Below are positions 1 to 64,000 of a stretch of 64,000 nucleotides of DNA, piece by piece. Below the pieces are notes generated by a model, which saw only the letters and a program-made list of their open reading frames with translations, was not told where the DNA came from and did no database searches. The stretch is from Acidobacteriaceae bacterium (GTDB taxonomy: Bacteria; Acidobacteriota; Terriglobia; Terriglobales; Acidobacteriaceae). Location: contig PKUV01000160.1 in assembly GCA_003131315.1 (NCBI GenBank), positions 59,804 through 123,803 of the forward strand, given 5' to 3'. Position numbers and translations under genes: made by a program. How positions within the stretch are numbered: position 1 is the first letter of the stretch; each line of letters begins with the position of its first letter.

Positions 1-201
1 GCCGTTCATCTCCAGGATGTGGACGTGGTGGGTAAGCCGGTCCAACAGCGCGCCGGTCAGCCGTTCCGATCCGAGGACTTCGGTCCACTCCTGGAATGGA
101 AGATTGCTGGTCACCAGGGTGGAGCCGCGTTCGTAGCGTTGGCTAAAGACCTCGAACAGTAACTCGGCGCCGGACTTGGAGAGCGGCACGAAGCCCAGTG
201 A
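1..201 (-). pseudogene. IS21-family IstB (ATP-binding helper) fragment; 5'-truncated and running off the left edge
   Basis: The minus-strand translation reads SLGFVPLSKSGAELLFEVFSQRYERGSTLVTSNLPFQEWTEVLGSERLTGALLDRLTHHVHILEMNG, which is the conserved C-terminal block of IstB. An in-frame stop lies upstream at 232-234 and there is no Walker A part. Confidence 0.8.
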
Positions 202-509
202 CTGCTGCTCAGATCTAAGCCAGCCGGTGGCTCAGCCGAGTCCCCGTTTGCTAGCTGGAAGAAGCAATGGGAAGCGGGGTGGGAACGCTCGTGCTGAACG
301 ACACAGCCCCGAGCGCCTTGAAGGGTGGGAACGTTTGGGAGGAATCGCGACAAGGGAGCGACATGGGCCGGAGTTCTTCCGCAAGATCCGCGCTCTGCGT
401 CGCCATTATAAAAAAGGGTATCGGACACATAAGACGAAGGAACGGCTGAAACAGCAGGCGGATCAAGTCATCCAGCGATTGACGAAGAAAATCTTGAGCG
501 CGGTGGGGG

Positions 510-797
510 ATGCGTTTCGTGCCGGGCGGACCGCTGAAAAGCATCGGGGAAGTGAGCGAGCTCTTGGAAGAAACAATTAACCGAGTCCGCCAAGGCCCAT
601 TCGATCTTCGTGCCGCCAATGCAATTGGGTTTCTGGCCGGGATTCTTCTGAAGGCTCTCGACCAACGGTTTGAAGAGCGTCTCGCGCATTTGGAAGCAGT
701 ATCCGGCAAGACAGGAACCGACACCGAGGTATTTGAGTTCCGGTCGGCCAAGGAGTCGACATATGAACAGTCGTCAACGACGCGTCCGAGCGATTGA
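510..797 (+). CDS. hypothetical protein, possibly mobile-element cargo; may be a frameshifted continuation of the 176-580 frame
   Basis: A 95-aa ORF with plausible, non-repetitive composition (GPLKSIGEVSELLEETINRVRQGPFDLRAANAIGFLAGILLKALDQ). I recognised no family and the RBS is poor. Confidence 0.3.
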   Translation: MRFVPGGPLKSIGEVSELLEETINRVRQGPFDLRAANAIGFLAGILLKALDQRFEERLAHLEAVSGKTGTDTEVFEFRSAKESTYEQSSTTRPSD

Positions 798-930
798 ACT
801 CTCTCTGACACCAAAGCAGGTCGTTGTGGTATGGCTCAGAAATGCATTGCAAGCAGGGACCTTCAAAGAAGGTGCCCGACACGCGCCACCGTATCGCGGC
901 ACGATCGCGAATGCGGTATATAACACCTAA
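763..930 (+). CDS. small hypothetical protein (55 aa)
   Basis: ATG at 763 is preceded by AAGGAG (750-755). It overlaps the end of the previous ORF. I recognised no family. Confidence 0.3.
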   Translation: MNSRQRRVRAIELSLTPKQVVVVWLRNALQAGTFKEGARHAPPYRGTIANAVYNT

Positions 931-1105
931 ATTATGCATAGACTCCGGCCTCGTCTCAGGTGCCGGTTGGGTTTCGGTTCTCATTGTTGTTGCCGCTTGG
1001 TGTCTTGATCGCTAACTGATTCGTCTTCTCTCTTGGTGCTTCTGTTCCGTCTTTCTAAGTTGTTGTCGGTTAAGGGCTACGAGTGCATAGGAAATTATGC
1101 ACGGT

Positions 1106-1884
1106 TCACGATCGTAAGGGAGTGAGCAACACGGGCGCAAAGCTCGCCTCGCCCGGAGCGATGTTGCGCAAGCGATCCATGAGCCGGTGGAACAATCCCC
1201 GTTCCGCGTACTGATCGCTATAGCTGACCCCAACGCGTCCGGCGTGGCGCCAGACCTTAGCCGCCAGGAACAGAAAGCGCAAACGCGCGATCGCCAAGGT
1301 CGTATGCTTGAGCTCGGCCACCTTCGCCGTTTCCTCTCGCTGGAACAGCAGCAGCCAGCAGTTGAGGTTGTAGGCCAGCATGGCCAGCTGAAAATGAACG
1401 CAGTTGGTGGCCCAGCGCCGGGAAGGATGGGCAGCCAAGCCGGCATCATTGTTGGCTTCCTTGATCAGATTCTCGGCCCCGGCGCGCTGATTGTAGAACC
1501 ACATCAGCAGGTCGATGGGACGCTTCATGTTGGTCACGAACACCCGATAGATATACTGCGGGCTATCGAACACTTGGTACTGCTCGCGCTCGGGCGAGAG
1601 CGGGTCCTGCTTCTGGTAGCGCAAGGCAAGAAAGCGGTAGGCCTTGCCCCAACCTTCAGGTTGATAGCAGAACTCACACTGCTCATCGGCATCTGGCGCA
1701 GCATGGCGGAATTGATGACCGCGCCAGCAAAGAAAGGAATGCCCATGTTGCACAGATCGAGCAACCAAAGAACTGAAACCAATTTCCATCCGTAGAAGCC
1801 GGGAACGGATATCGATATTGCCGATTGGCCGCTCGATTGTGCATTCTTCTCTCCCAGCCAAGGTGGCATTCTGTGTTGAGTCAT
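1106..1884 (-). pseudogene. IS1380-like (DDE group 1) transposase remnant; 5'-truncated and frameshifted
   Basis: The C-terminal part reads YRVFVTNM...LMWFYNQRAGAENLIKEANNDAGLAAHPSRRWATNCVHFQLAMLAYNLNCWLLLF. The upstream part (PGFYGWKLVSVLWLLDLCNMGIPFFAGAVINSAMLR) is in another frame (ORF 1534-1884). The total is about half of a normal ~450-aa transposase. Confidence 0.7.
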
Positions 1885-1919
1885 GCTCTGTCGCCGGCAC
1901 CGAACGCAGTGATTGTCAG

Positions 1920-2396
1920 TTAGCGGTTCGCCTTTGAAGCCTGCCGCTGAGCAGTGACCATGATCTCGATGTGCGCATCGGGCACCGCCAACGCATTTAC
2001 GCCCACGGTCACACGCGCCGGCCGTGGAGCCTTGAAGACCGAAGCATAGACCCCATTCATGCGTTTAAACTGGGTCATGTCGGTGAGAAATACCTGGGCG
2101 GAGACGACGTCCGCGTAGTCCATTCCGGCCGCTTTCAGAATGATTTCTATGTTGTCGAGGCAGGCTTTAACCTCGGCGTCGAAGTCTCTGGGGATTTTCC
2201 CCGTATGCAGATCTACGCCGATTTCGCCGGAAACATACAGCGTGTCTCCCACCAGAATTCCGGGGCTGAAGGGAATGGAATCTTTGCCCTGGTTCCCGAG
2301 TTCCGGCGGTGAGATCACCTTGCGCTGCTGAGCAGACACAACTGCCACGCCAGCAACCAGCAGGAACAGCATCATCGCTACGATCCTTGGTTTCAT
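1920..2396 (-). CDS. exported RidA/YjgF-family protein with a Sec signal peptide
   Basis: N-terminal MKPRIVAMMLFLLVAGVAVVSAQQ is followed by a RidA core (LVGDTLYVSGEIG ... PARVTVGVNAL ... IEIMVTA). The canonical P-A-R arginine is retained. Confidence 0.85.
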   Translation of the reverse strand: MKPRIVAMMLFLLVAGVAVVSAQQRKVISPPELGNQGKDSIPFSPGILVGDTLYVSGEIGVDLHTGKIPRDFDAEVKACLDNIEIILKAAGMDYADVVSAQVFLTDMTQFKRMNGVYASVFKAPRPARVTVGVNALAVPDAHIEIMVTAQRQASKANR

Positions 2397-2420
2397 AGGA
2401 CTCCTCTTCTCATCAGTTCG

Positions 2421-3770
2421 CTACCTCGTTGCCAATGCCGGAGCCGCGACTTCTTTTCCATTCGTCTTGTAGACAATGCCGCCTTTCATTACGAATCCAA
2501 CTCGCTCCAGCTCAGTGATGTCCTTCAGGGGGTCTCCCGAGACAGCGATGATGTCGGCAAACTTGCCCGGCTCAATCGAACCGATGTTCTGGGAATCGCC
2601 GATCAAGTCGGCAGCATTCACCGTGGCCGCGGCAAGAGCGTCCATCGGCATCATACCGAGACGGACCATCTCGGTAAGTTCTTTCGCCGGCGTGAATCCT
2701 CCGCGAAAATTGCCGAAAGAATCGGTGCCCATGGCGATCTTGACTCCGGCTTGATTCGCGCTGGTGAACATCGCCTGAATGACTGGCTCTATGGCGTGGA
2801 TTTTGGCCACGATATGCGGCGGCAATTGTTCCGGGTGTTGTTTTGCAGTTTGGAAAAGCGAGTACGCTACATAAACGGTTGGTACAAGGTAGGTGCCGTG
2901 TTCTTTCATCAGGGCGAACGACTCCTGATCGGCGTAGGTTCCGTGCTCGATGGAATCAATGCCCAATCGGACGCAATTGTCGATTGCAGCTTTGCCGTGT
3001 GCATGAGCTGCGACCTTCATTCCGAGAGAGTGCGCAGTGTCGATGACGGCCTTGATCTCATCGTTGGCCATCAATTGCAGCTTTGGGTCGTCTCCGACAG
3101 AGCCAACTCCGCCACTCGGCACGATTTTGATCAGGTCGGTTCCGCTGCGCCGATGTTCCCGCACTACCTTGCGGGCCTGGTCGGGGCTGTCAACGATCGA
3201 TGCGCTCCACTCTGAGCTGGAAATACCTTCGGCTACGCCATTGGCGCTATCGGAATGGCCACCAGTTGGCCCAATGATTTGACCGGCGGCCCAGATTCTT
3301 GGGCCGATCACAAGTTGGCGCTCAATCGCTTTTTTGAGGGCGACGTCCACCGTGTCGCGTGCACCTACGTCGCGAACACTGGTAAAGCCATTCAGCAGCG
3401 TGGCCTTGGCGTTCGCGGCCGCATAGAAGGCGGAATCTGCAACATTTTCTGTGACCAGATCCTGAAAATAGCTACCCGTGCCCAAATGCATGGTCAGGTG
3501 CTTGTGGCAATCAATCAGACCGGGTAATACTGTCGCGCTGGATAGGTCGATGATCTCGGCATCTTTGGGAGAAACAAAACCGTCCTGGACTGCGCTGATC
3601 CTGCTTCCTTGCACAACGATCGAGATCCGATCGCGAACCTGCTTGTGGGCTGTGTCAATCATCCGCCCGGCATGAATCACTACAATCTTCTGCTGTGCAA
3701 GTCCTTGGGCGCACCAGATGCCGACCAGAAGAGATAGAAGAAAACTGCTCCGCCGCGACCCCTGCTTCAT
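2421..3770 (-). CDS. exported metal-dependent amidohydrolase (Amidohydro_1; prolidase/imidazolonepropionase-like)
   Basis: It has a signal peptide and the motifs LPGLIDCHKHL, AAHAHG, IEHGT and GTDS. It overlaps the upstream gene by 4 nt. Confidence 0.85.
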   Translation of the reverse strand: MKQGSRRSSFLLSLLVGIWCAQGLAQQKIVVIHAGRMIDTAHKQVRDRISIVVQGSRISAVQDGFVSPKDAEIIDLSSATVLPGLIDCHKHLTMHLGTGSYFQDLVTENVADSAFYAAANAKATLLNGFTSVRDVGARDTVDVALKKAIERQLVIGPRIWAAGQIIGPTGGHSDSANGVAEGISSSEWSASIVDSPDQARKVVREHRRSGTDLIKIVPSGGVGSVGDDPKLQLMANDEIKAVIDTAHSLGMKVAAHAHGKAAIDNCVRLGIDSIEHGTYADQESFALMKEHGTYLVPTVYVAYSLFQTAKQHPEQLPPHIVAKIHAIEPVIQAMFTSANQAGVKIAMGTDSFGNFRGGFTPAKELTEMVRLGMMPMDALAAATVNAADLIGDSQNIGSIEPGKFADIIAVSGDPLKDITELERVGFVMKGGIVYKTNGKEVAAPALATR

Positions 3771-5017
3771 GCCAATGCCTCCAGCAGTTTGTCGATGTCA
3801 CTCATAGCGTTAAACACAGAAGGTGAGACTCGGATGTAGCGCCGCGAGACGCGAGCATTGACCTTTGCTTTCAGCAGACGTTGCTGAACCGCCTCATAAT
3901 CCTTCACGGCAAAGCTGACGAGTGCCGAGGTGGACTCCGGAGGCGTAATCGGCGCGAAACCGAGGCGCGGCATTTCTTCATGAAGTCGTTTCAACAGCGG
4001 TTGCCGGTGCGCGTAGATATTCTCGACTCCGAGTTTGCGGATGTAGGGAAGCGACTGCGCCAGCACATGGGCCGTGCCGATTGCGGGCGTTCCGACTTCA
4101 AAATGTCCCGTGGCATTTTTCTCAAGTTCCCAGGTGTACGGGGCAGGGTTCGGCGGATCTCCGGGGAGGAAATGGGAATCGAGCGCACTTGCCTGGTAGT
4201 AGCCGTATTGCGAACGCCGGATGACTCGATCGAGCAACGCTTCCTTTACAAAAAGGAAGCCCAAACCAAAATCGGCCATCAGCCACTTGAAGCTGGAACA
4301 GGCACAGAAATCGACGCCGCTGGCGCGAACGTCGATGGGCGTGTTCCCGGCGGCTTGAACAATATCCGCATAGACATACGCTCCATGGGCGTGAGCAAGA
4401 GCGCAAACCGCCTTCAAATCGTGCTGGAAGCCGTTATCCATGGCGACCAGCGATATTTCGATCAGTTTTGTCTTCTTGTTGACGACGCGCTCCAGATCTT
4501 TCAGGTCAATCCGCCAGTCGCGCGGCATCACTACACGAAGATCAAGGCCGAATTTTTGCCGAAGGGCCTCCAGATGCAGCAGCGCGCCTTCGAAGTGCAG
4601 AGCATCGGTTACGATGTTGTCGGACCTGTAATCAATATCCAACCCATTCACGACGAGGTTCTCCCCCGTGCTGGTATTTGGGACATAACTGATCTCCGAT
4701 TCCTTGGCGTTGATGAGGGCTGCGAATTCGGCTTTGATGTTGATCAGTTTCTTGGGCTGCGACACGACTTGCGGCTGAGAGCGGAACTCCGCCCATTCGC
4801 GCAACGCCACCGCTGCAGCCACCGGCATCGGATGCGTATAGGCGGAGTTGATGTATGTCACGCCATCAGGAATGGCAAAATCCTGCTTCGCTGGCAGAAG
4901 AGATGCCGTGCTCGAAGAGGAACTAGGCTGCAAATTCGAAGCACCAGCTAGGGGGCGGGCGATTCCAGCAGCCGCCAGCATGCCAAGGCCTGCCAAAACT
5001 TCACGCCGGCTGATCAT
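3767..5017 (-). CDS. class V aminotransferase / cysteine-desulfurase-like PLP enzyme with a twin-arginine signal
   Basis: MISRREVLAGLGMLAAAGIARPLAG is Tat-like. SSFKWL is a PLP-lysine context. GGAGGA lies 10 nt upstream of the 5017 ATG. Alternative starts are 5035 and 5071. Confidence 0.8.
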   Translation of the reverse strand: MISRREVLAGLGMLAAAGIARPLAGASNLQPSSSSSTASLLPAKQDFAIPDGVTYINSAYTHPMPVAAAVALREWAEFRSQPQVVSQPKKLINIKAEFAALINAKESEISYVPNTSTGENLVVNGLDIDYRSDNIVTDALHFEGALLHLEALRQKFGLDLRVVMPRDWRIDLKDLERVVNKKTKLIEISLVAMDNGFQHDLKAVCALAHAHGAYVYADIVQAAGNTPIDVRASGVDFCACSSFKWLMADFGLGFLFVKEALLDRVIRRSQYGYYQASALDSHFLPGDPPNPAPYTWELEKNATGHFEVGTPAIGTAHVLAQSLPYIRKLGVENIYAHRQPLLKRLHEEMPRLGFAPITPPESTSALVSFAVKDYEAVQQRLLKAKVNARVSRRYIRVSPSVFNAMSDIDKLLEALA

Positions 5018-5073
5018 GAATTGGTGTTCCTCCATAAGGCCCCCGATCTTCTTTGACGGACATAATCCCAACT

Positions 5074-6633
5074 TCAGGGAGAATGGTGTCCGCCAGTTAT
5101 AAAAGCGCGAACATCACGGGCAAGCATTTGACGCGCTTTTGTGCCGAGATATGGCATGTGGCCGGACGGGTAGACGTGCATTTCGGTCGCAGCCTTTGGA
5201 AAGGCGGCGTGTGCGATGACGTATTCGGCGGAACCAAGCGGCGTTACCAGATCGTAGTATCCGGACCCAACCATCAAGCGCAAATGAGGGTTTCGGCGCA
5301 TCGCTATGCTCAGATCCTCAGCGTAGTTCGTATCGGATCCTGCGCCGGAGCCGCGGCCGTAATCCCAATGAGCATTGACGGCGCGAAAAGAGATTGCTTC
5401 GTAGGGCTCGTCAATCGAGACGCCCAGCTCGTCGTGTTGATAGGTGTTGAAGCTGGCGACAAAGCCCGGAACGTACTGGCCCATGGCCGGATCGTCAGCC
5501 ACGGGATCTTTGCCGTTCGGCGTGAGCGGCAGCGTGTAGCGTGCGTCGTAAGCTCCGACCTGTTCGCCGCGGTCTTTCAGAAGTTCCTGTTCGAAGGCTA
5601 CCGCACTGATTCTCAGATCATTCTTGCGAACGAAATCCGCGGAAAGGCCGGTTAGCGCCGCAAGCCGCGCGGCGACCGCGTCACGCTCAGTAGGTGCCAG
5701 GTTCGTTCCGGCATAGAGTGCTTTCAGATAGGCGTCAGCCGCGAACTTCTTCGCGTCCGCCACTTGCGTTTCCGCAGCACAGCCTACCGCAGCCTTGCCG
5801 TGATAGCACGCGGTAGCAGCAAATGTCGGCAGAATGTTGACGTACGCGGTATCTTCATTGGCCGAACCTTTCAGGTCCAACGCCTGGCCTAGAAGAATGA
5901 CGCCATTCAGCGTCATCCCATCCATGCTTCCGGTTTCCGTGGGTCCGCCCGCGAGCAGGCGCGAAACAACAGCCGCACGTATAGTCCCGTAGCTTTCCGA
6001 GAGCAAGTACTTTGGAGCGTTCCAACGGTTGTTCTCTCGAACCCAGCGCTCAATCAGATCTACGGTCACTTTTCCGTCCTGCATCGTGCCGTAGAATTCT
6101 TCAGGCTTGCCGTCAGGAAGTATGCGACTGAATCCCGTACCGGGCGGATCAATCAGTACGACGTCGGCAACGTCAAGCGGACTATCTTCGTTATCGACAA
6201 TATGAAAAGGTGGTACTGTTTCCGGCTTCAGAACATCCGCGAAATCGACCCGGCGCGGGCCGACAAATCCCATGTGCAGCCAGATTGACGATGATCCCGG
6301 TCCGCCGTTAAACACGAAGATTACAGGGCGTACTGCGCCTTTCGGGATGTCGGTTCGAATGTAGCTCGTTGTGAATATGCTCGCGGTGCGTTTGCCCGAA
6401 GCGTTTGTGACGAAGTTCTCAGCGACAACTGCCTTGTAATGCACCTGCTGTCCGCCAAAGACTCCCTGGTGGGATGTTTCAAAATGTCGCGGGGAAGGTA
6501 AGGTTTGCGGGGTTGGCGCAGCGTCGGCCGCCTTGACAGTATCTGGTCGCGGCGACTGGCCGGTTGACGCGGGGGCGAACAACAGGTTCAACGAGATTCC
6601 CAGGATCAAGAATGCCGTCGCCCATCGCATCAA
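5074..6633 (-). CDS. exported peptidase S10 (serine carboxypeptidase) family, paralog 1
   Basis: It has a signal peptide and the motifs FVFNGGPGSSS, SESYG (nucleophile motif, with G to S at the first position), GYYDLVT and SGHMPY. Confidence 0.85.
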   Translation of the reverse strand: MMRWATAFLILGISLNLLFAPASTGQSPRPDTVKAADAAPTPQTLPSPRHFETSHQGVFGGQQVHYKAVVAENFVTNASGKRTASIFTTSYIRTDIPKGAVRPVIFVFNGGPGSSSIWLHMGFVGPRRVDFADVLKPETVPPFHIVDNEDSPLDVADVVLIDPPGTGFSRILPDGKPEEFYGTMQDGKVTVDLIERWVRENNRWNAPKYLLSESYGTIRAAVVSRLLAGGPTETGSMDGMTLNGVILLGQALDLKGSANEDTAYVNILPTFAATACYHGKAAVGCAAETQVADAKKFAADAYLKALYAGTNLAPTERDAVAARLAALTGLSADFVRKNDLRISAVAFEQELLKDRGEQVGAYDARYTLPLTPNGKDPVADDPAMGQYVPGFVASFNTYQHDELGVSIDEPYEAISFRAVNAHWDYGRGSGAGSDTNYAEDLSIAMRRNPHLRLMVGSGYYDLVTPLGSAEYVIAHAAFPKAATEMHVYPSGHMPYLGTKARQMLARDVRAFITGGHHSP

Positions 6634-6685
6634 TCTCTCCCTCTCCGATCTCGTGAATTACTCTGCAAGAAGCTAACGGTGAAGC

Positions 6686-8197
6686 CTAATAGCGCGAGCC
6701 GACTAAAGTTCGAATATCATCGGTAAACTTCTTGGCGCTGCGCTCTACTGTGTAGGCCATGTGGCCGCCTTCATAAAAGGAAAGAGTGGCCCGGCCTTCC
6801 GGCCAACCCGCTTGCCGCTCAGCATACTCCGCAGCCCCAACTGTTGTTTGCGTGTCGTGATAGCCATTGCCGATCAGAACGTGAAAGTGCGGATTTGCTT
6901 TCATCACCTTCAGGAGGCGGTCGCTGTAGGGCCAATCGGCAAAAGGGCCACTTCCGTCCCATTTCCACTCATCCAACTCCGCCCCCTTGAAAATGATGTA
7001 TTCTTCGGGCCAGTCCACATTCAGGTCCTTGCGAACGTACTCCTGGAAAAGATGTCTGAACGGGGCCGTGATCCGGTCCGACGGATCGGCGGCGAGTCCG
7101 TTGCTCGTGATCGGCGCGACATAGCGGCCGTCGTTTCGGCCAAGCAGCAGTCCGCGATCTTTGAGCAGCACGCCGCGATATTCCTCCTTGCTGATCCGGA
7201 GGCCGTGCTCACGGTAATAAGCTACCGGAATGCCGCTCAGCTCCTCGAGCCGCTTCGCTACGCGATCTCTTTCCGCGGGCTCGATGGAATTCCCTTTGAA
7301 GAGTGCGGTCAGGTAATCGGTTTGCGCAAAGCGCCATGCTTCCCGTTCAAACTCCTCGAATGTCCTGCCCGAGCGGTCAACCTTTTGGTGATACCAGCCC
7401 AGGGCCGCCAACGTCGGCAACGAAACTGCATAACTAACTATGTTCTGCGGCCGCTGGCGATATTCGATGATGTTGATCGCCTGCCCCATCAGGACGACAC
7501 CCTGCAGCAGGATCGGCTTCGGCAATTCGGCAAGCTGGGTAGCAACTTCAGCGGCGCGAATGGTGCCGTAACTCTCGCCCAGCAGGTAAGAAGGCGATGA
7601 CAGACGGCCATGTTGTGTCAGCCATGCGGAGATGAACGCGGTTACTTGCTGTCCATCAGCGGCCACTGAAAAATAGCTCTCCGGCGCGGTTCCCGGCAGC
7701 ACGCGGCTGTAGCCCGTCGAAGCCGGATCGATGAACACAAGATCACTGACGTCGAGCGGCGAATAGGCGTTGTCCACCAACTGAAACGTATTCGGATCGG
7801 CCGTCAAGTCGTCGGGCACCGCCACACGCTTCGGCCCCATGACTCCGACGTGCAGCCACAATGACGCGGTGATGGGTCCGCCATTGAAAACGAACATCAC
7901 CGGCCGTGTTGCAGCGCCTTTGACATCATCGGCGGTATAAGCGAAGCTGACCAGCCGGGCCGCAGGTTTGCCCTTCGCATCAGGAACATCGATCGGCTCT
8001 ACGTCAGCCGTGTACCGGACCTGCTTGCCATTGAACGTCCCGCTGTGGTGGGTAATTACCGGTGCATAGGAAACGACCTGCGCTGGCGTAGCCTGCAGCG
8101 TGGCCATCTGACCGCCAGCAACTTGTCCGGCGGCATGAGACAATGCGAATATCGCAACCAATGCCGCGGTCAAGCTCGTCATTCTTATGCGTGTCAT
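6686..8197 (-). CDS. exported peptidase S10 family, paralog 2
   Basis: The start was chosen at MTRIRMTSLTAALVAIFALSHA. Motifs are FVFNGGP, GESYG, GYHDTQT and GGHMAY. Confidence 0.85.
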   Translation of the reverse strand: MTRIRMTSLTAALVAIFALSHAAGQVAGGQMATLQATPAQVVSYAPVITHHSGTFNGKQVRYTADVEPIDVPDAKGKPAARLVSFAYTADDVKGAATRPVMFVFNGGPITASLWLHVGVMGPKRVAVPDDLTADPNTFQLVDNAYSPLDVSDLVFIDPASTGYSRVLPGTAPESYFSVAADGQQVTAFISAWLTQHGRLSSPSYLLGESYGTIRAAEVATQLAELPKPILLQGVVLMGQAINIIEYRQRPQNIVSYAVSLPTLAALGWYHQKVDRSGRTFEEFEREAWRFAQTDYLTALFKGNSIEPAERDRVAKRLEELSGIPVAYYREHGLRISKEEYRGVLLKDRGLLLGRNDGRYVAPITSNGLAADPSDRITAPFRHLFQEYVRKDLNVDWPEEYIIFKGAELDEWKWDGSGPFADWPYSDRLLKVMKANPHFHVLIGNGYHDTQTTVGAAEYAERQAGWPEGRATLSFYEGGHMAYTVERSAKKFTDDIRTLVGSRY

Positions 8198-8311
8198 TGA
8201 TCCGCCGTTCCCCTGACCAGCATGAAATAGGAGCATGCTTGGTGTATCGGAATTGGCATCAATTTTCCGATGTAGCCGCAAGTGTGATTCGAGTCACGAC
8301 ACAAGCACGCC

Positions 8312-11300
8312 TCAGAAACTCAGCTTTAATGCGAGTTGTCCGACACGAGACGCTACCGATGTGCTCGTGATCTTGCCGAATGCCGGCACCCCGTCGCTGA
8401 AACTTGTATCTGGATTCCCGAATTGCGTGCTGTTGAATGCGTTGAAGAACTCGGCCCGGAACTCAAGAGCCATCCGCTCGGTTAATGCCGTCGTCTTCCT
8501 TAAAGAGAGATCAACGTTATGCTGAGATGGTCCGCGAAGCAGTCCTGGCCTGGTATTGCCAAAGCCCGTTCCTCCGTCTGAGCTGATCGCCGGCGGACCG
8601 GTAAAACAGTTGGTATTGAAATACTCGTTTAGGCGGCTTTTCACGGAGCCTCCTATGCTGAGACTTCCGTTGCAACCGGGCGCGCTGAGATCAAGATTGG
8701 CAAAGTCGCTCGACGTACCGAAAAGATTGTTCGAGTTGGTATTGAGGAATGTCAGCGGCGTTCCGGACTGGATAGTAACTACCGTGGACATGGCCCAGCC
8801 ACTGGAGATTTTTCCCGCAAAACCGGATCCGTGATTGAAACTGGGCAATTCATAAATAGCGCTCACGATCAAGCGCTGCGGACGGCTGAAATTGGCTTCT
8901 CCATAACCTGCATAGAGATTGTTCTGATCTCCGATGGTGCCGCCTCCGAAGGTGCTCCCCACGACGTTCGCTGCCCCGGTTGAGAGCGCCTTCGACCACG
9001 TGTACGCCCCGAGAAATTGCAATCCGTGGCTGAGATGTTTTTTCAGCGTGACTTCCAAGGCGTTGAAGTTTGAACGTCCCTCCGAGCCCTGTTCCTGGAA
9101 GCCGGCTGGATCCCAGCCTTGGTAGGGAACCCTCAGAGCGAGATTCGACAACGTACTGGTGGTTTCCCCGCGGATCGGGTTCTGGGGAGTAGCTAGACCC
9201 GCTTGGTTGATGGAGCGCGAGTAGATTAGATGGTTGGCATTCGATCCGACATAACCAATTTGTAGCGCCAAGGTTGGACTAATTGCAGTTTGCACATTGA
9301 CTACATACTGCTGGGTTATGGCAGGACGGATCGTCAACTGGGTGGCGATGGAGCTCAGATCGCTATTGGGTGTATAGGGATCGAAGAACGGAAATTGACT
9401 GAGCGGCGGGATGGGTTCCTGGAAGGGATGGGCCCATGAGGCGCTACCATTGAAAGGCGGAAAGAAGACGCCAATCAGTGCCCAAGGCAAGCCAGGTATG
9501 GACTGAAACTGGCTGTTGCCGGTCACCGCCGAATAGTAGATCCCATATCCGCCTCGCACCACTACGCGGTCACTCTTAGGCAGCAAACTGTATGCAAATC
9601 CAAATCGTGGACCCCATGTATTGTTTCCGCTCCCGGGTACAAACCCGTTGATTCCGGATTTCACAACGCCGGCAGGGACCGGATTGGTCCAATTGGCCGG
9701 TACCACGTAGCCCGCCAAACTGCCCTCCGGCGGAGGATTGGGATTAATCAGTGCCGGGTTGATGTTTGTTGCTCGACCACTGAGATTGGTGAACGGCGGC
9801 AACCATTCCCAGCGCAAGCCGAGGTTCAGCGTCAACCTGGAGTTGACTCGCCAGTCGTCCTGACCATAGGCCGAAATTTCCCATGTCCGAGCGTGTCCAG
9901 CGAGCACGCCCAGCAATTCGAGGGAGTACAACACATTGCTGAAACCGTCTGGTGGAAAGCCGGGTATTCCGGCGGTCCCGTTTTGTGCGCCGTTCATTCC
10001 AAGGAGGAAGTCCGGCCAACTGGGGAAGTTGACCTGACCGTAATATTCTTCTCCGCTGTTCACCAGATAAGTCCTCGTGACACCGCCGCCGAAGCGAAGA
10101 CTGTGGCGGCCACGCACCCACGCTAGGTTATCCTCCAGGGTGAAAAGGTTCTGCGCATTAGGGGAATAGATACCAGCATTAAAGTTATCGGAACCCGCGA
10201 TCGTCACGGAAGGTTTGTTGTCGTTCTGCGCGGAACTGTTCACTCCAATCCCGGAGAGAGTAAACGGCGAATGGGGCGTGGTGAGCGAACTAATCCGGTC
10301 ATAGCCCAACCGAATCTGGTTGAAAAGGTTTCCCCGGAAGACGTAATTGTCGGTGAGCGAGGCCACCAGATAGTTCAGGTTATTCGTCGATGGAGCACCC
10401 GGTAGATTCCCGCCACCTGCAAATGGATTCGTGGTGTCACTAAGCGCGGTAAAAAATCGGCCTTGGAAGGTGTTTTTCGATGACTGTAGGAAATCGAAAT
10501 TGCCCATGTATTGGTTCTCGTTGAACGTTGCTGGCACACTGAGCGAGACCAAGTCTGTCGCCGGGTTTGCAGTCGGGAAGAGATATTGTCCGTTGGGCAA
10601 TTTCTCCTGCAGAAGAGTCAGCGCCACCGGGTTAATGTTCGATCCGTCCGCGGCAATGGCTGGTCCGAACCCAGGAGGGCCGAAAATGTATTGGAGTCCC
10701 TGCTGCCCTGCAAAAAGCGCCCCGAGCGAAGCGGCGGAACGATCATTGGTAGTGAGCGGGGAAAAGAATGTTTGGCGGCCCGATACTCCATTGATCTGAC
10801 GTGTGCCCTGATACGATCCGAAGAAAAGCAATTTGTCCTTGATAATCGGCCCGCCCAGCGTGCCTCCGAACTGGTTTTGCTTCAGTTCCGGGCGTGGCGC
10901 GCCGTTCTGATTGAGAAAAAAATCGTTCGCATTGAGCACATCGTTCCGCCAAAATTCGAACACGTTGCCATGGAAAGCGTTCGAGCCCGTTTTCGTGACC
11001 AGGTTGATATTTGCGCCGGCGTCCCGGCCATATTCCGCATCGTACATTCCCGTCTGGACTTTGAACTCCTGGATTGTGTCGGGATTGGGGATGGGCACTC
11101 CAAAAGCCGCCGCATCATAATCGTTGACGTCAACTCCATCCATTCGAAAATTGACGTCGCTCGCCCGGGCTCCGTTGACGTTTTGCCCTTGTCCCTCCGT
11201 AGTAGGAATCTGTCCTCCGCTTCCGCGGCCAAGTTCAGTCGCTTGCGTGACACTAGCCACAACCCCGGCCGAGAGAGTCATGATCTGTGTGAAATTGCGG

Positions 11301-11794
11301 TTCACCAGAGGAAGAGATTCGACCTGCGCTGTGCTAACCACATCTCCGAGCGCGTTCGTGCCCGTCTCGACGACCGGAGGCGTTCCTTTGACTTCGATCG
11401 TTGTTGATTCACTACCCACCTTGAGGGTGACATTCGAAGCGTTCGTCTCGGTTACGGTGATGACCACACCTGTTATTGTGGTGCGCGCGAAGCCTTTCGC
11501 ATCAATATCGACCTGATAGGATCCAGGCGGAAGTAGCGGCACCGTGTAGGCGCCATCCGCGCCCGTCCGTACGGCGCGCACCTCATGCGTTCCCTGATTC
11601 GTCACTCGAACATCGGCATTCGACACTACTCTGCCTGAAGGATCGGTGACGGCTCCTTTGAGAAGGCCCGTCGTGGAAGTTTGGGCCCACATTGTTGGGA
11701 AGAGGCCCAGAACCGTGAGTGCCAAGAATACGGATAGCAACAACTCGGTCTGCCATAAGAAAAATCCAATTCTCGTTGACGACATACGTTCCAT
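8312..11794 (-). CDS. TonB-dependent receptor with an N-terminal carboxypeptidase-regulatory-like domain
   Basis: About 1,160 aa. It has a signal peptide and a CarboxypepD_reg-like beta-sandwich (GAVTDPSGRVVSNADVRVTN...GAYTVPLLPPGSYQVDI). It also has a plug region and a C-terminal ...LALKLSF aromatic terminus. GGAGG lies 5 nt before the ATG at 11794. Confidence 0.9.
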   Translation of the reverse strand: MERMSSTRIGFFLWQTELLLSVFLALTVLGLFPTMWAQTSTTGLLKGAVTDPSGRVVSNADVRVTNQGTHEVRAVRTGADGAYTVPLLPPGSYQVDIDAKGFARTTITGVVITVTETNASNVTLKVGSESTTIEVKGTPPVVETGTNALGDVVSTAQVESLPLVNRNFTQIMTLSAGVVASVTQATELGRGSGGQIPTTEGQGQNVNGARASDVNFRMDGVDVNDYDAAAFGVPIPNPDTIQEFKVQTGMYDAEYGRDAGANINLVTKTGSNAFHGNVFEFWRNDVLNANDFFLNQNGAPRPELKQNQFGGTLGGPIIKDKLLFFGSYQGTRQINGVSGRQTFFSPLTTNDRSAASLGALFAGQQGLQYIFGPPGFGPAIAADGSNINPVALTLLQEKLPNGQYLFPTANPATDLVSLSVPATFNENQYMGNFDFLQSSKNTFQGRFFTALSDTTNPFAGGGNLPGAPSTNNLNYLVASLTDNYVFRGNLFNQIRLGYDRISSLTTPHSPFTLSGIGVNSSAQNDNKPSVTIAGSDNFNAGIYSPNAQNLFTLEDNLAWVRGRHSLRFGGGVTRTYLVNSGEEYYGQVNFPSWPDFLLGMNGAQNGTAGIPGFPPDGFSNVLYSLELLGVLAGHARTWEISAYGQDDWRVNSRLTLNLGLRWEWLPPFTNLSGRATNINPALINPNPPPEGSLAGYVVPANWTNPVPAGVVKSGINGFVPGSGNNTWGPRFGFAYSLLPKSDRVVVRGGYGIYYSAVTGNSQFQSIPGLPWALIGVFFPPFNGSASWAHPFQEPIPPLSQFPFFDPYTPNSDLSSIATQLTIRPAITQQYVVNVQTAISPTLALQIGYVGSNANHLIYSRSINQAGLATPQNPIRGETTSTLSNLALRVPYQGWDPAGFQEQGSEGRSNFNALEVTLKKHLSHGLQFLGAYTWSKALSTGAANVVGSTFGGGTIGDQNNLYAGYGEANFSRPQRLIVSAIYELPSFNHGSGFAGKISSGWAMSTVVTIQSGTPLTFLNTNSNNLFGTSSDFANLDLSAPGCNGSLSIGGSVKSRLNEYFNTNCFTGPPAISSDGGTGFGNTRPGLLRGPSQHNVDLSLRKTTALTERMALEFRAEFFNAFNSTQFGNPDTSFSDGVPAFGKITSTSVASRVGQLALKLSF

Positions 11795-11827
11795 GGCTAC
11801 CTCCAAAGGTGCCCAGCCTCAATCAAG

Positions 11828-11841
11828 TTGACTGCTGTCAA
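11828..11841. promoter_or_regulatory. inverted repeat TTGAC-TGCT-GTCAA upstream of the receptor gene
   Basis: Read directly from the sequence, 34 nt upstream of the 11794 start in the divergent intergenic region. Confidence 0.3.
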
Positions 11842-12103
11842 GTGCGACAGGGCGATAAGGGCGAAACCATCCCCACATTGGATACATGCTGCGAATATGC
11901 CCTCGAAACGAGGGCGACTCTATATCAACAAATTGTATAAGTCAAGCCCATAATTTACAAATATATTTGACGCGCCGACCGACTTGGGATATTGTTGCCA
12001 GTCCGGAGTTCCAAAACGCCCCCGTCGCGCTCAGAGCGCTTCGAATCTAATGGCAGGTCTGCGATGTTCAGCCTTGAACAAGAGAGAAACAGGTGATGCC
12101 AAC

Positions 12104-12547
12104 GTGACCAATACACCGAGACCCGCGGAACTTCGATCGCCCGGTGACGAGGGTGCCGGGAAGGCCGCGGCGAGAAATCGTCGCCAGTACGTCCAAATCA
12201 CCCCCCAGGGCCCATTCAGCGATGGCGTCCTCGTAGGGAATACCTTTTATTTATCGGGGCGCATCGGGCTCGATGCTTCGGGCAAGCAAGTGCCAGATGA
12301 CGTTAAGTCCGAAGCTCGTAACGTTATGAATGGCATTCGGCTTGTTTTGCAGAAGGCCGGCATGCAGATGGACGACCTGGTCTACGTCCAGGTCTTCTGT
12401 CCAGACGTCTCGCTATGGGAGCGCTTCAACGCAATTTACTGCTCGTATTTCAACGGCAAATTGCCAGCGCGTGCCTTTGTCGGATCCGGCAAATTGCTTT
12501 TCAACGCCCGTTTCGAAGTACAAGCGATTGCAGTGCGGGCATTCTGA
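12104..12547 (+). CDS. RidA/YjgF-family protein (cytoplasmic)
   Basis: FSDGVLVGNTFYLSGRIG ... PARAFVGSG ... FEVQAIA, with the canonical Arg retained. The start is ambiguous: GTG at 12104 with AGGTGA upstream, while the open frame extends to 11984. Confidence 0.8.
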   Translation: MTNTPRPAELRSPGDEGAGKAAARNRRQYVQITPQGPFSDGVLVGNTFYLSGRIGLDASGKQVPDDVKSEARNVMNGIRLVLQKAGMQMDDLVYVQVFCPDVSLWERFNAIYCSYFNGKLPARAFVGSGKLLFNARFEVQAIAVRAF

Positions 12548-12658
12548 GGAATCTTTGTCGTGGCGATGACCACAAAATGTGGAATACTACCAATCTGCCG
12601 TCCGATGGCGGAACATTGCTTGGCGGCTGCGAGCCCGAATCCGATAAGGAGAATCAGA

Positions 12659-13333
12659 GTGAAACCAAGTGAGAAAGAATACCTTCTCAATTTCGTTTCC
12701 CGGCTAAGTGATGCATTGGGGCAAACCTTTGGGAAATTCAGCGAAATCGTAGTTCATGATCTTAGTTCTCCTGAGAGCTCCATCATTGCGATCGCCAATG
12801 GCAGCCTGACTGGTCGAAAGGTTGGCGACACGCTGGATGCACTCGGATTCCAATTGCTAAAGACCCACCCTGCGTCCGATCTCCTGAACTACAGTACGAA
12901 AACGAAAGACGGTAAGGAGTTGCGGTCTTCCAGCATTTTCCTGCGCGATGAAAAGGGGAAAATTTTTGGAGCACTGTGTGTAAACGTTGATATTTCTGGT
13001 CTGCGCAAGGCGCAGGAATGGATACAGGAGGCTCTAGGCTCAGCCAGCACTGCAATCGACGAGAGATTCGAACGCTCAGTGGACGAGGTATTGGAGAACT
13101 TGATTCAGAATGCCATCGCCAGCATCGGCAAAAAAACGGCCGACATGACTCGCGAAGACAAGGTCGCGATCGTTGCCTACTTGGAGGCCAAGGGCGCATT
13201 TCTCATCCGTTACTCCGTCGAGCGCGTAGCCGAATTGCTCGGTATGACGAAATACACCATCTACAACTACTTGGATGAGATCAGAAAAACGCAGGAAGAC
13301 GACGAGATCCAAACGGCAAAGACATCGCGATGA
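12659..13333 (+). CDS. YheO/DauR-like transcriptional regulator (YheO-type PAS domain plus C-terminal HTH)
   Basis: EIVVHDLSSPESSIIAIANGSLTGRKVGD, and C-terminal VAELLGMTKYTIYNYL. AAGGAG lies 7 nt upstream of the GTG at 12659. Confidence 0.8.
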   Translation: MKPSEKEYLLNFVSRLSDALGQTFGKFSEIVVHDLSSPESSIIAIANGSLTGRKVGDTLDALGFQLLKTHPASDLLNYSTKTKDGKELRSSSIFLRDEKGKIFGALCVNVDISGLRKAQEWIQEALGSASTAIDERFERSVDEVLENLIQNAIASIGKKTADMTREDKVAIVAYLEAKGAFLIRYSVERVAELLGMTKYTIYNYLDEIRKTQEDDEIQTAKTSR

Positions 13334-13413
13334 AGAAATCGCCTCTATTCGTCTCCCCCGCGCCCGCTCCCAACGAACCAGTGGAACTGTTCTGAAAGTC
13401 AGTGTCGAAATGA

Positions 13414-14979
13414 TTACTTCATCGTCGGCACATTCGTGCCCGCGGCAATGAAATCATGCAGTTCCTTCGAGGCGCCCGTGCGCGCGTCGTTGTCCTCGTA
13501 GACCGAATGTCCCGCGGCAAAAGCAACCATGCGAGTTCGATCGAGCGGTATGCCCGCATGCGTCAGCGCGTAACGCTGATACAACACTGTAGCCGCCAGG
13601 TCGTAGTAGCCGCTTATGAGAAGCAGGCGCGATGCGGGTCTTTCTTTCATAAGTTTTGCGAGATTGGGCGTCGGATTCAAGTTGCGCAGAGTGTCCTCGA
13701 GGTTGTGGGACCCTGAGTTCCAGTCCCAGGCGAAGTTAACGTTAAGCGTGAGCGAGAGATAGTCGAGGTCAGTCTTCACCCCGATCTCGTTGCGCAGGTA
13801 ATCGCGCACCCATATGTTCTTGATCACGTTGGAAGCACCCAGGTGGAGTGCCGGGTCATCCGCTGCTTTTGGCCGTCCGGCGACGAGCGGCCTGTCGGGC
13901 CTGGGCGCGGTGACCCGTGTGTCGATGCGTCCCACGACTTTTCCTGGCACAAGCTGTTCGAGAAAATCCTGATCATCGATCCGTAGATTGGCGGCGGCGA
14001 TGGTCGATGCTGGAAGGCCGATCAGCTTTGCCATGCGCTCCGCCAGTCGGTCGCGATCCTGGGCGGAGAGTTCGGATCCCTGCTGCAAAGCAACGATGTA
14101 GTCGCTCTGAGCGAAAGTGCGTGCTTCCTCGAAAACCTGCTCTAGGCTGCGACCATCGCCTCCAACTTTGCCCTGCGCGTACGCTGCCGCAGCCATGGAC
14201 GGCAGAGTGAGCACGAAATGCTGATCATTTCCGGCCGCACCGGAGAGGTCGGTTCCTGGCGAAATCAGCACTAGCCCGGCCACGTTCAAATCGCTAATGT
14301 CTTTCGCCATCTCCGCGAGCCGGTACCCGCCATAACTCTCGCCGACGATGTAGATGGGTGACTTGGTTCGGGTGTTCTCGCGCAGCCAATCGCGAATAAG
14401 TGTCTGGACCGCTTTGGAATCTCCTGACGGGCTCCAGTACGCATTCCCGCCTCCCAGTCTCAGTTCGCGACTAAACCCGGTTCCGACCGGATCGATCATG
14501 ACCAGGTCCGACACGTCAAGCAACGTTTGCGGGTTATCGACAAGAGTTCGCGTCCCCTTTGCATCTGGGTTGGTCAAGCGGCTGGGCCCAAGAATGCCGA
14601 AATGCAGTGGAGAACTGGACGCGCCCGGCCCTCCATTAAAAGCGAAGAGCACCGGTCGCTGCGCGCGGTCGTGCACGTCTTCGCGCACGTAGCTCGTCGC
14701 CGACATTGTTGCTTGTGGAACACCGGCCGGATCTTTCAATAGTATCGACGACCACGTTGCGACATACGGAATCGCGATATCTCCAAGGTGAAGCACGTGA
14801 CGCGACGAAGCCGATGGGATAGGCCGTGGCCAGAGCGCAGAAGAATCGACGGCGATAATCGCACTGCCTGCGACCGTCTGTGTCGCAGGCGGATTTGTTT
14901 GCTGCGTGTGTAGCGCTGGTGCACCCGCCAGTACCAATGCCAAGACCGAACCAGCGGTCAGAAATGCGAACAATCGCAT
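13414..14979 (-). CDS. exported peptidase S10 family, paralog 3
   Basis: Signal peptide MRLFAFLTAGSVLALVLAGAPA. Motifs are FAFNGGPGASS, GESYG, GYYDLAA and AGHSVY. Confidence 0.85.
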   Translation of the reverse strand: MRLFAFLTAGSVLALVLAGAPALHTQQTNPPATQTVAGSAIIAVDSSALWPRPIPSASSRHVLHLGDIAIPYVATWSSILLKDPAGVPQATMSATSYVREDVHDRAQRPVLFAFNGGPGASSSPLHFGILGPSRLTNPDAKGTRTLVDNPQTLLDVSDLVMIDPVGTGFSRELRLGGGNAYWSPSGDSKAVQTLIRDWLRENTRTKSPIYIVGESYGGYRLAEMAKDISDLNVAGLVLISPGTDLSGAAGNDQHFVLTLPSMAAAAYAQGKVGGDGRSLEQVFEEARTFAQSDYIVALQQGSELSAQDRDRLAERMAKLIGLPASTIAAANLRIDDQDFLEQLVPGKVVGRIDTRVTAPRPDRPLVAGRPKAADDPALHLGASNVIKNIWVRDYLRNEIGVKTDLDYLSLTLNVNFAWDWNSGSHNLEDTLRNLNPTPNLAKLMKERPASRLLLISGYYDLAATVLYQRYALTHAGIPLDRTRMVAFAAGHSVYEDNDARTGASKELHDFIAAGTNVPTMK

Positions 14980-15076
14980 TGATTCTTTCCGCTTGCGCTT
15001 CGCCGTGAAGTTCGCATGTTTAATCATTATTTTTCCCGTAACTGAGGCCACCCTACGTATCAACAAAACGTTGAAC

Positions 15077-16603
15077 TCAAGGAGCGTAGTCCTGTCCTAT
15101 CTTATTCGCCTCGATCAGCGTCTTGACATCGCGGCTGAACTCGGCGCGTGTCGACGCATCCCTGTACATCGCATGTCCGCCGACATAGCACTTGAATGTA
15201 ATCGACTCCCGCAACTTCTGCGGAAGTTGGCGCTCGATTTCGTCGCCGACGGCGCAAGGCATGAAGGAATCGTACATCCCCCCTGCAACCAGCACCTTCA
15301 TGCGCGGATTGAGCGCCAGGGCTTCCTCGGTTCCCGGCAACGGCGGACCGAGACGTGGCGGGCCCTCTCCACGCTTGCTCGCCTCTTCGATGGCCGCCTT
15401 CAATTCTTCGGGCGTGACCTTGGCGGTGGCATAGTTCCAGCGTTCGTTCACCGGTTCGGGGTAAGTTCCGCTCGGCGCGAAACCCTGCTCCATTCCTTCT
15501 AACCCAATGTAAGGCAGGCTGGTGTGATAGCCCAGTTCGTGACGAAAATAGTGAAGGATCACGGGAGCATCGTCGTTTCTCGGCGCAGTAGTGCGGCGCA
15601 TGTCAAAGATGTACGGCTCCTTGTCTTGGTCCTTCAACAGTCCAGTCCGAAATTGGCGCGGCGTAATCGTGAGCGTCTTGCGGTCAATCTGTTCTTGCGC
15701 GAGACGAGTGAAGCGTGACAATTGCGTCACGATCGCGGTTCGCTTCGCATCCGATAGTTTCTCGATCCGGTCTAGCGCAGGAGCGTAACTTTCGCGTACC
15801 CACTTCTCGGCAGCCCGCCGCACCCCTTCCGGATCGTTGCCGAGGTCGGGCGCCGTTTTGTGGTAGTAGAGAGCAGTGCTGGCCATGTCGACAGTTTGCA
15901 GCGCGGAACGCAATTCGGGAGAGACGTATTCCTTATTCAGTCCCCACCCCCCTGAAATCAGAACTAGCCCATTGACGGTGATGCCACGCTTCTCCAGCGC
16001 ATAACCCACATGGGCCGCGCGCCCTGCACCCCAACTCTCGCCGGCGAGGAATACAGACGCCTCCTCCGCGCCATGCAGCAAGCGCCACGCGCGAATGAAC
16101 TCGGTCACCGACTCGACATCGCCGACCGTGCCATAGAATTCGGCACTGTACTCCCCCTTCACCGGCCGGCTGAAACCGGTGCCGATCGGGTCAACCAACA
16201 CGAGATCGGTCGTGGGCAGCCAGCTGTTAGGATTGTCGACGAGGTGTCCACCCTCGACCAGCTTCGGGCCGACGATGGAGAAGTGCAACAAAGAAGAATC
16301 AGCGCCCGGGCCGCCATTCCATACGAAAGTTACCGGCCGCAGCCCGTGCGCTGAGGGAATGCGATAGGCGGTGTAAAACATGTATCCATGAGGCTCGCCG
16401 GTCTCAACGTCGCAGATCGCGATCCGGCCGGCTTCCGCCGTGTACTGCAGCAGCTTGCCGCCGATGTGCGCCTCGTGTTGGGTGACAACCGGCGCCTCTT
16501 CGTCGCGCGCGGTTGCGGGGAGAGAGAAAAAGGCGAGAACGGTCGCGCAGGCGACGACGATCAGATTCGTTTTGTTACGCTCTCTCCAGCTCACGAGCTT
16601 CAT
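15077..16603 (-). CDS. exported peptidase S10 family, paralog 4
   Basis: The start at MKLVSWRERNK has GGAGAGGGAG upstream. Motifs are FVWNGGPGADS, GESWG, GGMYDSF and GGHAMY. Confidence 0.85.
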   Translation of the reverse strand: MKLVSWRERNKTNLIVVACATVLAFFSLPATARDEEAPVVTQHEAHIGGKLLQYTAEAGRIAICDVETGEPHGYMFYTAYRIPSAHGLRPVTFVWNGGPGADSSLLHFSIVGPKLVEGGHLVDNPNSWLPTTDLVLVDPIGTGFSRPVKGEYSAEFYGTVGDVESVTEFIRAWRLLHGAEEASVFLAGESWGAGRAAHVGYALEKRGITVNGLVLISGGWGLNKEYVSPELRSALQTVDMASTALYYHKTAPDLGNDPEGVRRAAEKWVRESYAPALDRIEKLSDAKRTAIVTQLSRFTRLAQEQIDRKTLTITPRQFRTGLLKDQDKEPYIFDMRRTTAPRNDDAPVILHYFRHELGYHTSLPYIGLEGMEQGFAPSGTYPEPVNERWNYATAKVTPEELKAAIEEASKRGEGPPRLGPPLPGTEEALALNPRMKVLVAGGMYDSFMPCAVGDEIERQLPQKLRESITFKCYVGGHAMYRDASTRAEFSRDVKTLIEANKIGQDYAP

Positions 16604-16796
16604 TCTCCCTCTCCTTGAAGAGCAGTGTCTGAGCTGCGTTGCAGGCTTGGCCGTGGGTGTACATGCGGGCTGACAATATCCAAAGACTGCCCTGGAGTCA
16701 ACTAATTTTAGAATCATGCCTCGCGTGTGTTAAAGTTTTGTTGATTTCTACTCTCAAAACGGGATATCGGAACGTGAGAGGAAATGTGCGCGGTTT

Positions 16797-18539
16797 ATGA
16801 GCACCAGCCTACGGTCCTTGACCGCATTTTTGTTCTTCGCTGTTGTTCTCTTCGCAGGAGCGAGCGTTGCCTCTACCTCTGTTCCTCTCACGATTACTCT
16901 GCGGCCAGCTGTCCCTGACTCCGCGCAGCGTGTGCCATACGTAGACGTCACTTTGACCTACTCGACACCGCCAATCGTCGCGAGCCAGTCGTTTCTGAAA
17001 ATGCCACTGGTCACTTCCAATGTCGAGACCGTCGCCAAGACAATCCAGGCTCTTTCCGTGAACGATGCGAGCGGGCCAGTTCCCGTGACCGTCAAGGATG
17101 ATCCCGAAGGCGGCGAGGTTAGGTATCGTCACTGGCTTTCTTCCCGCGCTACCAGAGGCACTCTAACCGTTGATTACCGTGCCCCCATTTCAAACGTCGC
17201 CGCTCCGCGGGGCGCTGCCCCGCCGCTAGAACTCCGGTCGGATAGCGCCGCATTTTCGGGCGCCGGCGAAACTTTTCTGCTTCTACCCGAGGCAGATTCA
17301 TCGCAGATAACCTTCCAGCCAGTCAATATTCGGTGGAATCTCAGCGACATGGGCCCGGGAGCAGTGGCAATCTCCAGCTTCGGAAAGGGCGATGTCACTA
17401 CGTCTGGTTCGAAGGACCTCCAATCGCTGCAATCCTGTTTTTTCATGGCAGGCAAGGTGGAGCTTTATCCCCAAACTCCTCCCGCGACCGGATTCTTTTC
17501 AGCCTGGCATGGAAGCGCGCCCTTCGATCTGCGTGAGTTGATGATCTCTGAGGAGAAGCTCTACGCTTTCTACCGCAAATTCTTCAAACGACCGGCGACG
17601 GCTCCGTATGGCGTCTTCCTGCGTGCGAATCCCGTGAATGCGGGCGGCGGCGTGGAGCTTGCGGGTTCTTTCGTGGCGACTTTTGGGCCGAAGACAGAGC
17701 TCGATGACCTGAAAATTACCCTCGCGCACGAGATGCTGCATACGTTTGTGGGTGCACTCGACAAGCCCGCCGGATTGTTGAGCTCCTGGTTCTCGGAAGG
17801 GATGGCCGTTTACTACGCTCGGATGTTGGCGCTGCGTGCCGGCCAGATAACTCCCGCCCAGTTGCTGAAAGATCTGAACACGACAGCGGGACGCTATTAC
17901 ACTGACGCTCTGATCGCAACGCCAAACGACGAAATTCCCGCACACTTCTGGGCTGATACCCGAATTCGCGTGTTGCCCTACGACAGAGGATCGATGTATT
18001 TCGCAGTTGTCGACGGCGAAGTGCGCGCTGCTTCCGGTGGAAAGCGCTCGCTCGACTATTTGCTCCTCGCCCTGCTCGAACGCCCACGGCAGAAACTGCC
18101 AGTTGACGAGGACGCGTGGGTTAAGCAGGTAACGAAAGACTTGGGGGAAAAAGGAAAAACAGAGTTTGAGGCGATGCTGTCGGGCGCAATCCAGCTTCCA
18201 ACGGCTGGCGGCTTCGGCCCATGCTTCACCCGCACAACGAAAATGCTGCGGCGATATGAGCTTGGATTCGAACCGAAGGTATTGACCGAGCCCCAACGGG
18301 TCATCCGCGGTCTGCTTCCCGGTTCAGCCGCTGAGCGCGCCGGCATTCGAAATGGAGACGAAATCACCCAACCGGTGCCTCAGGACGCTATACAAGGTGA
18401 TCAAGATGGCGTGCTGACGCTCAAATTGCTGCGCGAGGGAAAGCCGCTTGAGATCAGTTACATTCCCCGCGGCGAGACGGTCGAAGCCTACCAATGGATC
18501 AGAGTCGGGAATGTGCCGGACACTGCCTGCGTCTACTGA
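16797..18539 (+). CDS. exported M61-like zinc metallopeptidase with a C-terminal PDZ domain
   Basis: It has a signal peptide, the HEMLH zincin motif with a downstream FSEGMAVYY, and a C-terminal GLLPGSAAERAGIRNGDEI PDZ-like segment. Confidence 0.75.
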   Translation: MSTSLRSLTAFLFFAVVLFAGASVASTSVPLTITLRPAVPDSAQRVPYVDVTLTYSTPPIVASQSFLKMPLVTSNVETVAKTIQALSVNDASGPVPVTVKDDPEGGEVRYRHWLSSRATRGTLTVDYRAPISNVAAPRGAAPPLELRSDSAAFSGAGETFLLLPEADSSQITFQPVNIRWNLSDMGPGAVAISSFGKGDVTTSGSKDLQSLQSCFFMAGKVELYPQTPPATGFFSAWHGSAPFDLRELMISEEKLYAFYRKFFKRPATAPYGVFLRANPVNAGGGVELAGSFVATFGPKTELDDLKITLAHEMLHTFVGALDKPAGLLSSWFSEGMAVYYARMLALRAGQITPAQLLKDLNTTAGRYYTDALIATPNDEIPAHFWADTRIRVLPYDRGSMYFAVVDGEVRAASGGKRSLDYLLLALLERPRQKLPVDEDAWVKQVTKDLGEKGKTEFEAMLSGAIQLPTAGGFGPCFTRTTKMLRRYELGFEPKVLTEPQRVIRGLLPGSAAERAGIRNGDEITQPVPQDAIQGDQDGVLTLKLLREGKPLEISYIPRGETVEAYQWIRVGNVPDTACVY

Positions 18540-19046
18540 GGGCCAGATCAACCTTCCCTGTGCTTAGGAATACTGGTTCATCTTTAGAGTCTCCAAAAAG
18601 CCAACCACACCTCCCGAATCTTGCTCGTCAGACGGCGACCTGGCTCCTTGGATTTCGCGCTCAATTACGAACTGCGCCATTGTTGCGTAGTGTATACCAA
18701 CTTTTGGCGAGGCTGGTCATGTCTGCACAGCGAGAAGTCGGAGCTGAAACAACGCTATCGACACGCAACCGGACTCCTTCGACGTGGTGTGGTTCGCATC
18801 TGAGATTGTGACGACCGTGAAACTGCTCCAGGAATAAGCGGAGTTCAGGCTCCTCGATGCGAGATATATTCACGTTGTCTCAGGCGTGTTTACGCCCGTG
18901 CTCGCGAAACACTCGAAGTCGTTCTCGCTCATCGACTGCATCTCGGTCGGCGTTGATCGAATGCAGCGAAACTTCGAGCCGATGCGAAAGCAGGTAGAGG
19001 CCTGGCAGAGAAGTGACCTGACGGACGTCACCGCCAAGGTGGTCAT

Positions 19047-19352
19047 CTACGAGGCATTTATCGAGGGCAGGAAGTCAGCGAGTCCTGCCCTGTATAGGTC
19101 ATTCGCGAGATTGACGGCAAGTTGGCTTTGCTCGACCGATTCGGACAGTCGGTCGCGGCGTTCTTGTTCCTGCGAGTAGTTCACCAGAGAGTCCTGGACA
19201 TCTTCCAGAGCCTTGAGGATTACCGAGCGGTATGTAATCACCGCCTGCCGCTCCCGCGATGTTTGCACCGCGACGTTGGAACGAATTCGTCCGGCGGTAA
19301 ACACGGGCAGGCTGATTCCTGGACCAGCCGAAAAGAAATTGCCCAGCCCTAG
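19047..19352 (-). pseudogene. NodT/TolC-family outer-membrane efflux protein fragment
   Basis: GLGNFFSAGPGISLPVFTAGRIRSNVAVQTSRERQAVITYRSVILKALEDVQDSLVNYSQEQERRDRLSESVEQSQLAVNLANDLYRAGLADFLP. Only ~100 aa of a ~470-aa family are present. Confidence 0.7.
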
Positions 19353-19354
19353 GG

Positions 19355-19582
19355 TCAGATCGTGAAGTTGAGTGGCTTGGCGAACGCATGCGTTTTCACC
19401 AGTTCATCGCGCAATTGCCGCCCCGTGTAATGGACAAACACATCGTCCAAATTAGTGTTCTGCACTGTAAGTGTCTTCAGTCCCACCCCCGCCACCATCG
19501 CCATCTCCACCAGATCCCTCGTCGTGCCTGACCTATTCGCGTCAGCAACCGGAATGTCCCCACGCTCTCGTTCTGCACGCAA
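19355..19582 (-). pseudogene. ABC-transporter ATPase C-terminal fragment
   Basis: LTVQNTNLDDVFVHYTGRQLRDE is the typical C-terminal tail of ABC-2/DrrA-like ATPases. There are no Walker motifs. Confidence 0.6.
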
Positions 19583-19669
19583 CCGATGGACCTCCCCTGT
19601 ACCGCCAGCGCCGACCTCCGCAACGATGCAGTAGTTCGTTCAGGGTACCCGGCCGGCAGGCTCCGCCGG

Positions 19670-21232
19670 CTACCCTGTTTGGAACACAGTGTCGAGCACC
19701 GTGCCATCCACCCACTTCACCACCGCCACCGGACGATCCCCCAACTTCGGCCGGGCCGGCTTGCCGCCGCAAATCTTCTCCACTTCTGCCTTGATGTCCT
19801 GAATGGGCCTAATCGACAGGCTTGATCCCTTCACCACATCCAGCAAGTCCGGGCGATTGGGATTGATCGAAATCCCTCGCTCCGTGACCACCACGTCAAT
19901 CATCTCCCCCGGGCCTGTCAGCGTGGTTACTTCATCCACAATCACGGGAATGCGGTTGCGAAACGAAGGCAACGCCAGGATCGTGCAGCCTGCTTCCAGG
20001 CAGTTCTGCCAACCGCCAATGCCGTGCATCAGTCGCCCATCTGAGTGTGTGACCACATTAGCGTTGAAGTTCACGTCCACTTCTGTAGCGCCCAACACCA
20101 CGGCATCCACCAGAGAAGCAAAGGAGCCTTTGCCGTGATAGTTGTATGACGTAAACGGCGAGGTCGCCACGTGCCGCGGATCATTCCCAATCGACTTCAC
20201 TCCATCGAGATCAATTGTCTGGCCATCGAGAATATAGTCGGTCAAGCCTTCCTGCAAGAGATCCACCAGATATTTCGTTGATCCGCCACGCACGAAGCGC
20301 GCCTTAACGCCATCTTCCTTCATCATGCGCCGCAGATAATCAACGAATGCAAGCGAAATCCCTCCTGCGCCGGCCTGGAACGAAAAGCCATTGCGCATAA
20401 TTCCGGATTCCCGCAGGAACCGCGCTACAAACTCTGCAATGCGCAATCGGTCGGGAGCGCGTGTGATCTGCGTCGTTCCCGAGACGATCTTCGCCGGATT
20501 GCCGATAGACTCGACTTCCACCACGCAATCCACATTGTTGCCCTGGATCTGCCATGGAATACACGGAAAAGGCACGAGCGTGTCAGTCACCACGATTACG
20601 GCGTCGGCATAAATGGAATCCGCTAAAGCAAACCCCAGCGACCCGCAAGCCGACTTCCCATGCGAGCCATCGGCATTGCCGAACGCGTCTGCCATGGGTG
20701 CAGCGATTACCGCAATATCAATATGAACTTCACCATCTTGCACCGCCTGCCAGCGCCCCCCATGAGAACGCAGTACGCCCATCCCACGCATTTTCCCCTG
20801 TGTGCAGTAATCGCCCAGGGGGCCGTTCATGGAACCTTCAATGTGATGAATCACGCCCTTTTCCATGAGTTCAATTGCGCCCTGTTGGGACGGAAACGAC
20901 GCGCTGGGAAACCACATCAAGTCCTTCACTCCGACTTTTTCTGCAGCGGCGAGCGCCATGAGCGCGACGCGGTCACCGTCACGCAGATGATGGTGGTTCG
21001 AGATGACCATCCCATCGCGCAGCCCACATTTGCGCAATGCGGTCTCAATGTCCACAACTCGTTTGTCACCATTTTGGGGATAGTCCTTGTTCGAGCGCAC
21101 CAGCGGGGCAGCCTTGCGCCCGCGGGGCTGATATTTGCCCACGCCAAGATAAGGAATCTGCGGCTTGCCATTCACCATGGTGGGAACCATCCGTCCCGCC
21201 GCGTTCTGCACCATATCGATTCGATCACTCAT
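19670..21232 (-). CDS. citF: citrate lyase alpha-subunit-like CoA-transferase (CitF family)
   Basis: 520 aa. N-terminus reads ...AGRMVPTMVNGKPQIPYLG...VVDIETALRKCGLRDGMVISNHHHLRDGD. Both length and motifs are typical of CitF. Confidence 0.8.
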   Translation of the reverse strand: MSDRIDMVQNAAGRMVPTMVNGKPQIPYLGVGKYQPRGRKAAPLVRSNKDYPQNGDKRVVDIETALRKCGLRDGMVISNHHHLRDGDRVALMALAAAEKVGVKDLMWFPSASFPSQQGAIELMEKGVIHHIEGSMNGPLGDYCTQGKMRGMGVLRSHGGRWQAVQDGEVHIDIAVIAAPMADAFGNADGSHGKSACGSLGFALADSIYADAVIVVTDTLVPFPCIPWQIQGNNVDCVVEVESIGNPAKIVSGTTQITRAPDRLRIAEFVARFLRESGIMRNGFSFQAGAGGISLAFVDYLRRMMKEDGVKARFVRGGSTKYLVDLLQEGLTDYILDGQTIDLDGVKSIGNDPRHVATSPFTSYNYHGKGSFASLVDAVVLGATEVDVNFNANVVTHSDGRLMHGIGGWQNCLEAGCTILALPSFRNRIPVIVDEVTTLTGPGEMIDVVVTERGISINPNRPDLLDVVKGSSLSIRPIQDIKAEVEKICGGKPARPKLGDRPVAVVKWVDGTVLDTVFQTG

Positions 21233-21544
21233 TCATTTTCCCTAAGTTTCTCCGATGGCACGTGGGAACTGGCACCTCGCCCGTGCAGTCGAGTCAAGAT
21301 CACCCCACTGGACTACAATTTCCCCACCGTAGTCATTTCTCCACCCGTTTGCGACGCTCCCTCCAATACCCGCGAGCTTTCATGATCTCTGCCTGCGTGG
21401 GGGTAAAACACCCCCATGAATTACCCAAATCTGTTCGAGATGAATGCGCCCGCGCCCTCAAATCCCATGACACGGGAATTTTTTTCCCTCGCTGGATGTC
21501 CGCCACATCGCCCGAGACCGACGGCGGAGCAAAGCTAAGCCGGT

Positions 21545-22201
21545 TTACTTCAGCCGAGATTGGTGCATTTCACTACACTCGGGGACCCTTCCCAGTCGGT
21601 GCATGGTGTCAACAATCATTTCCACAACTTGGTCGTCACCTATTGTGGTGTTGACCATCAGGTGGTAAAGGACGCGAGTAGGCCAGTCCGATCGGAAATA
21701 ATATTTCACGAAGGCCATCCTTTCGCGATCAACGATGTCAATTAATTGCCTCGCTTCCGTTTCATTTCTTCCATCTGCAACGATGCGGCGGACTTTTTCC
21801 AAGTGTGGAGCATAAAGAAAGATATGAAACGTGTCGCTTCGGTGCCTTAAGAAGTATGGCGCACCGCGGCCAACTATGACGCTATTGCCCTCTTCGGCCA
21901 CTTTCAGCGCAAGCCTTTCCATCAGGGATACCATGCAGTCGGCATCGAATATCTGAGACTCGGCAAGTGAAGTGCCACGTTCATGACTCCCCCGAAAAAA
22001 CATTTTGGCGAGGCGGTACAATCGGCCATCCAGTTTTTCATCACGGCTGTCCACGACTGCACAGTCAACCTGAGCCATCTTCGCTATTTCTTGACTCAAC
22101 AGATGATCCCAGAGCTTCCAGCCCAACCGAGCAGCTAACTTCCTCGCAATAGCCCCGCCGCCGCAGCCGTATTCGCGTTCTATAGTGATGACCCTAAACA
22201 C
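21545..22201 (-). CDS. cytidylate-kinase-like family (P-loop) protein
   Basis: VFRVITIEREYGCGGGAIARKLAARLGW. AGGAGGGG lies 8 nt upstream of the GTG at 22201. The ORF track starts at 22231. Confidence 0.7.
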   Translation of the reverse strand: MFRVITIEREYGCGGGAIARKLAARLGWKLWDHLLSQEIAKMAQVDCAVVDSRDEKLDGRLYRLAKMFFRGSHERGTSLAESQIFDADCMVSLMERLALKVAEEGNSVIVGRGAPYFLRHRSDTFHIFLYAPHLEKVRRIVADGRNETEARQLIDIVDRERMAFVKYYFRSDWPTRVLYHLMVNTTIGDDQVVEMIVDTMHRLGRVPECSEMHQSRLK

Positions 22202-22232
22202 AGTTGTGGCCCCTCCTGAGAACTGCGTCACT

Positions 22233-22298
22233 GTTCGTACATCAAAATAGTGCAGAAGCAGAAAGGTTCGTACATCAAAATAGTGCAGAAGCAGAAAG
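22233..22298. repeat. perfect 33-bp tandem duplication (2 copies)
   Basis: GTTCGTACATCAAAATAGTGCAGAAGCAGAAAG occurs at 22233-22265 and again at 22266-22298, just upstream of the cytidylate-kinase-like gene. Confidence 0.95.
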
Positions 22299-22542
22299 GC
22301 CGCTCAGTTCAGTGGGTTTGAAAACCCTCTCCCAAGCCGCACCCGCATTGGGGCCGACCGCCCGACCTTGCCCTTTTTGGGTCACTGACGTCCTCGGCAG
22401 CTCCTAGCATCGTAAATTTGATTTTCTACCCGTTCATCCTGACTGATGGAAGCGAGTGTTGTGACTCTGTCAACCGCAAAGCGCCTTCCTTGTCGGGGGA
22501 ATGCAATTACATGGCTGTCGCAACGCGGTTAGTGTAGACCGT

Positions 22543-22572
22543 TTGTCAACTGTTTGACAACTACGACAGTTG
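22543..22572. promoter_or_regulatory. nested inverted repeats (candidate operator)
   Basis: TTGTCAA-CTGT-TTGACAA lies at 22543-22560. It overlaps CAACTGT (22547-22553) ... ACAGTTG (22566-22572). TGTTTG occurs three times nearby. Confidence 0.45.
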
Positions 22573-22766
22573 TTTGTATGCTGTGTCGGCGTCGAATCAG
22601 TGTAGGCAACGCTGCAGATTTCTACGCCAAACGACTGGATCGGCAAGAACCGCTCGCAACGCTTAAGTTGCGCTGCGGAGCGCCGAACGGGTATTTTGCG
22701 ATCGCGAAGCAAGATGGCGTTCGGCTGTGTGTCGCGCAGATCGCTCCTGTGGTTAGTTCGTTCTTT

Positions 22767-23588
22767 ATGAAGGGCTCTCCCCGCAAAACGGCAATCTCGT
22801 GGGTCGAATCGGATCGTATTCTGCTGCGAGGGTATCCGATCGATGCGCTCGTGGGAAATGTATCGTGGGCAGCAGCAGTTTACCTTGCGCTGGTCGGGGA
22901 AATACCGAATCCACGGATAGCGCGGCTTCTGGAGGGCATTCTGGTCTCAGTCATCGATCATGGCCCAACCCCCGCATCCACTCTCGCAGCGTGTACAGTG
23001 GCTAGCACCGGGTCGCCGTTAGCTAGTTCTGTGGCAGCCGGGCTCCTTGCGATAGCGAAGTCTCACGGCGGGGCAATTGAAGATTGCATGAGCGTGCTGG
23101 AGCGTTGTGTGGGCCTGAAACAAGATCCGGCTACGGCCGCTGCCAAAGTGGCACGCGAGTACCGGGAACAGGCGATTAGGGTTCCCGGGTTTGGTCATCG
23201 GCAACATTCGGCGGATCCTCGTAGTATCCGATTGCTCGACCTGGCTCGCGAGCTCGATTTGTTCGGAAACTATGTCGCCCATGCACAAGCCATGGAGGAT
23301 GTTCTGTCTAGAATTGCAGGCAAGCGATTACCGCTCAATGCAGACGGAGCGATAGCTGCTCTGCTCTGCGAGATTGCATTCCCGAAAACAGCCGCGAACG
23401 GAATCTTTATGATCGCCAGGATTCCGGGCTTGGTAGCGCACTGCCTTGAAGAGCAGGCGCGTAACCTTCCGCTGCGCGCCATCGATCCGGCTGCCTATGA
23501 ATATGATGGCCCCCCCGAGCGCAGTCTCGGTGGACAGAAGCACACACCAGAAAATGCGGTCGGAGAGTCCAAGGGAATGCAACCGTGA
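22767..23588 (+). CDS. citrate-synthase-family protein, short citryl-CoA-lyase-like form
   Basis: 273 aa. ILLRGYPIDALVG...VIDHGPTPAS...VPGFGHRQHSADPR...IARIPGLVAHCLEEQ. The start at MKGSPRK was chosen over the longer 22554 frame. Confidence 0.75.
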   Translation: MKGSPRKTAISWVESDRILLRGYPIDALVGNVSWAAAVYLALVGEIPNPRIARLLEGILVSVIDHGPTPASTLAACTVASTGSPLASSVAAGLLAIAKSHGGAIEDCMSVLERCVGLKQDPATAAAKVAREYREQAIRVPGFGHRQHSADPRSIRLLDLARELDLFGNYVAHAQAMEDVLSRIAGKRLPLNADGAIAALLCEIAFPKTAANGIFMIARIPGLVAHCLEEQARNLPLRAIDPAAYEYDGPPERSLGGQKHTPENAVGESKGMQP

Positions 23589-25036
23589 GTCGCTTCGACC
23601 TGGTCATAAAAAACGGCACTCTGGTGATCCCATACACCGGCCTGGTACAAGCAGATGTTGGCGTTAAAGATGGGCGCATTGCAGCGATAGGAGAAAGCAT
23701 AGCCGCAAATGAGGCGGAGACGCTCGTTCAAGCTCGCGGCAAGATGGTGTTTCCGGGCGCGGTGGATTCCCACTATCACGTCGGCATCTACCGCCCATTT
23801 TCAAAGGACGCGGAATCCGAATCTCGATCTTCTTTGGTTGGTGGCGTCACCACGCTTCTCAGCTATTTCAGAACCGGCCACCACTACCTCGATAAGTCCG
23901 GTCCATATCGCGAAATTTTTCCACAAGTGCTCGAACTCTCTGAAGGGCACTTCTATACGGACTATGGATTTCATCTGGCGATCATGACTGCGGAGCAGTT
24001 GCTCGAGGTCGATGATCTCATCGATACATTTGGCGTCGGCTCTTTTAAGTTTTACATGTTCTACAAAGGCTTGAATTTATCCGCGGACTCGACGCGCGGA
24101 AACGATTACACCATGGCCGACAATTACGATCTTGGCCACCTCTACTTGCTCATGGAGAGAGTTTCCGCCGCTTCCCGTAAGCACGCGGACAAGGGGAGGA
24201 TTGCGCTTAGTCTTCATTGCGAAAATCCTGAATTAATCCGCGTTTTTATTGAAAGAGTCAAACGGGAGGGTAGGCGAGGGCTGGAAGCCTACAGCGAAGC
24301 GCGCCCTCCGTTGAGTGAGCGCTTATCCATTGTGGAGGCGGTATTGCTAGCCGAGGCTACGAGATGCCCGATCAATCTCCTGCACCTGAGCAGCAGGCAG
24401 GCACTCGAAGCTGGCATCAGGTCGCGCCGGGAACATCCCGAGCTCGACATTGTCTTGGAAACTACACTTCATCACCTAACTCTGACCTGCGAAACCGCAG
24501 GCGGCATGATCGGTAAAGTTAATCCCCCGATTCGGGGGCAAGAGGATATCAATTATTTATGGGAAGGTATTGCCAACGGGGAAATCGATACTGTGGTCAG
24601 CGATCACGCGTGTTGCATGGAAGAAGATAAACGAGAAGACGATCTGTGGGGCTCGCTGCCCGGCTTTGGTGGATCGTCTCTCCTGTATCCGACGCTGATC
24701 TCCGAGGGATTCCATAAGCGCAATGTCCCTCTTACGCGCATCAGCGAAATCGCTTCGGCCAACCCGGCCCGCCATTTTGGATTATTTCCTCGCAAAGGAA
24801 CGTTGGCGGTGGGCGCCGACGCCGACTTTGCAGTCATTGATCTGCACCAGACTCAGGCGGTGAATGCTGATTTGCTGCAGTCAGCACAGGATTTCACGCC
24901 GTTTGCCGGAATAAAGATCAAAGGCTGGCCAACGGAAACCATATTGCGGGGTGAAATAATGATGAAGGATGCGAAAGTTACGGCGAAACCCCGCGGACGG
25001 TACCTTCGCCGCCCTATCGAACTGCACAAGGGCTAG
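23585..25036 (+). CDS. cyclic amidohydrolase (D-hydantoinase/dihydropyrimidinase/allantoinase-like)
   Basis: GAVDSHYHVG (HxH), SFKFYMFYKG (carbamylated-Lys context), LHCEN, LLHLSS and VSDHACC. The GTGA start/stop overlaps the previous gene. Confidence 0.85.
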   Translation: MSRFDLVIKNGTLVIPYTGLVQADVGVKDGRIAAIGESIAANEAETLVQARGKMVFPGAVDSHYHVGIYRPFSKDAESESRSSLVGGVTTLLSYFRTGHHYLDKSGPYREIFPQVLELSEGHFYTDYGFHLAIMTAEQLLEVDDLIDTFGVGSFKFYMFYKGLNLSADSTRGNDYTMADNYDLGHLYLLMERVSAASRKHADKGRIALSLHCENPELIRVFIERVKREGRRGLEAYSEARPPLSERLSIVEAVLLAEATRCPINLLHLSSRQALEAGIRSRREHPELDIVLETTLHHLTLTCETAGGMIGKVNPPIRGQEDINYLWEGIANGEIDTVVSDHACCMEEDKREDDLWGSLPGFGGSSLLYPTLISEGFHKRNVPLTRISEIASANPARHFGLFPRKGTLAVGADADFAVIDLHQTQAVNADLLQSAQDFTPFAGIKIKGWPTETILRGEIMMKDAKVTAKPRGRYLRRPIELHKG

Positions 25037-25087
25037 CGTCAGCGGATTTCAGTTCAGCGGCATCGGGAAGATTCATGAAACTTTTTC

Positions 25088-25163
25088 TTGACAAAGGGCG
25101 CCTCTCCCATGAAAATCAGCACCTAGTGACAAGTGTTTGAAACAGAAAACAGTGGAAAACAGT
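25088..25163 (+). promoter_or_regulatory. candidate promoter and operator of duplicated module A
   Basis: TTGACA (25088-25093), then 17 nt, then GAAAAT (25111-25116). Next come the palindrome TGTTTgAAACA (25134-25144) and GAAAACAGT twice (25145, 25155). Confidence 0.35.
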
Positions 25164-25229
25164 CTAGGCACCAGGAAATCCAGAGGTATTTGGACAACAG
25201 AGATGTCTTCACGAGTACAGGGGGATCCA

Positions 25230-26660
25230 ATGGCAGGCGAAAAGATAACCGCGATTGAAGCCACGTATGTGATGGTGCCAGACAACGGTTCGCAGACGAT
25301 ACTGCGCGACAAGACGGTAGTGGTGGAAGGGGACCGGATCAAGGAAGTGAGCGATCACTACGACGGTCCCGTGGATCGCCGGATCAAAGCGGAGGGCCGC
25401 CTGCTCTCTCCCGGTTTCATTAATTGTCATACACATGTGGGGTGCGCCACGTACTCACGTGGGATGGCCGAGGATCGCGACCTGGTCGAAGGCAGTGCCT
25501 TCTACCATTATTTCGTCCCGTTGCTGACAATTGGCTATAAGCATTTCACGCCTGACGAAATGTCGGCTCTCCTGGAATGGGACATTCTGGAGATGATCAA
25601 GAAGGGTTCTACCACAATTCTGGAAGAGAATTTTGGTGGTTACGACAGCGTCATCGAAATTGTGAACCGACTGGGGAACCGAGCCTACATTAGCTACAGC
25701 TATCCCAACCAAGTCAGCAAGATCGGCTACCTCAAAGACGGTAAGCTGTGCTATGACAAGCCGGATCCGATTGAGGTGGGCAAGGGTCTGAGACGGGGCC
25801 TGGAAATGTATGACAAATACAATGGGTCTGCTTCGGATCGAATCCGCGTGCGACTGAGTCCCACGGGTCCGGACACGTGTCCCCCAGAGGTCTTGAGGGA
25901 CACGCGAAAAGCCGCTGACCGACTCGGTTGTGGCATCAGTATCCACGCCGCACACCATTCCACTGAGGTGAATTTTTGCAGGAACGTCTTCAATGCCAGT
26001 CCGATCGAGCATTTGGCGAATACGGGCATTTTAGGTCCGGATACGATCATTACTCACGTTACCTACACTGACGAAAAAGACCGAAACCTGCTCGCAGCGT
26101 CGAATTCCACTGTAGTCCACTGTTCCTACCGTAAGGCGCGCGAGGCAGTCATCAGCCCCTATCATGAGTACGTTGAGAAAGGGATCAACGTCGCGCTCGG
26201 GACAGACTCTTTTTCGAGTGATATCACCGAGACCATCAAAATGGCCGGGGTACTGGGCAAGATCCGCATGGAGCGTGTTGGAGTCCCCACGGCCGTGGAA
26301 GTCATGGGCTCGGCTACATTGTCGGGGGCAAAAGGGTTGGGCCGCGATGATATCGGTCAAATCAAGGCTGGCGCGAAAGCCGATATGGTGCTGATCGACC
26401 TCACTAAGACCCACAACTTTCCTGTGATAGAGCCAATCAAGAACTTTGTCTACTATTCCTTCGGCACCGACGTGGAGACCGTCATGATCAACGGCAAAAT
26501 CGTCATCGAAAACGGCATCGCACTGACCACCGACGAGTCGGCACTTCGCAAGCGAGTGCAGGCAGCCGCGGACCGCATTTGGGCGATTGCTGCCCGCGAA
26601 GGGGCGCTGCCGGGTGTTTCGTTTGTCCCGAGTAAGAAAACAGAGCCGGTGACCGTATAG
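25230..26660 (+). CDS. Amidohydro_1 deaminase/chlorohydrolase-like amidohydrolase (module A)
   Basis: GFINCHTHVG (HxH), ISIHAAHH and ALGTDS. It resembles the cytosine/guanine/MTA-deaminase and TrzA/AtzA group, and is roughly 60% identical by eye to 32221-33660. Confidence 0.85.
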   Translation: MAGEKITAIEATYVMVPDNGSQTILRDKTVVVEGDRIKEVSDHYDGPVDRRIKAEGRLLSPGFINCHTHVGCATYSRGMAEDRDLVEGSAFYHYFVPLLTIGYKHFTPDEMSALLEWDILEMIKKGSTTILEENFGGYDSVIEIVNRLGNRAYISYSYPNQVSKIGYLKDGKLCYDKPDPIEVGKGLRRGLEMYDKYNGSASDRIRVRLSPTGPDTCPPEVLRDTRKAADRLGCGISIHAAHHSTEVNFCRNVFNASPIEHLANTGILGPDTIITHVTYTDEKDRNLLAASNSTVVHCSYRKAREAVISPYHEYVEKGINVALGTDSFSSDITETIKMAGVLGKIRMERVGVPTAVEVMGSATLSGAKGLGRDDIGQIKAGAKADMVLIDLTKTHNFPVIEPIKNFVYYSFGTDVETVMINGKIVIENGIALTTDESALRKRVQAAADRIWAIAAREGALPGVSFVPSKKTEPVTV

Positions 26661-26690
26661 ATCGAGAGTCTGGGCAGGAAGGATGAAAAG

Positions 26691-27863
26691 ATGCCGTATG
26701 AGCGGCTTGTGATCAGGCCGGAGAAATGGAAGGCTTCCAACAACGAGGCAACCTCGCCAGCCGTCAGAGCGGGTGACCTTTTATTTGTCGCAGCCCAACA
26801 TTCGATCGAAGGAAATGTACGCGAGCAGGCCCGCGTTGCGCTGGAACGCATACGCGAGATAGTAACCGCAGCGGGTGGCACGATGGACGACGTTGTGGAT
26901 GTCGTAGCTTTCTTTCTTGACATCCGAGATGCGGAAGACGTGCTTGAGGTCAGCCGCGAGTTTTTCTCCAAAGACTATCCGGCCTGGACTTTTATGGGAA
27001 CTCAGGGTCTTCCCCAGCGCGGGTCAGCCGTACATATTCATGCGGTAGCTCATCTCGGGAAGGCCAAGAAACAGTGCTTTACGCCAGACAGTCTTCGATG
27101 GTGGCATAAGTACCCCATGTCCGGTGCCTGCCGCAAGGGCGAGTACCTTTTTATATCGGGGCAAATGGCGGCCGACTTGGATGGCAACATTACGAACCCT
27201 GGCGATCATGCAGCGCAATCCCGCTACATCTTCCATCGGCTCGAAGAGCTGGCCGAACTCGCGGGTGGAAACTTTCGAAGCGATGTTCTCGATCTCCTTT
27301 CTTTCAGTATCGACCCCCGCAGCTTCAATCCCATGTGCATCGACGTCGGATGCAAGGAATTCCTCACCATGCCGTTGTCGCAGGCTCCGTCATGGTCGGT
27401 GATTGGCAGCACCGGATTGTTTAAGCACCTCGCCTTCCATACTGTGAGGGCCATTTGCGAGATTGGAAATGGCAAGGCCGTCGCTTTTACGCCCAGCAGT
27501 ATTTTTTGGAAATATTTGCCTGTCTCCGGGGCCACCAAGAAAGAGCACGGCCATCTGTTGTGCATCGCCGGCGAAGTGGGAATGGACATGGATGGCCAGA
27601 TCGTCTCTCCTGGAAATCCAGCAGCACAAGGTCGCTACGCGTTTAACCGAATCAAAGAGGTAGTGGAGATGGCAGGCGGCACAATGTCCAATATCGTGGA
27701 CATTATCTCCTTTCACAAGGATGTCCGTGCCATACCCACAATTCAGGAAGTCTCGAAGGAATTCTTCAAGGGGCAGCCGCCCGCTTGGACTGCTGTTGGC
27801 TATCCAGGGGGATATTTCGAGGGGCACCTACACGAGATCTGTGCGAGAGCCTGGCTGCCATAA
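26691..27863 (+). CDS. triple RidA/YjgF-domain fusion protein (module A)
   Basis: 390 aa, made of 3 x ~130-aa repeats. Each has RidA-like blocks (AGDLLFVAAQ / KGEYLFISGQ / GHLLCIAGE; ...AGGTMDDVVDVVAF / AGGNFRSDVLDLLSF / AGGTMSNIVDIISF). PAWT/PSWS/PAWT replace the canonical PAR. Confidence 0.8.
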   Translation: MPYERLVIRPEKWKASNNEATSPAVRAGDLLFVAAQHSIEGNVREQARVALERIREIVTAAGGTMDDVVDVVAFFLDIRDAEDVLEVSREFFSKDYPAWTFMGTQGLPQRGSAVHIHAVAHLGKAKKQCFTPDSLRWWHKYPMSGACRKGEYLFISGQMAADLDGNITNPGDHAAQSRYIFHRLEELAELAGGNFRSDVLDLLSFSIDPRSFNPMCIDVGCKEFLTMPLSQAPSWSVIGSTGLFKHLAFHTVRAICEIGNGKAVAFTPSSIFWKYLPVSGATKKEHGHLLCIAGEVGMDMDGQIVSPGNPAAQGRYAFNRIKEVVEMAGGTMSNIVDIISFHKDVRAIPTIQEVSKEFFKGQPPAWTAVGYPGGYFEGHLHEICARAWLP

Positions 27864-27912
27864 AGCAGGATCGCGGCGGCAGGATTATTTGGGTTCATAA
27901 CGGGAGCGGGAA

Positions 27913-28797
27913 ATGTCTGATACCAACTACAAAGCGGTAGATATTTCTATTAATGCGTTTCTGCCTGAGAGTTCCTACAAACATCTGTCACTCGGCTTGT
28001 GGAAGGCGTCCGGGCCATCGTACGAAGAGAAAATCCGCAAAGGCTGGACCGCCGAGTACATGGTTGAGATGATGGACCGAGGAAACGTGGAGTTGTCTTG
28101 CCTGATTTCATTGTGCTCGGCGAACGGCGTAGGCGGGGAGGAATTGATCGTCCCTATTGAAGAAATCATTCCAGTCATCCAGAAATATCCCAAGCGGTTC
28201 GTCGGGCTGGTGGGACTTTCGCCACTGCAGAAATGGGGAAGTCCTTACTATCCACCCACCTACATTGAACGTGCGGTGAAGGAACACGGCTTCAAAGGGG
28301 TACACATGTATCCCCACTGGTTCGGAATCAGGGTTAACGATCGGCGCATGTATCCCATTTATGAGAAGTGTGCGGAGCTTGATGTCCCTATTTCATTCCA
28401 GACCGGACAAGGGACGATGCGTTCGAATTCGCGAGTCGTGGCCCGTCCAATTTGGATCGACGAAATTGTGCGGGATTTTCCGACGCTGAAAGTGATTGCG
28501 CTGCACAGCGGATATCCGTGGGAAGACGAGTTAGTTGCGCTCGCGATCACGAATGAGCACGTCTACATTTGTCCTGACGTTCCGCCACCACGACTGTGGC
28601 ATGCGTCCATATTGTCCTACTTGAAAGAAGAAGGGCGTTTCGAGGGCATGAGTGGAAGCGACAAGGTCTTGTGGGCTACTGACTTCCCGTTACAAGAGCC
28701 CGACAAATCCTTGAAAGAGGTGGATGCGCTCGGATTGACTCCGGAAATTCGTCGGAAACTGGTGCGAGACAATGCAATAAAGCTGTTCAAGCTGTAA
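27913..28797 (+). CDS. Amidohydro_2 (ACMSD/LigI-like TIM-barrel) protein (module A)
   Basis: HMYPHWFG, ALHSGYPWEDE and LWATDFP. The N-terminal site reads VDISIN instead of D-x-H-x-H. Confidence 0.8.
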   Translation: MSDTNYKAVDISINAFLPESSYKHLSLGLWKASGPSYEEKIRKGWTAEYMVEMMDRGNVELSCLISLCSANGVGGEELIVPIEEIIPVIQKYPKRFVGLVGLSPLQKWGSPYYPPTYIERAVKEHGFKGVHMYPHWFGIRVNDRRMYPIYEKCAELDVPISFQTGQGTMRSNSRVVARPIWIDEIVRDFPTLKVIALHSGYPWEDELVALAITNEHVYICPDVPPPRLWHASILSYLKEEGRFEGMSGSDKVLWATDFPLQEPDKSLKEVDALGLTPEIRRKLVRDNAIKLFKL

Positions 28798-28845
28798 GAG
28801 TTGACGAGCCCGCGGCAAGGTGATGGGAGAACGTCGGGAGAGGCA

Positions 28846-29727
28846 ATGATTCAGGCGATAGATGTTTGTGTTAATCCGTTTTTCCCGGAATTCAGCGGCA
28901 AGTATGCCCGCTTGGGGTATTGGAATTTCCTCGGTGGCAACATGCTGCGTAGAGCCAAAAACGGCTGGACAGTCGAGGAACTTCTCCGTTCGATGAACGA
29001 GGCGAAGGTGGAAATGGCGGGATTGGTTGCCTTTTGCGCTGCAAGCCCAAGCAATGGAGCCGACTGTTTTATCCCGGCAGAGAAGCTAAAACCGATTCTT
29101 GATTCCCATCCGCAACGTTTTTTCGGCCTAGTTGGGGTTAACCCTCTCGCCCCAATTCAAGACGACTATTACGCTCCGCGGTATCTTGAGCGCGCAGTGA
29201 AGGAGTTTGGCTTTAAGGCCGCCCATCTTGCCTTACACTGGTTTGGCATGCAGCCAAATGACAAGCGCCTGTATCCGATTTATGAGAAGTGCCTGGAGCT
29301 GGGCGTGCCTGTCGTGATGCCGCTCGGGGCTGCGCCTCCACGCTCCGGGGCGCGCAACGTGGCGGAACCGCATTTGCTTGATCCGGTCATCGGTGATTTT
29401 CTGGAACTAAGTATCGTCGGACAATCCATTGGATATCCGTGGGAGCGGGAATCGGTCTATCTAGCGCGGAATAATGCCAACTTCAGTGTGCTAGCCGATT
29501 CGCCAGCCCCCGAGCACTGGATTGCAGATTTTGTCGGGTTCATCAAACAAGGACGCTTTCCCAAGCATGATGCCGGAAGCGATCAAGTGATGTGGGGGTC
29601 AGGGTTCCCCTTTAAGGATCCCGCTCAATCTCGCAGTCAATTTGATGCGATCGCGTTCACAGACGTCATTGCCTCTCAGCTACTTCGGGAAAATGCACTA
29701 CGGATTTTCAAACTTGGCATTCGCTAA
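28846..29727 (+). CDS. Amidohydro_2 protein, divergent paralog (module A only)
   Basis: IDVCVNPFFPEF, HLALHWFG, IGYPWERE and MWGSGFP. GGGAGAGG lies upstream of the ATG at 28846. Confidence 0.8.
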   Translation: MIQAIDVCVNPFFPEFSGKYARLGYWNFLGGNMLRRAKNGWTVEELLRSMNEAKVEMAGLVAFCAASPSNGADCFIPAEKLKPILDSHPQRFFGLVGVNPLAPIQDDYYAPRYLERAVKEFGFKAAHLALHWFGMQPNDKRLYPIYEKCLELGVPVVMPLGAAPPRSGARNVAEPHLLDPVIGDFLELSIVGQSIGYPWERESVYLARNNANFSVLADSPAPEHWIADFVGFIKQGRFPKHDAGSDQVMWGSGFPFKDPAQSRSQFDAIAFTDVIASQLLRENALRIFKLGIR

Positions 29728-29743
29728 GGGATAGGCTCGCTCT

Positions 29744-30985
29744 ATGGCACCCAGTATGCGTGGCTGGAAACTTCTTCTGTTGTTGTGCCTGACCAATGTC
29801 ATGGCTTACATCGGAGTCTTTGAGTTGCCTCCGATTATTGGCAATCTGGTTCACGAATTCCATATCAGTTATGCGCAAGCGGGCTTGTTTATGAGCGTTT
29901 ACGCATTGGTGCGCATGATTGGCAGTCTGATGGCGGGGACGTTCAGCGACCGGTATGGTGTAAAGTACTTTATCCTCGCGGGGCTCGTGCTGATTGCGCT
30001 GGGCGGATTTCTTTGCGCTCATAGCCACGGATACGCGTCCATGTTGGCTTATCGCACAATCATCGGTATCGGTGCGACTTTGATTTTCATCCCCGGCCTG
30101 GCGGCGGCAATGTATCTGGTCCCGCCACATCAGGTCAATCTTGCAACCGGAACGTATTTCACGTCCATGAACCTGGGCCTGACTGTCGCCCTCCTGGTCA
30201 CTCCCATCATGGCCTCGTCGTTTACCTGGCGTACTCCACTCAATCTTTTTGCCGGTCTTAGCATACTCGTGGCACTTGTGTTCTTTGTCGTAACTCGCGG
30301 GCAAACTCTGCAGGCATCAGGCGACCTCCAGGTGACAGGACGGAATAGTGAGCGTGCAGCCGGTACGTACTCGATTCGGAATGTGCCTCTTGTCCTGGTT
30401 TGCATCGGCTATTTTCTGATGTTATTTCACACTTACGGGATGATTACGTGGCTGCCGGAATATTTGAAAGTCGCCCGAGGTTACTCCCCTGCTGTGGTGG
30501 GAGCGGTATCAATGCTACTCGGACTCGTCATGATACCTGGGACCTTTATTTCAGGATGGCTGGGAGACCGCATTGGAGCCTGGGGAATTGGCATGATTGG
30601 CGTGGTTCTTTGCGGCGGCTGTCCGGCGGCATTTATTTTATTCCCAAGAATCCCGCTGTGGGGTGTTTTTGCTGGAGTATGTTTCCTGGCATTCGGCATT
30701 TGTTTATTTGTTGTGCCTCTCACTAGCATTCTCAGTTACCTTGTGCCAGCCAAGGACAACGGAAAGGCGGTTGGCCTGGTCCATACCACAGGATATGCGG
30801 GCTCGATTGCATCCACTTATCTTGGCGGTTACCTGCTTACCCTCACCGGGAATTATTCGTGGCCGTTTGCGTTATATGTCGGTTCAATGGTTGTCAGTCT
30901 TTTTCTGCTGTTAGCGATGCACCGATACTATGCCGAGGCCGAAACGGGTCGACGTGCGCCTGCGGTTGAGGCCCAACCCGCGTAG
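29744..30985 (+). CDS. MFS transporter (module A)
   Basis: 413 aa with ~12 hydrophobic segments and a GTFSDRYG loop 2-3 motif. Confidence 0.85.
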   Translation: MAPSMRGWKLLLLLCLTNVMAYIGVFELPPIIGNLVHEFHISYAQAGLFMSVYALVRMIGSLMAGTFSDRYGVKYFILAGLVLIALGGFLCAHSHGYASMLAYRTIIGIGATLIFIPGLAAAMYLVPPHQVNLATGTYFTSMNLGLTVALLVTPIMASSFTWRTPLNLFAGLSILVALVFFVVTRGQTLQASGDLQVTGRNSERAAGTYSIRNVPLVLVCIGYFLMLFHTYGMITWLPEYLKVARGYSPAVVGAVSMLLGLVMIPGTFISGWLGDRIGAWGIGMIGVVLCGGCPAAFILFPRIPLWGVFAGVCFLAFGICLFVVPLTSILSYLVPAKDNGKAVGLVHTTGYAGSIASTYLGGYLLTLTGNYSWPFALYVGSMVVSLFLLLAMHRYYAEAETGRRAPAVEAQPA

Positions 30986-31064
30986 ACATCACGATTCGCT
31001 CAGGCTGGACCAAGCCGCCATAGAGGAACAACTTTGCTAGCGCGCACTATTTCGGGGAGACGCA

Positions 31065-32201
31065 ATGCCAACAGCTTCATCGGCTAATCGCTCAGCAGCG
31101 AACAAAGCCATCGAAAATGGGGACCTGATGCGGGGGGCCCGCAACTGTGTTAACGGATATTGCGCGATCCAGCGCGACGAGCGCGTCCTCTTGTGGCTGG
31201 ATCGCAACGACACCGTCGACCCAACCGTCGTGAATGCTCTGGTGACGGCAATTGATGAAACTGGCGCCCCACTTAGTGTATTGCGAACGAAGGCCCCGAT
31301 TTTCCGGTATGGACAAAGGCTGTCTCCCGTAGAGGAAGCAGCAATATCCAATGCAAATGTCCTGATGCATGTCTTCGACCTGGAGAACGCAGCTTCGGTG
31401 GACAACGCTGACATCTATCGGTGCATGTGGGAGCACGAGTTGCGGGTCACGTCGGTGATCGCAACCACTCCCCGCATCATGAACTCTGATTGGGCCCATT
31501 ACCCGCCTGAACTGCATTACTACATGTGGATTAAATCAGCCCGACTGCTTTGCGACACCGAAGCGCATCTGACCGATGATCTCGGTACCGATCTCCACAT
31601 GAAGTTGTTCCCGTGGCCTAAAGGCGATCCCCTCTCGTCGTCTTGGGCGAGCGTAGACAAGAAGGCCAAAGTGCACCGCCCGGCAGGAACATGGGAATTT
31701 TTCCCAGGTGGCACGATCGCGCTTTGTCCCAAGGCCGTGGAAGGTACCTTGGTGTTCGAACTCCTTGAGGGATTTGCGGGCTACTTGAGCGAGCCGATTC
31801 GGTTGACGATCAAGGATCACTGGGTGACGAAAGTTGAAGGCGGAACGGAAGCTAAGTGGCTGAAGGAGCGCATGCGTCGTTATAACAACGGGTCTTACTT
31901 CTGCGAATTCGCCTGGGGAATCAATCCGCGTTCCCCCTTGCAGGAGGGTTTGAAGGTAAAAGCTCCGGATAGTCTTCTGTTTCGTCGGGCAGGGAGCTTT
32001 CATTGCGCCGTGGGGCTCTGGCCCGGAATGGGTGTGCCCAGTCCTTTCCACTGGGATGGCGGCGGGCTAAAGCCGACGCTGACACTGGGTAAGAAGACTG
32101 TCATTGACCGGGGATATTTCACCATGCTGGATGACCCGGACGTGCGGGAGTTGGCTTCAAAGTATGGGAATCCAGAGGAATTCTTGTCGTACGAAAGTTG
32201 A
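31065..32201 (+). CDS. M29 (thermophilic metalloprotease) / NicX-superfamily protein
   Basis: CEFAWGINPRS and SPFHWDGGG resemble the GEFgIGtN and H-x-D metal motifs of M29 aminopeptidases and 2,5-dihydroxypyridine dioxygenase. The assignment is by eye. Confidence 0.55.
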   Translation: MPTASSANRSAANKAIENGDLMRGARNCVNGYCAIQRDERVLLWLDRNDTVDPTVVNALVTAIDETGAPLSVLRTKAPIFRYGQRLSPVEEAAISNANVLMHVFDLENAASVDNADIYRCMWEHELRVTSVIATTPRIMNSDWAHYPPELHYYMWIKSARLLCDTEAHLTDDLGTDLHMKLFPWPKGDPLSSSWASVDKKAKVHRPAGTWEFFPGGTIALCPKAVEGTLVFELLEGFAGYLSEPIRLTIKDHWVTKVEGGTEAKWLKERMRRYNNGSYFCEFAWGINPRSPLQEGLKVKAPDSLLFRRAGSFHCAVGLWPGMGVPSPFHWDGGGLKPTLTLGKKTVIDRGYFTMLDDPDVRELASKYGNPEEFLSYES

Positions 32202-32220
32202 AAGAAAGAGCTGAGGGGGC

Positions 32221-33660
32221 TTGGTCTTGAAGGAGAACGAATCGACAGAAGGGCCGATCACAGCGATTCACGCCAGCTATGTGGTGGTGCCTGAGAAAAA
32301 TAGCCACGACGTTCTGCGAGATAAGACGGTGGTCGTCCGCGGCAATCGCATCTGGCAGATTTGTGACAGCTATGCGGGTCCTGCGGACATAAGTATCCAT
32401 GCCGCTGGCAGACTGCTCGCGCCTGGATTTATCAACGCACACGTACACGTGGGAGCCGCCACTTACGTACGGGGTTTGTGCGAGGATCGCGACCTGCTTC
32501 CGGGAAGCGCCTTTTATCACTACGTGGTTCCGCTGATCGCAGTGGGCGCGGCAAATTTCAGTCTTGAAGAGTTCGGCGCTGTGATCGAGTGGGATATGTT
32601 GGAAATGCTTAAGAAAGGTTCGACAACTATTCTGGAAGAGAATTTCGATCACTATGAGATCCTGGTAAAAGTGGCCGAGCGCCTGGGAAATCGGGCTTAT
32701 CTGAGCCCCACATATCCTTCCGGTCATGGGAACATTGGTTACATCAAGGATGGAAAACTCCAGTACGATCGTCCGGCAGAAGGCGCTGTTAGCGCTGGGT
32801 TACAACGAAACATCGACCTGCACGCCCAGTTCAATGGGTGTGCCAACGATCGTATTCGTGTGCGCCTGAGCCCTACGGGGCCAGATACCTGCCCGCCCGA
32901 TGTTCTACGGGAGACCCGGAACGCAGCCGACCGGTTGGGCTGTGGCATCAGCATTCACGCGGCGCATCACCAGAGGGAGTTCGAAATATGCCGGACCAAA
33001 TTCAATGCGACGCCCATCGAGCACCTGGCTAATACCGGGATCCTGGGCCCGGACGCGGTCGTCACGCACTGCACTTTCACCGATGAAAACGATCGGAAAC
33101 TGCTGGCCGAGAGCAAATCCACCGTGGCCCATTGTTCTTACCGCAAAGCCCGAGAGGCGGTAATCGGACCCTTCTGGGAGTATCTGCAAAAAGGGATTAA
33201 TGTCGCGCTGGGAACGGACTCGTACTCCAGTGACATTACAGAGACGATCCGAATGGCCGCCGTGCTGGGCAAGATCAAGGCCGGCCGTGTAGGCGCGCCC
33301 ACGGCCGCGGATGCATTCGATGCGGCAACTCTCGGCGGGGCAAGGGGATTGGGGCGAGATGATCTGGGCCAAATCAAGCCCGGTGCCAAAGCTGACCTTG
33401 TGCTGATCGACTTGACCAAGCCGCACAACTGTCCCGTCATCGATCCCATCAAGAATTTTGTCTACTACTCGTCGGGCACCGATGTGGAAACCGTGATGGT
33501 GGATGGGAAGATCGTTGTCGATCGGGGACGCGCGGTGAATACCGATGAAGATGACTTGCGGGAGCGAGTTCGTTCCGCGACCCAGCGCATTTGGCGTCTG
33601 GCGGATGAAAAGGGCGTTGTCGATGGGTTACGGCCCGCGCTCACCTCGGGAAACTCATGA
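32221..33660 (+). CDS. Amidohydro_1 deaminase-like amidohydrolase (module B)
   Basis: GFINAHVHVG, ISIHAAHH and ALGTDS. It is a paralog of 25230-26660. The TTG start is uncertain. Confidence 0.85.
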   Translation: MVLKENESTEGPITAIHASYVVVPEKNSHDVLRDKTVVVRGNRIWQICDSYAGPADISIHAAGRLLAPGFINAHVHVGAATYVRGLCEDRDLLPGSAFYHYVVPLIAVGAANFSLEEFGAVIEWDMLEMLKKGSTTILEENFDHYEILVKVAERLGNRAYLSPTYPSGHGNIGYIKDGKLQYDRPAEGAVSAGLQRNIDLHAQFNGCANDRIRVRLSPTGPDTCPPDVLRETRNAADRLGCGISIHAAHHQREFEICRTKFNATPIEHLANTGILGPDAVVTHCTFTDENDRKLLAESKSTVAHCSYRKAREAVIGPFWEYLQKGINVALGTDSYSSDITETIRMAAVLGKIKAGRVGAPTAADAFDAATLGGARGLGRDDLGQIKPGAKADLVLIDLTKPHNCPVIDPIKNFVYYSSGTDVETVMVDGKIVVDRGRAVNTDEDDLRERVRSATQRIWRLADEKGVVDGLRPALTSGNS

Positions 33661-34835
33661 CCACCTTTCAGCGAGTGGGACTCCAGATTGAAGGCTCGTC
33701 AGGGAAGCCATTTTCGTCGGCTGTCCGTGCCGGAGATCTGCTATTCATCAGCGGTCACACCGGAGTGCATGGAGATAACCCTAGCGGCGACGTTCGTGTC
33801 CAGGCGAGATCTTCCTTCCGCGAGATTGAGAAGGCCGTCACCATCGCGGGCGGCACAATGTCTGACGTGGTGGACATACTTGCCGCGTTTGTCGATATCC
33901 GCGACGCCGATGACGTTCTCGAAGTAGCCCGGGAGTTTTTCCCTAGAGACTATCCTGCTTGGACTGCGATGGGCACCCAAGGCTTGCAGCATCGGGGATC
34001 TAAGCTTCTGATTCATGCCGTGGCTCACCTTGGCCCTGAGAGAAAGCAGTGTTTCACTCCCGACAGTTTGCGCTGGTGGCGCAAGTACCCGATTTCAGGG
34101 GCGTGCCGCAAGGGACCATATGTGTTTATCTCGGGGCAGATGCCTATCGATATTGACGGAAATGTGGTGAACGCCGGAGATCATGGTGCCCAGGCCCGAT
34201 ATCTGTTCAGTCGGATGAAAGAACTCGCGGAGTTTGCTGGCGGCAAACTGGAAGATGACCTGCTCGATATCCTCTCCTTTAGTATTGATCCTCGATCCTT
34301 TGCGCCGATGTGCGCAGTGAAGAACAGTGAGTTCCTTACGATGCCATTCGCGCAGGCACCGTGCTCATCCATTATTGGCGCAACGAGTCTCTATCGACAC
34401 CTGGTGTTTCACACGGTACGCGCACTGTGTGAGGTCGGTAACGGTAAGGCTGTGGCCTACACACCCAAGAGCGTTTTCTGGCGCTACTTGCCAGTGTCGG
34501 GGGGGACGAAGAAAGAAAAAGGGCATCTTCTTTGCGTGGCGGGTGAAGTCGGCATGGATATGGATGGGCAGATCGTAACTCCCGGCGATGCGGTAGCGCA
34601 GGCGCGCTATGCGTTCAATCGCATTCGTGATGTGGTTGAAATGGCGGGAGGTAGCATGGATAGTGTCGTAGACCTCATTTCGTTCCACAAGGATGCACGC
34701 GAGATCGAACCCGTCATGGAAGTCGCTCGTGAGTATTTCCGCGGTGACCCTCCGGCTTGGACTGCAATTGGATATCCTGGCGGCTATTTTGAGGGACATC
34801 TACATGAGATCCTAGCGCGGGCGTGGATTTCCTGA
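33657..34835 (+). CDS. triple RidA/YjgF-domain fusion protein (module B)
   Basis: 392 aa, collinear with 26691-27863. PAWT/PCSS/PAWT occupy the canonical Arg position. It has an ATGA overlap with the upstream gene. Confidence 0.8.
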   Translation: MTTFQRVGLQIEGSSGKPFSSAVRAGDLLFISGHTGVHGDNPSGDVRVQARSSFREIEKAVTIAGGTMSDVVDILAAFVDIRDADDVLEVAREFFPRDYPAWTAMGTQGLQHRGSKLLIHAVAHLGPERKQCFTPDSLRWWRKYPISGACRKGPYVFISGQMPIDIDGNVVNAGDHGAQARYLFSRMKELAEFAGGKLEDDLLDILSFSIDPRSFAPMCAVKNSEFLTMPFAQAPCSSIIGATSLYRHLVFHTVRALCEVGNGKAVAYTPKSVFWRYLPVSGGTKKEKGHLLCVAGEVGMDMDGQIVTPGDAVAQARYAFNRIRDVVEMAGGSMDSVVDLISFHKDAREIEPVMEVAREYFRGDPPAWTAIGYPGGYFEGHLHEILARAWIS

Positions 34836-34854
34836 CTTAGGGACAGAACCGTAA

Positions 34855-35817
34855 ATGGATACGCCGGAAAAAGAGCAACCGAGCTACCAGGCAATCGACG
34901 TTTCGGTCAACATACACTTACCGGAGCATTCGCACCGGTTGTTGCCCCTTGGTCTTTATAAAGCGGCAGGGCCGACTTGGGTCGAGAAAATTCGGGCGGG
35001 TTGGCCCCCAGAATACATGCTGGAGATGATGGATCGGTCTAAGGTTCAGCTTTCGCTAGTAATCTCCCTTTGGTGCGCGAACGGGGTAGGTGGGGAAGAG
35101 CTTTATGTCGCTGCTGAGGAAATGTTGCCTATGTTTGCAGCGCACCCGACTAAGTTCCTTGGCTTGGTTGGGATCTCACCGATCAGAGCCTGGACCGACA
35201 AATACTATGCCCCCAGATATATCGATCGCATGGTTCGGCAGTATGGATTCAAGGGGGCCCATATGTATCCCCACTGGTTCGGCATACGCATCGACGATTC
35301 CCGCATGTATCCGATCTTCGAAAAGTGCGTGGAGCTGGATGTTCCCATTTCCTTTCAGACAGGTCAGGGCACTATGCGCTCAAATTCACGCATTGCGGCC
35401 AGGCCTATTTGGATTGATAAGATCGTCCGTGATTTTCCCGAGCTGAGAATCGTCGCTTTGCACAGCGGATATCCGTGGGAGGAGGAATTGGTCGCCTTGG
35501 CCATCAACAATGAGAACATTTTCATCTGCCCGGATGTCCCTCCGCCGCGTTTGTGGCACACCGCCATACTCGAGTATTTGAAAGAAGAAGGACGATTTGA
35601 GGGTTTGGGTGGCAGCAACAAAGTTGTCTGGGCAACAGATTGGCCCTTGCAGGATCAGGAAACCTCTCTGAAGGAAATCGATGCTCTTGCTTTGGCGCCC
35701 CAAGTTCGGAAGAAGTTGGTGCGGGACAACGCGATCCGCATCTTCAAACTGGAAACTGAATCGCAAGACTCGAAAAGCTCAATGAGCGAATCCGAAAATG
35801 GGAAGTGCGAGAAATGA
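34855..35817 (+). CDS. Amidohydro_2 protein (module B)
   Basis: IDVSVNIHLPEH, HMYPHWFG, ALHSGYPWEEE and VWATDWP. It is roughly 80% identical by eye to 27913-28797 over the C-terminal half and shares the 22-nt run tgcacagcggatatccgtggga. Confidence 0.85.
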   Translation: MDTPEKEQPSYQAIDVSVNIHLPEHSHRLLPLGLYKAAGPTWVEKIRAGWPPEYMLEMMDRSKVQLSLVISLWCANGVGGEELYVAAEEMLPMFAAHPTKFLGLVGISPIRAWTDKYYAPRYIDRMVRQYGFKGAHMYPHWFGIRIDDSRMYPIFEKCVELDVPISFQTGQGTMRSNSRIAARPIWIDKIVRDFPELRIVALHSGYPWEEELVALAINNENIFICPDVPPPRLWHTAILEYLKEEGRFEGLGGSNKVVWATDWPLQDQETSLKEIDALALAPQVRKKLVRDNAIRIFKLETESQDSKSSMSESENGKCEK

Positions 35818-37037
35818 ACGCACCGTCCAGATCGTGGTTCGCTCTGTTATTGATCTGTTCGGCTGTGTTTTGCGCATTCGTTGCTGTGTTTGCGATCCCT
35901 CCGTTAATGGGTATGCTCACTCGTCAGTTTCAAATCAGCTACGCCAGAGCGGGACTCTTCATGACGGCGTATACCATGATCCCGACCTTTGGAAGTCTGC
36001 TGATTGGCTTTTACAGTGATCGTATTGGCGTGCGGCGCGCTGTTCTCAACGGTTTGACGCTCCTGGGTGCGGCTGGGATTCTCTCGTCTCTGACTCAGAC
36101 CTTCTGGCAAATGCTGGCTTGCCGAATCCTGATTGGAATTGGCGCAACTAGCATTTTTGTGCCGGGGCTAGCCACAGTGCTACACCTGCTTCCTCCGGCG
36201 AGGGTCAATTTGGCTACCGGCGCATTCTTTAGTTCACTGAATCTCGGTTTGTCCGTTGCCATGCTTTCGACCCCGACCATCGCCAAATCCCTGGGATGGC
36301 GGGTTCCGTTGTCTTTATTCGGAGCATTGGCAATGATTTTGGCGGCAATCATATTATGTTTCACAAACGCGGACTTTTTCCGGCGATCCTGGAATGCAAC
36401 CAGTGAAAGCACGAAGGCATCCACCCGGGAGAGTTCAGGATGGCCGCTCGTACTGGTGAGTGCAGGCAATTTCCTTCTGTTCTTTCAGTCCTTTGCCATG
36501 ATCACGTGGCTTCCGGAATATCTTTCGCAACAGCGCCAATTCCCACCGGGCCAAGTAGGAGCTATCTCAATGTTGCTTGGGCTCGTAGTCATTCCTGGAT
36601 CGGTGCTAGCCGGCTGGCTGGCAGATCGTGTCGGAGCATGGCTAGTCGCAGTCGCGGGTGCCGTCTTGTGTGCGATCTGTCCAGCCGTGCTGGTCCTGGC
36701 TACAGAACTCAGGTCGTCCCGAGTTTCAATCGCGATCTGTCTACTTTCGCTCGGGACCAGTTTACTAGCCGTCCCGCTAACCAGCGTGCTAGCCAAGCTA
36801 GTTGCTCAAGAACACGGCGGAAAAGCCGTTGGACTCATTCTTACCACCGGCTACGGGGGAGCAATTGTTTCCACCTATTTGGGTGGATACCTGTTAACCG
36901 CCAGCGGCAGCTCTCGGTGGACCTTTTTCATGTGCTCTCTTTCCATGTTATTGACTGTCGTAGTCCTGGCTTTTCTACGCGAGACCTATCGCCTTCTGGA
37001 AACGCGGCCGGATCTATCGGCAGAGGCATTAAGATAA
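35814..37037 (+). CDS. MFS transporter (module B)
   Basis: It has an ATGA overlap with the previous gene and is a paralog of 29744-30985 (GFYSDRIG loop). Confidence 0.85.
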   Translation: MNAPSRSWFALLLICSAVFCAFVAVFAIPPLMGMLTRQFQISYARAGLFMTAYTMIPTFGSLLIGFYSDRIGVRRAVLNGLTLLGAAGILSSLTQTFWQMLACRILIGIGATSIFVPGLATVLHLLPPARVNLATGAFFSSLNLGLSVAMLSTPTIAKSLGWRVPLSLFGALAMILAAIILCFTNADFFRRSWNATSESTKASTRESSGWPLVLVSAGNFLLFFQSFAMITWLPEYLSQQRQFPPGQVGAISMLLGLVVIPGSVLAGWLADRVGAWLVAVAGAVLCAICPAVLVLATELRSSRVSIAICLLSLGTSLLAVPLTSVLAKLVAQEHGGKAVGLILTTGYGGAIVSTYLGGYLLTASGSSRWTFFMCSLSMLLTVVVLAFLRETYRLLETRPDLSAEALR

Positions 37038-37038
37038 C

Positions 37039-37056
37039 TGTTTATTTATGTAAACA
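37039..37056. promoter_or_regulatory. 18-bp palindrome TGTTTA-N6-TAAACA upstream of hyuA
   Basis: Read directly. It is followed by CAATTG and a TATTAT -10-like box (37064-37069). The same architecture occurs at 45335-45352. Confidence 0.45.
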
Positions 37057-37115
37057 ATTGATGTATTATGTGCAACGTAAACTGGTGGCGGTCATGAACC
37101 AGGAGACAATTACAA

Positions 37116-39245
37116 GTGGCATACAGACTAGCGATTGACGTAGGGGGAACGTTTACCGATCTTTTGCTGTTCAATGAAAGCTCGGGTGAGTTGGTACTGG
37201 CAAAAACCCCTTCCACAAGCGACGATCCCTCCATTGGAGTGCTTACCGGGATTCACAAGGTAGCATCACTGGCGGGCATCGATCCTAACCGAGTCTCGTT
37301 GATTCTGCATGGCACAACGGTTGCCACCAACGCGGTGCTGGAAGGTAAAGGTGCCCGCGTCGGCCTGATTACCACCCGTGGCTTCGAGCAGGTCCTTCAC
37401 GTTGCGCGCGGGCAAACTCCGGGTCCCTTGGCTGGCTGGATCATCATGATCAAACCTGAGCCTATGGCCCCTCTGGAGTTGACTCTTGGCATCAGTGCGC
37501 GAATGAGCGCTACGGGTAAAGTGCTGGTGCCGTTGGATGAAAACGAAGCGCGGGGCGTGGTACGAGAGTTGTGCGCCCGTGGAATTCAAGCGCTCACGAT
37601 TTCCTTGCTCAACTCGTACGCCAATTCCGAACACGAGAGGAAACTGAAGCAGATCGCCGAAGAGATTACCGGCGACGTGGCGGTTACAGCTTCGTATGAA
37701 ATTCTGCCCGAATTTCGTGAGTATGAGAGGACCCTGACGACGGTGATGAATTCCTACGTCCGTCCTCGCATGCACTTATATCTTGACGGCATGCAGCGGA
37801 GGCTGAAGCAGGACAACCTTACCGCTCGTATGGAAATCGTGCGTTCCGATGGCGGCGTTATGAGCCTGAAAGCTGCATCGGAGTACCCTGTAACGACATT
37901 GCTGTCAGGGCCCTCCGGCGGGGCGGTGGCGTCTGCCTATATTGGTGAGCTGTCAGGATTCGCAAATGTTCTGTCGTTCGACATGGGCGGTACCTCGACT
38001 GATGTGGCATTGTCGCGAGATGGAATGCCGTCTGTCATTCGCGAAACGCGGGTTGGTCAGTATCCCGTGAAAGTGGCCAGCGTCGATGTTCATTCGGTTG
38101 GTGCCGGAGGGGGTTCAATCGCGCATGTGCCGATCACAGGCGCTTTGCGCGTAGGTCCGATGTCGGCTGGGGCGGAGCCCGGCCCGGCCTGTTATGGACG
38201 GGGGGGTAGCGAACCCACCGTGACCGATGCCAACGTTGTGTTGGGTTACTTACCGCCGGAGCTGCTCGCCGGCGAAATGAAATTGAATGAGGCACAGGCG
38301 GCCACAGCGGTTCAGAAGATTGCGGACGCCATGGGCCTGTCGCTTCTCGATGCTGCACAAGGAATCTACGACATTGTCAACGAGAACATGTTTGGGGCCC
38401 TGCGGCTAGTTTCGGTGCAGCGCGGCTATGATCCGAGGGATTTTGCGCTTCTCGCTTTGGGAGGCGCTGGCCCCCTTCATGCGAACGCACTCTCGTGTCT
38501 GATCAACTCGTGGCCGGCAATCATCCCTACCGTGCCCGGAGTGTTGTCGGCGCTTGGATTCCTGCATGCTGATATCAGAACTGAGTTTTCGCGCACTCTC
38601 ATACGCCCCGTGGCGCGAATTGACTTGGCTACAATCCGGAAGAGTATGGATGAGCTTGGATCCCAGGCTCGCGCATGGCTGAAGAGCGAAAACATTGCTG
38701 CTGCCCGTCAACGAGTCCAATTTCAATTCGATATGCGCTATTACCGCCAAGGCTATGAGTTTGCCATTGATGTGCAACCTGAATGGTTCAAAAACCAATC
38801 GGGGATGGAGCGAGTAGTAGAAAGGTTCAAGAATGTTCATCATCGCAACTACGCTTTCAACATCGACTACGAAGTCGAGATCGTAAACCTGCGAGCGATT
38901 GCGATCGGAGAAGTGCCGAAGGTTGAATTGAAGCGCCACGCAGTAACAAAGAGTGGCTCGGAGTCCGCACAGACCGGCAAGCGGAAGCTATATCACCATG
39001 GTCAATTCACCATTGCGACCGTATACGAGCGTTCGAGATTGAAAGCAGGTCATCGCATTCCGGGCCCTGCCGTCATCACACAAGCCGATTCCACTACTCT
39101 GATTGTGCCTGGGCACTACGGCGAAGTTGATCCCTATCTCAACATCTTGATTTGGCCGAATGATCGGCGTGGAACTACAGAGAAAAAAGTTTCGGCGGTC
39201 GGGACGAAGTCCGGCCATAGGAAGGGTAGCAAGCGTAGTCGATGA
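37116..39245 (+). CDS. hyuA: hydantoinase A / oxoprolinase-family ATP-dependent (lact)amidase, A subunit
   Basis: MAYRLAIDVGGTFTDLLLF... 709 aa. AGGAGA lies 9 nt upstream of the GTG. Confidence 0.85.
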   Translation: MAYRLAIDVGGTFTDLLLFNESSGELVLAKTPSTSDDPSIGVLTGIHKVASLAGIDPNRVSLILHGTTVATNAVLEGKGARVGLITTRGFEQVLHVARGQTPGPLAGWIIMIKPEPMAPLELTLGISARMSATGKVLVPLDENEARGVVRELCARGIQALTISLLNSYANSEHERKLKQIAEEITGDVAVTASYEILPEFREYERTLTTVMNSYVRPRMHLYLDGMQRRLKQDNLTARMEIVRSDGGVMSLKAASEYPVTTLLSGPSGGAVASAYIGELSGFANVLSFDMGGTSTDVALSRDGMPSVIRETRVGQYPVKVASVDVHSVGAGGGSIAHVPITGALRVGPMSAGAEPGPACYGRGGSEPTVTDANVVLGYLPPELLAGEMKLNEAQAATAVQKIADAMGLSLLDAAQGIYDIVNENMFGALRLVSVQRGYDPRDFALLALGGAGPLHANALSCLINSWPAIIPTVPGVLSALGFLHADIRTEFSRTLIRPVARIDLATIRKSMDELGSQARAWLKSENIAAARQRVQFQFDMRYYRQGYEFAIDVQPEWFKNQSGMERVVERFKNVHHRNYAFNIDYEVEIVNLRAIAIGEVPKVELKRHAVTKSGSESAQTGKRKLYHHGQFTIATVYERSRLKAGHRIPGPAVITQADSTTLIVPGHYGEVDPYLNILIWPNDRRGTTEKKVSAVGTKSGHRKGSKRSR

Positions 39246-39289
39246 CCGGAGACAGTTGTTGTACGCACAGCATTTAGGTCCGAAGAGTT

Positions 39290-41149
39290 ATGGCTAACAA
39301 TACAGTCGCGCGACAAAAAGAGAACCGATCCGCCGCCAAAAGCAGTGCGGCGCCACGCACGAGGCCTGCCACAGCAACCAATAAGGTAACGCTGGACATT
39401 ATTGAGAACGCGCTCCGCAATGCGAGACATGAAATGGATACCGTGCTATTCCGTTCCGCGATGTCTCCTGTGATCCGCGAGCAACATGACGGCTTCCCCA
39501 TGATATGCATGCCAGACGGGCGCATGGTAGTGGGACAGTTTGGCTCGTACGTGAGCGGCTTTATCTCTACCTGGAAGCGTGGGATTGACGAAGGCGACGT
39601 GTTCTTGATGAGCGATCCTTATAAGTGCAGGGGTGCTATTTCTCATATCAACGATTGGATGGTGCTCATTCCCATCTTTCATGAAGGCGAGCTTGCGGGT
39701 TGGGCCTCACAGTTCGGGCACACGATTGATGTCGGCGGTCCGGTCTCCGGGAGCCTTCCGACGGATGCGACGACGATATTCGGCGAAGGCACGCGCATCC
39801 CTCCTGTCAAACTGTTTGCCAAGGGAAAGCTGAATGATGACTTGCTAGACCTGATCCTTAATAACTCGCGCATGCCCACGATGAACTACTTTGATCTTAT
39901 GGCCATTGTGGCAGCCTGCCGGACCGCGGAAAAAAGGGTAAGCGAACTTTGCGAGCGCTTCGGACGTGAAGTGTACCTGAGTTCTTGCCGAGCGTTGCTC
40001 GACCGAACTTACCGGGCCATGGCTAAGCTGATCCAGCAAAATCTTCCCGAACACAAAGTCAGCTTTGAGGATTACGTCGACGACGACGGCCGAGGTAATG
40101 GTCCTTACAAGATGAAGCTGACGATTTGGCGCGAGGGCGAACACGGGTATTTCGATTGGACAGGAACTGACCCGCAGGCGCCTGGCCCCATCAATTTCTT
40201 TCTTAATGAAGAAATGTTCAAGATGTTTATCGGGGTGTATTTGATCATGGTGTTCGACCCCCAAATTCTGTTTAACGATGGGTTCTATCCTTTGTTGCAC
40301 GTATCACAGCCGGAAGGTTCCCTCATTTTGCCGAAGTTTCCCGCGGCACTTGGTTGCCGGACGCACGCGTTGACTCGACTGTTTGACGTGCTGGGAGGGG
40401 CGCTTGGCAATCAGGCTCCAGATCTGACAACGGCTGCTGGCTATGGCACATCTCCCTATCTTCTTTACAACGGCTATGACCAGAACGGCGAATTCTTTCA
40501 TTTAATGGAGATCAGTTTTGGCGGTATCCCGGGACGACCAATCGGCGATGGCATGGACGCTCATTCCTGGTGGCCGCTCTTTGAAAATATCCCCAGTGAA
40601 TATCTAGAGACCTATTACCCGCTGACGGTTCTGGAATACGGATCGCGCAAAGACGCTGGCGGAGCAGGTTTTCATCGGGGTGGAAACGGTGTGCACAAGG
40701 TTTATCGCTTTGAGGCGGACGGTGAAATCGCAATTCATGACGACCGCGAACGGTCGCAACCCTGGGGCATTCTGGGTGGATTGCCGGGGAGCACCAGCAG
40801 CAAGACGCTGGTGCGAACGACGGGAGAATCCGTTTCGCTGCCATCCAAGATTTCAGGCGTAAAAGTGCAGCGCGGAGACGTGCTCATCTACGACACAGCG
40901 GGGGGTGGCGGCTGGAAGAATCCGCTCGATCGGCCGGTCGAATCGGTACAAGCGGATGTACGACGCAAATTGGTTTCCGTTGAGAAGGCACGGTCTGACT
41001 ACGGTGTCGTTCTATCTCCGGAGACTCTGGAGGTTGATACGGCGGCGACCAATCAGTTGCGGAAGCGTATTCGGCAAGATCGTGGGGAAATAGGCAAGTT
41101 CACCTTTGGACCGATTCCGCAAGCGATTGGCGTGCAGCGGCGGGACTAG
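39290..41149 (+). CDS. hyuB: hydantoinase B / oxoprolinase-family, B subunit
   Basis: VTLDIIENALRNARHEMD... 619 aa, immediately downstream of hyuA. Confidence 0.85.
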   Translation: MANNTVARQKENRSAAKSSAAPRTRPATATNKVTLDIIENALRNARHEMDTVLFRSAMSPVIREQHDGFPMICMPDGRMVVGQFGSYVSGFISTWKRGIDEGDVFLMSDPYKCRGAISHINDWMVLIPIFHEGELAGWASQFGHTIDVGGPVSGSLPTDATTIFGEGTRIPPVKLFAKGKLNDDLLDLILNNSRMPTMNYFDLMAIVAACRTAEKRVSELCERFGREVYLSSCRALLDRTYRAMAKLIQQNLPEHKVSFEDYVDDDGRGNGPYKMKLTIWREGEHGYFDWTGTDPQAPGPINFFLNEEMFKMFIGVYLIMVFDPQILFNDGFYPLLHVSQPEGSLILPKFPAALGCRTHALTRLFDVLGGALGNQAPDLTTAAGYGTSPYLLYNGYDQNGEFFHLMEISFGGIPGRPIGDGMDAHSWWPLFENIPSEYLETYYPLTVLEYGSRKDAGGAGFHRGGNGVHKVYRFEADGEIAIHDDRERSQPWGILGGLPGSTSSKTLVRTTGESVSLPSKISGVKVQRGDVLIYDTAGGGGWKNPLDRPVESVQADVRRKLVSVEKARSDYGVVLSPETLEVDTAATNQLRKRIRQDRGEIGKFTFGPIPQAIGVQRRD

Positions 41150-41192
41150 GTCAACTCGCGAGTTGAGTAGCACTACTTCGGGCGGCGGGTTC

Positions 41193-41202
41193 AACAATTG
41201 TT
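41193..41202. promoter_or_regulatory. perfect 10-bp palindrome AACAATTGTT upstream of the CoA-transferase gene
   Basis: Read directly, 29 nt upstream of the 41231 ATG. It shares the ACAATTGT core with 45330-45337. Confidence 0.3.
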
Positions 41203-41230
41203 TACAACCCGCTGCGTAAGGGCAATCTGA

Positions 41231-42484
41231 ATGACAAAAACCGTGGACACGAATAGTCCTCGAAAACCACTTGAAGGTTTGCGTGTCCTCGAAATGGGAC
41301 AACTGCTTGCAGGCCCTTTTGCTTCGGTCTTGCTGGCGTGGTTTGGGGCAGAAGTAATCAAGATTGAACCGCCGGTTGAAGGTGATCCTTTGCGCACATG
41401 GCGCAGCCTGTACAAGGGCACCTCATTGTGGTGGTACATACTCGGACGAAACAAAAAGTCGGTGACAGTGAATCTCCGAACGCCCGAGGGGCAGTCGATC
41501 GTGCGCCGCCTGGTCGATAAGGTCGATGTGGTGCTCGAGAACTTCAAGCCCGGTACGATGGAGAAATGGGGCTTGGGATATGAGGAACTGAAGAAGATCA
41601 ACCCTCGGATCATCATGGCGCGGGTCTCCGGTTGGGGGCAAGATGGTCCATACAGCGCCAAACCTGGCTTTGCCTCAGTAGCGGAAGCAGTAGGTGGTTT
41701 GCGCTTTGTCACCGGATATCCGGATGGTCCACCCGTCCGTCCCAATCTTAGTCTCGGGGATACTCTCGCGGGCTTGCACGCTGCGCTCGGCATTCTCGTG
41801 GCGGTCTACCATAGAGACGTGGTAGGGAGCGGGGTGGGACAAGTGGTAGACGTTGCACTCTACGAATCTGTCTTCAATGTAATGGAGGGAATTGTCCCCG
41901 ACTTCGACAAATTAGGCATCGTCCGCCAGCGCGAGGGCAACCGACTGTCGGGGATAGTGCCCACTGGTACTTGGCGGTGCAGTGACGATAAGTACGTAGT
42001 TATCGGCGGCAATGGCGACAGCATCTTCAGGCGTCTCATGTTGGCGATCGGACGACCTGACCTGGCTGACGATCCTACGTTGGAACGCAACAGTGGACGG
42101 GTTCAACATGCTGAATTGATTGATGACGCGATCTCGGCCTGGACGCGTCAACACTCTCTGCAAGAGGTCATTAATACTCTAGAAAAGGCCGAAGTTCCAG
42201 TCGGGCCAATCTACTCGGTCTCGGAAATGATCGAGGATCCGCACTTCATCGCGCGCGGACTCTTTGAGACCCACACACTGCCCGACGGTACTACGGTGAA
42301 ACTTCCAGCCCTTGCTCCGAAACTTACTGAAACGCCCGGGAAAACACAGTGGATCGGGCCAGAACTCGGGGCGCACAACGCCGAAATCCTGGGCACGTTG
42401 TTGGGCATTTCAGGAGAAGAATTGCGCCGGTTGGTGCAGCAAGGCGTGGTCGGGTCGACGAGAAGTACGGCCGACGTCTCGTGA
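41231..42484 (+). CDS. family III CoA-transferase (CaiB/BaiF/Frc type)
   Basis: LEGLRVLEMGQLLAGPFASVLLAWFGAEVIKIEPP... 417 aa. Confidence 0.85.
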   Translation: MTKTVDTNSPRKPLEGLRVLEMGQLLAGPFASVLLAWFGAEVIKIEPPVEGDPLRTWRSLYKGTSLWWYILGRNKKSVTVNLRTPEGQSIVRRLVDKVDVVLENFKPGTMEKWGLGYEELKKINPRIIMARVSGWGQDGPYSAKPGFASVAEAVGGLRFVTGYPDGPPVRPNLSLGDTLAGLHAALGILVAVYHRDVVGSGVGQVVDVALYESVFNVMEGIVPDFDKLGIVRQREGNRLSGIVPTGTWRCSDDKYVVIGGNGDSIFRRLMLAIGRPDLADDPTLERNSGRVQHAELIDDAISAWTRQHSLQEVINTLEKAEVPVGPIYSVSEMIEDPHFIARGLFETHTLPDGTTVKLPALAPKLTETPGKTQWIGPELGAHNAEILGTLLGISGEELRRLVQQGVVGSTRSTADVS

Positions 42485-42489
42485 CACAG

Positions 42490-43446
42490 CTAAATAATAA
42501 CTCCCGCATGGATGCGTGCGCTCTCTAGCGATGAAAGATCGACTTCCATGTACGGGCGAGTCACTTTGGGAATTTTCTTCAAGCCTTCCGGAATGCTGTC
42601 CCAGATCCGGTTGCTGAAGATGATTTTGTCGTACTTGGTCGATTTTACGAACTTGCGAAGATCTTTAATCTTGGTAAACGGTAACGCGCTGATGTTGGTC
42701 CCGGGTTTGATTACGAGTTTGCGGTACAAATCGATCAAAAGGCTTAAAGAAGGATAGTCCTCGTCATCGAGGACAAGGACCAGTTTAGCGGTAGAGGGTA
42801 AGCGGCCGAGCTCTTTTACAGTTTGCTCGGCAAAGGTGAGGCCAAGCGGGATTACTTCGGCATGACGTCCGACGATGCGGCGCACCTGGTCAAAGCGAAT
42901 GTAGTTGGTGAGAACTTTACGAATTGTTCGCAGTTCCTGTTTGGGCAGAGCCGCCAACTCGTCTAGAGAATATCCAGGAACATTGACTTGCCAGATCACC
43001 GAAATATTATTGGCACGCTCGATTGCTTGAGACTTGGTTGCGTCCACAAATATGATGAAGGGAGATTGAGTCTCGTGTTCTCTCGCCCGCTGGTACAAAT
43101 AGCGTGCGAAGGCCGAGGGAGAAACGCTAACTTGTCGCAAACGGGTCAGAATGTACCGGGAAAGCGCTTCGCATTTCTCATGTATGCTATCGCGACCTCC
43201 GTAGCACAGTTGTTTCTGTACCAGAACACCTTTGCCGTGACGAAGATTCAAAATGCCCAAAGTTTGCAGTTCAAGGTATGCCTTGCGAACGATATTGCGG
43301 CTGACTCCGACTTCTTGTTCCACTTCGCGGATCGATGGGAGCGTATCACCGGGCCGCAATCGTCCGAGCAGGAGCGCGAGTTTGATTTTCTCTTGTATCT
43401 GCGCATGAGGAGGAAGCGGACTGTGCTTATCCACCGTGAAATCCAT
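42490..43446 (-). CDS. GntR-family transcriptional regulator with a ~250-aa C-terminal effector domain
   Basis: It has an N-terminal wHTH (GDTLPSIREVEQEVGVSRNIVRKAYLELQTLGIL) and is divergent from the lyase gene. Confidence 0.8.
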   Translation of the reverse strand: MDFTVDKHSPLPPHAQIQEKIKLALLLGRLRPGDTLPSIREVEQEVGVSRNIVRKAYLELQTLGILNLRHGKGVLVQKQLCYGGRDSIHEKCEALSRYILTRLRQVSVSPSAFARYLYQRAREHETQSPFIIFVDATKSQAIERANNISVIWQVNVPGYSLDELAALPKQELRTIRKVLTNYIRFDQVRRIVGRHAEVIPLGLTFAEQTVKELGRLPSTAKLVLVLDDEDYPSLSLLIDLYRKLVIKPGTNISALPFTKIKDLRKFVKSTKYDKIIFSNRIWDSIPEGLKKIPKVTRPYMEVDLSSLESARIHAGVII

Positions 43447-43610
43447 TCTCACACCATCCCATTCTGCAATCGGTTGCTTTAAAGTGCCCAACGCGGCTAA
43501 TCATATACGAATAGCCGCCTGTTTCGCTACGCAGTCAAAAGTTGTTTCAGAATCGGAGGCTCGGACGTCGGGACCGAGCTTGAGAATCAGTTGAGGTGGA
43601 AAGAGCAACA

Positions 43611-44549
43611 ATGTCGCTTACCCAAATCCATGTGGTAGAGGTCGGACCACGCGACGGATTTCAGATGGAAGCAACCTTTATACCGACTGACCTCAAGGTT
43701 GAAGTCATAGATTTACTGGGAAGAGCCGGTATAGAGAAAATTGAGGCCACGTCATTTGTGAGTCCGAAATTGATTCCTCAAATGCGGGATGCCGACGAAG
43801 TAATGTCCCGCATTCGACGCTTTCCCGGGATTCGACATACAGCGCTGGTGCCAAATGTCAAAGGCGCACAGCGTGCAATTGAAGCAGGCGCAGAGGCCGT
43901 GCGGGTGGTGATCTGCCTCAGCGAGAGCTACAACCGCCGCAATGTGGGCCTGGGGATATCTGAATCTCTGGAGAACTGTCGGCGCATCTGCGAAATGACC
44001 AAAAACCACGACATTGGCTGCGAAGCGATTCTTGCACTGGCCTTCGGCTGCCCACTGGAGGGCGTTATTTCCGAAGAAAGAGTCGTTGGGATCGCAAATC
44101 AACTGATAGGCATGGGCTTTGGCGAACTCTCAATCGCCGACTCAATTGGAGTCGCAAACCCTGCACACGTGAGGCGCCTGATAAGAAAGCTAGCGAAGGA
44201 AGCTGCTCTGGCCCATTACTCTTTGCATTTCCACAACACCCGTGGGTTGGGGCTGGCAAATGTCCTCGCGGGAATTGAGGAAGGCGTGGATACCTTTGAT
44301 TCTTCATGCGGGGGACTCGGAGGCTGTCCTGTGGTCCCGGGTGGTAGCGGCAACATACCCACGGAAGATCTGGTTAACATGCTGGAAGAAATGGGGATCA
44401 GCACAGGGGTTGAGCTGGCGCTGGTCATGACGGCGGCAAATAAGCTTCAGCAATTTCTTCGCCGTCCTTTAGCCAGCTATGTACTGGCGTCGGGAACGCG
44501 CAAGCAACTATTCGAAGGCGCTGCGGCGGGACCTCCGGCGCCGGCTTGA
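43611..44549 (+). CDS. HMG-CoA-lyase-like (HMGL/DRE-TIM) acyl-CoA lyase
   Basis: EVGPRDGFQME, SFVSPKLIPQM, HFHNTRGLGLAN and GLGGCPVVPGGSGNIPTEDL. Confidence 0.85.
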   Translation: MSLTQIHVVEVGPRDGFQMEATFIPTDLKVEVIDLLGRAGIEKIEATSFVSPKLIPQMRDADEVMSRIRRFPGIRHTALVPNVKGAQRAIEAGAEAVRVVICLSESYNRRNVGLGISESLENCRRICEMTKNHDIGCEAILALAFGCPLEGVISEERVVGIANQLIGMGFGELSIADSIGVANPAHVRRLIRKLAKEAALAHYSLHFHNTRGLGLANVLAGIEEGVDTFDSSCGGLGGCPVVPGGSGNIPTEDLVNMLEEMGISTGVELALVMTAANKLQQFLRRPLASYVLASGTRKQLFEGAAAGPPAPA

Positions 44550-44608
44550 CGAATGAACGACTAGAACTCTCATGTCGAAATGTTAGATTACATGAAGGCA
44601 CGAAATAA

Positions 44609-45280
44609 ATGACGAATCGTAAGACTACGAAAAAACTCTACGTGGCGCGTGGGTTTGCCGGCCGGGTCGGATTCGGACGGCGGCCAGCGATTCTAATCAT
44701 CGATCTTATCAAGGCATTCACCGAGGCAGGCTCGCCGCTGGCTGCAGATCTCGGTTCACAGATAACGGCCGCGGCAGAACTACTCCGGGTTGCCCGTAAA
44801 GCAGGTGTCCCCATTGTCTTCACTACCGTGGAGTATGACCCAAGCCTCAAGGATGCCGGCCTTTTCGTGCGAAAAGTGAGTGGCCTGAAATGGCTCGTCA
44901 CGGGATCTCCATGGGTGGAGCTGCACCCGGCCTTGAAGAGAAAGAAGGGGGAACTGGTCATCAAGAAAAAATATGCTTCTGCCTTTTTCGGGACCGAATT
45001 GGCTTCATTTCTGGCCACCCAAAGAGTGGACACAGTGATTGTGGGTGGATGCACGACCAGTGGGTGCGTGCGGGCAACCGTTGTCGACGCTCTTCAGTAC
45101 GGGCTGCACGCCATCGTCCCGCGCGAAGCCGTGGGAGACCGAGCACAACAGCCACATGAGGCCAGCTTGTTCGATATCGACATGAAGTACGGCGACGTTG
45201 TCGGCCTGCAGAAAGCGTTGGATTACTTGCGCCGCCAAGTCCGTCAGCGGCGTCTCTCGCCGGATCGCCGGCACAAATAG
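44609..45280 (+). CDS. isochorismatase-family cysteine hydrolase (N-carbamoylsarcosine amidase / maleamate amidase / biuret hydrolase-like)
   Basis: AILIIDLIKAF..., KKKYASAFFGT and VIVGGCTTSGCVRATVVDA (catalytic Cys context). Confidence 0.8.
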   Translation: MTNRKTTKKLYVARGFAGRVGFGRRPAILIIDLIKAFTEAGSPLAADLGSQITAAAELLRVARKAGVPIVFTTVEYDPSLKDAGLFVRKVSGLKWLVTGSPWVELHPALKRKKGELVIKKKYASAFFGTELASFLATQRVDTVIVGGCTTSGCVRATVVDALQYGLHAIVPREAVGDRAQQPHEASLFDIDMKYGDVVGLQKALDYLRRQVRQRRLSPDRRHK

Positions 45281-45292
45281 CGCGTTTTGGTC

Positions 45293-45352
45293 TTGACATT
45301 TGATCTTGACAAGTGATAACAAGTTGAGCACAATTGTTTGGTTTGGCAAACA
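45293..45352 (+). promoter_or_regulatory. candidate promoter and operator of the second receptor operon
   Basis: TCTTGACA occurs twice (45291-45298 and 45304-45311). TTGACA (45306-45311) is followed by 17 nt, then CACAAT (45329-45334), then the palindrome TGTTTG-N6-CAAACA (45335-45352). Confidence 0.45.
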
Positions 45353-45371
45353 CTCAAGTGTAGGAGGGGAT

Positions 45372-48300
45372 ATGAAGACGATTCGGCAAACTCCGCGGTA
45401 CCAGGTGGTTCGGGCATTTCTGCCGAATGTAGCGCACGCCCCAGCCTCGTTGGCAATTGTGGTATGCCTCTTAATGATGACTGGTTATAGTAGCGCTCAG
45501 GCCACGGCTTCGGTGGAAGGGCTGGTCACCGACTCCACTGGCGCGGTACTGCCACATGCGGAAGTTAATGCCACCAGCCTTTCGATGGGTTTGGCGCGAA
45601 CTGGGGCTGCAGATGCGGATGGCTATTACCACATCGCGAGCTTGCCAGTCGGCACTTATGACATAACGGCCACATTGGCGGGGTTCAAGAAAACACTGTT
45701 GAATGGGGTAACCCTCACGGTAGGTCAGGCCGCGCGCATCAATATAACGATGCAGGTCGGTGATGTTCAGCAAGCGATCGAAGTGCAAGGCATTGCTCCC
45801 TTGGTGGATACCACTACCACGGAGGTGGGTGGAGTTGTGGAGAACAAGCAGATTATGTCCATGCCGCTCAATGGCCGGCACTTCCTGCAGTTGGGTCTGT
45901 TGATTCCCGGAGTGAGTGAACCACAGACCGGAAGCACGCAGGCCCAATGGGGGACCGCAGGCGGTAACATTGGCTTTTCCGTAGCTGGCCAACGCGACTC
46001 CTATAACAACTTCACGTTGGACGGTGTCAACGTTATGGACACCAATTACAATACGTTGACCGTGAGCCCATCAGTAGATGCGGTCCAAGAATTCAGGATC
46101 ATAGCTGATGGCTATTCTGCGAAGTACGGCATCGTGCCCGGCGCACAAGTTGACATTGTTACTCGCTCGGGCACAAATGGCTTCCATGGTTCCGCATACG
46201 AGTACTTCCGAAATTCAGTGCTGGACGCTAAGAACTATTTTGATGATCCCACCCGTTCCACTCCACCGTACAAGCAAAACCAGTTCGGCGGGACACTGGG
46301 TGGCCCCATCAAGAAAGATAGAGCTTTCTTTTTCCTTTCTTTAGAGGGACTGCGCATACGACAGTCTTTGACGCAAACAACTACGGTGCCTACGTTGGCG
46401 ATGCACAATGGGGACTTGTCGGGGATCAATCCTGGCACGGGGCAGCCCTTTCCGCAGATTACAGACGTCAACGGTGTCCCCTATCCCGACAATCAGGTTC
46501 CTTTGACTGCGATCAGCCCACTCGCGGCGGGGATTCTCGCGATGACGCCCCTCCCCAATATTCCTAACGCGGCACCCGGTCAGTCGAACTATCTCGCGGT
46601 GGCATCCCGTTACGATAACAGTACGGTTTATCAAGGCCGGATTGACTACCAACTCACACCAAAGAACCTAGCGTCTGTTCGCTATACACAGCAACAGGAC
46701 GATTCAAGTTCACCCTTCGTTCACCGCTTCTCTCCGGTGTTGCCTGGCTCAAACGGATTCGGCGATGTTGGGAACTCGATGGGTCATAACGTGGGCATCT
46801 CGGTAACCAGTGTTGTGACTCCTTCGCTGGTTAATACGTTTCGATTTGGATACAACGGTCTCCATGCGATTGTTGAATCACAGAACATAGACTCTGACTT
46901 CATTCAAAAGCTCGGATACACGCGATACGGGAATACACAAAATTACGGAATCCCGTACATCAGCATACCGGGACTTGGGGGCCTAGGAGATAGTGACACG
47001 CTGCAGCCTAACATCCGGCGCAATAATGGTTTCGAGCTACGTAACGACGTGAGCTGGACTCGGGGTAGATTCACCCATGATTTTGGGGCAGATTACTGGT
47101 TATATCATCTCGCAGGTGTCACCGACACGTTTTCGAATGGCCAATTCCAGTTTGGATCAGATACAGGCTTTGGACAGAACGCCACCGGCTCGGGCTTCTC
47201 AGATTTTCTGCTTGATCGTCCGCGCGTCAGCTTAATTCAGCTAGGAGTCGGTTATGGTTACTTTAGATACAAGTACTTTGGCACGTACTACGCTGGCCAA
47301 TTCCGGGCTACTCCACATTTAACAGTGAATTTTGGACTGCGTTGGGAGTTCTCTACGAGTCCGACTCCCATCAACGGGACCGTGATGTCGGTGCTGGACA
47401 TGGCTGCCGGGGCGATTGTGCTCGGTTCTCAGTCGGGACAGATGCCCTCATTATCCGATCCCCTCACGCAGTACTTTATTAACAATTTCGGTACGACTTT
47501 CAAGACTAACCGCCAGCTGGGCCTACCTGCTTCTATTAATCCGACCCACTATCTCAATCTCGCGCCGCGGTTTGGGTTTACGTGGGATGCTCTGGGAGAC
47601 TCCCGTCTCGTGGTCCGCAGTTCCGCGGGTCTGTTCAACAGCTTTCAGGAACGTGGATACAGCGTAGAGTCCGGGGTTCTGGGGCCTCCGTTTGCTCCCA
47701 CGATTGCGACTTTTCAAGATTCGCTCTACTTTCCCACTACACCAAATACCTATGAGACCACCTATGCTTTCGGTGGGCCTTCCGACCGGACTTCGGATAA
47801 TGGAGGACCGTCGACCGCGGGGGTTCCGCCGGGAGTTCGTCCCGGCTATGTCGAAGAGTGGACTCTAAGCCTGCAGTCGCAGGTGAGAAAGAATACAGTC
47901 GCAGAACTTTCCTACGCTGGAAACCATGGCGTACACTTGAACGGTTTCTATCTCGCCGATCAGAATTTCCCCAATACACCGGAGGCGCGAGGCGGTTTCC
48001 CTCCCAACACTCGGTTCGGCGAATCTTTTCAGGAGCACAGCGCGGGGATGTCCTGGTATCATGGGTTATCGGGGCGAATTCAGCAGCGGGTGCAGCAGGG
48101 GTTGACGTTCACTGTGGGCTATACGTGGGCAAGATCTGAAGATACCGTATCCACCTTTACGGGAGGACCTACTGACTCTCCTGTTCCTCAAAACTCGTAC
48201 GATCTGGCTGGAAATAAGGGGTTATCTAATTTTGACCGTCGCAATCGCTTTATTGTGAACTACCTTTGGGACTTGCCATTTGGGCACGGCAAGAAATTCC

Positions 48301-48800
48301 TGAACCAAACGGGAGTGGCTGACGCGATTCTAGGGGGCTGGCAGTGGGGCGGGCTGGCCACTATTGAATCTGGAACTCCATTCACAGTGCAATTGACAGG
48401 CAATGTAAGCGGGATTGCGAGTTCCAGCGCAGATCGCCCGAATTGCGTGGCGGATCCAAACGTGGGCGCTCCTCAGACGGTGGAAGAGTGGTTTAATGTA
48501 GATGCTTTTGCGCCGAATACTAAGATTGTTCCACCGACTGGCTCCCCTTACAAACTCCTGGGAAACTGCGGGCGAAACATTGTGCAAGGCCCTCCCGTTC
48601 GTAATTACGACATGACTCTCGCTAAGGTGTTCAGTCTCACAGAGCGCGCACACCTGGAGTTCCGGACAGACTTCTTCGACGTCTTGAACCATCCGAACTT
48701 TAATACACCGAATCGTTATTTCGGGACTGCGACGTTTGGACAAATCACTTCGGCGCAGCTCCCACGATTAATCCAATTTGGATTGCGTCTTTCATTTTAA
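45372..48800 (+). CDS. TonB-dependent receptor with a carboxypeptidase-regulatory-like domain (second copy)
   Basis: AGGAGGGG lies before the ATG at 45372. It has a signal peptide, GLVTDSTGAVLPHAEVNATS...DGYYHIASLPVGTYDI, and a C-terminal ...FGLRLSF. Confidence 0.9.
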   Translation: MKTIRQTPRYQVVRAFLPNVAHAPASLAIVVCLLMMTGYSSAQATASVEGLVTDSTGAVLPHAEVNATSLSMGLARTGAADADGYYHIASLPVGTYDITATLAGFKKTLLNGVTLTVGQAARINITMQVGDVQQAIEVQGIAPLVDTTTTEVGGVVENKQIMSMPLNGRHFLQLGLLIPGVSEPQTGSTQAQWGTAGGNIGFSVAGQRDSYNNFTLDGVNVMDTNYNTLTVSPSVDAVQEFRIIADGYSAKYGIVPGAQVDIVTRSGTNGFHGSAYEYFRNSVLDAKNYFDDPTRSTPPYKQNQFGGTLGGPIKKDRAFFFLSLEGLRIRQSLTQTTTVPTLAMHNGDLSGINPGTGQPFPQITDVNGVPYPDNQVPLTAISPLAAGILAMTPLPNIPNAAPGQSNYLAVASRYDNSTVYQGRIDYQLTPKNLASVRYTQQQDDSSSPFVHRFSPVLPGSNGFGDVGNSMGHNVGISVTSVVTPSLVNTFRFGYNGLHAIVESQNIDSDFIQKLGYTRYGNTQNYGIPYISIPGLGGLGDSDTLQPNIRRNNGFELRNDVSWTRGRFTHDFGADYWLYHLAGVTDTFSNGQFQFGSDTGFGQNATGSGFSDFLLDRPRVSLIQLGVGYGYFRYKYFGTYYAGQFRATPHLTVNFGLRWEFSTSPTPINGTVMSVLDMAAGAIVLGSQSGQMPSLSDPLTQYFINNFGTTFKTNRQLGLPASINPTHYLNLAPRFGFTWDALGDSRLVVRSSAGLFNSFQERGYSVESGVLGPPFAPTIATFQDSLYFPTTPNTYETTYAFGGPSDRTSDNGGPSTAGVPPGVRPGYVEEWTLSLQSQVRKNTVAELSYAGNHGVHLNGFYLADQNFPNTPEARGGFPPNTRFGESFQEHSAGMSWYHGLSGRIQQRVQQGLTFTVGYTWARSEDTVSTFTGGPTDSPVPQNSYDLAGNKGLSNFDRRNRFIVNYLWDLPFGHGKKFLNQTGVADAILGGWQWGGLATIESGTPFTVQLTGNVSGIASSSADRPNCVADPNVGAPQTVEEWFNVDAFAPNTKIVPPTGSPYKLLGNCGRNIVQGPPVRNYDMTLAKVFSLTERAHLEFRTDFFDVLNHPNFNTPNRYFGTATFGQITSAQLPRLIQFGLRLSF

Positions 48801-48804
48801 CAAA

Positions 48805-50118
48805 ATGGCATACCGGCCAACTCGAAGGCAGCTGCTAGGCGCCTTATCCGCGGGTGGACTGATGTGGGGGACGGTCAGAAACATTGTGGGAATGCCCATT
48901 TCGGCCGCACCGCTAACGTCGGAGCCATCCGCGCCGCCGAGTGGGAGCTCTGCTTTTCCGACTCCACCTATCTCCGTTGCCGCATTTACTAAACGAATTG
49001 CCAGAATTCGCGAGCAGATGCGAGCAGATAAGTTAGATTGCTTGCTTGTTTCCTCGGTCCTGAACCATGCGGTTCGATATTTGGGTTTTTTTGACCCGGA
49101 ACTGCAGGGCCGCGGGTCCGGTTCGTCCCAGCTGGTCTCCGTTCTCCTGCCGATCGAGGGCGATCCGGTACTGTTTCTGCAGACTTTTACGGCCGCGGGG
49201 TATATGCGTCCGCGAGCCGAGGCATCGAGCCATATAAAGGATATAAGGCTGGTGGGGGGTGATAACCAGCAGGTGCTTCAGTTAGTAGTGGATCAGATAC
49301 ACTCCTGGAAGTTGGACGGCGGCCGGCTTGGCTTGGCCGGTGGAGAGATTGACTGGGCTGAGCGGTTATTCTTTGCGCAGTTTTTGCCGCGGGTCAACCT
49401 GGTTGACGCTAACGCGATGCTGAGTCTCTTGCGCATAGTCAAGGATGCGGAAGAGATTGAATTGATGAGACATTCCGCCGCCATCGGCGATACGGCCATG
49501 GCTGAAGTTGAAAGAAGTATCGCGCCGGGTGTGACGGATTTCGAACTCTATGCGCGAGGTCAAGCCAGTATGCTGTCGGCGGGAGGCGAAGAGGATACTT
49601 TTGTCCTAATGGGCATCGGACCGAATCAAAATACTATGCTCATGGAACTGCTGAACGGACGGAGGCTCAGCAGAGGCAATGTGGTAGTTTACGAAACATT
49701 GCCATTTTACCGTTTGTATAACACGGAACTGGCGGTCACATTCTCATTAGGACCTGCCTCTGCAATGCAAAAGCGAGCGGCAGATGCTTGTCAGGCGGCC
49801 TACGAGGCCGGCGTGGCCGAAGCCAGGCCAGGAGTTCCGGCCTCCAAGGTCGTGGATGCTTCGTTAGCGGTATTCCAAGCCCACGGCTTTGATTCTTTCA
49901 CGCATACACCAGGTCACTTCATAGGTCTGGATAACTACGAAGGGCCATCTTTGCGCTCACGCGATATCGTTCTTGAGACCGGTATGATCTTCAGCTTTCA
50001 CCCGAACGTCGTGATTCCAGAGCAGGTTAAGGAAGAAATCTGCGGGATTCTGCTGGTGACGGACAAAGGAGTGGAGAATCTTTCGAAGTATCCACCCCGG
50101 GGTATGCGGGTCGTGTAG
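48805..50118 (+). CDS. M24-family (creatinase/prolidase fold) protein with a Tat signal, paralog A
   Basis: It has [19 protein letters not shown], a creatinase/prolidase-type N-domain and a pita-bread C-domain. By eye the metal positions read E,E,H,(Y)E,H,L rather than D,D,H,E,E. Confidence 0.75.
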   Translation: MAYRPTRRQLLGALSAGGLMWGTVRNIVGMPISAAPLTSEPSAPPSGSSAFPTPPISVAAFTKRIARIREQMRADKLDCLLVSSVLNHAVRYLGFFDPELQGRGSGSSQLVSVLLPIEGDPVLFLQTFTAAGYMRPRAEASSHIKDIRLVGGDNQQVLQLVVDQIHSWKLDGGRLGLAGGEIDWAERLFFAQFLPRVNLVDANAMLSLLRIVKDAEEIELMRHSAAIGDTAMAEVERSIAPGVTDFELYARGQASMLSAGGEEDTFVLMGIGPNQNTMLMELLNGRRLSRGNVVVYETLPFYRLYNTELAVTFSLGPASAMQKRAADACQAAYEAGVAEARPGVPASKVVDASLAVFQAHGFDSFTHTPGHFIGLDNYEGPSLRSRDIVLETGMIFSFHPNVVIPEQVKEEICGILLVTDKGVENLSKYPPRGMRVV

Positions 50119-50134
50119 TTAAGGGGAGATTGGG

Positions 50135-51493
50135 GTGCATGACTGGGACCTGAATCGTCGCGAGCTCCTGAAGCTTGCTGCTCTAGCAGCCGGCGGGGCA
50201 GTTTCGCTTCATCCCGATGCCTTGGGGCAAAACCAAGATCCTTCCGCTAAAGGCTCTGGAGCACAAAGCGAGGAAGGTCGTGGCAAAGCTAAGAGTGCTG
50301 TTTCCCTGCATCCGTCAGTCGAAATGGCGACCTTGTATTCGAAGGAATATGGACGCCGGCGCATCCAGAAAATTCAGGCCGCTGTAAGACAGGCCAATCT
50401 CGACGCTCTGATCGTAACCAATCGCGGACTAGATTACATCGGGTACGTGAGCAATTTCCATCCTTATCCCCTGGAACCAGGGATGGCTCTCGTGTTAGCT
50501 GACGGGCCATCGACTCTGTTCGTGAACACATACAGCAGTGCCCATACCCGCGCCCTCATTCCGATTGTTTGGACGGACGAATTGGTGGATGTTCCGCGTG
50601 ATTCGGTGTCGGAAGGTAGCAATCAGAATCTGGTAGACGCATGTATTCAGAAATTGCAGGACCGGAAACTGCAGCGAGGCAGGATCGGACTGGCGGGCGA
50701 TGAGATTGATTGGCTTCTTCCGTTTTACTTTCGAAATCGCCTGCCGGACGCGAAGGCAGAGGATGCGAATCGCACTCTGACGCAAGTCATTGTAGTAAAA
50801 GATGAAGTCGAATTGGCGCTCATCCGGTTTGCGCAGGGACTTATCGACGAAGTCGCCTATCCGGTTTTTCGAGAGGTTCTGCGTCCCGGGGCGATGGATC
50901 AAGCGGTATACGCACGGGTGCTGGCCAGCATGCTGGAGCGGGGCGCGAACCCGGCCACGGTCCTGCTCTTCGATGCTGGCCCCGCGGGTTCGGGCACATG
51001 GGCCAGCGGAACGCGTGGACGCCGGCTGGAAAAGGGCGACATCATCCTCTCTGAACCTACCCCGAATATCGCCGGGTATCAATCCGAAAAAATGTACACA
51101 TTTGCGCTTGGCCGCGAAATACCAGAGTCGCAAAAACACGGATCAGAAGTCATCTACGAAGCCTACCAATTGCTGATGAGCGAATTGAAAGTGGGTCAGG
51201 AATTGACGCCGATCGTCCAGAGAGTCGAGGCGTTTATTCGGAGCCATGGATACGATGGCTCAACGGTCCCGGTCGGGCATTGGATCGGGACTCAGAACCA
51301 TGAAGGGCCGCGTTTCACCGTAGAAGGAACGCGCGGCTGGGTGTTGCAGAAAGATATGGTCATGAGTTGGCACCCCAATATCGTGGTACCGGGCAAGGTG
51401 CGTACAACGTGCTCAACTTGTGTCCTGCTCACTGAGAAGGGGGCGGAGGATCTGTCCACGATTAAGATGGAGCCGATCTATTATCTGGAATAG
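50135..51493 (+). CDS. M24-family protein with a Tat signal, paralog B
   Basis: VHDWDLNRRELLKLAALAAGGA, GDIILSE, GYQSE, VGHWIG, NHEGP, SWHPN and VLLTEKG. Confidence 0.75.
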   Translation: MHDWDLNRRELLKLAALAAGGAVSLHPDALGQNQDPSAKGSGAQSEEGRGKAKSAVSLHPSVEMATLYSKEYGRRRIQKIQAAVRQANLDALIVTNRGLDYIGYVSNFHPYPLEPGMALVLADGPSTLFVNTYSSAHTRALIPIVWTDELVDVPRDSVSEGSNQNLVDACIQKLQDRKLQRGRIGLAGDEIDWLLPFYFRNRLPDAKAEDANRTLTQVIVVKDEVELALIRFAQGLIDEVAYPVFREVLRPGAMDQAVYARVLASMLERGANPATVLLFDAGPAGSGTWASGTRGRRLEKGDIILSEPTPNIAGYQSEKMYTFALGREIPESQKHGSEVIYEAYQLLMSELKVGQELTPIVQRVEAFIRSHGYDGSTVPVGHWIGTQNHEGPRFTVEGTRGWVLQKDMVMSWHPNIVVPGKVRTTCSTCVLLTEKGAEDLSTIKMEPIYYLE

Positions 51494-51501
51494 CGGGCTG
51501 G

Positions 51502-52488
51502 ATGCCTCTCACCATGATTCGAAAAATGCTACTGCAGTTGTTGTTTCTCTCGGGCCTGTGCGTAGTTAGCCAGAGCCAGCAATCCCAGCCGATCATTGAT
51601 GTGCATGTGCACGCCTATCCCGCGGATTGGGTGAGGAATGTGCTGGGACCGCTCGCGACGGAAAGCGATAAGCTGCCTGATCCTCCGAATCCCATCACCG
51701 GCACGCGTTCCGGGGCCATCACCAACGAGCAACTGCGTAACGCGATGTTGGCGGCAATGAGGCGTTACAACATAGTTAAAGCCGTTGCGAGCGGTCCACT
51801 CGATATCGTCTCACAGTGGAAGACTGCGGATCCTGATCGGATCATCGGCTCCCCTTTATTTCCCATTCCTAAGATGGCGCCCTATCCGACGATTGAGGAG
51901 CTTCGCCAGGGCTACACATCCGGGCGCCTCGGCGCATTAGGCGAGGTTACGGCGATCTACGACGGGCTATCCCCCAGCGACCCCAAGATGGACGGGTACT
52001 ACACTTTGGCTGAGGAGATGGACATCCCTGTCGGAATCCATACGGGGATTGGAATCCCGGAGGCTTCGTATAGCTGCTGCCCAGGTTTTCGAATCGGCTT
52101 AGCTAACCCGCTGAATCTGGAAGAACTGCTGGTCCGGCATCCGCGATTACGGGTTTACGTCATGCACGCCGGGTATCCCTATCTGGACGCAACGCTGGCA
52201 CTGATGAACGCCTACCCGAAGATCTACGCCGACCTGGCAGCCATTGATTGGCTTCTTCCCCGGGATGAGTTTCAGCAATATTGTTCGAGGCTCATCCAAG
52301 CGGGCATGGGGAAGCGCTTGATGTTTGGGACGGACGAAATCGTCTGGCCCGATGCCTTCGGAGTTGCAATCGATAACATTAACTCCATGAGCGCTCTCAC
52401 TCCCGAGGAAAAGGCCGACATTTTTTATAACAATGCAGCACGTTTCTTCCATCTGGACCGCGCCAAACCCCAGTCGTCCAGGAGGTAA
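51502..52488 (+). CDS. exported Amidohydro_2 protein
   Basis: It has a signal peptide and the motifs IIDVHVHAYP (HxH present), VMHAGYPYLD and FGTDE. Confidence 0.8.
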   Translation: MPLTMIRKMLLQLLFLSGLCVVSQSQQSQPIIDVHVHAYPADWVRNVLGPLATESDKLPDPPNPITGTRSGAITNEQLRNAMLAAMRRYNIVKAVASGPLDIVSQWKTADPDRIIGSPLFPIPKMAPYPTIEELRQGYTSGRLGALGEVTAIYDGLSPSDPKMDGYYTLAEEMDIPVGIHTGIGIPEASYSCCPGFRIGLANPLNLEELLVRHPRLRVYVMHAGYPYLDATLALMNAYPKIYADLAAIDWLLPRDEFQQYCSRLIQAGMGKRLMFGTDEIVWPDAFGVAIDNINSMSALTPEEKADIFYNNAARFFHLDRAKPQSSRR

Positions 52489-52492
52489 TCAA

Positions 52493-52939
52493 TTGCCCGC
52501 ACGCCGGATAGCCACAAAGAAACGCAGATCATCTACAATTGCTCTGCAAGATCGCGCCTCAGCCTTTTTTGGAGTCCTCGCGAAGGATGCAGATGGACGC
52601 CGGCTGTTGGCGGAGCAAAACCATCGTATCGAATTTGATCTCACCGATGATGATCCGTTCTGCGTGCAAATAAAGAACGGGCGCGTTGGAACGAGGGCGA
52701 GCGTCACCGAACCGCAGCGTTACGATGTCAACGATCTCATACATTTTCAGCTCTCCGAGGTGACATTGGCGCGACTGTTCGACGGTAAGATCCGATTCAC
52801 CGACGCGCTGATTCCGATTCGGCAGGACGGCAGTGATGCCATGCTTCTGTTGGAATGCACCTTGTTCAAATGGAGTGTCCTGAGCTGGGTAGGCCGTCTT
52901 TTTCGGGGCGCTCAGCTCCGAATTGGTGGGCAGGCATGA
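52493..52939 (+). CDS. SCP2/sterol-carrier-like small protein
   Basis: IEFDLTDDDPFCVQIKNGRV...DVNDLIHFQLSEVTLARLFDGKIRFTDALI resembles the SCP2 fold pattern. The TTG at 52493 has AGGAGG 8 nt upstream. There is an ATGA overlap with the next gene. Confidence 0.5.
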   Translation: MPARRIATKKRRSSTIALQDRASAFFGVLAKDADGRRLLAEQNHRIEFDLTDDDPFCVQIKNGRVGTRASVTEPQRYDVNDLIHFQLSEVTLARLFDGKIRFTDALIPIRQDGSDAMLLLECTLFKWSVLSWVGRLFRGAQLRIGGQA

Positions 52940-54060
52940 GTACATTTCAAGCAGGGCTAACCAGGAGAAACCTGTTGCTGCTCGGTGCGCTTGCGTATCC
53001 CGGTAAGGTTCTCATGAACTGGAATTCTGATCGTAAAGCGGCCTCGTCCATGAATATCGATATCTATACGCATTTCTTCCCCCCCGCGTACGCAAGAGAA
53101 ATTACCCGGCGCGCAACACGCACCCACCCGGACGTCCCCAATATCGAAATGCTGATGCGCTTGTTTCCTAATTTGTGCGAGTTCGAAACACGTCTAGCGC
53201 ATATGGATCGATATGAAACGTCGCTCCAGGTATTGACTCCTCTTCCGATCCCGGCAGACCTGTTCGTCGGTGATTCGTCGGCCGCCGCGGCTTTGGTTCG
53301 GGTTGCCAATGATGCGATGGCCGAGGCGATCGCGAAGCGGCAGGATCGTTTTGCCGGTGTGGCATTGTTGTGTTTCTTGAACCCGGAGGAAGCTGCGAAC
53401 GAGTTGGAACGGGCAGTAAAGCACCTTGGACTGAAAGGGGCGATGCTCTTTACCAACATTGCCGGCCGACCCGTCGACATGCCTCAACTCTTTCCAGTCT
53501 ACGAGAGAGCGCAGGGCCTGGACGTGCCCCTCTGGATCCATCCGATTTCGTGGAATTATTATGATTGGGTCCGTGACTACTTAATTTGGCAGGTCTTTGG
53601 CTGGCCGATGGACACGACTTTGGCAATGGCTCGTCTGGTTTATGGCGGAGTACTGGAGAAATTCCCCAAGTTGAAATTCATTACTCACCATGCAGGTGGC
53701 ACCACGCCGTATCTCATTGGGCGGGTGATCGACACCTATGATCAAAATGAGGAATTGACGCGGCTCTCGGAATCTGGTCCGAGTGCCCCTCGGCCGGCAG
53801 CAAAGAAGCCTATTGATTACTATCGAATGTTTTATGGCGACACCGCTCTTTCGGGAATTGCTACCGCGATGGGCTGCGCTTATGAGATGTTCGGATCGGA
53901 GCACATGGTGTTTGGCTCTGATTACCCGTTTGGACCAGATAGCGGACAGCGCTTTATCCATTCGAACCTGGCGGCGATTGACACCCTGAAGCTGCCGGGC
54001 CGCGATCAAAGAAGGATCCTGGTCGAAAATGCTCGGTCCCTGCTCAGAATGAAGGCTTGA
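52936..54060 (+). CDS. Amidohydro_2 protein with a Tat-like signal
   Basis: MSTFQAGLTRRNLLLLGAL, NIDIYTHFFP, FITHHAGG and VFGSDYPF. Confidence 0.8.
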   Translation: MSTFQAGLTRRNLLLLGALAYPGKVLMNWNSDRKAASSMNIDIYTHFFPPAYAREITRRATRTHPDVPNIEMLMRLFPNLCEFETRLAHMDRYETSLQVLTPLPIPADLFVGDSSAAAALVRVANDAMAEAIAKRQDRFAGVALLCFLNPEEAANELERAVKHLGLKGAMLFTNIAGRPVDMPQLFPVYERAQGLDVPLWIHPISWNYYDWVRDYLIWQVFGWPMDTTLAMARLVYGGVLEKFPKLKFITHHAGGTTPYLIGRVIDTYDQNEELTRLSESGPSAPRPAAKKPIDYYRMFYGDTALSGIATAMGCAYEMFGSEHMVFGSDYPFGPDSGQRFIHSNLAAIDTLKLPGRDQRRILVENARSLLRMKA

Positions 54061-54261
54061 AGCCTAGGAAAAACAAAACTCCATTTCAAAGGGACGGGTG
54101 GGATGGGGTTGTCGCAGTAACGTGAATCGCCAAAGGGCCAAACGAGCTTGTTCATATCGCCCAATTCGACAATTGCAGTAGCTAATTTTCGACTGGGCAG
54201 AGTGCAGCCATAGCCCTCTTCTGGTCTTTAGAATCAGAGAGAGTTTGAAAAGGAGATGTCC

Positions 54262-54705
54262 ATGAAGAAACTGATTTCGATGTTTACTGCCCTGATCGTA
54301 TGCGCCTGCGTGGCAGCGGCGCAGGACCAAACGCAGGCCCAGCCCGAGAAAGCCATCAAGCATGTCCCCATTAAGTCCACGTCGCCTGTATCCGGCAAGG
54401 ACATGTACACGGCATACTGTGCCGTTTGCCATGGAACAGACGGCAAAGGCGGAGGTCCTGCAGCCAGCGCGCTGAAGACTCCTCCCACCGACCTTACCCT
54501 GATGAGCAAGAACAACGGAGGGAAATATCCGGCGCTGAAAGTCTCGTCCTCCATCCGCGGCGAAACCGCTCTTCCCGCGCACGGATCCAAGGAGATGCCG
54601 GTGTGGGGAGCGTTGTTTTGGAGCATGAGTAGTGGACATGAGAGCGAGGTGCAGCAACGCGTGGCGAACCTTAGCCACTACATCGAATCTCTGCAAGCGA
54701 AGTAG
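54262..54705 (+). CDS. exported monohaem class I cytochrome c
   Basis: It has a signal peptide, a single CAVCHG haem motif and a distal KEMPVWG Met. AAGGAG lies 7 nt upstream of the ATG at 54262. Confidence 0.8.
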   Translation: MKKLISMFTALIVCACVAAAQDQTQAQPEKAIKHVPIKSTSPVSGKDMYTAYCAVCHGTDGKGGGPAASALKTPPTDLTLMSKNNGGKYPALKVSSSIRGETALPAHGSKEMPVWGALFWSMSSGHESEVQQRVANLSHYIESLQAK

Positions 54706-54782
54706 ACCGTCTGCTGAGCATCTGTGGACCGGCCACAAAACCGGTTGGGGCACAAGCGCCAACTTTTGCCCTTCTATCCTCT

Positions 54783-55033
54783 TTATCGCAGCTGATTGAA
54801 ATCGGCATAGGCATCGGCCTGCAGCGCGCCCCGAAACGTGCGCAGATGTTTCTCGGGATGTTCCCCCTCGCCCCACTTGCGATCGGGCGAGTACGCGAAC
54901 CATACGCCCAGTGTCGCCGTATCGCCGGCCAGGTGATCGTCGCGAACGTATGTCCATAAGCGCCCGGTCTTCGTCTTGCCGTTTCCTGGGCCAGCAACGG
55001 CACCGGCGTGTGATCGGCGTGCAGTAGGAGGGG
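54783..55033 (-). pseudogene. IS66-family transposase internal fragment with a frameshift
   Basis: LLLHADHTPVPLLA, then a frameshift, then PGNGKTKTGRLWTYVRDDHLAGDTATLGVWFAYSPDRKWGEGEHPEKHLRTFRGALQADAYADFNQL. This is a hallmark IS66 block, with only ~80 aa present. Confidence 0.8.
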
Positions 55034-55325
55034 TTACCCAAGCGATGTGTCCTTTTTGTGTCCTTCGCAGTTAGATTCCGTTCGATTTCGCTAGCTTTTC
55101 CAACGCTTTCTGGAAACCGTCCATGCGGGCCTTTTGATCGTTAAGTTATTGTGACGGCTGCAGTTGTCAACGCCGTAGCCACATCGGGAAACATAACTCT
55201 TAATCAGAGGTCGGGGTTCTGGTACACAACACTTACACAACAATAAGGTGACCAACCGTAGCCTTACATGCCTAAAACGCACAGCCAGTGCGCTGCATGT
55301 CCTTGAATTTACGTTCTAACGTTAA

Positions 55326-55348
55326 TTCGAATCCCACTCTCTCCGCCA
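55326..55348 (+). other. tRNA-Ser 3'-end fragment (T-loop, acceptor and CCA); att-site-like scar, not a functional tRNA
   Basis: TTCGAATCCCACTCTCTCCGCCA matches the T-loop, 3' T-stem, acceptor 3' strand, G discriminator and CCA of a Ser-type tRNA. No matching 5' half lies upstream. Confidence 0.65.
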
Positions 55349-55415
55349 GTTCTTTTGTTTTGTTTAACTTGGCCTACTTATGATACCGTAGGTGATACCG
55401 AATGAGGTGGGCCAA

Positions 55416-55565
55416 GTGAACAGGCAAGTCAATCTCACCAAAAGGGTGAAGACCAAAAACGGCCTTCGCTACTGCCCCGTCGTCCTCGCGGCCAATGGCC
55501 GGATCAAGCCAAATTACGTCCTCGTCGATGGAAAACAGCCTTTTCAGTGCTACGATATGCTGTAG
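55416..55565 (+). pseudogene. tyrosine integrase N-terminal remnant (~40 aa of homology)
   Basis: VNRQVNLTKRVKTKNGLRYCPVVLAANGRIKPNYVLVDGK resembles the N-termini of tRNA-targeting site-specific integrases. The reading frame then degenerates and stops. Confidence 0.55.
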
Positions 55566-55791
55566 TCTCAACGACTTAAGCGACTCCAGGTGACCGCCTA
55601 AGTCCTTGAGAAGACGTGAGAGACATGCGAATCGTGGGTTGGAATGATGGGTTCAAAGCCGACTCAGAAAAAAGCCCCAACCCATTTCGCTGTGACGTCC
55701 CAATTGAACTCCTCAGAATTTGCGAGGACGACGGGGACCCTCATGCCGCAAATGCTGGATAGCGACCAGAAGCTCCATCATCGCGGTCTGT

Positions 55792-55980
55792 CTAACGATT
55801 CATCCCAAGCTTACGTAGGAATGTCATCATCGGGCACCAGTTGGTGAATGCCGACTGGAACAGGTTCAGACCCACAAAAGCGGTGAAAAGATACCAGTAC
55901 GGGCTCGCCCAGTGGCCAAGTGCCAGTGAAGCCAGAATGAACGCGCCTGCGATTAGTCTCAAGTAACGCTCGATTGTCAT
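55792..55980 (-). CDS. DUF2892 (YgaP-like) small membrane protein
   Basis: MTIERYLRLIAGAFILASLALG...FVGLNLFQSAFTNWCPMMTFLRKLG. GGAGG lies 7 nt upstream of the ATG. Confidence 0.75.
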   Translation of the reverse strand: MTIERYLRLIAGAFILASLALGHWASPYWYLFTAFVGLNLFQSAFTNWCPMMTFLRKLGMNR

Positions 55981-56003
55981 AGTCGCGCCTCCAAATTGAA
56001 TCT

Positions 56004-59000
56004 TCAATCTGTTGCCGTCGCCAGTTCGCCGTCGGGCGAAGGCTTCGAGCCGCGACCGCGCTGGCTCAGGTAGTACAGGACGGGAACGGCCATTCGGGAC
56101 AGGACGGTGGACGCGACTTCACCCGCCATCAGCGAGATAGCCAGCCCTTGGAAAATCGGATCGAACAGGATCACGCTTGCTCCCACCACTACAGCTGCTG
56201 CGGTCAGCAGCATTGGTCGGAAGCGCACCGCGCCCGCATCCACAACGGCGTCCTCCAATGACATGCCTTGGGAGCGGCGCAGTTCGATGAAATCCACGAG
56301 GATGATGGAATTCCGAACGATGATTCCGGCGCCAGCGATGAATCCGATCATCGACGTAGCTGTGAAAAACGCACCCATCAATGCGTGCGCGGGGAGGATG
56401 CCGACCAACGTGAGCGGAATCGGCGCCATGATGACTAACGGCGTTATGAATGAGCGAAACCAGCCCACGACCAGCACGTAGATCAGCACCAACACAGCAG
56501 CGAACGCCAGCCCCAAATCGCGAAACACTTCCACCGTGATGTACCACTCACCATCCCACTTCATGGATAGACGGTCGGTGCGCTCGGGCATGGTCGTGCC
56601 CTTGTACTGCTTTACTGCGTAGCCATCAGGCAACTTGATCTTGTCGATGGCGTCACTCATCTTCATGATGGCGTAGACGGGGCTCTCTTCCCCGCCTGCC
56701 ACGTCGCCGGTCACGTAGACCACTGGTTGCAGATTCTTGCGATAGACACTGGTATCGATCGTCGTTTCCTGGAGGTTGGTTACTTCTTGCAGGGCTATTT
56801 GGCCACCCGAAGGCGTGGGCAGCCTCAGGTTGCCGAGGTCTTCGATTCCGGAACGATCGGACCGTGCCAACCGAACTTCGATCGGAACGTCCTCGCGCGA
56901 GTTCGGATCGTGCAAAAGCCCGGCGCTTGCACCACTCAGTCCCACTTGCAGCGTGCGCGTGACATCGGCGGGCGAGATTCCGTGGAGTGCTGCCTTATCG
57001 AGATCCACTTTCAGGTCGTACTTGGTCTGCGGATCCTCAACGTACCAGTCCACATCCACCACTCCCGGAGTCTGCTGGAAGATTTTCTTGATCTGCGCCG
57101 CCAATTCGATTTGGCTTTTGTAATCAGGCCCGTAGACTTCCGCGACAAGAGTCTGCAGCACCGGCGGGCCGGGAGGAACTTCCGCGACCTTGATACGTGC
57201 CCCGAAAGGCTCGGCGATCTTGTCTAGCTGCGGACGCAGCCGCCGCGCGATTTCGTGGCTCTGCGCTTTGCGGTCGTGTCGCGACAGCAGGTTTACCTGG
57301 ATGTCGGCCTGATTGGGTTGACGGCGCAAGAAGTAATGCCGCACCAGTCCGTTGAAGTTGTAGGGGCCGGACGTACCGGCGTAAATCTGATAATTCGTGA
57401 CTTCGGGCTGCTGGCCAAGATAACCGCCGAGTGCCTGCGCGACGCGGGTGGTTTGCTCAAGCGGAGTTCCGTCCGGCATGTCAATGATGACCTGAAACTC
57501 GCTCTTGTTGTCGAAGGGTAGCATCTTCACCCGCACCCATTTCAATGGCACGAACGCAACGGCCGCCAGCAGCAGCACCACCACTCCGCCCAAAAACATC
57601 CAGCGGCGACGGGCGTTCAGAATGAGCGGGTTCATCACGCGACGATACAGACGCGTTGTCCAGCTCTCGGCGTCATGTTTGTCGTGGCCGCCCTCAACCG
57701 CATACTTACGCAGCAGTCGCAGAGCTGCCCAGGGGGAAACCACCAAGGCCACCATCAAGGAAAACAGCATGGCTGCCGATGCTCCCACCGGGATCGGGCG
57801 CATGTAGGGGCCCATCAGGCCGCGCACGAAGGCCATGGGCAGGATGGCGCCGATGACGGCGAAGGTCGCAAGAATCGTGGGATTGCCGACCTCATCCACT
57901 GCCTCGACCGCCACGTCCGCGAGAGGACGACCGCGGCTTGCTGGCAATCGGAAATGGCGCACGATGTTCTCGACCACCACAATGGCGTCGTCCACCAGAA
58001 TGCCGATCGAGAAGATCAGCGCAAACAGAGTGACTCGGTTGAGCGTGTAGCCATAGAAATAAAAGACGGCCAAGGTGAGCGCCAGCGTGACGGGTACGGC
58101 CAGCAGCACTACGCCGGATTCGCGCCAACCCAGCGCCAAAGCGATCAATAAGGTGACCGACAGCGTCGCGATCAGCAGGTGTTTCAGCAGTTCATTCGAC
58201 TTGTCTTTCGCGGTCTCGCCATAGTTACGCGTGACGGTGACGTTTAAGTCATTGGGTAGAACATACCCGCGCAGGGAGTTGACCTTTTCCAGAACATGTT
58301 CGGAGATGATTGTGGCGTTGGTGCCTTTGCGCTTGGCAAGCGTGATCGTAACTGCGGGATATTCCGCGCCGGCTGTCTGGCCCGTACCATCGGCTGTACC
58401 GCCGCGGGCGTTGGCAAACATGACATAGGTGTCCGGCTCAGCGGGGCCGTCTTCCAACTTCTCGACCACATCGCGCAAGTAAACCGGGCGTCCCGAGTGG
58501 ACTCCGACTACGACCTGCTGCAGATCTTCCGGACGCGTGAAGAATCTCCCCGCCTCGACCTTGAACTCACGGTTGTCGCGACTGAAGCTACCCACCTCGC
58601 CACGGCTGTTCGCGCTCTGGAGTTGACCCGCGACTGCCGCTGGCGTGAGGCCATATGCGGCCAGCCGCTGTGTATCCAAAACCACTCGTACCTGACGAGG
58701 CTGTCCTCCGATGATCGTGGTTTCAGAAACATCGTCAAGCTGTTTGAGGGAGTTTTCCAGTTCGCCCGCGATGCGCCGCAAGCGGTAAGGGTCATAGTTC
58801 TTGCCCCATAACGTGAGCGCAACGATGGGGACGTCATTGATCGAGCGGATCTTGATAATCGGCTGTGAGACTCCCGGCGGGATGCGGTCGAAGTTGGAGT
58901 AGAGCTTGTTGTACGTCTGTACGATGGCGTCTTCTTCCTTTGAGCCAACGTAGAAGCGCACGATCAGCATGCTCATGCCGGGCTGGCTGATGGAGTAGAT

Positions 59001-59294
59001 ATATTCGACACCCGGAACTTCGCGCAGCAGCTTCTCCATGGGGAGGCTGACCCGTTGCGAAATTTCTTCAGGCGATGCGCCCGGCATCTGCACGAACACG
59101 TCGAGCATGGGGACAACGATCTGCGGTTCTTCCTCCCGCGGAGTCTCAAGGATGCTGAAAGCACCCAAAAGCAATGCGGCTACGATCACCAGCGGAGTCA
59201 GCTTCGAGTCGATGAAGCTGTGGGCGATGCGTCCCGCCAGGCCTAGACTCTGCGCGGGCGGGTTTGACGATTTGAAGTCTTCTTCTGTCATCAC
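56004..59294 (-). CDS. RND efflux transporter permease (AcrB/AcrD/AcrF family)
   Basis: 1,096 aa with the typical N-terminus [25 protein letters not shown] and 12-TM architecture. It has an ATGA overlap with the MFP gene. Confidence 0.9.
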
Positions 59295-60409
59295 TGGGCC
59301 TCGATGCGCTTGCCATTCAGGTCGAGGTTGCCGGGGTTCGCCACGAGGCGCTCGCCTTCCTGAAGACCCGCGAGCACTTCCACTTCGGCCCCGGTGGTTT
59401 TTCCCAGCGTGACGTAGCGCAGGCTTGCGACCTTATTCAGGTCCAGGATGTAAACACCCTGCAGTTGGCCCCGCTCCACTACCGCGGTTTGTGGAATCAA
59501 CAATGACGACCGCTTGCCGCGAGAGAATTGTGCTCGACCAAACAGACCCGAACGCAGCCGCGCATCCGCAGGCAGTTCGATCTTCACCAGGAAACTGCGG
59601 CTGCCTGCATCCGCGGCGGGTACGATTTGTACCACTTTTCCTTTCAGCTCCGCGTTTTCCAATGCATCCACTACCACCGGCACCTGCTCTCCCATACGGA
59701 CGTATCGCAGATCGTTTTCGTTGACCGTGGCCTCCAGCCGATAGTGCCCCAAGCCTTCGATTGCGAAGATCGGAACGCCAGGACTGGCCAACGTGCCAGG
59801 ATCGGCTCTCTTCTCGGTGATCATTCCGTCGAATGGCGCCAAAATCCGCGTGTACGAGAACGATGTGTGCGCCTGGGCCAATGCTGCTTTGGCCTGCGCC
59901 TGCCCTGCACGCGTCATATCGCGATGGGCGAGCGCTGCCTGGTAGCGAGCCTTCACTTCATCGAATTCCTGCGGGCTGACCGACTTCTTGTCGTAGAGAT
60001 TCTGGTAACGCTTTAGTGTCGATTCGGCGAGAGCCAGGTCGGAATCCGATGCGGCTACTTCCTGTCCGGCTGCGCTCTCGGCCGCCGTGGCACGATCGAC
60101 GGCAGCCCGAGGCTGGGCATCATCGATTACCGCCAGCACCTGCCCACGCTGCACGCGATCCCCTTCATGTACGCGGAGCTCCACGATGTTCCCCATCATC
60201 TGGCTTGCGAGCTGGCTGGTTTGCGCCGCGCGTACCGTTCCCACCGCTTCCAACAAATCGGGTACGTCGGCCCGCTGTACCGGAAGGACGGAGACATTGC
60301 GCACGGTTTCCGGCGCTGTGGGCGTTTGCTGCCGCTCGTTGGAGCAACCAACGGAGCCGAACGCCACCATCGCACTCAGAAGAAGGAGAGTTGCTGCGGG
60401 GAAGGGCAC
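59291..60409 (-). CDS. RND periplasmic adaptor (membrane-fusion protein, HlyD-like)
   Basis: [54 protein letters not shown]... The start is ambiguous. GTG at 60409 gives a typical 372 aa, while ATG at 60655 (ATGA overlap with the TolC stop) adds 82 atypical residues. Confidence 0.8.
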
Positions 60410-60424
60410 GGCTTCAGCCGTGCC
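60405..60424 (-). other. 8-bp stem / 4-nt loop hairpin covering the alternative MFP start codon
   Basis: GGCACGGC-TTCA-GCCGTGCC, read directly. The GTG at 60409-60407 lies in the stem. Confidence 0.5.
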
Positions 60425-60651
60425 GAAAGAGCCAGAAAAGATGCGGGCTTTAGAGACTGTGTCGCGACTTGGTGCCGTCCCTGACGGGACTTCGGTTTGT
60501 TCCACCTTGCATTCCCGGCACTCACGTGCCGGGCTTTCCTCTATCGCCGCTTCGCGGCTGGAGTAACAGTTTGTCCTACTTTGTTGTGGACCTCGGAGTT
60601 GCGACACAGACTCTTTAGCCAATGATGTCGTTTTTCTCAAGTTATGGGTAT

Positions 60652-62028
60652 TCATGGCGTCACCACAGGGGATTGAAGATTCAGAGTTCCGCTGGCCAAC
60701 TCCAGGTTGGCGTAGCTGGCATGAAAGCGATAGACAGCTTCCCAATAATCGGTCTGGCTGCGGCGCGTCGCTTCTTCGGCGCCCAACAGGTCGGTAACGG
60801 TAGTCAGCCCACCGTCGTATCGATTTTGGTTGATGCGGAGACTTTCCTGGGCTTGGGCGATTGCAGCTCGTGCCACCTCTATCTCCTGCCGGGCAGAGTC
60901 CAGGTTGTAATAAGCGCGGCGAACCTCAAGGCGTACTCCGTCACTGGCCGCCTGCTTCATGGCTGACACTCTCTCCTGCAGCGCGCGTTCACGCGAGAGT
61001 CCCGCCCGTTTTGCGCCACCTTGGAAGATGTCAAACTGCACTTCGACTCCGCCCAGCCAGTTGTTGCCGCCGCCACCCGCAACAAACGTTGGGTTGTCCA
61101 TCTCCCAGCCAGCGAAGGCATTCACGCGCGGGCCAAAGGATGACTTCGCAATCGCAACGCTCTGCCGCTGGGCGGCTTCTTCGGATTGAATGCGCTTCAA
61201 GTCCGGTCGATTCGTCAGTGCTTGTTTCTCGACTTCCGCGAGAACGGGGACAGGAAGCCCGCGTTCCGCCAAGGCTTCAGCCGGCTGGAACAAGGAGTCC
61301 ACCGGCACACCCATCGCGGTGCTTAACTGGGCCCGCGCCAGATCCAGATTGTTCCTGGCCCGGATGAGTTCCTGCTTTCGCGCTGCCATGCGCACCTTCC
61401 CGGTTAGCAAGTCGGACTCCACTACCAACCCGCTGTCGAACCTCGCTTGACTACGATCCAGGATGGACTGGGACGTTTTCACCGCCTGCTCGGAGACCTC
61501 CAGTTGCTTGGTCGCCAGCAACACTGCGTAGTAGGAATCCGCAACCCGGAAGACGATCTCCTGCTCGGTGCGCTCCAACTGATGCCCGGCAGCCTCGTTC
61601 ATCTCTTTTGCTCGATTCATGCCGTGCCAACTGGCAAACGAATCAAACAGATTCCAGGTTCCGCCAAAACGCGTGCTGAAGTTTCCGATGGGCGAGGGAG
61701 TGTTCAGCTTAGGCAGCGTGAGATCGGCATTCGTGAAACGTCGCTGTCGCAATTCGCTGCCAAACACGTAAACCGGGTCGTTGCCGCGGGTCGCGGTCTC
61801 GGAGAACGCTAGCCGCGGCATGAGGACGGATCGCGCTGCGCCAATATCCGCGGAGGCTACCTTCGTGTCCGCAAGAGCGGCCTTGCGCAGCGGGTTCTTG
61901 TCCAGCGCGATCTTTACCGCCTGCTGAAGCGTAAGGGGGGAGGGCTCCGTTGCTTGTTGAGCCGGGGCTGCTCTCAAAAGCCACAATACGGCTAGAGCAG
62001 CCAGGACGAACTTGAGGCGAGTTCTCAA
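60652..62028 (-). CDS. TolC-family outer-membrane efflux protein
   Basis: The chosen TTG start at 62028 overlaps the OsmC stop (TTGA) and gives the signal peptide (M)RTRLKFVLAALAVLWLLRAAPA. It has two OEP repeats. Confidence 0.85.
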   Translation of the reverse strand: MRTRLKFVLAALAVLWLLRAAPAQQATEPSPLTLQQAVKIALDKNPLRKAALADTKVASADIGAARSVLMPRLAFSETATRGNDPVYVFGSELRQRRFTNADLTLPKLNTPSPIGNFSTRFGGTWNLFDSFASWHGMNRAKEMNEAAGHQLERTEQEIVFRVADSYYAVLLATKQLEVSEQAVKTSQSILDRSQARFDSGLVVESDLLTGKVRMAARKQELIRARNNLDLARAQLSTAMGVPVDSLFQPAEALAERGLPVPVLAEVEKQALTNRPDLKRIQSEEAAQRQSVAIAKSSFGPRVNAFAGWEMDNPTFVAGGGGNNWLGGVEVQFDIFQGGAKRAGLSRERALQERVSAMKQAASDGVRLEVRRAYYNLDSARQEIEVARAAIAQAQESLRINQNRYDGGLTTVTDLLGAEEATRRSQTDYWEAVYRFHASYANLELASGTLNLQSPVVTP

Positions 62029-62492
62029 CTCTGGACTCCGGCAGCCTGGGTCGGCTTCATCCACTCTGTTTTCTCTTCGACGATCTCGTAGGTTGTGTGC
62101 AAGCTTGCTGTCTTCTGCACCATGGCCCCTATGGAGCAGTACTTTTCTTCGGAGAGACGAATGGCTTCCTCCAGCGCTGCCGTATCAATTTCGTATCCCG
62201 TCACCACATGATGGATTCTGACTGCCGTAAACACCTGCGGCGGACGGTCCGCCTGATCGGCTTCAACCCGAACTTCATATCCGGTGATTTTCTGGTGGTA
62301 CTTCTGGCGCAGAACCGTGATGACATCGAATGCTGTACAGCCGGCCAGTCCTGCGGCAACCAGTTCGATTGGTTTGGGACCCGTGCCGCCAGCGGTATCG
62401 TCCAGCAGCAAATTGTGTCCGCTGCCGGTCTGGGCCACGAACTGCCTCTGCTGTCCAAGTGGTTGAGCCAGCTCAACTTTGGCGCTGATCAT
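62025..62492 (-). CDS. OsmC/Ohr-family protein
   Basis: GTGPKPIELVAAGLAGCTAFDVITVLRQK...EKYCSIGAMV, with two conserved Cys. AGGAGG lies upstream of the ATG at 62492. Confidence 0.8.
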   Translation of the reverse strand: MISAKVELAQPLGQQRQFVAQTGSGHNLLLDDTAGGTGPKPIELVAAGLAGCTAFDVITVLRQKYHQKITGYEVRVEADQADRPPQVFTAVRIHHVVTGYEIDTAALEEAIRLSEEKYCSIGAMVQKTASLHTTYEIVEEKTEWMKPTQAAGVQS

Positions 62493-62690
62493 GATTGCCT
62501 CCTGCGGATTCTTTTTGAGAACCACACGAATAAATGCAGGAACATGGATTTTGTTACAGAGAAAATCGGGTCGCAGTTTTACGGACGCGAAACTTTCGAC
62601 AGGCGTCTGCGTTTAGTTGGGAACCGGCCGAGGCTTGCTTCTTCCTTGCGGGTCAGGCAATCAACCGCTGATAATGCCGAAGGAGCTCAA

Positions 62691-63227
62691 ATGAAACGTC
62701 TATCTCTATCAATGAAACGCGCAATTACGATTGTTCTTGTTGGGACTGCGGCAAGCATGGCAGCATCGGTTTGGGCCGTTCGCGCGAATACACAAACCCG
62801 CTTGGGCGGCGCGACCGGGGCGATGTTTCCCGCCTATCGGGCAACATCTTTATCCAACTCGCAGCCGATCAACCCGGAAGAACTAGTCAAGATCCTTCAG
62901 TCCCCCAAGGGCGAAAAGCCACTCATGATCCAGGTGGGGTCCCACGTTCTTTACGAGCAGGCACATATTCCCAGTTCCGAGTACATCGGCCCTGCTTCCA
63001 GCGAGAGCGGCATACAGCAGCTGCGTAAACGTGTGGAGGCTCTGCCCCGAAGCAAGTTCATCGTTATCTATTGCGGATGTTGCCCGTGGAGCCATTGTCC
63101 GAACGTCAAACCTGCCGACGACGCATTGCACGCGCTGGGTTTTACCAACGTGAAGGTGCTTTATATTCCTGACAATTTCGGCGCGAACTGGGTGGATAAA
63201 GGCTATCCCGTTGCCAAGGGAGAATAG
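62691..63227 (+). CDS. exported rhodanese-like domain protein with a Cys-rich active-site loop
   Basis: It has a signal peptide, then LMIQVGSHVLYEQAHIPSSEYI...FIVIYCGCCPWSHCPNV. AGGAG lies 5 nt upstream. Confidence 0.7.
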   Translation: MKRLSLSMKRAITIVLVGTAASMAASVWAVRANTQTRLGGATGAMFPAYRATSLSNSQPINPEELVKILQSPKGEKPLMIQVGSHVLYEQAHIPSSEYIGPASSESGIQQLRKRVEALPRSKFIVIYCGCCPWSHCPNVKPADDALHALGFTNVKVLYIPDNFGANWVDKGYPVAKGE

Positions 63228-63255
63228 GGCCGACGTGGTTCCTCGATTAAGGACA

Positions 63256-63792
63256 ATGCATTGGGGGAAGAAGCTCCTGATCGGCATCGCGGCGATCGCT
63301 GTGGTAGTGGCACTCTATTTCCTGAACCAGCATCGCGCCGTGCCCGCTGGTGACAGGGTTACAAATATCGCCAAGCATCCTCTCGCTCCGGAATTCTCGC
63401 TTCCCGAATTGACGGGACAAACGCTCGATCTCTCCGCCTACCGGGGCAAAGTAGTTCTCCTCGACTTCTGGGCAACCTGGTGTGACCCGTGCCGGGAGGA
63501 AATTCCGCATTTCGTGGAATTGCAAAACAAATACCGGGATCAGGGCTTGCAGATCATTGGCATTTCCATGGACGACGGACCGGAGCCCGTCCGCGACTTC
63601 TACCAGCGATTCCACATGAGCTATCCGGTTGCCATGGGCAACGCGAAGATTGGCGAGCTATACGGGGGAGTGCTCGGCTTGCCGATCGCTTTTCTGATAG
63701 ACCGCAATGGCCGCATCGAAGCCAAACACATTGGCGCGACCGATATATCGGTTTTTGAGCGGGAGATCAAAGCTCTTCTGCAACCTCAATGA
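63256..63792 (+). CDS. TlpA/ResA-like membrane-anchored thiol:disulfide oxidoreductase
   Basis: It has an N-terminal TM segment, then VVLLDFWATWCDPCREEIPHF (CxxC). Confidence 0.85.
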   Translation: MHWGKKLLIGIAAIAVVVALYFLNQHRAVPAGDRVTNIAKHPLAPEFSLPELTGQTLDLSAYRGKVVLLDFWATWCDPCREEIPHFVELQNKYRDQGLQIIGISMDDGPEPVRDFYQRFHMSYPVAMGNAKIGELYGGVLGLPIAFLIDRNGRIEAKHIGATDISVFEREIKALLQPQ

Positions 63793-63833
63793 ACATCCCG
63801 ATGAGTCTGCAAGAGCGAGACTGAGTTTCGCTC

Positions 63834-64000
63834 TTAGTCTGCCCTCTTCCTCAGCGCCCTTTCATAGCGCCCCATCACTTCCTTTCGCAGCTTTACTGCC
63901 TTGGCGCGATCCGGAACGTGACTCGGCATTCGCCGACACTCCCGGATGGTGGCTTCTAAACCCGCGAGAAATGCTTGGCACGGGTCGCAACCCTCTAAAT
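63834..64000 (-). CDS. putative zf-HC2 anti-sigma factor, C-terminal part; N-terminus lies off the window
   Basis: The minus-strand frame, open to the window edge, reads LEGCDPCQAFLAGLEATIRECRRMPSHVPDRAKAVKLRKEVMGRYERALRKRAD followed by a stop. It has a CxxC context. Confidence 0.4.
   Translation of the reverse strand, partial: LEGCDPCQAFLAGLEATIRECRRMPSHVPDRAKAVKLRKEVMGRYERALRKRAD

Follow-up and report, generated by a model that had tools for sequence, protein, structure and literature searches.

The window, by which we mean the whole stretch of 64,000 nucleotides analysed here, comes from a soil acidobacterium and contains two paralogous modules, A and B, with the same gene order on the same strand: an Amidohydro_1 gene, a three-domain Rid gene, an Amidohydro_2 gene, and an MFS gene. 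The modules and the gene between them, X, are as follows.

25230-30985, + strand: module A, gene order A1, A2, A3, A3b, A4
25230..26660, + strand: A1, Amidohydro_1, a TRZ/ATZ (cog0402)-like hydrolase (Pfam, 7.9e-35); an alternative start is possible at TTG 25137
26691..27863, + strand: A2, a single-chain three-domain Rid protein (three Pfam stretches)
27913..28797, + strand: A3, an Amidohydro_2 TIM-barrel hydrolase (Pfam, 1.5e-33)
28846..29727, + strand: A3b, a diverged Amidohydro_2 paralogue (ORF from TTG 28801)
29744..30985, + strand: A4, an MFS_1 transporter (Pfam, NCBIfam)
31128..32201, + strand: X, a NicX/M29-fold metalloenzyme (fold and family profile; ORF from 31065)
32221-37037, + strand: module B, gene order B1, B2, B3, B4
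32221..33660, + strand: B1, paralogue of A1 (Pfam, BLASTP)
33657..34835, + strand: B2, paralogue of A2 with Ser replacing Trp at the domain-2 site (Pfam, BLASTP, residue alignment)
34855..35817, + strand: B3, paralogue of A3 without a 3b partner (Pfam, BLASTP)
35805..37037, + strand: B4, MFS_1 paralogue of A4 (Pfam, BLASTP)

The module ORFs were found on the + strand where an earlier note on this DNA had placed them. Pfam assigned Amidohydro_1 to A1 and B1, three Ribonuc_L-PSP domains to A2 and B2, Amidohydro_2 to A3, A3b, and B3, and MFS_1 to A4 and B4; accordingly, each module has its own MFS transporter, as the note had claimed. No protein of the cluster reached an equivalog-level family assignment. 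The BLASTP identity was 65.7% over 458 aa for A1/B1, 67.5% for A2/B2, 67.9% for A3/B3, and 46.3% for A4/B4. The protein identity of about 60-80% given in the note therefore holds for the enzyme pairs (66-68%) but not for the MFS pair, which falls below that range. Since the remaining same-family proteins within the window showed 30% identity or less, the pairs (46-68%) are indeed closer to each other than random family members are. The motifs quoted in the note (INCHTHVG/INAHVHVG, SPTGPDTCPP, HMYPHWFGIR, and PDVPPPRLWH) were all present in the translations, and its identical run, the 22-mer TGCACAGCGGATATCCGTGGGA, matched exactly at 28502 and 35459. This run is no evidence of gene conversion: 41 of 1000 simulations for the gene pair in question attained such a length, and with four pairs examined in this way, the run is not significant.

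Subsequently, the age of the duplication and the constraint on its copies were examined. The DNA identity was 63-64% for the enzyme pairs and 52% for the MFS pair, and third-codon-position identity across the A/B pairs was 32-36%. At identical amino acids, codon identity (0.29-0.39) corresponded to that expected from codon usage alone (0.29-0.35). Synonymous sites are thus fully saturated, in agreement with the claim that the DNA is much more diverged than the protein and that most differences look synonymous. One explanation of such a repeat is that one copy is redundant and decaying, or that the repeat is an assembly artefact. Nothing was found in favour of decay, although copy B evolves 1.4-2.5 times faster than copy A. 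The dN of the enzyme pairs was 0.20-0.29 with saturated dS, all module ORFs are intact, and the orthologues, including conserved B orthologues in at least six independent MAGs, are full length in every case; an assembly repeat is ruled out by the DNA identity of just 52-64%. Decay and artefact are therefore refuted and keep a negligible probability, and the view that both copies have been kept under selection stands. The ratio of paralogue to orthologue distance was 1.75-2.08 for all four gene pairs. Hence, the low identity of the MFS pair reflects a faster rate and not a different age, and the agreement of the ratios fits with all four genes having been copied together in one block duplication.

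Module A had been described as carrying an extra divergent Amidohydro_2 gene. Indeed, A3b showed 40% identity to A3 and likewise to B3 (BLASTP) and never occurs in B units; however, the Gaiellaceae-type module also has it, and we therefore regard it as ancestral rather than added. All A3b orthologues lack the His of LHSG (where they read GQS) and the Asp of ATDFP (where they read GSGFP). As these are the catalytic residues, A3b looks catalytically dead and is probably non-catalytic. In the residue alignment, A3 has S-x-N in place of the expected H-x-H, with the subsequent His residues and the Asp retained; its nearest PDB entry is the uncharacterised BB4693 (3irs). B3 is the faster-evolving copy (relative-rate test, p = 0.001-0.03; orthologue rate ratio B/A of 2.5).

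Synteny was then compared in related genomes. The full A-X-B layout is kept in at least six Terriglobia MAGs, and the order of NCBI accessions in Terriglobales and Ca. Sulfotelmatobacter MAGs agrees with it; accordingly, the A/B split is older than these MAGs. The tandem layout described in the note applies to the window and the closest Terriglobia relatives but not to more distant ones, where A and B are either arranged head-to-head or separated by about 16 kb. Similarly, X is positioned exactly between the copies as claimed, but rather than being a neutral spacer, it belongs to the B unit as its first gene, since it always leads that unit in relatives whose A and B are separated or divergent. 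In one relative, only a single A-like module with X upstream was found (21 kb inspected).

In the trees, the A clade and the B clade were each monophyletic across seven genomes. When the Gaiellaceae-type single module (C) was included, the bootstrap values for the three enzyme genes were 57, 15, and 5% for exclusive A+B monophyly, 24, 54, and 34% for A+C, and 14, 20, and 61% for B+C. The three modules thus form a three-way split, by which a duplication within the lineage is not separable from the acquisition of a diverged copy. The claim of an old duplication is consequently upheld as to age, by the saturation and the separate clades, whereas its origin within the lineage is likely only, given the weakly supported A+B monophyly. 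The bootstrap values, the divergent or distant units of other relatives, and the single-module relative would all suit a different origin, in which anciently diverged homologous operons of the same pathway, one possibly gained by horizontal transfer, were juxtaposed by rearrangement. Against this, both units share a contig, within about 16 kb, in every genome having both, relative divergence is equal for all four pairs, and base composition is identical, with the GC and GC3 of both modules matching those of neighbouring genes. Tandem duplication followed by inversion is also a simpler route to neighbouring paralogous units. We consequently consider separate origins rather unlikely.

The modules lie within a larger set of genes and putative regulatory sites, as follows.

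22767-23588, + strand: citryl-CoA-lyase-like gene (NF004869, score 244 against a cutoff of 212)
23585-25036, + strand: dihydropyrimidinase/allantoinase-like cyclic amidohydrolase (Pfam)
25088..25116, + strand: promoter-like site TTGACA-17-GAAAAT upstream of A1 (motif scan)
25134..25151, + strand: operator-like palindrome (AAyTGTTT-N8-AAACArTT), copy 1, just downstream of the A1 promoter-like site
37039..37056, + strand: operator-like palindrome, copy 2, between B4 and HyuA
37116-39245, + strand: HyuA, forming with HyuB an ATP-dependent hydantoinase or lactamase pair (Pfam)
39290-41149, + strand: HyuB, partner of HyuA (Pfam)
41231-42484, + strand: CoA-transferase III (Pfam, NCBIfam)
42490-43491, - strand: GntR regulator (Pfam, NCBIfam)
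43596-44549, + strand: HMG-CoA-lyase-like gene (Pfam, NCBIfam)
44609-45280, + strand: isochorismatase-like hydrolase (Pfam, NCBIfam)
45335..45352, + strand: operator-like palindrome, copy 3, upstream of the probable true start of the outer-membrane gene
45375..54060, + strand: outer-membrane barrel protein, two M24/creatinase-like genes, Amidohydro_2, a small ORF, and a second Amidohydro_2 (Pfam)

The nearest NCBIfam models of HyuA and HyuB were caprolactamase alpha and beta, below cutoff. Several of these genes accompany the modules elsewhere. The citryl-CoA-lyase-like and cyclic amidohydrolase genes are syntenic in L001-L003, L005, and L007, and in L071 they adjoin the B unit, where HyuAB also come after the B-unit MFS gene. 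The outer-membrane/M24/Amidohydro_2 block directly precedes the A unit in relatives and is fused to an A-type module in L066 and L068. On contig P0043, an isochorismatase gene is located within the A unit.

The window contains three copies of the palindrome core motif, whereas 0.17 would be expected, and none of 100 shuffles reached three. The orthologous position of copy 1 is occupied in L002, L003, L004, and L007, and that of copy 2 in L004, L007, and L071. When the g0b-A1 intergenic regions of seven genomes were aligned, the TTGACA and GAAAAT blocks proved conserved; the overall counts from the promoter and terminator scans were not above chance. In the A4-X interval, no conserved element and no terminator were found. 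Because the conserved promoter and operator precede A1, HyuA, and the outer-membrane gene and not X, we infer that A-X-B probably forms one operon and is part of a wider regulon. The ten genes (A1-A4 including A3b, X, and B1-B4) would most likely be transcribed together from the regulated promoter upstream of A1. The common operator, which also precedes HyuAB-CoA-transferase and the outer-membrane/M24/Amidohydro_2 block, would place both modules in a single regulon of about 35 kb.

This arrangement bears on whether the modules act on distinct substrates. There are 42 fixed A/B differences in A1/B1, three of them beside the HxH motif; in the Rid protein, the modules differ at the domain-2 site (Trp in A2, Ser in B2). 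These differences, near the metal ligands of A1/B1 and in the Rid protein, would be compatible with distinct substrates for A and B; co-transcription under one operator suits two intermediates of one pathway equally. A4 resembles anion:cation and aromatic-acid symporters, and the presence of two MFS genes in one operon would be consistent with parallel substrates as well as with an importer and an exporter. It is a serious, if not the favoured, possibility that there are no different substrates and that A and B provide sequential steps, or an importer and exporter with iso-enzymes, within one operon. The single conserved promoter/operator before A1, the linkage of the modules in every genome having both, the one intergenic region shared by head-to-head A and B, and the presence of just one regulator gene in the island agree with this possibility. 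By contrast, each module is a complete set including its own transporter, and fixed differences at such sites are the usual pattern of a specificity change. This alternative overlaps the preferred explanation given below.

Taken together, the paralogy of A and B is real, and they are likely a fairly ordinary operon duplication in an uncharacterised nitrogen-compound breakdown cluster with some unusual enzyme variants. We consider it reasonably probable that an ancestral catabolic unit was duplicated as a block before the sampled Terriglobia diverged, and that both copies were kept in one operon or regulon for the breakdown of an N-containing organic acid. The ancestral unit would have comprised the NicX-like gene, Amidohydro_1, the three-domain Rid gene, Amidohydro_2 with its dead Amidohydro_2 partner, and the MFS transporter. 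It would have been copied long before that divergence, with purifying selection on both copies. Copy A appears ancestral, with slower evolution and the A3b partner kept, and copy B would have lost its 3b partner and retained the NicX-like gene at its 5' end. As for function, we infer that an anionic N-containing organic acid, perhaps of the amide, amidine, or lactam type, is taken up and broken down largely by hydrolysis. Import may be by the outer-membrane protein and the MFS transporters, and C-N bonds may be cleaved by the Amidohydro_1, Amidohydro_2, M24, NicX/M29-like, cyclic-amidase, and HyuAB enzymes. An enamine or enol-type intermediate could be processed by the Rid protein, which could alternatively be a hydrolase resembling the chorismatases. 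CoA transferases would activate the carbon skeleton, which the citryl-CoA-lyase-like and HMG-CoA-lyase-like enzymes would then split, and A and B might act on two related compounds or two successive intermediates.

X had been called M29/NicX-like. It had no Pfam or NCBIfam matches at 1e-3, and the Pfam M29 model gave only E=0.14; its kinship to NicX was found by both sequence and fold. The closest match in the PDB was NicX, the 2,5-dihydroxypyridine 5,6-dioxygenase of Pseudomonas putida (7cn3; PMC7910607), with E=3.7e-8 for X, 8.5e-22 for the family profile, about 19% identity, and a TM of about 0.68 for the AF2 model (pLDDT 90.8). Homologues of X begin near its internal ATG and carry PF26233 NicX; some are named 2,5-DHP dioxygenase by JGI. 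The invariant residues of X are E222, E260, H292, H308, and D310. NicX His318 and Asp320 correspond to H308 and D310, whereas X lacks two of the four iron ligands of NicX, with the invariant Glu260 aligned to His265 and Ala294 to Ser302 (PMC7910607). X also has an extra invariant His292 where NicX has Leu. The conserved residues of M29 aminopeptidases are EEHYHD (PMC7023490), five of which are found in X, counting H308 and D310, with the Tyr not identified. AmpS, AmpT, and PepS share the fold (TM 0.5-0.6), and the Glu, Glu, and His of PepS align directly to those of X; however, X is about 50 residues shorter, and its context is small-molecule catabolism instead of peptide turnover.

X might be a true 2,5-dihydroxypyridine-type dioxygenase in an oxygen-dependent pyridine-ring pathway of the nic/pic type, with A3/B3 as PicC-like decarboxylases and the isochorismatase as a maleamate amidase. 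The NicX kinship, the presence of Amidohydro_2 and isochorismatase genes, an OsmC peroxiredoxin-like gene that recurs beside X or the A unit in three relatives, and a molybdenum hydroxylase gene within 5 kb in L068 speak for it. Against it, X lacks the two NicX iron ligands named above and has the M29 Glu/Glu/His/His/Asp set instead, A3/B3 are without the H-x-H motif, and no hydroxylase, monooxygenase, deformylase, or maleate isomerase was present among the window ORFs scanned; save for one isochorismatase-like gene, the partner genes of nic/pic systems are absent here. We regard such a pathway as improbable. Nevertheless, OsmC beside X or the A unit and the NicX fold are a hint of oxygen-dependent chemistry, in conflict with the all-hydrolytic scheme preferred above.

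Other known systems resemble single genes of the cluster. A2 (AF2 pLDDT 94.5) had the chorismatases Hyg5 and FkbO (PDB 4bps, 5a3k, and 5ag3) as its top full-length structural matches; both are one polypeptide with three Rid/YjgF-like domains forming a covalent pseudo-trimer, but the identity was only 11-15%. A phmmer search with A2 at E <= 1e-5 found single-domain Rid proteins only, and the best NCBIfam match for A2 and B2 was the RutC model. Niehaus et al. (2015) noted '3x-RidA' fusions, which likewise have three such domains in a single polypeptide; they are a subset of the RidA subfamily, which keeps the catalytic Arg (PMC4433059). By contrast, each of the three domains of A2 has Trp where RidA has Arg105, and A2/B2 have Trp or Ser instead of Arg, as in Rid4 and Rid7, subfamilies with no assigned function (PMC4433059). 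A1/B1 resemble the TRZ/ATZ (cog0402) amidohydrolases (atrazine chlorohydrolase, 8-oxoguanine deaminase, and MTA/SAH deaminase), their top PDB and NCBIfam matches. For A1, these are 3lnp, AtzA, and MTA/SAH deaminase in the PDB and the PRK06151 chlorohydrolase family in NCBIfam. The H-x-H motif and the Asp of 'GTD' align, but every A1/B1 score, including that to PRK06151, is below the family cutoff. Where the aligned deaminases have H-x-x-E, of which the Glu is catalytic, A1/B1 have H-A-A-H.

At the level of the cluster, the creatinine/N-methylhydantoin and Rut-type pathways, which break down nitrogen compounds hydrolytically, share its mix of M24 creatinase-like, HyuA/HyuB, isochorismatase-like, and Rid-family proteins. 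Unlike in those pathways, the members here are below equivalog cutoffs and a RutA-type monooxygenase is absent, and neither the CoA-lyase genes nor the duplicated module is matched there. Plasmid pJP4 carries two chlorocatechol clusters, tfd-I and tfd-II, as duplicated catabolic modules on one replicon. Like A and B, they are close paralogous multi-gene modules that are both intact, strongly diverged, and serve the same or related pathways; in contrast, A and B are chromosomal, form one probable operon conserved across a family-level Terriglobia group, and hold uncharacterised enzyme families together with an MFS transporter in each module.

The co-oriented genes of the plus strand are densely packed from 22.5 to 54 kb of the window, and ORF positions and Pfam assignments agreed on the following arrangement.

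25230-30985, plus strand: module A, consisting of A1 (Amidohydro_1, 25230-26660), A2 (three Ribonuc_L-PSP domains, 26691-27863), A3 (Amidohydro_2), A3b (an extra Amidohydro_2, 28846-29727), and A4 (MFS_1)
31128-32201: X, a NicX/M29-like gene between A4 and B1
32221-37037, plus strand: module B, consisting of B1 (32221-33660), B2 (33657-34835), B3, and B4, with families and order as in A and the second Amidohydro_2 missing

The identical gene order and orientation described by eye in the earlier note were thereby established. The BLASTP identities were 65.7% for A1/B1, 67.5% for A2/B2, 67.9% for A3/B3, and 46.3% for A4/B4, whereas any other member of the same families in the window was at most 30% identical to the module proteins; hence, the paired genes are closer to each other than to other family members. 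A3b showed 40% identity to each of A3 and B3. All the peptide motifs quoted in the note were found in the translations, and its identical DNA run is 22 nt long, occurring at 28502 and 35459. The observation was thus confirmed and its core interpretation as a duplicated module holds; what needs refining is where the units begin and end, how the operon and regulon are built, the apparently dead state of A3b, and how the two copies arose. Separately, other old paralogue sets were seen at 5074-8281, 13414-16717, 8312-11806, 45300-48800, and 48778-51493. The S10-like serine carboxypeptidases number four and lie paired in tandem (28-39% identical); two large barrel proteins of the outer membrane share 30% identity, and two tandem M24/creatinase-like genes share 32%. 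Ancient local duplications are common throughout this region.

In codon alignments, the enzyme pairs were 63-64% identical at the DNA level and the MFS genes 52%; only 32-36% of the third codon positions were identical between A and B. At identical amino acids, the codons matched in 29-39% of cases, against 29-35% predicted from codon usage alone; accordingly, the synonymous sites are fully saturated. The enzyme pairs had dN values of 0.20-0.29, the MFS genes one of 0.52, and dS was 8-25 by maximum likelihood, while NG86 and YN00 yielded no value. Because of this saturation a numeric dN/dS is meaningless, and the codon comparison proposed in the note provided a low dN and a saturated dS but no dependable ratio. 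Inactivating mutations, which would mark one copy as decaying, were looked for, and every ORF was intact in both modules. Since both modules are also conserved in six MAGs, the claim that both copies were kept under selection is well supported.

The distance between A and B divided by the deepest orthologue distance was 2.08, 1.75, 1.95, and 1.87 for genes 1 to 4, respectively. These similar ratios indicate that the four pairs are of the same age and that the low identity of the MFS pair reflects a faster clock. Equal ratios are the signature of a block duplication, which the sequences place before the divergence of the sampled Terriglobia; together with the synonymous saturation, this agrees with the old duplication proposed initially. 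Gene conversion was rejected, as conserved motifs contain both the 22-nt run and the remaining repeats, whose lengths are within the simulation expectation.

Subsequently, the loci of relatives were compared. The full order A1-A2-A3-A3b-A4-X-B1-B2-B3-B4 was present in all six Terriglobia/Acidobacteriaceae MAGs obtained from the scan of representative genomes (L001-L005 and L007). Genes for a citryl-CoA-lyase-like protein and a cyclic amidohydrolase lie just upstream in five of the six; in L004, the amidohydrolase gene was found alone, with 59% identity. The exact window proteins were present on 17-23 public contigs, and their 90% cluster mates came from MAGs of 'Terriglobales bacterium' and 'Candidatus Sulfotelmatobacter sp.', with accession numbers in the same gene order. 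Plasmid searches with A2 and X as queries were unproductive. Regarding database labels, L003 (CAWAJU010000009.1) is named 'uncultured beta proteobacterium'; the label is probably wrong because this contig carries a Terriglobia-type cluster with 86-94% identity.

The A2 homologues fell into two groups, one 73-95% identical to A2 and 64-69% to B2, and the other 74-92% identical to B2 and 64-69% to A2. In neighbour-joining trees, the A and B clades were each monophyletic with bootstrap values of 95-100% for genes 1 and 3, and of 68-78% for the Rid gene when metagenome sequences were added. A lone A1-A2-A3-A3b module, with 64-75% identity to A as well as to B, was found on a Gaiellaceae contig (L006) and on related contigs from metagenomes. 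The presence of this module on L006 (JBCKBY010000052.1, Actinomycetota) points to inter-phylum transfer or mis-binning. Against the Gaiellaceae-type module, the bootstrap values joining A with B were 57, 15, and 5% for the three enzyme genes, and one of the modules may possibly be an acquired, diverged copy rather than a duplicate formed within the lineage. A compositional test for a foreign origin of one module was negative, with GC and GC3 of both A and B matching those of the neighbouring genes. Duplication within the lineage is the simplest reading of A, B, and the Gaiellaceae-type module.

Rearranged relatives helped to define the units. On a JGI contig (L071), the B unit is X-B1-B2-B3-MFS-HyuA-HyuB, where HyuA and HyuB correspond to the pair downstream of B4 (37116-41149), and the A unit lies approximately 16 kb away on the opposite strand, directly after a block of outer-membrane, M24, M24, Amidohydro_2, small-ORF, and Amidohydro_2 genes. 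On another contig (P0043), the A unit, with an isochorismatase gene inserted after the Rid gene, is head-to-head with X-B1-B2-B3-MFS. A third locus (L068) showed, in the 21 kb inspected, only one module, of the A-like kind, with X and an OsmC-like gene ahead of it. These gene orders indicate that X leads the B unit, or the ancestral unit, and is not a spacer, that HyuAB goes with B, and that the outer-membrane/M24/Amidohydro_2 block (45.3-54.1 kb of the window) goes with A. The tandem layout in the earlier note is accordingly valid for the window and the six MAGs, but not for these distant relatives, in which the units, where both were seen, are head-to-head or approximately 16 kb apart.

The two copies have not evolved equally. 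Over the same seven genomes, the B orthologues diverged 1.4-2.5 times faster than the A orthologues, and columns fixed in A and variable in B exceeded the reverse class in all four genes. With the Gaiellaceae module as the reference and assumed outgroup, B3 had more unique changes than A3 (p = 0.001-0.03) and B2 more than A2 (p = 0.006-0.15), and gene 1 was symmetric. All A units and the Gaiellaceae-type module contain A3b, whereas no B unit does, indicating that the ancestral unit contained A3b and that B later lost it. In all A3b orthologues (L001-L007), the His of 'LHSG' is replaced ('GQS'), as is the strand-8 Asp of 'ATDFP' ('GSGFP'). With both conserved residues replaced, A3b appears to be a partner of A3 without catalytic activity, and adaptation to the lack of A3b would fit with the higher rate of B3.

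The intergenic region between A1 and the upstream cyclic amidohydrolase gene retains, across seven genomes, a TTGACA block, a GAAAAT block 17 nt on, and immediately downstream of these promoter-like blocks a palindrome, AAyTGTTT-N8-AAACArTT. Three occurrences of its core, TGTTT-N(6-10)-AAACA, were counted in the 64 kb window, where 0.17 were expected, and none of 100 shuffles reached three. The three copies are as follows.

25134-25151: copy 1, before A1
37039-37056: copy 2, two bases past the B4 stop codon and before HyuA
45335-45352: copy 3, ahead of the point at which the outer-membrane gene probably starts

The same palindrome was observed at matching positions in relatives (L002-L005, L007, and L071), including the MFS-HyuA spacer of the rearranged contig L071. 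It looks like an operator serving a shared regulon; the foremost candidate for the regulator is the GntR-family gene at 42490-43491. Consensus scans for promoters and terminators gave nothing above shuffles; the promoter was therefore called solely from the site conserved across genomes. In the spacer between A4 and X, alignment of the relatives and the scan revealed no conserved block, palindrome, or terminator-like site, and in L007 this spacer holds an inserted OsmC-like gene. We predict that A1 to B4 is likely to be one transcript and that the HyuAB-CoA-transferase genes and the outer-membrane/M24 block are likely to be separate, co-regulated units.

A weaker palindrome-like site at 22551-22568 overlaps a promoter-like site. 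The mechanically assigned ORF starts of 22554-23588 and 45300-48800 probably lie too far upstream; a start near 22767 is most likely for the citryl-CoA-lyase-like gene (its homologue has 256 aa), and one near 45375, past the operator-like palindrome, for the outer-membrane gene. Near the modules, Rfam revealed neither a riboswitch nor any other RNA. Its sole match in the window was the small RNA Acido-Lenti-1 (60514-60559, plus strand; 53.5 bits, gathering score 37), inside or antisense to an efflux-pump gene region, which agrees with an acidobacterial origin.

X resembles NicX by family profile (E = 8.5e-22) and by Foldseek (TM 0.67-0.70; pLDDT of the X model, 90.8), and its homologues carry PF26233. 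The Fe(II) ligands of NicX are His265, Ser302, His318, and Asp320 (PMC7910607). In a profile alignment with 7cn3, these positions are occupied in X by Glu260, which is invariant, Ala294, His308, and Asp310. The conserved residue set of M29 peptidases is EEHYHD (PMC7023490). E222, E260, and H292 of X align to Glu, Glu, and His of PepS, and H308 and D310 are invariant; the correspondence of the latter two to the M29 His and Asp is drawn from the NicX alignment only, and the Tyr of the motif is unplaced. The Pfam M29 model (PF02073) scored 11.4 bits on X against a cutoff of 27 (E = 0.14). The Glu/Glu/His alignment to PepS suggests a hydrolase-type ligand set on a NicX-like scaffold, and X is more likely to be a metallohydrolase than a dioxygenase as judged from these residues. 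The name 'dioxygenase' given to its homologues may thus be wrong, while the OsmC-like neighbour recurring near X leaves room for an oxidative role. This peroxiredoxin-family gene adjoins X or the A unit in L007 (14448-15050), in L068 (6859-7470), and on the P0043 contig, and is absent from the window. In L007, A4 is only 74% identical to that of the window and A1-A3 are 94-95% identical, which suggests a local replacement around the OsmC-like insertion.

A1 and B1 belong to the TRZ/ATZ (cog0402) amidohydrolase branch and score under every curated cutoff, the best NCBIfam model giving 277-300 bits against 416. In alignments with 4dyk, 3hpa, and 3lnp, their INCHTHVG and INAHVHVG fall on the H-x-H motif and their 'GTDS' falls on 'GTDG', with the Asp retained. 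Their IHAAHH aligns to MHVHE, THLAE, and IHLHE of deaminases; because H-A-A-H replaces H-x-x-E, the usual position of the catalytic Glu holds a His. There are 42 fixed A/B differences, three of which flank the H-x-H motif.

The AlphaFold2 model of A2 is a covalent pseudo-trimer of Rid domains (pLDDT 94.5). Each domain matched a RidA structure (TMt 0.8-0.9), and the best full-length structural matches were the single-chain chorismatases Hyg5 and FkbO, with 11-15% identity; no chorismatase was found among the phmmer hits, the likeness being structural only. In RidA, an Arg (Arg105 in E. coli and Arg107 in goat) is essential for imine hydrolysis (PMC4433059). The 'PAW' of A2 domain 1 aligns to 'PAR' in several RidA proteins, as well as to the R107W mutant of the goat protein, and the catalytic-Arg position is Trp in the three domains of A2 and in domains 1 and 3 of B2, and Ser in domain 2 of B2, the last being a fixed A/B difference. 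As the Arg is not conserved, A2 and B2 are ruled out as canonical RidA deaminases. Niehaus et al. described '3x-RidA' fusions, as well as Trp-bearing Rid4 and Rid7 subfamilies that lack imine hydrolysis and whose roles are unknown (PMC4433059). The neighbourhoods of distant three-domain Rid homologues (at most 49% identity) were too heterogeneous to assign a function; genes named there by reading representative sequences only included those for ABC transporters, an amidase, a CocE/NonD-like hydrolase, a PhyH-like dioxygenase, and dehydrogenases.

At the site of the H-x-H motif of the window paralogue at 51502, the sequence is S/C-x-N in A3, B3, and A3b. The later His and Asp are retained in A3 and B3, which match the Pfam Amidohydro_2 domain; their nearest solved relative is BB4693, which is itself uncharacterised.

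The genes flanking the modules encode the following.

CitF-like CoA-transferase, dihydropyrimidinase/allantoinase-like amidohydrolase, family III CoA-transferase, and isochorismatase-like hydrolase
A protein over the citryl-CoA lyase subfamily cutoff and another over the HMG-CoA lyase subfamily cutoff
HyuA/HyuB, closest to caprolactamase
Outer-membrane barrel, two M24/creatinase-like proteins, and two further Amidohydro_2 proteins

X aside, the family-assigned genes from 19.6 to 54.1 kb encode hydrolases, lyases, CoA-transferases, transporters, kinase-like proteins, and regulators, with no oxidoreductase among them. A nic/pic pyridine cluster is improbable, given the replacement of two of the four NicX iron ligands and the lack of hydroxylases among the scanned ORFs of the window, and the Rut and creatinine pathways are ruled out by the lack of equivalog-level matches. 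Among possible substrates, citrate-amide siderophores, creatinine/hydantoin-type compounds, and pyridine carboxylates show family-level resemblance at most. The most economical reading is a regulon through which an anionic organic acid containing nitrogen would be taken up and its C-N bonds hydrolysed step by step. What is left as carbon skeleton would then be converted to a CoA ester and split by the citryl-CoA-lyase-like and HMG-CoA-lyase-like enzymes, and modules A and B would act on two related compounds or two successive intermediates.

It is conceivable, though rather doubtful as one joint reading, that A-X-B and its co-regulated neighbours (HyuAB, the cyclic amidase, the outer-membrane/M24/Amidohydro_2 block, and the CoA lyases) constitute an undescribed pathway that, in Terriglobales of peat and soil, acts on a nitrogen-rich organic acid, with three uncharacterised enzyme types and A/B specificity variants. 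The Trp-type, single-chain, three-domain Rid would then be a true enzyme in the fashion of chorismatases, X a NicX-fold protein retaining the M29 hydrolase metal site, and the Amidohydro_2 enzyme one whose partner is a paralogue without catalysis of its own. Two specificity variants would have arisen from the duplication, with B dropping the dead partner and altering the site of Rid domain 2. In the literature, no paper was found on this gene combination.

That an operon module is duplicated and the copies then diverge is a textbook source of new catabolic specificities; the event itself is thus unsurprising, as duplicated catabolic modules diverging in specificity are well known. The present case is nevertheless a clean one, in which the duplication is old, both copies are constrained, the rates are asymmetric, and one partner gene appears to have been lost. 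Uncultured Terriglobia dominate many acidic soils and peats, and the A/B duplication is kept across them, marking a putative regulon of approximately 35 kb of hydrolases and CoA lyases with no substrate assigned. The common context of three little-understood protein groups, namely Trp-type Rid proteins, NicX-fold proteins with M29 ligands, and Amidohydro_2 proteins without H-x-H, offers an entry to function discovery, and the value lies in this uncharacterised enzyme set and regulon more than in the duplication.

Compared with known systems, X has the fold and family-level similarity of NicX in common, whereas only two of the four iron ligands are kept. Likewise, A1 and B1 share the metal ligands of the cog0402 deaminases and chlorohydrolases but lack H-x-x-E and the family score, and the N-terminal H-x-H or E-x-H of ACMSD/LigW-type Amidohydro_2 enzymes is missing from A3, B3, and A3b. 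In A2 and B2, with their three Ribonuc_L-PSP stretches, the Rid/YjgF fold and the trimer assembly of RidA appear to be matched, according to the model, within a single chain.

Follow-up and report, generated by a model that had tools for sequence, protein, structure and literature searches.

Activity of RidA-type Rid proteins depends on an arginine, Arg105, replacement of which by Ala almost abolishes activity (PMC4433059), with the pocket further comprising Tyr17, Gly31, Asn56, Asn88, Pro114 and Glu120 (PMC1884159). Across 981 genomes, Niehaus et al. (2015; BMC Genomics 16:382; PMC4433059) counted proteins termed 3x-RidA, presumed to be covalently linked trimer units and exemplified by EF_0115 of Enterococcus faecalis V583, and placed these within the Arg-containing RidA subfamily, of which they form a subset. 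The same work reported that, in the Rid4 and Rid7 subfamilies, Arg105 is normally replaced by Trp, with the conserved Glu being retained in Rid7, and recorded no detectable imine hydrolase activity for Rid7 of S. enterica.

Characterized concatenations of the YjgF fold also exist, namely, the chorismatases FkbO and Hyg5, the latter with an essential Glu-334 near the C-terminus (PMC7170507), and the cyanuric acid hydrolase AtzD, a proposed concatenation of three YjgF-like units whose step in s-triazine catabolism follows directly on those of TRZ/ATZ-family deaminases (PMC3758960).

Here, these systems serve as reference for a locus within a window of 64,000 nucleotides (the whole stretch of DNA analyzed) from an Acidobacteriaceae bacterium. 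An earlier, sequence-only reading of this DNA had described a fusion of three Rid domains, and had known of no characterized member with this architecture. The architecture is not new, 3x-RidA having been named in 2015 (PMC4433059), and the chorismatases and AtzD are characterized single-chain concatenations of the fold. As that year saw the description of both 3x-Rid fusions and Arg-to-Trp replacement, the case for novelty fails, and the triple-Rid fusion is an uncharacterized variant of an already described architecture. What is new is the extent of a clade termed here W-x-W, its likely separate triplication, the divergence of its pockets and a duplicated gene cassette.

Results

Two paralogous genes each encode three Rid domains

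Paralog A (ORF 26691..27863, + strand, 390 residues) and paralog B (ORF 33657..34835, + strand, 392 residues) both begin with ATG and share 67% identity over their full length, as determined by BLASTP. In a Pfam search, PF01042, the profile of the Rid/YjgF/YER057c/UK114 superfamily, matched three separate stretches of each protein (paralog A: E 5e-43, 146.3 bits; paralog B: E 4e-45, 153.3 bits; cut-off: 27.3 bits). These matches are far above chance and place both proteins in the superfamily. The three non-overlapping stretches per protein are what had been foreseen for a profile search of this kind, and bear out the description of three YjgF/RidA domains in a single chain of ~390 residues. 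The earlier account of paralog B likewise holds with respect to the ORF and the motifs. The features of the two genes are as follows:

26691..27068, + strand: paralog A, domain 1 (aa 1-126), with P97-A98-W99-T100 in place of P-A-R, and D77-x-R79
27069..27476, + strand: paralog A, domain 2 (aa 127-262), which has diverged the furthest
27477..27863, + strand: paralog A, domain 3 (aa 263-390), the best conserved of the three
27834..27836, + strand: paralog A, E382 codon (GAG), the sole Glu120 equivalent kept and a candidate acid/base residue
33657..34835, + strand: paralog B, with PAWT / PCSS / PAWT, and with LHEI kept in domain 3

Within the fusion, the repeats share 26-37% identity with one another. 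BLASTP self-comparison of the 3x-Rid protein failed to detect them because their divergence is too great, such that profile methods or MAFFT alignment are required for the repeats to become visible. The possibility that the fusion is an artefact of gene calling or assembly was also considered, and is ruled out by over 100 homologs, full-length at 380-410 residues, that are encoded on independent contigs and in the genomes of isolates such as Amycolatopsis jejuensis and Marinibaculum pumilum.

The arginine is replaced in all three domains

The six fusion domains were aligned by MAFFT with E. coli RidA and the products of the window's two single-domain RidA genes. The Arg105 column of this alignment is occupied in paralog A by W99, W235 and W366 (within PAWT, PSWS and PAWT, respectively) and in paralog B by W, S and W (within PAWT, PCSS and PAWT, respectively), as confirmed at the codon level. 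Hence, the catalytic Arg is absent from all three domains, as originally proposed. The alignment also confirmed that the ordinary RidA genes at 1920-2396 (on the - strand, no strand having been given before) and 12104-12547 retain P-A-R. The accompanying proposal that the Arg-to-Trp replacement is specific to the fusions does not stand, given that single-domain proteins of the Rid4 and Rid7 subfamilies are reported to carry this change as their hallmark (PMC4433059).

Across 107 homologs, conservation was strongly asymmetric. The Trp of P-A-W-T is invariant in domains 1 and 3 and variable in domain 2, where residue 235, the Arg105 equivalent, is W in 59, S in 15, Y in 7, T in 7 and L in 6 of the 107 sequences. 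In the Glu120 column, domain 1 presents His, Ser or Gln and domain 2 presents Thr, Ala or Ser, while domain 3 presents Glu (E382), found in 107 of 107 sequences at a position that in paralog A lies 8 residues from the C-terminus. The C-terminal H/I-E-I block earlier assigned to every repeat can, therefore, be upheld for domain 3, whereas the corresponding residues of domains 1 and 2 are not true Glu120 equivalents; in domain 1 of paralog A, that equivalent is His115, a position variable across the family. In domain 3, G294, K343-D344-x-R346, P364-A365-W366-T367 and H381-E382 are all invariant or nearly so, and in domain 2, the conserved residues are R253, D208-x-R210, P142 and S144. A family-specific D-x-R motif appears in every domain (R79, R210 and R346), and the Glu122 position holds a basic residue in domains 1 and 2. 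On the basis of this conservation pattern, the three predicted inter-domain pockets are no longer equivalent, in agreement with the three non-equivalent interfaces that had been anticipated.

Of the remaining RidA-type pocket residues, Tyr17 is replaced by T/M/V, Asn56 by R in every domain and Asn88 by L/C/Q, with Gly31 being retained in domains 2 and 3. As such, with Arg105 absent and Glu120 confined to domain 3, the residues that define the RidA subfamily are not in place. Scores obtained with NCBIfam models were also below the curated cut-offs (TIGR00004: 102.9 as compared to 106.25; PRK11401: 55 as compared to 222; RutC: 103.4 as compared to 169.1).

In APC-corrected mutual information (113 sequences, Neff 57), the signal came predominantly from a small number of subfamily 'hub' columns, and a set test yielded no clear handedness; mutual information with position 235 offered a weak pointer to domain 1. 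Since covariation is dominated by subfamily signal, the pairing of half-sites considered below is argued from topology only.

The predicted structure is that of a covalent pseudo-trimer

In the AlphaFold2 model of paralog A (pLDDT 95.5, pTM 0.94), the same pattern of secondary structure is seen three times along the chain, and the model predicts that the three Rid domains pack as an intramolecular pseudo-threefold 'trimer'. The top Foldseek matches to the model were the chorismatases 5a3k, 5ag3 and 4bps, aligned in a colinear manner over the whole chain (358-365 columns; query-normalized TM-score 0.55-0.58, target-normalized TM-score 0.62-0.66). Single RidA, RutC and UK114 chains ranked after these, with per-domain target-normalized scores of 0.8-0.94. 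The confidence assigned to the model, the colinear alignment with chorismatases and the RidA-like domains all argue for the covalent pseudo-trimer first put forward from the sequence. [quoted passage not shown] Among solved Rid proteins, YjgH, which belongs to Rid7 and reads P-N-W-T, is the closest to the window protein, as expected for a Rid7-like protein, with domains 1 and 3 both finding in it their nearest relative of known structure. As for the residue pattern of Rid7, Trp is invariant in domains 1 and 3 and occurs in domain 2 of paralog A, with Glu being found in domain 3 only. All chains matched in the PDB at E <= 0.001 comprise 165 residues or fewer, with no crystallized protein containing three PF01042 domains being found. 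As no such protein was found in the biochemical literature either, the earlier remark that no characterized member with the triple architecture was known to the reader agrees with what was seen here.

Both genes lie in a duplicated cassette

The region containing the 3x-Rid genes comprises two copies of a cassette in the order TRZ/ATZ-type amidohydrolase, 3x-Rid, Amidohydro_2 and MFS transporter, with a NicX-like gene lying between the copies. The genes flanking those encoding 3x-Rid are as follows:

25137..26660, + strand: TRZ/ATZ-type (cog0402-like) Amidohydro_1 of cassette A, assigned by Pfam, 30 nt upstream of 3x-Rid paralog A
27913..28797, + strand: Amidohydro_2 (ACMSD/LigW/LigJ-type superfamily) of cassette A, assigned by Pfam and PDB relatives
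28801..29727, + strand: second Amidohydro_2 of cassette A
29744..30985, + strand: MFS transporter of cassette A, resembling anion or aromatic-acid symporters
31065..32201, + strand: NicX-like protein between the cassettes (PDB 7cn3, E 3.7e-8)
32221..33660, + strand: TRZ/ATZ-type Amidohydro_1 of cassette B, its stop overlapping the start of 3x-Rid paralog B (ATGA)
34855..35817, + strand: Amidohydro_2 of cassette B
35805..37037, + strand: MFS transporter of cassette B

For the ORF at 25137..26660, the true start may be a codon further downstream than the listed TTG. The NicX-like protein is related to 2,5-dihydroxypyridine dioxygenase, and its 84%-identical ortholog in homolog locus L004 carries PF26233 (NicX).

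Signs of operon organization include tight spacing on the same strand, an SD-like GGAAGGA before position 26691 and the ATGA overlap at 33657. Because scans for promoters and terminators between 21 and 38 kb returned no more hits than were obtained with shuffled sequence, gene spacing is the only basis for the operon structure. When curated NCBIfam models, including chlorohydrolase/deaminase models in the case of Amidohydro_1, were applied to the neighboring genes, all scores were below cut-off and, as such, NCBIfam gives no pathway identity.

The cassette is conserved in homolog loci L004-L007 and L085 (65% identical), and its duplication is a trait of Terriglobia-type members of at least about 65% identity. 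Homologs of less than about 50% identity are found next to other genes, encoding methylmalonyl-CoA mutase and acyl-CoA dehydrogenase, Rieske oxygenases and formamidase, a luciferase-like oxygenase or a 538-residue membrane protein. Accordingly, the link to amidohydrolases is a feature of one subclade and not of the family as a whole.

The W-x-W clade is found in several phyla

The W-x-W clade comprises more than 100 proteins from Acidobacteriota, Chloroflexota, Actinomycetota and Alphaproteobacteria; 217 of the 269 proteins retrieved could be parsed into three domains. The three domains of W-x-W proteins show a mean identity of 34-37% among themselves and of 22-28% to any domain of the Arg-containing 3x-Rid proteins, and no d1-d1, d2-d2 or d3-d3 correspondence between W-x-W and RRR-type proteins is seen in these mean identities. 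Since the domains of the clade are closer to each other, as judged by mean identity and not by phylogeny, the clade looks like a triplication independent of that in the Arg-containing 3x proteins, and may have arisen by triplication of a Rid7-like gene of its own. The generic parent model of CDD could have captured W-x-W proteins in the 2015 census. Literature searches on 3x-RidA found nothing beyond Niehaus et al. (2015), and in the literature searched, queries on R107W and Rid7C/YjgH turned up no work on the function of either Trp-type or triple Rid proteins.

Discussion

The evidence tips slightly toward a reading in which the 3x-Rid proteins are Rid7-like pseudo-trimers, derived from a triplication of their own, that have specialized pockets and serve as catabolic acid-base enzymes instead of as RidA-type deaminases. 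From sequence and gene context, the intermediate acted upon is probably an N-heterocycle or an aromatic amine, with RidA-type imine deamination not being involved. Covalent linkage would have freed the pockets to specialize, as in the chorismatases with their essential Glu near the C-terminus. Given the 5-residue linkers and the general topology of the fold, as opposed to the coordinates of the model, the Arg105 side of domain n would presumably face the Glu120 side of domain n+1. In such an arrangement, the E382 pocket would be lined by variable residue 235 of domain 2, a candidate specificity position, E382, H381 and G294 being predicted to share a pocket with residues 233-237 and 216-220 of that domain, and W99 would face R253 of domain 2. 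The reaction could be one in which Glu mediates the protonation, tautomerization or hydrolysis of an intermediate of the enamine, imine or enol type, with no 2-aminoacrylate or alpha-imino-acid deaminase activity being expected. The substrate would lack the alpha-carboxylate that Arg105 clamps and would turn a ring or hydrophobic face towards Trp. Putative partners encoded in the same operon would be the TRZ/ATZ-type hydrolytic deaminase, Amidohydro_2 enzymes of the decarboxylase/hydratase type, an anion-type MFS importer and the NicX-like ring-cleavage dioxygenase. It is this gene set that points to a carboxylated N-heterocycle or aromatic amine as the compound being degraded, and the two cassettes may handle two related substrates.

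A bolder version, considered distinctly unlikely, would see in these proteins a distinct enzyme class, in which an independently concatenated Rid7-like trimer carries a Glu382/His381 catalytic pocket tuned by residue 235 (or 220) and two Trp/Arg-lined pockets that bind or pass ligands, and acts as the committed partner of the TRZ/ATZ-type deaminase on an unstable intermediate of an N-heterocycle pathway.

Were 3x-Rid instead a non-catalytic small-molecule binder or scaffold of the adjacent amidohydrolases, holding or channeling a labile product or stabilizing the enzyme, this would fit the loss of Glu from two of the three pockets, the ATGA overlap with the Amidohydro_1 stop in cassette B, suggestive of coupled, stoichiometric synthesis, and the strict conservation of the order Amidohydro_1, 3x-Rid and Amidohydro_2 down to 65% identity; many Rid proteins, moreover, bind small acids without known catalysis (PMC1884159). 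Nonetheless, the invariance of H381-E382, G294 and P-A-W-T in homologs 40-90% identical from several phyla resembles that of a catalytic pocket, and an obligate partnership with Amidohydro_1 is not the function of the family, since distant members have no adjacent amidohydrolase. A scaffolding role is, as such, rather unlikely. That 3x-Rid is an ordinary RidA-type enamine/imine deaminase that pre-empts metabolite damage and is simply made as a covalent trimer seems quite improbable, with all three Arg105 equivalents being replaced, along with Tyr17 in three domains and Glu120 in two, given how Arg105Ala is nearly inactive and Rid7 of S. enterica showed no detectable imine hydrolase activity (PMC4433059). 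Two canonical P-A-R RidA genes are, moreover, already present in the window. Such a role is nevertheless what source annotations of homologs state ('enamine deaminase RidA' and '2-iminobutanoate/2-iminopropanoate deaminase'), the score with TIGR00004, an NCBIfam Rid-family model, falls just under the cut-off, and the upstream neighbor, belonging to a deaminase family, makes N-containing intermediates plausible.

The position of 3x-Rid behind a TRZ/ATZ-type gene, together with the threefold conserved Arg (R79, R210 and R346), recalls AtzD, which is proposed to derive from three YjgF-like units and acts after TRZ/ATZ-family deaminases (PMC3758960). That 3x-Rid is a ring-opening amidase like AtzD or barbiturase ('Toblerone' type), with a threefold-symmetric site in the central barrel for a symmetric N-heterocycle delivered by the TRZ/ATZ-type deaminase, is nonetheless very improbable. 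AtzD needs a Ser-Lys pair and an Arg in each repeat, while in 3x-Rid, K343 is conserved in domain 3 only, so that an AtzD-like central active site was rejected for want of a threefold Ser-Lys set. Unlike AtzD, 3x-Rid has also kept strong similarity to PF01042 and the motifs of the interface pocket, and no AtzD or barbiturase appeared among the 50 best Foldseek matches or the PDB sequence matches at E <= 10. Scarcely credible, finally, is an assignment as either a chorismatase-family enzyme, despite chorismatases being the best whole-chain structural matches, or an endoribonuclease/translation inhibitor, as the Pfam family name 'Endoribonuclease L-PSP' might imply. Chorismatase membership was rejected on sequence, similarity being negligible, and the neighborhood, catabolic in character, lacks genes of the polyketide, ubiquinone or xanthomonadin kind; nor does the context contain any pointer to RNA.

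To our knowledge, no substrate or activity is on record for any Rid4-7 or 3x-Rid protein. The function of the Arg-less subfamilies Rid4 to Rid7 has been an acknowledged blank since 2015, and the W-x-W clade offers a tractable entry. Because fusion breaks the threefold symmetry, conservation reveals which half-sites matter, with E382/H381, W99 and W366 standing against variable residue 235. Functional study would be aided by the existence of two paralogs that differ at residue 235 and lie in two parallel cassettes, while the conserved neighbors (TRZ/ATZ-type deaminase, Amidohydro_2, NicX-like protein and anion MFS transporter) narrow the search for a substrate. If the distinct-class reading were true, it would provide the first function for any Arg-less (Rid4-7-type) Rid protein.

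In comparison with known systems, current understanding is extended and not overturned. Like 3x-RidA, the window protein contains three tandem Rid domains in one polypeptide of ~390-400 residues, and both are biochemically uncharacterized. However, the Arg-type 3x proteins retrieved keep Y/F17, G31, N56, N88, R105 and E120 in all three domains, whereas in the window protein, position 105 is taken by Trp or by a residue that varies, and Glu120 is present in domain 3 only. Trp in place of Arg105 within P-x-W-T is shared with Rid7/YjgH and Rid4, and S-F-H-x-D is a motif common to YjgH and the window protein. Yet Rid7 proteins, with their conserved Glu, are single-domain chains of ~130 residues whose homotrimers present three sites that are all alike, whereas three diverged copies are fused here, with Glu in one copy and D-x-R added.

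The chorismatases FkbO and Hyg5 (4bps, 5a3k and 5ag3) resemble the window protein as single chains in which three YjgF-like domains form a pseudo-trimer. Glu-334 of Hyg5 and E382 both lie near the C-terminus of the last domain, a likeness of proximity and not of residue-level alignment. In contrast, identity in the structural alignment is 12-15%, the profile matches 5a3k with E 0.064 and 15 bits, and the N-terminal domains of chorismatases no longer scored as PF01042-like in the search performed here; chorismate as substrate and a biosynthetic gene context also set them apart from the catabolic cassette considered here. AtzD and barbiturase (Toblerone fold) differ in that the active site of AtzD is housed by the central barrel and features a metal site along with three Ser-Lys-Arg sets. 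Together, Arg-type 3x-RidA, the Trp-type clade, the chorismatases and AtzD suggest that concatenation of a YjgF trimer has happened repeatedly, which, if true, would illustrate well that active sites, once identical, are allowed to diverge by covalent linkage.

Two Three-Domain Rid Proteins Lacking Arg105

Two ATG-initiated ORFs of the window, paralog A (26691..27863, plus strand, 390 residues) and paralog B (33657..34835, plus strand, 392 residues), are 67% identical over their full length. In each, PF01042 (Ribonuc_L-PSP, the Rid/YjgF domain; gathering score 27.3 bits) was matched in three separate stretches (E 5e-43 and 4e-45), bearing out the sequence-only reading that three RidA domains are fused in each protein (hereafter, 3x-Rid). 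The repeats share 26-37% identity with one another and were not detected by BLASTP self-comparison. The six domains, cut at residues 126/262 (A) and 129/264 (B), were aligned with the window's two single-domain RidA proteins and with E. coli RidA. In the column of the catalytic Arg105 (RidA/TdcF numbering), paralog A contains W99, W235 and W366 and paralog B contains Trp, Ser and Trp, with the motifs, whose codons were verified, being PAWT/PSWS/PAWT and PAWT/PCSS/PAWT, respectively. As such, the earlier claim that the arginine is absent from all three repeats holds, as does that of P-A-R being retained in both ordinary RidA genes.

One of these RidA genes (1920-2396, minus strand; PF01042 E 1.7e-31) adjoins an Amidohydro_1 gene (2421-3770, minus strand). 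Its product begins MKPRIVAMMLFLLVAGVAVVSAQQ, a start that resembles a Sec signal peptide, and this RidA may be exported. The second (12104-12547, plus strand; LPAR) has, when read from its GTG codon, a long N-terminal extension, rendering the true start uncertain, and is followed after 13 nt by a gene encoding a YheO-like PAS_6 and HTH_22 regulator (12560-13333, plus strand).

Predicted Fold and Pocket Conservation

The structure of paralog A, predicted from an alignment of 107 full-length homologs (mean pLDDT 95.5, pTM 0.94), presents one beta/alpha pattern three times, with linkers of only ~5 residues. When this model was compared to the PDB by Foldseek, the top tier comprised the chorismatases Hyg5 (5a3k, 5ag3) and FkbO (4bps), aligned over 358-365 columns with query- and target-normalized TM-scores of 0.55-0.58 and 0.62-0.66, respectively, while the second tier contained many single-domain RidA, RutC, UK114 and YjgH chains (~130 columns; target-normalized TM-score 0.8-0.94). 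Chorismatases are reportedly monomers in which three domains mimic the YjgF trimer. Given the colinear whole-chain match to these enzymes, the three 3x-Rid domains are predicted to pack in a trimer-like manner. A covalent pseudo-trimer with non-equivalent interfaces, as had been proposed, is thus very probable, supported by the predicted model, the chorismatase match and the asymmetric pocket conservation described below. In a sequence search of the PDB, no chain with three PF01042 domains was found, with all matches at E <= 0.001 being of 165 residues or less.

The TdcF pocket comprises Tyr17, Gly31, Asn56, Asn88, Arg105, Pro114 and Glu120, with Arg105, Cys107 and Asn88 coming from one subunit and Glu120 reaching over from its neighbor (PMC1884159). 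These positions were mapped onto the 107 homologs (paralog A numbering).

Pocket positions in the three domains among 107 homologs
Domain 1: conserved D77-x-R79, P97-A98-W99 and a basic residue at the Glu122 position (R51/H39/K9); variable Glu120 equivalent (S52/Q14/E11; His in paralog A)
Domain 2: conserved P142, S144, G157, D208-x-R210 and R253 (Glu122 position); variable Arg105 equivalent (W59/S15/Y7/T7/L6) and Glu120 equivalent (T/A/S)
Domain 3: conserved G294, K343-D344-x-R346, P364-A365-W366-T367 and H381-E382; none of these mapped positions variable or lost

E382 is present in 107/107 sequences. Mean column entropy was 1.21 in domain 3, 1.43 in domain 1 and 1.56 in domain 2, with conservation thus being highest in domain 3 and lowest in domain 2. 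In all three domains, the Asn56 equivalent is Arg, while the Tyr17 equivalents are replaced by small or aliphatic residues. Positions 235 and 220 (codons 27393-27395 and 27348-27350 in paralog A) are almost perfectly anticorrelated (MI 0.95 of a possible 0.99): in homologs with a residue other than Trp at 235, position 220 is occupied by Trp (26 sequences) or by Lys (15 sequences, paralog B-type). The window paralogs differ at exactly these sites, with A presenting W235/G220 and B presenting Ser/Lys. This pattern points to a pocket wall that either position can supply, with the domain 2 Trp apparently swapping place.

Covariation tests of how the half-sites pair were dominated by subfamily signal and were mutually contradictory. 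In the YjgF fold, the sheet order is beta1-beta2-beta3-beta6-beta4-beta5; presumably, Arg105 lies on edge strand beta5, and G31 and E120 on beta3 and beta6. Because only the beta1 of the neighbor abutting beta5 would be within reach of a 5-residue linker that leaves beta6, we infer from this topology that the Arg105 side of domain n faces the Glu120 side of domain n+1. Pocket 1 would then combine W99 with R253, S144 and G157, pocket 2 would combine residue 235/220 with E382, H381 and G294, and pocket 3 would combine W366 with the variable side of domain 1. Such pairing would agree loosely with chorismatases, where the essential Glu-334 of Hyg5 is found in the last domain and where Gly-164, one of the specificity residues named for Nat-hyg5 (PMC7170507), should, by chain position, lie in the middle domain.

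Subfamily, Distribution and Origin

Among solved structures, E. coli YjgH (1pf5, Rid7) ranked first by sequence with the entire protein (E 3.6e-12, aligned to domain 1), the family profile (86 bits, E 1.8e-23) or only domain 3 (E 6.5e-9) as query. YjgH shares the motifs P-x-W-T-A-V-G and S-F-H-x-D with the 3x-Rid proteins. All scores against NCBIfam models for RidA, RutC and TdcF-type deaminases fell below their cut-offs.

A word-indexed search returned 191 clusters (90% identity) at E <= 1e-5, nearly all of 380-410 residues and almost all bearing no more specific name than 'Rid family hydrolase' or 'enamine deaminase RidA'. An exhaustive search of 50%-identity representatives yielded 2439 proteins at E <= 1e-3, of which 39 reached E <= 1e-30; among the best 150, most were of 380-420 residues with 2-4 matched stretches. 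Colinear homologs occur in an Acidobacteriaceae MAG (94% identity) and Terriglobia genomes, as well as in Dehalococcoidia, Amycolatopsis, Nocardioidaceae, Pseudonocardiaceae, Rhodospirillaceae, Rhizobium-like organisms and Marinibaculum. Three Rid domains were parsed by domain HMM in 217 of 269 retrieved proteins and six in one, an 803-residue chain (P0156) with a Trp-type last domain and Ser, Thr or Leu at the Arg105 position of the other five.

Residues at the Arg105 column (domains 1, 2, 3) of three-domain proteins
WWW: 71
WSW: 17
WTW: 9
WLW: 7
WYW: 6
RRR: 20
Mostly Ser: 13

The first five patterns define the W-x-W family, to which both window paralogs belong. RRR proteins present the full canonical pocket (Y/F17, G31, N56, N88, R105, E120) in every domain. 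Mean identity is 34-37% among W-x-W domains and 22-28% between these and any RRR or Ser-type 3x domain or E. coli RidA, with no preference for like-numbered domains between W-x-W and the other 3x proteins. Since W-x-W domains are closer to each other and show no domain-by-domain match to RRR proteins, this identity matrix, as distinct from a phylogeny, suggests that a Rid7-like gene was triplicated independently to give the Trp-type protein, in an event distinct from that behind the Arg-type.

Genomic Context

Paralogs A and B lie in two collinear cassettes, each on one strand and tightly spaced.

25137-26660, plus strand, cassette A, Amidohydro_1
26691-27863, plus strand, cassette A, paralog A, directly after Amidohydro_1
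27913-28797, plus strand, cassette A, first Amidohydro_2
28801-29727, plus strand, cassette A, second Amidohydro_2
29744-30985, plus strand, cassette A, MFS transporter
31065-32201, NicX-like gene between the cassettes
32221-33660, plus strand, cassette B, Amidohydro_1, before paralog B
34855-35817, plus strand, cassette B, Amidohydro_2, after paralog B
35805-37037, plus strand, cassette B, MFS transporter

A Shine-Dalgarno-like GGAAGGA precedes the ATG at 26691 by 8 nt, and the preceding Amidohydro_1 gene and paralog B overlap, stop to start, in an ATGA. Each cassette encodes an Amidohydro_1 protein of the TRZ/ATZ chlorohydrolase/deaminase group, with matches, all below NCBIfam cut-off, to 'chlorohydrolase family', N-ethylammeline chlorohydrolase, 5'-deoxyadenosine deaminase and 8-oxoguanine deaminase, and PDB relatives including 3hpa, 4f0r, 7ww2 and AtzA (4v1x). 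The Amidohydro_2 proteins resemble the LigW, LigJ and ACMSD group, and both MFS proteins are anion or aromatic-acid symporter-like. The 378-residue NicX-like protein matches 2,5-dihydroxypyridine dioxygenase NicX (7cn3; E 3.7e-8), and an 84%-identical ortholog carries PF26233 (NicX).

Upstream of the cassettes are genes for a dihydropyrimidinase/allantoinase-like enzyme, a CitF-like citrate lyase alpha/CoA-transferase (19670-21232, minus strand) and a citryl-CoA-lyase-like protein (22554-23588, plus strand). Downstream are genes for hydantoinase/caprolactamase-like A and B subunits (37116-41149), a family III CoA-transferase (41231-42484, plus strand), a GntR regulator, an HMG-CoA-lyase-like protein (43596-44549, plus strand), an isochorismatase-like hydrolase (44609-45280) and two creatinase/prolidase-like M24 proteins (48778-51493). 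The CoA-transferase and lyase genes hint at ring-cleavage products being funnelled via CoA esters. Metal-dependent amidohydrolases are unusually numerous in the window, with nine being identified (Amidohydro_1, Amidohydro_2 and one dihydropyrimidinase-like; 2421-3770, 23585-25036, 25137-26660, 27913-29727, 32221-33660, 34855-35817, 51502-52488 and 52855-54060). Judged by its gene content, the window resembles an island for the catabolism of cyclic amides or N-heterocycles. Flanking the catabolic region are genes for two ~1165-residue outer-membrane proteins (8312-11806, minus strand; 45300-48800, plus strand) with CarboxypepD_reg and OMP_b-brl_4 domains, TonB-dependent-receptor-like proteins typical of Acidobacteriota.

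The double cassette is kept in four related genomes and a single cassette at 65% identity in another. One of the four, a MAG labelled 'uncultured beta proteobacterium' (CAWAJU010000009.1), encodes the same cassette at 86-94% protein identity, while the window is otherwise closest to Acidobacteriaceae/Terriglobia MAGs; this reflects either mis-binning or mislabelling, or recent horizontal transfer. Below ~50% identity, neighbors differ, being methylmalonyl-CoA mutase, acyl-CoA dehydrogenase and a CMD-like 202-residue partner; Rieske oxygenases, formamidase and an AtzH-like gene; a luciferase-like oxygenase; or, in Amycolatopsis and Gordonia, a conserved 538-residue membrane protein. As such, the family as a whole is tied to catabolic islands and not to a single partner. 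The ~202-residue proteins (L086 8240-8848 and L087 8207-8818, both directly downstream of 3x-Rid; 59% identical) show weak similarity to the carboxymuconolactone decarboxylase (CMD/AhpD-like) family. The multi-pass 538-residue proteins, encoded after 3x-Rid in Amycolatopsis jejuensis (L001 9296-10912) and a Gordonia MAG (L088 8512-10128), are 72% identical, match no Pfam family, present a Cys-rich C-terminal tail and are possibly transporters.

Proposed Function

With the Arg105 carboxylate clamp missing from every pocket, 3x-Rid is not expected to deaminate 2-aminoacrylate or alpha-imino acids as RidA does, and an ordinary imine deaminase is accordingly very improbable. One invariant His-Glu pair (H381-E382) is, moreover, retained in a pocket of a fold that, in RidA, RutC, 2-aminomuconate deaminase and chorismatase, supports acid catalysis, by which enamine, imine or enol-ether groups are protonated and hydrated. 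On these grounds, we favor, with some reserve, a catabolic enzyme other than a RidA-type deaminase. More tentatively, 3x-Rid could be a Glu382-dependent tautomerase or hydrolase of a ring-derived intermediate, whose hydrophobic or aromatic face would be turned toward Trp and whose acidic group would face the relocated Arg (R253, D-x-R). The pathway would involve import of an anionic N-heterocycle or aromatic amine, its hydrolytic deamination, subsequent decarboxylation or hydration, and cleavage of a dihydroxypyridine-like ring.

A role without catalysis, as a binding or scaffolding partner for the amidohydrolases, is a rather unlikely alternative. An AtzD-like ring-opening amidase is highly improbable. 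A chorismatase or RNase is scarcely credible: chorismatases are alike in whole-chain fold but share only 12-15% identity in the Foldseek alignment, and match the family profile at only E 0.064.

Comparison With Known Rid Proteins

The sequence-only reading took the Arg-to-Trp substitution to be special to the fusions. Neither this view nor novelty of the architecture can be upheld, since the 2015 survey of the Rid family by Niehaus et al. [quoted passage not shown] In that survey, the functions of Rid4-7 'remain completely unknown', with imine hydrolase activity being undetectable for S. enterica Rid7. The further statement that no characterized member of this architecture is known stands insofar as the PDB search and a literature search, which found no biochemical study of any 3x-Rid protein, are concerned, although the architecture itself is published. 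What is added to these known systems, modest but useful, is a distinct Trp-type clade, probably of independent origin, the clear asymmetric conservation of its pockets, and the conserved, duplicated amidohydrolase cassette around its gene.

Follow-up and report, generated by a model that had tools for sequence, protein, structure and literature searches.

Gene content and distribution of the locus

Six genes lie together on the forward strand of the window, the whole 64-kb stretch of DNA that was analysed. The first encodes a TonB-dependent-receptor-type outer-membrane protein (45372–48800) with a Sec signal, a CarboxypepD_reg domain (PF13620, 70.7 bits in HMM searches), a weak plug (21.1 bits, under the cut-off of 23.9) and a large OMP_b-brl_4 barrel (PF25183, 707 bits). 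5′ of the receptor gene on the same strand (45306–45352), a promoter-like site that matches by consensus only, TTGACA-17-CACAAT, is followed by the perfect palindrome TGTTTGGTTTGGCAAACA, of which no exact copy occurs in the 19 other loci compared. The ATG of M24-A (48805–50118, 437 aa) stands 4 nt past the receptor stop; the protein combines a Creatinase_N domain with a pita-bread fold and begins with a putative twin-arginine signal (MAYRPTRRQLLG...). After a 16-nt gap follows M24-B (50135–51493, 452 aa), which has a GTG start with GGGGAG upstream, Creatinase_N and Peptidase_M24 domains and its own twin-arginine signal (MHDWDLNRRELLKLAAL...). Amidohydro_2-A (51502–52488, 328 aa), with a Sec-type signal, lies 8 nt further on. 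A small SCP2-fold protein (52493–52939, 148 aa) is encoded after a 4-nt gap from a TTG start with AGGAGG 8 nt upstream, and Amidohydro_2-B (52936–54060, 374 aa), which carries an N-terminal RR extension, overlaps the SCP2-fold gene by ATGA. This tight packing of the five genes behind the receptor confirms the sequence-only reading, as do the order and strand of all six genes and their domains, with Creatinase_N plus Peptidase_M24 and Amidohydro_2 each occurring twice.

Both Amidohydro_2 proteins are members of PF04909 (104 bits for Amidohydro_2-A and 134 bits for Amidohydro_2-B). Amidohydro_2-A has the full HxH...H...H...D set (H35, H37, H180, H222 and D278). In Amidohydro_2-B, which belongs to an ACMSD/LigW/LigJ-type subfamily, YxH replaces HxH (Y44, H46, H202, H252 and D329), a tyrosine that is also present in PDB 3ij6. 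The product of the small fifth gene yielded no Pfam or NCBIfam match and no signal peptide. Its AF2 model (pLDDT 81.7) predicts a signal-less SCP2-fold protein, with Foldseek matches at probability 1.0 (TMq 0.5–0.57) to SCP2, UbiJ-SCP2 and alkylsulfatase SCP2 domains, and 46 of its columns are invariant over eight loci. Other genes of the island encode MFS carriers, an isochorismatase-type amidase, an HMG-CoA-lyase-like protein, a CoA-transferase, HyuA/HyuB, Amidohydro_1 and RidA, and four S10-like and one M61-like peptidase genes surround the first receptor of the window.

The cassette is present in every orthologous locus examined. The order receptor–M24–M24–Amidohydro_2–SCP2 recurs in loci L001–L008 and L019, and a distant version with a Tat-type Amidohydro_2 and M24 pair is found in L013, L014, L015 and L017, arranged as receptor–Amidohydro_2–M24–M24(–CstA) or receptor–M24(–CstA). 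In L013 and L017 the M24 gene is followed by one for a CstA-family transporter, and a B-type M24 stands alone beside the receptor in L015 and L017; where M24-A and M24-B both occur, their genes are always adjacent. The cassette is always accompanied by Amidohydro_2 and SCP2 genes, and in the window's tier also by amidase, CoA-transferase, lyase and HyuAB genes. M24-A occurs in 2 of 201 genomes of the order, and the operon is a rare, soil-acidobacterial module.

Receptor orthologues in L001–L008 share 59–83% identity, and a receptor adjoins the cassette in 12 of the 13 loci examined, which makes a receptor-led periplasmic processing unit a reasonable description. The PUL-like character proposed earlier holds in this sense and not in the strict one, because a SusD-like partner is absent: domain searches of the five downstream genes found neither a SusD-like lipoprotein nor a carbohydrate-active enzyme domain. 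Receptors from the two tiers of the module share 28–31% identity, no more than they share with the unrelated receptor that comes first in the window, and such low similarity would count against reading the module as receptor-coupled.

Export signals of the encoded enzymes

The twin-arginine signal of M24-B scores 17.8 bits with TIGR01409, above the cut-off of 16.7, with LNRRELLK preceding a 14-residue h-region, and its RR motif is kept in seven of eight orthologues. M24-A falls slightly below the same cut-off (14.5 bits), and its RR motif with an uncharged stretch of 14–28 residues is found in all eight orthologous loci; residues 1–47 are unstructured and lie outside the fold in the AF2 model. 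The RR motif and uncharged stretch are retained among orthologues of 57–93% identity and in the second tier at 45–50% identity, where every M24 protein has the motif and some add a lipobox-like Cys. Amidohydro_2-A bears a classical hydrophobic Sec-type signal that is kept in relatives. The motif LTRRNLLLLGALAYPGK of Amidohydro_2-B is conserved in five close loci; its signal is doubtful because the uncharged stretch spans only 11–12 residues, and there is no Tat HMM match. The "at least four" export signals counted in the sequence-only reading therefore come to three better-founded ones (M24-B, Amidohydro_2-A and, with its sub-threshold score but conserved motif, M24-A) and this doubtful fourth.

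Internal starts set by a gene caller (M24-A, 366 aa, P0003; M24-B, 336 aa, P0225) proved inferior to the upstream ones, since both truncate the conserved Creatinase_N domain. The genome encodes Tat machinery, with TatC at 238 bits and several TatA/B/E matches. Contrary to the earlier supposition, export is not exceptional for M24 proteins: the same genome encodes an M24 that combines a Tat signal with the canonical ligand set D,D,H,E,E, and M24s with Sec or Tat/lipoprotein signals occur among relatives. The Sec signal of Amidohydro_2-A supports the earlier description of that enzyme as exported; the compartment of the Amidohydro_2 enzymes is not fixed. In L001, M24-A alone of the four enzymes carries a signal, and the Amidohydro_2 orthologues of L001 and of L002/L019 have none. 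Together with the weak signal of Amidohydro_2-B, these cases suggest that some members of the battery may reside in the cytoplasm.

Ligand residues of the M24 metal site

Both M24 proteins belong to the superfamily by their Pfam scores (cut-offs 23 for PF00557 and 22 for PF01321), M24-A with 111.8 and 28.8 bits and M24-B with 71.4 and 34.4 bits. The structure was modelled for M24-A only (AF2, pLDDT 87.6) and shows two domains, Creatinase_N and pita-bread, with Foldseek TM values of 0.7–0.86 to DoeA, prolidases and creatinase. No curated peptidase, creatinase, DoeA or DddP model is satisfied by either protein. With the NCBIfam equivalogs PepQ, YpdF, PepP and MetAP, M24-A reaches at most 79.8 bits (cut-off 630) and M24-B at most 45.7 (cut-off 393), and a further score against the PepQ/PepP/YpdF models is 79 against 393. 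For creatinase, DoeA and DddP models the values are similarly far off (TIGR02993, 73.3 against 613; NF038259, 67.9 against 575; DddP, 19 against 600).

Ligand positions were mapped by HMMER alignment to the Pyrococcus furiosus prolidase 1pv9 and Deinococcus radiodurans 5cdl, and by MAFFT alignment with canonical relatives. In place of D,D,H,E,E, M24-A has E297 (49693), E308 (49726), H371 (49915), H399 (49999) and C413 (50041), and M24-B has E307 (51053), E318 (51086), H382 (51278), H413 (51371) and S427 (51413), which has Cys426 and Cys429 on either side. The site is thus non-canonical in both paralogs, as first proposed from an alignment by eye, and it is strictly conserved. That alignment had given E,E,H,H,L: the first four residues and the missing fifth Glu were correct, and the fifth residue proves to be Cys or Ser instead of Leu, the register having been off by 2–3 residues. 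The sequence-only observation is largely upheld.

Neither the bridging fifth Glu nor the MetAP-H79-type His is retained, and Met (M24-A) or Ala (M24-B) stands where the latter would be; the MetAP-H178-type "HE" His is Tyr in M24-A and kept in M24-B. The A and B lineages and a third exported lineage (EEHHG), only 25–33% identical to one another, all have E,E,H,H without exception; M24-A and M24-B themselves are about 30–33% identical, depending on the alignment. By its residues, His-His-Glu plus one further Glu, the site would suit a mononuclear better than a dinuclear metal centre. Of the earlier suggestion of a creatinase-like or mono-metal site, the second part thus fits the composition. A creatinase-like identity is not supported, the creatinase and DoeA curated models being missed and the catalytic His position that creatinase shares with MetAP being Met or Ala. 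In a FastTree phylogeny read without branch support values, an E-[E/Q]-H-H-x site appears to mark a wider, mostly cytoplasmic and uncharacterised M24 clade with no solved structure or curated family, so that the rewiring would not be peculiar to the cassette. With a conserved Glu-Glu-His-His set where the two-metal site would normally be, M24-A and M24-B probably represent a type of periplasmic hydrolase that is still uncharacterised, rather than ordinary peptidases.

A proposed catabolic module and its relation to known systems

Tentatively, at slightly less than even odds, we favour reading the locus as a periplasmic catabolic module coupled to a receptor. This receptor would carry an organic nitrogen compound that is scarce or bulky through the outer membrane. 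M24-A and M24-B would fold and load metal in the cytoplasm and then be exported by Tat, probably as an A/B heterodimer, with a re-tooled site of two His and one or two Glu, most likely mononuclear, in place of the dinuclear centre. The pair would cleave a C–N bond (amide or amidine) of the imported compound, a standard Xaa-Pro peptide being improbable, and the exported Amidohydro_2 enzyme or enzymes would process the product by hydrolysis, decarboxylation or hydration. Small products could cross to the cytoplasm via the island's MFS carriers, or CstA in the distant versions, and be broken down by the amidase, the HMG-CoA-lyase-like protein, the CoA-transferase, HyuA/HyuB, Amidohydro_1 and RidA. 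The creatinase/prolidase/DddP fold is dimeric (PMC4108388). The L001 pair, in which M24-B is signal-less and M24-A signal-bearing, fits "hitch-hiker" export of such a heterodimer, and the solitary B-type M24s of L015 and L017 indicate that it would not be obligatory.

Ordinary peptide scavenging, in which the receptor imports oligopeptides, the M24s act as periplasmic aminopeptidase-P/prolidase-type exopeptidases with variant ligands and CstA or MFS carriers take up the products, is a less probable but substantial competitor. Characterised proteins with this fold are mostly Xaa-Pro or Met peptidases, prolidases are the top PDB sequence matches and the same genome holds a canonical Tat-signal M24. 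Neighbouring CstA genes and, near the first receptor, peptidases of the S10 and M61 types likewise hint at plain peptides, against the favoured module. Yet every metal ligand but one His is altered, the proton-shuttle His is gone and the curated PepQ, PepP and YpdF scores lie far under their cut-offs; the cassette is constantly linked to Amidohydro_2 and SCP2 genes, and the additional genes of the window's tier are not peptide-catabolic.

Loss of the canonical catalytic apparatus could also mean that one or both paralogs are pseudo-enzymes that bind or escort the receptor's cargo in the periplasm, and the M24 fold includes the non-peptidase homologues Ebp1 and Spt16. We consider this unlikely: Glu, Glu, His and His are classic metal ligands, and in a pseudo-enzyme these positions would be expected to drift, whereas they are invariant over the divergent lineages. 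Equally improbable is a wholly cytoplasmic enzyme set in which the RR N-termini do not direct export and the receptor is a mere neighbour. The narrow TIGR01409 miss of M24-A, the short hydrophobic stretch of Amidohydro_2-B and the signal-less L001 enzymes would suit it, and database gene calls frequently begin 3′ of the RR motif. Against it stand the conservation of RR and uncharged stretch across both tiers, the above-threshold score of M24-B, the predicted disorder of the M24-A N-terminus, the damage that downstream starts do to Creatinase_N and the textbook Sec signal of Amidohydro_2-A.

Among known systems, prolidases of MEROPS M24B (1pv9, 5cdl and Xanthomonas campestris 4r60) give the strongest sequence matches (E 1e-26 to 1e-21). 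They share with the window M24s the two-domain fold, the third ligand His and the active-site scaffold, but have D,D,H,E,E and the proton-shuttle His where the latter have E,E,H,H,C/S and have lost that His; predicted Tat export, a conserved heterologous pair and receptor linkage further set the window proteins apart. Ectoine hydrolase DoeA/EutD (6twk; TM 0.75/0.82) and creatinase (1chm and 1kp0; 0.73–0.75) are top or near-top structural neighbours of the M24-A model and use the same fold on non-peptide C–N bonds (amidine and guanidino), yet they are cytoplasmic, unlike the predicted-exported M24s of the window. As in SusC/D-type PULs, an outer-membrane TonB-type importer is predicted from the genes to be co-transcribed with exported enzymes that process cargo before inner-membrane uptake; here the receptor is of the acidobacterial CarboxypepD_reg/OMP_b-brl_4 type and M24 and Amidohydro_2 enzymes stand in the place of a SusD-like lipoprotein and glycoside hydrolases. 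Tat hitch-hikers and Tat substrates that are loaded with metal in the cytoplasm are exemplified by Escherichia coli HybOC and DmsAB and by Synechocystis MncA. The L001 pair would resemble them in export after folding and metal loading, with the signal-bearing partner carrying the signal-less one, and the predicted M24 complex would differ in having no redox cofactor and, in most loci, a signal on each partner.

Metal-ligand site of the two M24 paralogs and its clade

Downstream of the second TonB-dependent-type receptor of the window lie M24-A (48805-50118, 437 aa) and M24-B (50135-51493, 452 aa; it starts at GTG, preceded by GGGGAG), two Creatinase_N plus Peptidase_M24 paralogs that belong to the M24 fold superfamily. 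HMMER alignment to solved prolidases places E297, E308, H371, H399 and C413 of M24-A, and E307, E318, H382, H413 and S427 of M24-B, at the five ligand positions occupied in canonical 1pv9 by D209, D220, H284, E313 and E327, and MAFFT alignment with canonical database relatives gives the same assignments. The sequence-only reading had proposed a non-canonical site in both paralogs, which is borne out by the missing bridging Glu; the Leu it placed at the fifth position is 2-3 positions out of register, the residue there being Cys or Ser. At the MetAP-H79-type His position M24-A has Met and M24-B has Ala, and the 'HE' His is Tyr in M24-A and retained in M24-B.

It is established for MetAP and prolidase that the two metals of canonical enzymes share the second Asp and the fifth Glu as bridging ligands. 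Because what remains at the M24-A and M24-B site is a His-His-Glu triad with one more Glu, a mononuclear centre would be the more natural reading. Cysteines flank the fifth ligand position in most B-type proteins (C-S-x-C); the local pattern is TC-S-TC or CC-S-AC in M24-B (residues 426-429, window 51410-51421) and in B-type relatives at the loci L013, L014 and L015. This Cys pair might form a disulfide or supply extra ligands in a periplasmic enzyme.

Among approximately 200 relatives of at least 300 residues each, pooled from two protein searches, 110 carry D,D,H,E,E and about 65 are E-[E/Q]-H-H-[C/S/G/H] variants, counts that are approximate for remote sequences outside the HMMER-checked E-E-H-H core because the mass MAFFT alignment misplaces some of them. 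An E-Q-H-N-G pattern for the relative P0105 was one such misassignment, exposed by PDB alignments of P0079 and P0105. In a FastTree phylogeny of 65 representatives (supports uninspected), the variant proteins form one clade apart from the canonical ones, and three exported lineages, A (E-E-H-H-C/S), a third (E-E-H-H-G) and B (E-E-H-H-S), nest among apparently cytoplasmic E-Q-H-H-G and E-E-H-H-G proteins. Judged by this tree, rewiring of the site is a character of the clade. A single-protein scan of the cytoplasmic E-Q-H-H-G sister clade yielded no loci, and the source genome also codes a cytoplasmic S-E-H-H-Q variant (contig C153, L023).

None of the ten variant proteins tested reached an NCBIfam cut-off. 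Solved-structure searches with M24-A, M24-B and P0079 matched only named prolidases, aminopeptidases, creatinases, DoeA and MetAPs, and the targets in the subset of matches shown as alignments have canonical ligands. Literature searches returned no described Tat-exported or ligand-rewired M24 enzyme; the 'M24' of PMC4899797 proved to be Met-24, and PMC13188858 is silent on the EutD active site. The conserved clade, in which a Glu-Glu-His-His set replaces the dinuclear Asp/Glu centre, has neither a solved structure nor a curated family.

Export signals of the operon enzymes

M24-B (LNRRELLKLAALAAGG...) scores 17.8 bits on the curated Tat-signal model TIGR01409, above its 16.7 cut-off, and M24-A lies slightly below it at 14.5 bits. 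Across eight orthologous loci (57-93% identity), a twin-arginine motif with an uncharged stretch of 14-28 residues is present in all eight M24-A and in seven of the eight M24-B proteins. Among more distant, second-tier relatives the motif occurs in all, and three have a lipobox-like Cys. The AF2 model of M24-A has a pLDDT of 87.6 from about residue 50 on, with residues 1-47 unstructured. Shorter database calls (366 and 336 aa) skip an upstream stretch with a conserved translation and cut off the first helix of the Creatinase_N domain, a loss that favours the upstream starts over internal ones. These calls (P0003, 366 aa; P0225, 336 aa), several others of 417-428 aa and those of many orthologues begin past the RR motif, and database entries for these M24 proteins are named simply Xaa-Pro aminopeptidase; truncation and name together conceal the export signal as well as the altered site.

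A classical Sec signal marks Amidohydro_2-A (51502-52488) at seven of the eight loci. Amidohydro_2-B (52936-54060) carries an LTRRxLLxLxALAYPxK extension that is kept in the five closest loci; because its uncharged stretch spans only 11-12 residues and neither Pfam TAT_signal nor TIGR01409 matches it, its export signal is doubtful. At least four exported products had been proposed: the Tat signal of M24-B, the conserved motif of M24-A and the Sec signal of Amidohydro_2-A speak for three of them, and that of Amidohydro_2-B stays doubtful.

The source genome codes TatC and TatA/B. Outside the window, at G000:C104:47542-48648 (L021), it also codes an M24 protein that combines canonical D,D,H,E,E ligands with a good twin-arginine sequence at its N-terminus (MVSRRRFLQTGSLAAG; MVSRRRFLQTGSLAAGVSVALPTLARA). 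Other exported relatives include canonical Tat/lipoprotein-type proteins NCBI-named Kofleriaceae and 483-aa proteins with a Sec signal, one of them NCBI-named Cyclobacteriaceae, so that export of M24 enzymes is not the exception it had been taken for. Since one genome holds both a Tat-signal canonical M24 and the cytoplasmic S-E-H-H-Q variant, Tat export and site rewiring are, at the level of sequence, separable.

Compartment also varies among orthologues. At L001 (63% identity; 11329-15109; probably the same genome as G126), M24-A retains its Tat signal, and M24-B, Amidohydro_2-A and Amidohydro_2-B have neither a signal nor an upstream in-frame alternative start; at L002/L019 the Amidohydro_2-B orthologue is signal-less and sits inside a cytoplasmic module. 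Because of these missing signals, the Amidohydro_2 steps would seem to handle small products and might take place in the periplasm or the cytoplasm. An M24-B that lacks a signal beside an M24-A that has one is the pattern expected of a heterodimer hitch-hiking through Tat, and the signal loss at L001 could reflect either such export or a shift of part of the pathway into the cytoplasm. Creatinase, prolidases and DddP have a dimeric fold (PMC4108388). Pairing of the two M24 proteins is not obligatory, as B-type proteins standing alone at L015 and L017 show.

Operon layout, synteny and rarity

A promoter-like site, called by consensus match, and a perfect 18-bp palindrome (45306-45352, forward strand) precede six forward-strand genes. 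The receptor gene (45372-48800; Sec signal, CarboxypepD_reg, weak plug and OMP_b-brl_4 barrel) is followed by M24-A, M24-B, Amidohydro_2-A, a small ORF of 148 aa (52493-52939; TTG start, AGGAGG 8 nt upstream) and Amidohydro_2-B. Intergenic spacings of 4, 16, 8 and 4 nt, and then a 4-nt ATGA overlap between the small ORF and Amidohydro_2-B, agree with the tight packing described earlier. The palindrome, TGTTTGGTTTGGCAAACA (45335-45352), separates the -10-like box of the receptor gene from its RBS. Similar sites differing at 1-2 positions lie just upstream of hyuA (37039-37056) and of an Amidohydro_1 gene at 25137 (25134-25151); across the window such near-matches are at chance level (6 observed against 2.5 expected, with 6 of 100 shuffles reaching 6), and an exact copy is absent from 19 other loci.

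With 46 columns invariant over eight loci, the small ORF is by its conservation a real gene; its product has an SCP2 fold in the predicted model and no signal, and may serve as a cytoplasmic carrier of a hydrophobic ligand. Amidohydro_2-A has a complete HxH/H/H/D ligand set and, in a search of solved structures, a single weak hit (2qpx, E 5e-4). Amidohydro_2-B groups with ACMSD, LigW, gamma-resorcylate decarboxylase and LigJ enzymes and has YxH (Y44-x-H46, window 53065-53073) instead of the first metal-binding HxH, a replacement also present in PDB 3ij6, an uncharacterised Lactobacillus protein. At 20-26% identity to the cytoplasmic Amidohydro_2 genes of the island, the exported ones are not recent duplicates of them.

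The receptor, M24-A, M24-B, Amidohydro_2-A and the small ORF keep one order in L001-L006, L008 and L019, usually with Amidohydro_2-B next. Upstream in this tier lie GntR, an HMG-CoA-lyase-like gene and an isochorismatase-type amidase (plus CaiB and HyuA/HyuB in loci whose flank extends far enough); alternatively, the cassette adjoins an Amidohydro_1/RidA/Amidohydro_2/MFS module. Second-tier relatives of M24-B (44-52% identity) sit in related but different modules. L013 comprises a receptor, a Tat-signal Amidohydro_2, two Tat-signal M24 genes (E-E-H-H-G, then E-E-H-H-S) and CstA, and L014 a receptor, an Amidohydro_2 with an RR motif upstream of its called start, the same two types of Tat-signal M24, an E1 dehydrogenase and an extra B copy. 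A receptor and a B-type M24 make up L015, joined by CstA in L017, and L018 has a B-type M24, an Amidohydro_2 and an M24 without a receptor. The CstA-family genes lie directly 3' of the B-type gene (L013:10345-12162; L017:9758-11821).

Overall, 12 of the 13 loci covered have an adjacent receptor. Receptor identity is 55-63% within the second tier and 28-31% between tiers; the latter does not exceed the identity to the first, unrelated receptor of the window, and a shared receptor lineage of both tiers was rejected. Because these receptors, like the Amidohydro_2 enzymes (those of the second tier being only remotely related to Amidohydro_2-A), are distant between tiers, what recurs is a theme of receptor, exported Amidohydro_2 and exported variant M24 pair rather than one strictly orthologous operon.

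The system is rare. In a set of 5.8 billion proteins, approximately 34 cluster representatives are close to M24-A, and a set of 1.84 billion 50%-identity clusters contains only 11 with E <= 1e-30. Two of 201 sampled genomes of the order have M24-A, and searches of nine other genomes of its own genus did not find it. At E <= 1e-60, a B-type protein was found in its own genome only among 401 phylum genomes (at most four candidates scored per genome). Relatives with names are Acidobacteriaceae or Terriglobia MAGs.

Elsewhere in the window, 5074-18539 forms a second receptor-plus-peptidase set: after the first receptor (8312-11806, reverse strand) come two genes for S10-like serine carboxypeptidases (6686-8281 and 5074-6633), and two further S10-like genes (13414-16717) adjoin it together with one that is M61-like (16797-18539). 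With a CitF-like CoA-transferase and a citrate-synthase-C-terminal (citryl-CoA-lyase-like) gene (19670-25036) as well as a CaiB plus HMG-CoA-lyase-like pair (41231-44549), the island has two CoA-transferase/lyase pairs for cleaving hydroxy acids.

Possible function and comparison with known systems

Our preferred reading, held tentatively and at somewhat less than an even chance, is a receptor-coupled periplasmic hydrolysis module. The M24 pair would be folded and metal-loaded ahead of Tat export and would act on an imported compound that contains nitrogen and is not a standard Xaa-Pro peptide, cutting a C-N bond in it; the Amidohydro_2 enzymes and cytoplasmic enzymes of the island would finish its catabolism. 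The main rival, plain peptide scavenging, is less probable but plausible: the B-type genes have CstA neighbours, which hint at a peptide or small carboxylate as the product, and four S10-like and one M61-like peptidase genes surround the first receptor of the window. A pseudo-enzyme role is improbable given that the replacement residues are invariant, and conservation of the signals makes a purely cytoplasmic location equally hard to favour. The substrate cannot be named from sequence, because the structural neighbours DoeA, prolidases and creatinase score nearly equally and no curated model is reached.

A bolder extension of the hydrolysis module, which we regard as rather unlikely, is that M24-A pairs obligatorily with M24-B in a Tat-exported heterodimer whose centre is mononuclear, His2-Glu(2). 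This would be a new pita-bread catalytic class, cleaving a non-peptide C-N bond of a soil compound that the receptor imports, such as one of amidine or guanidino type or a siderophore-type amide-linked organic-acid compound, and the wider cytoplasmic E-[E/Q]-H-H-G clade would share its chemistry.

Compared with known systems, M24-A and M24-B differ from canonical metallopeptidases in the defining ligands and do not match the curated models of creatinase, DoeA or DddP; these models give no support to the creatinase-like site once suggested for them. The likeness drawn to a PUL holds for the way the operon would work, but SusD is missing here. The pita-bread fold is one scaffold with several chemistries, those of MetAP, prolidase, creatinase, DoeA and DddP, to which the Glu-Glu-His-His clade would add another. 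The exported, receptor-linked M24 proteins offer a testable example of soil Acidobacteria putting their very large TonB-type receptor families to use for non-carbohydrate nutrients.
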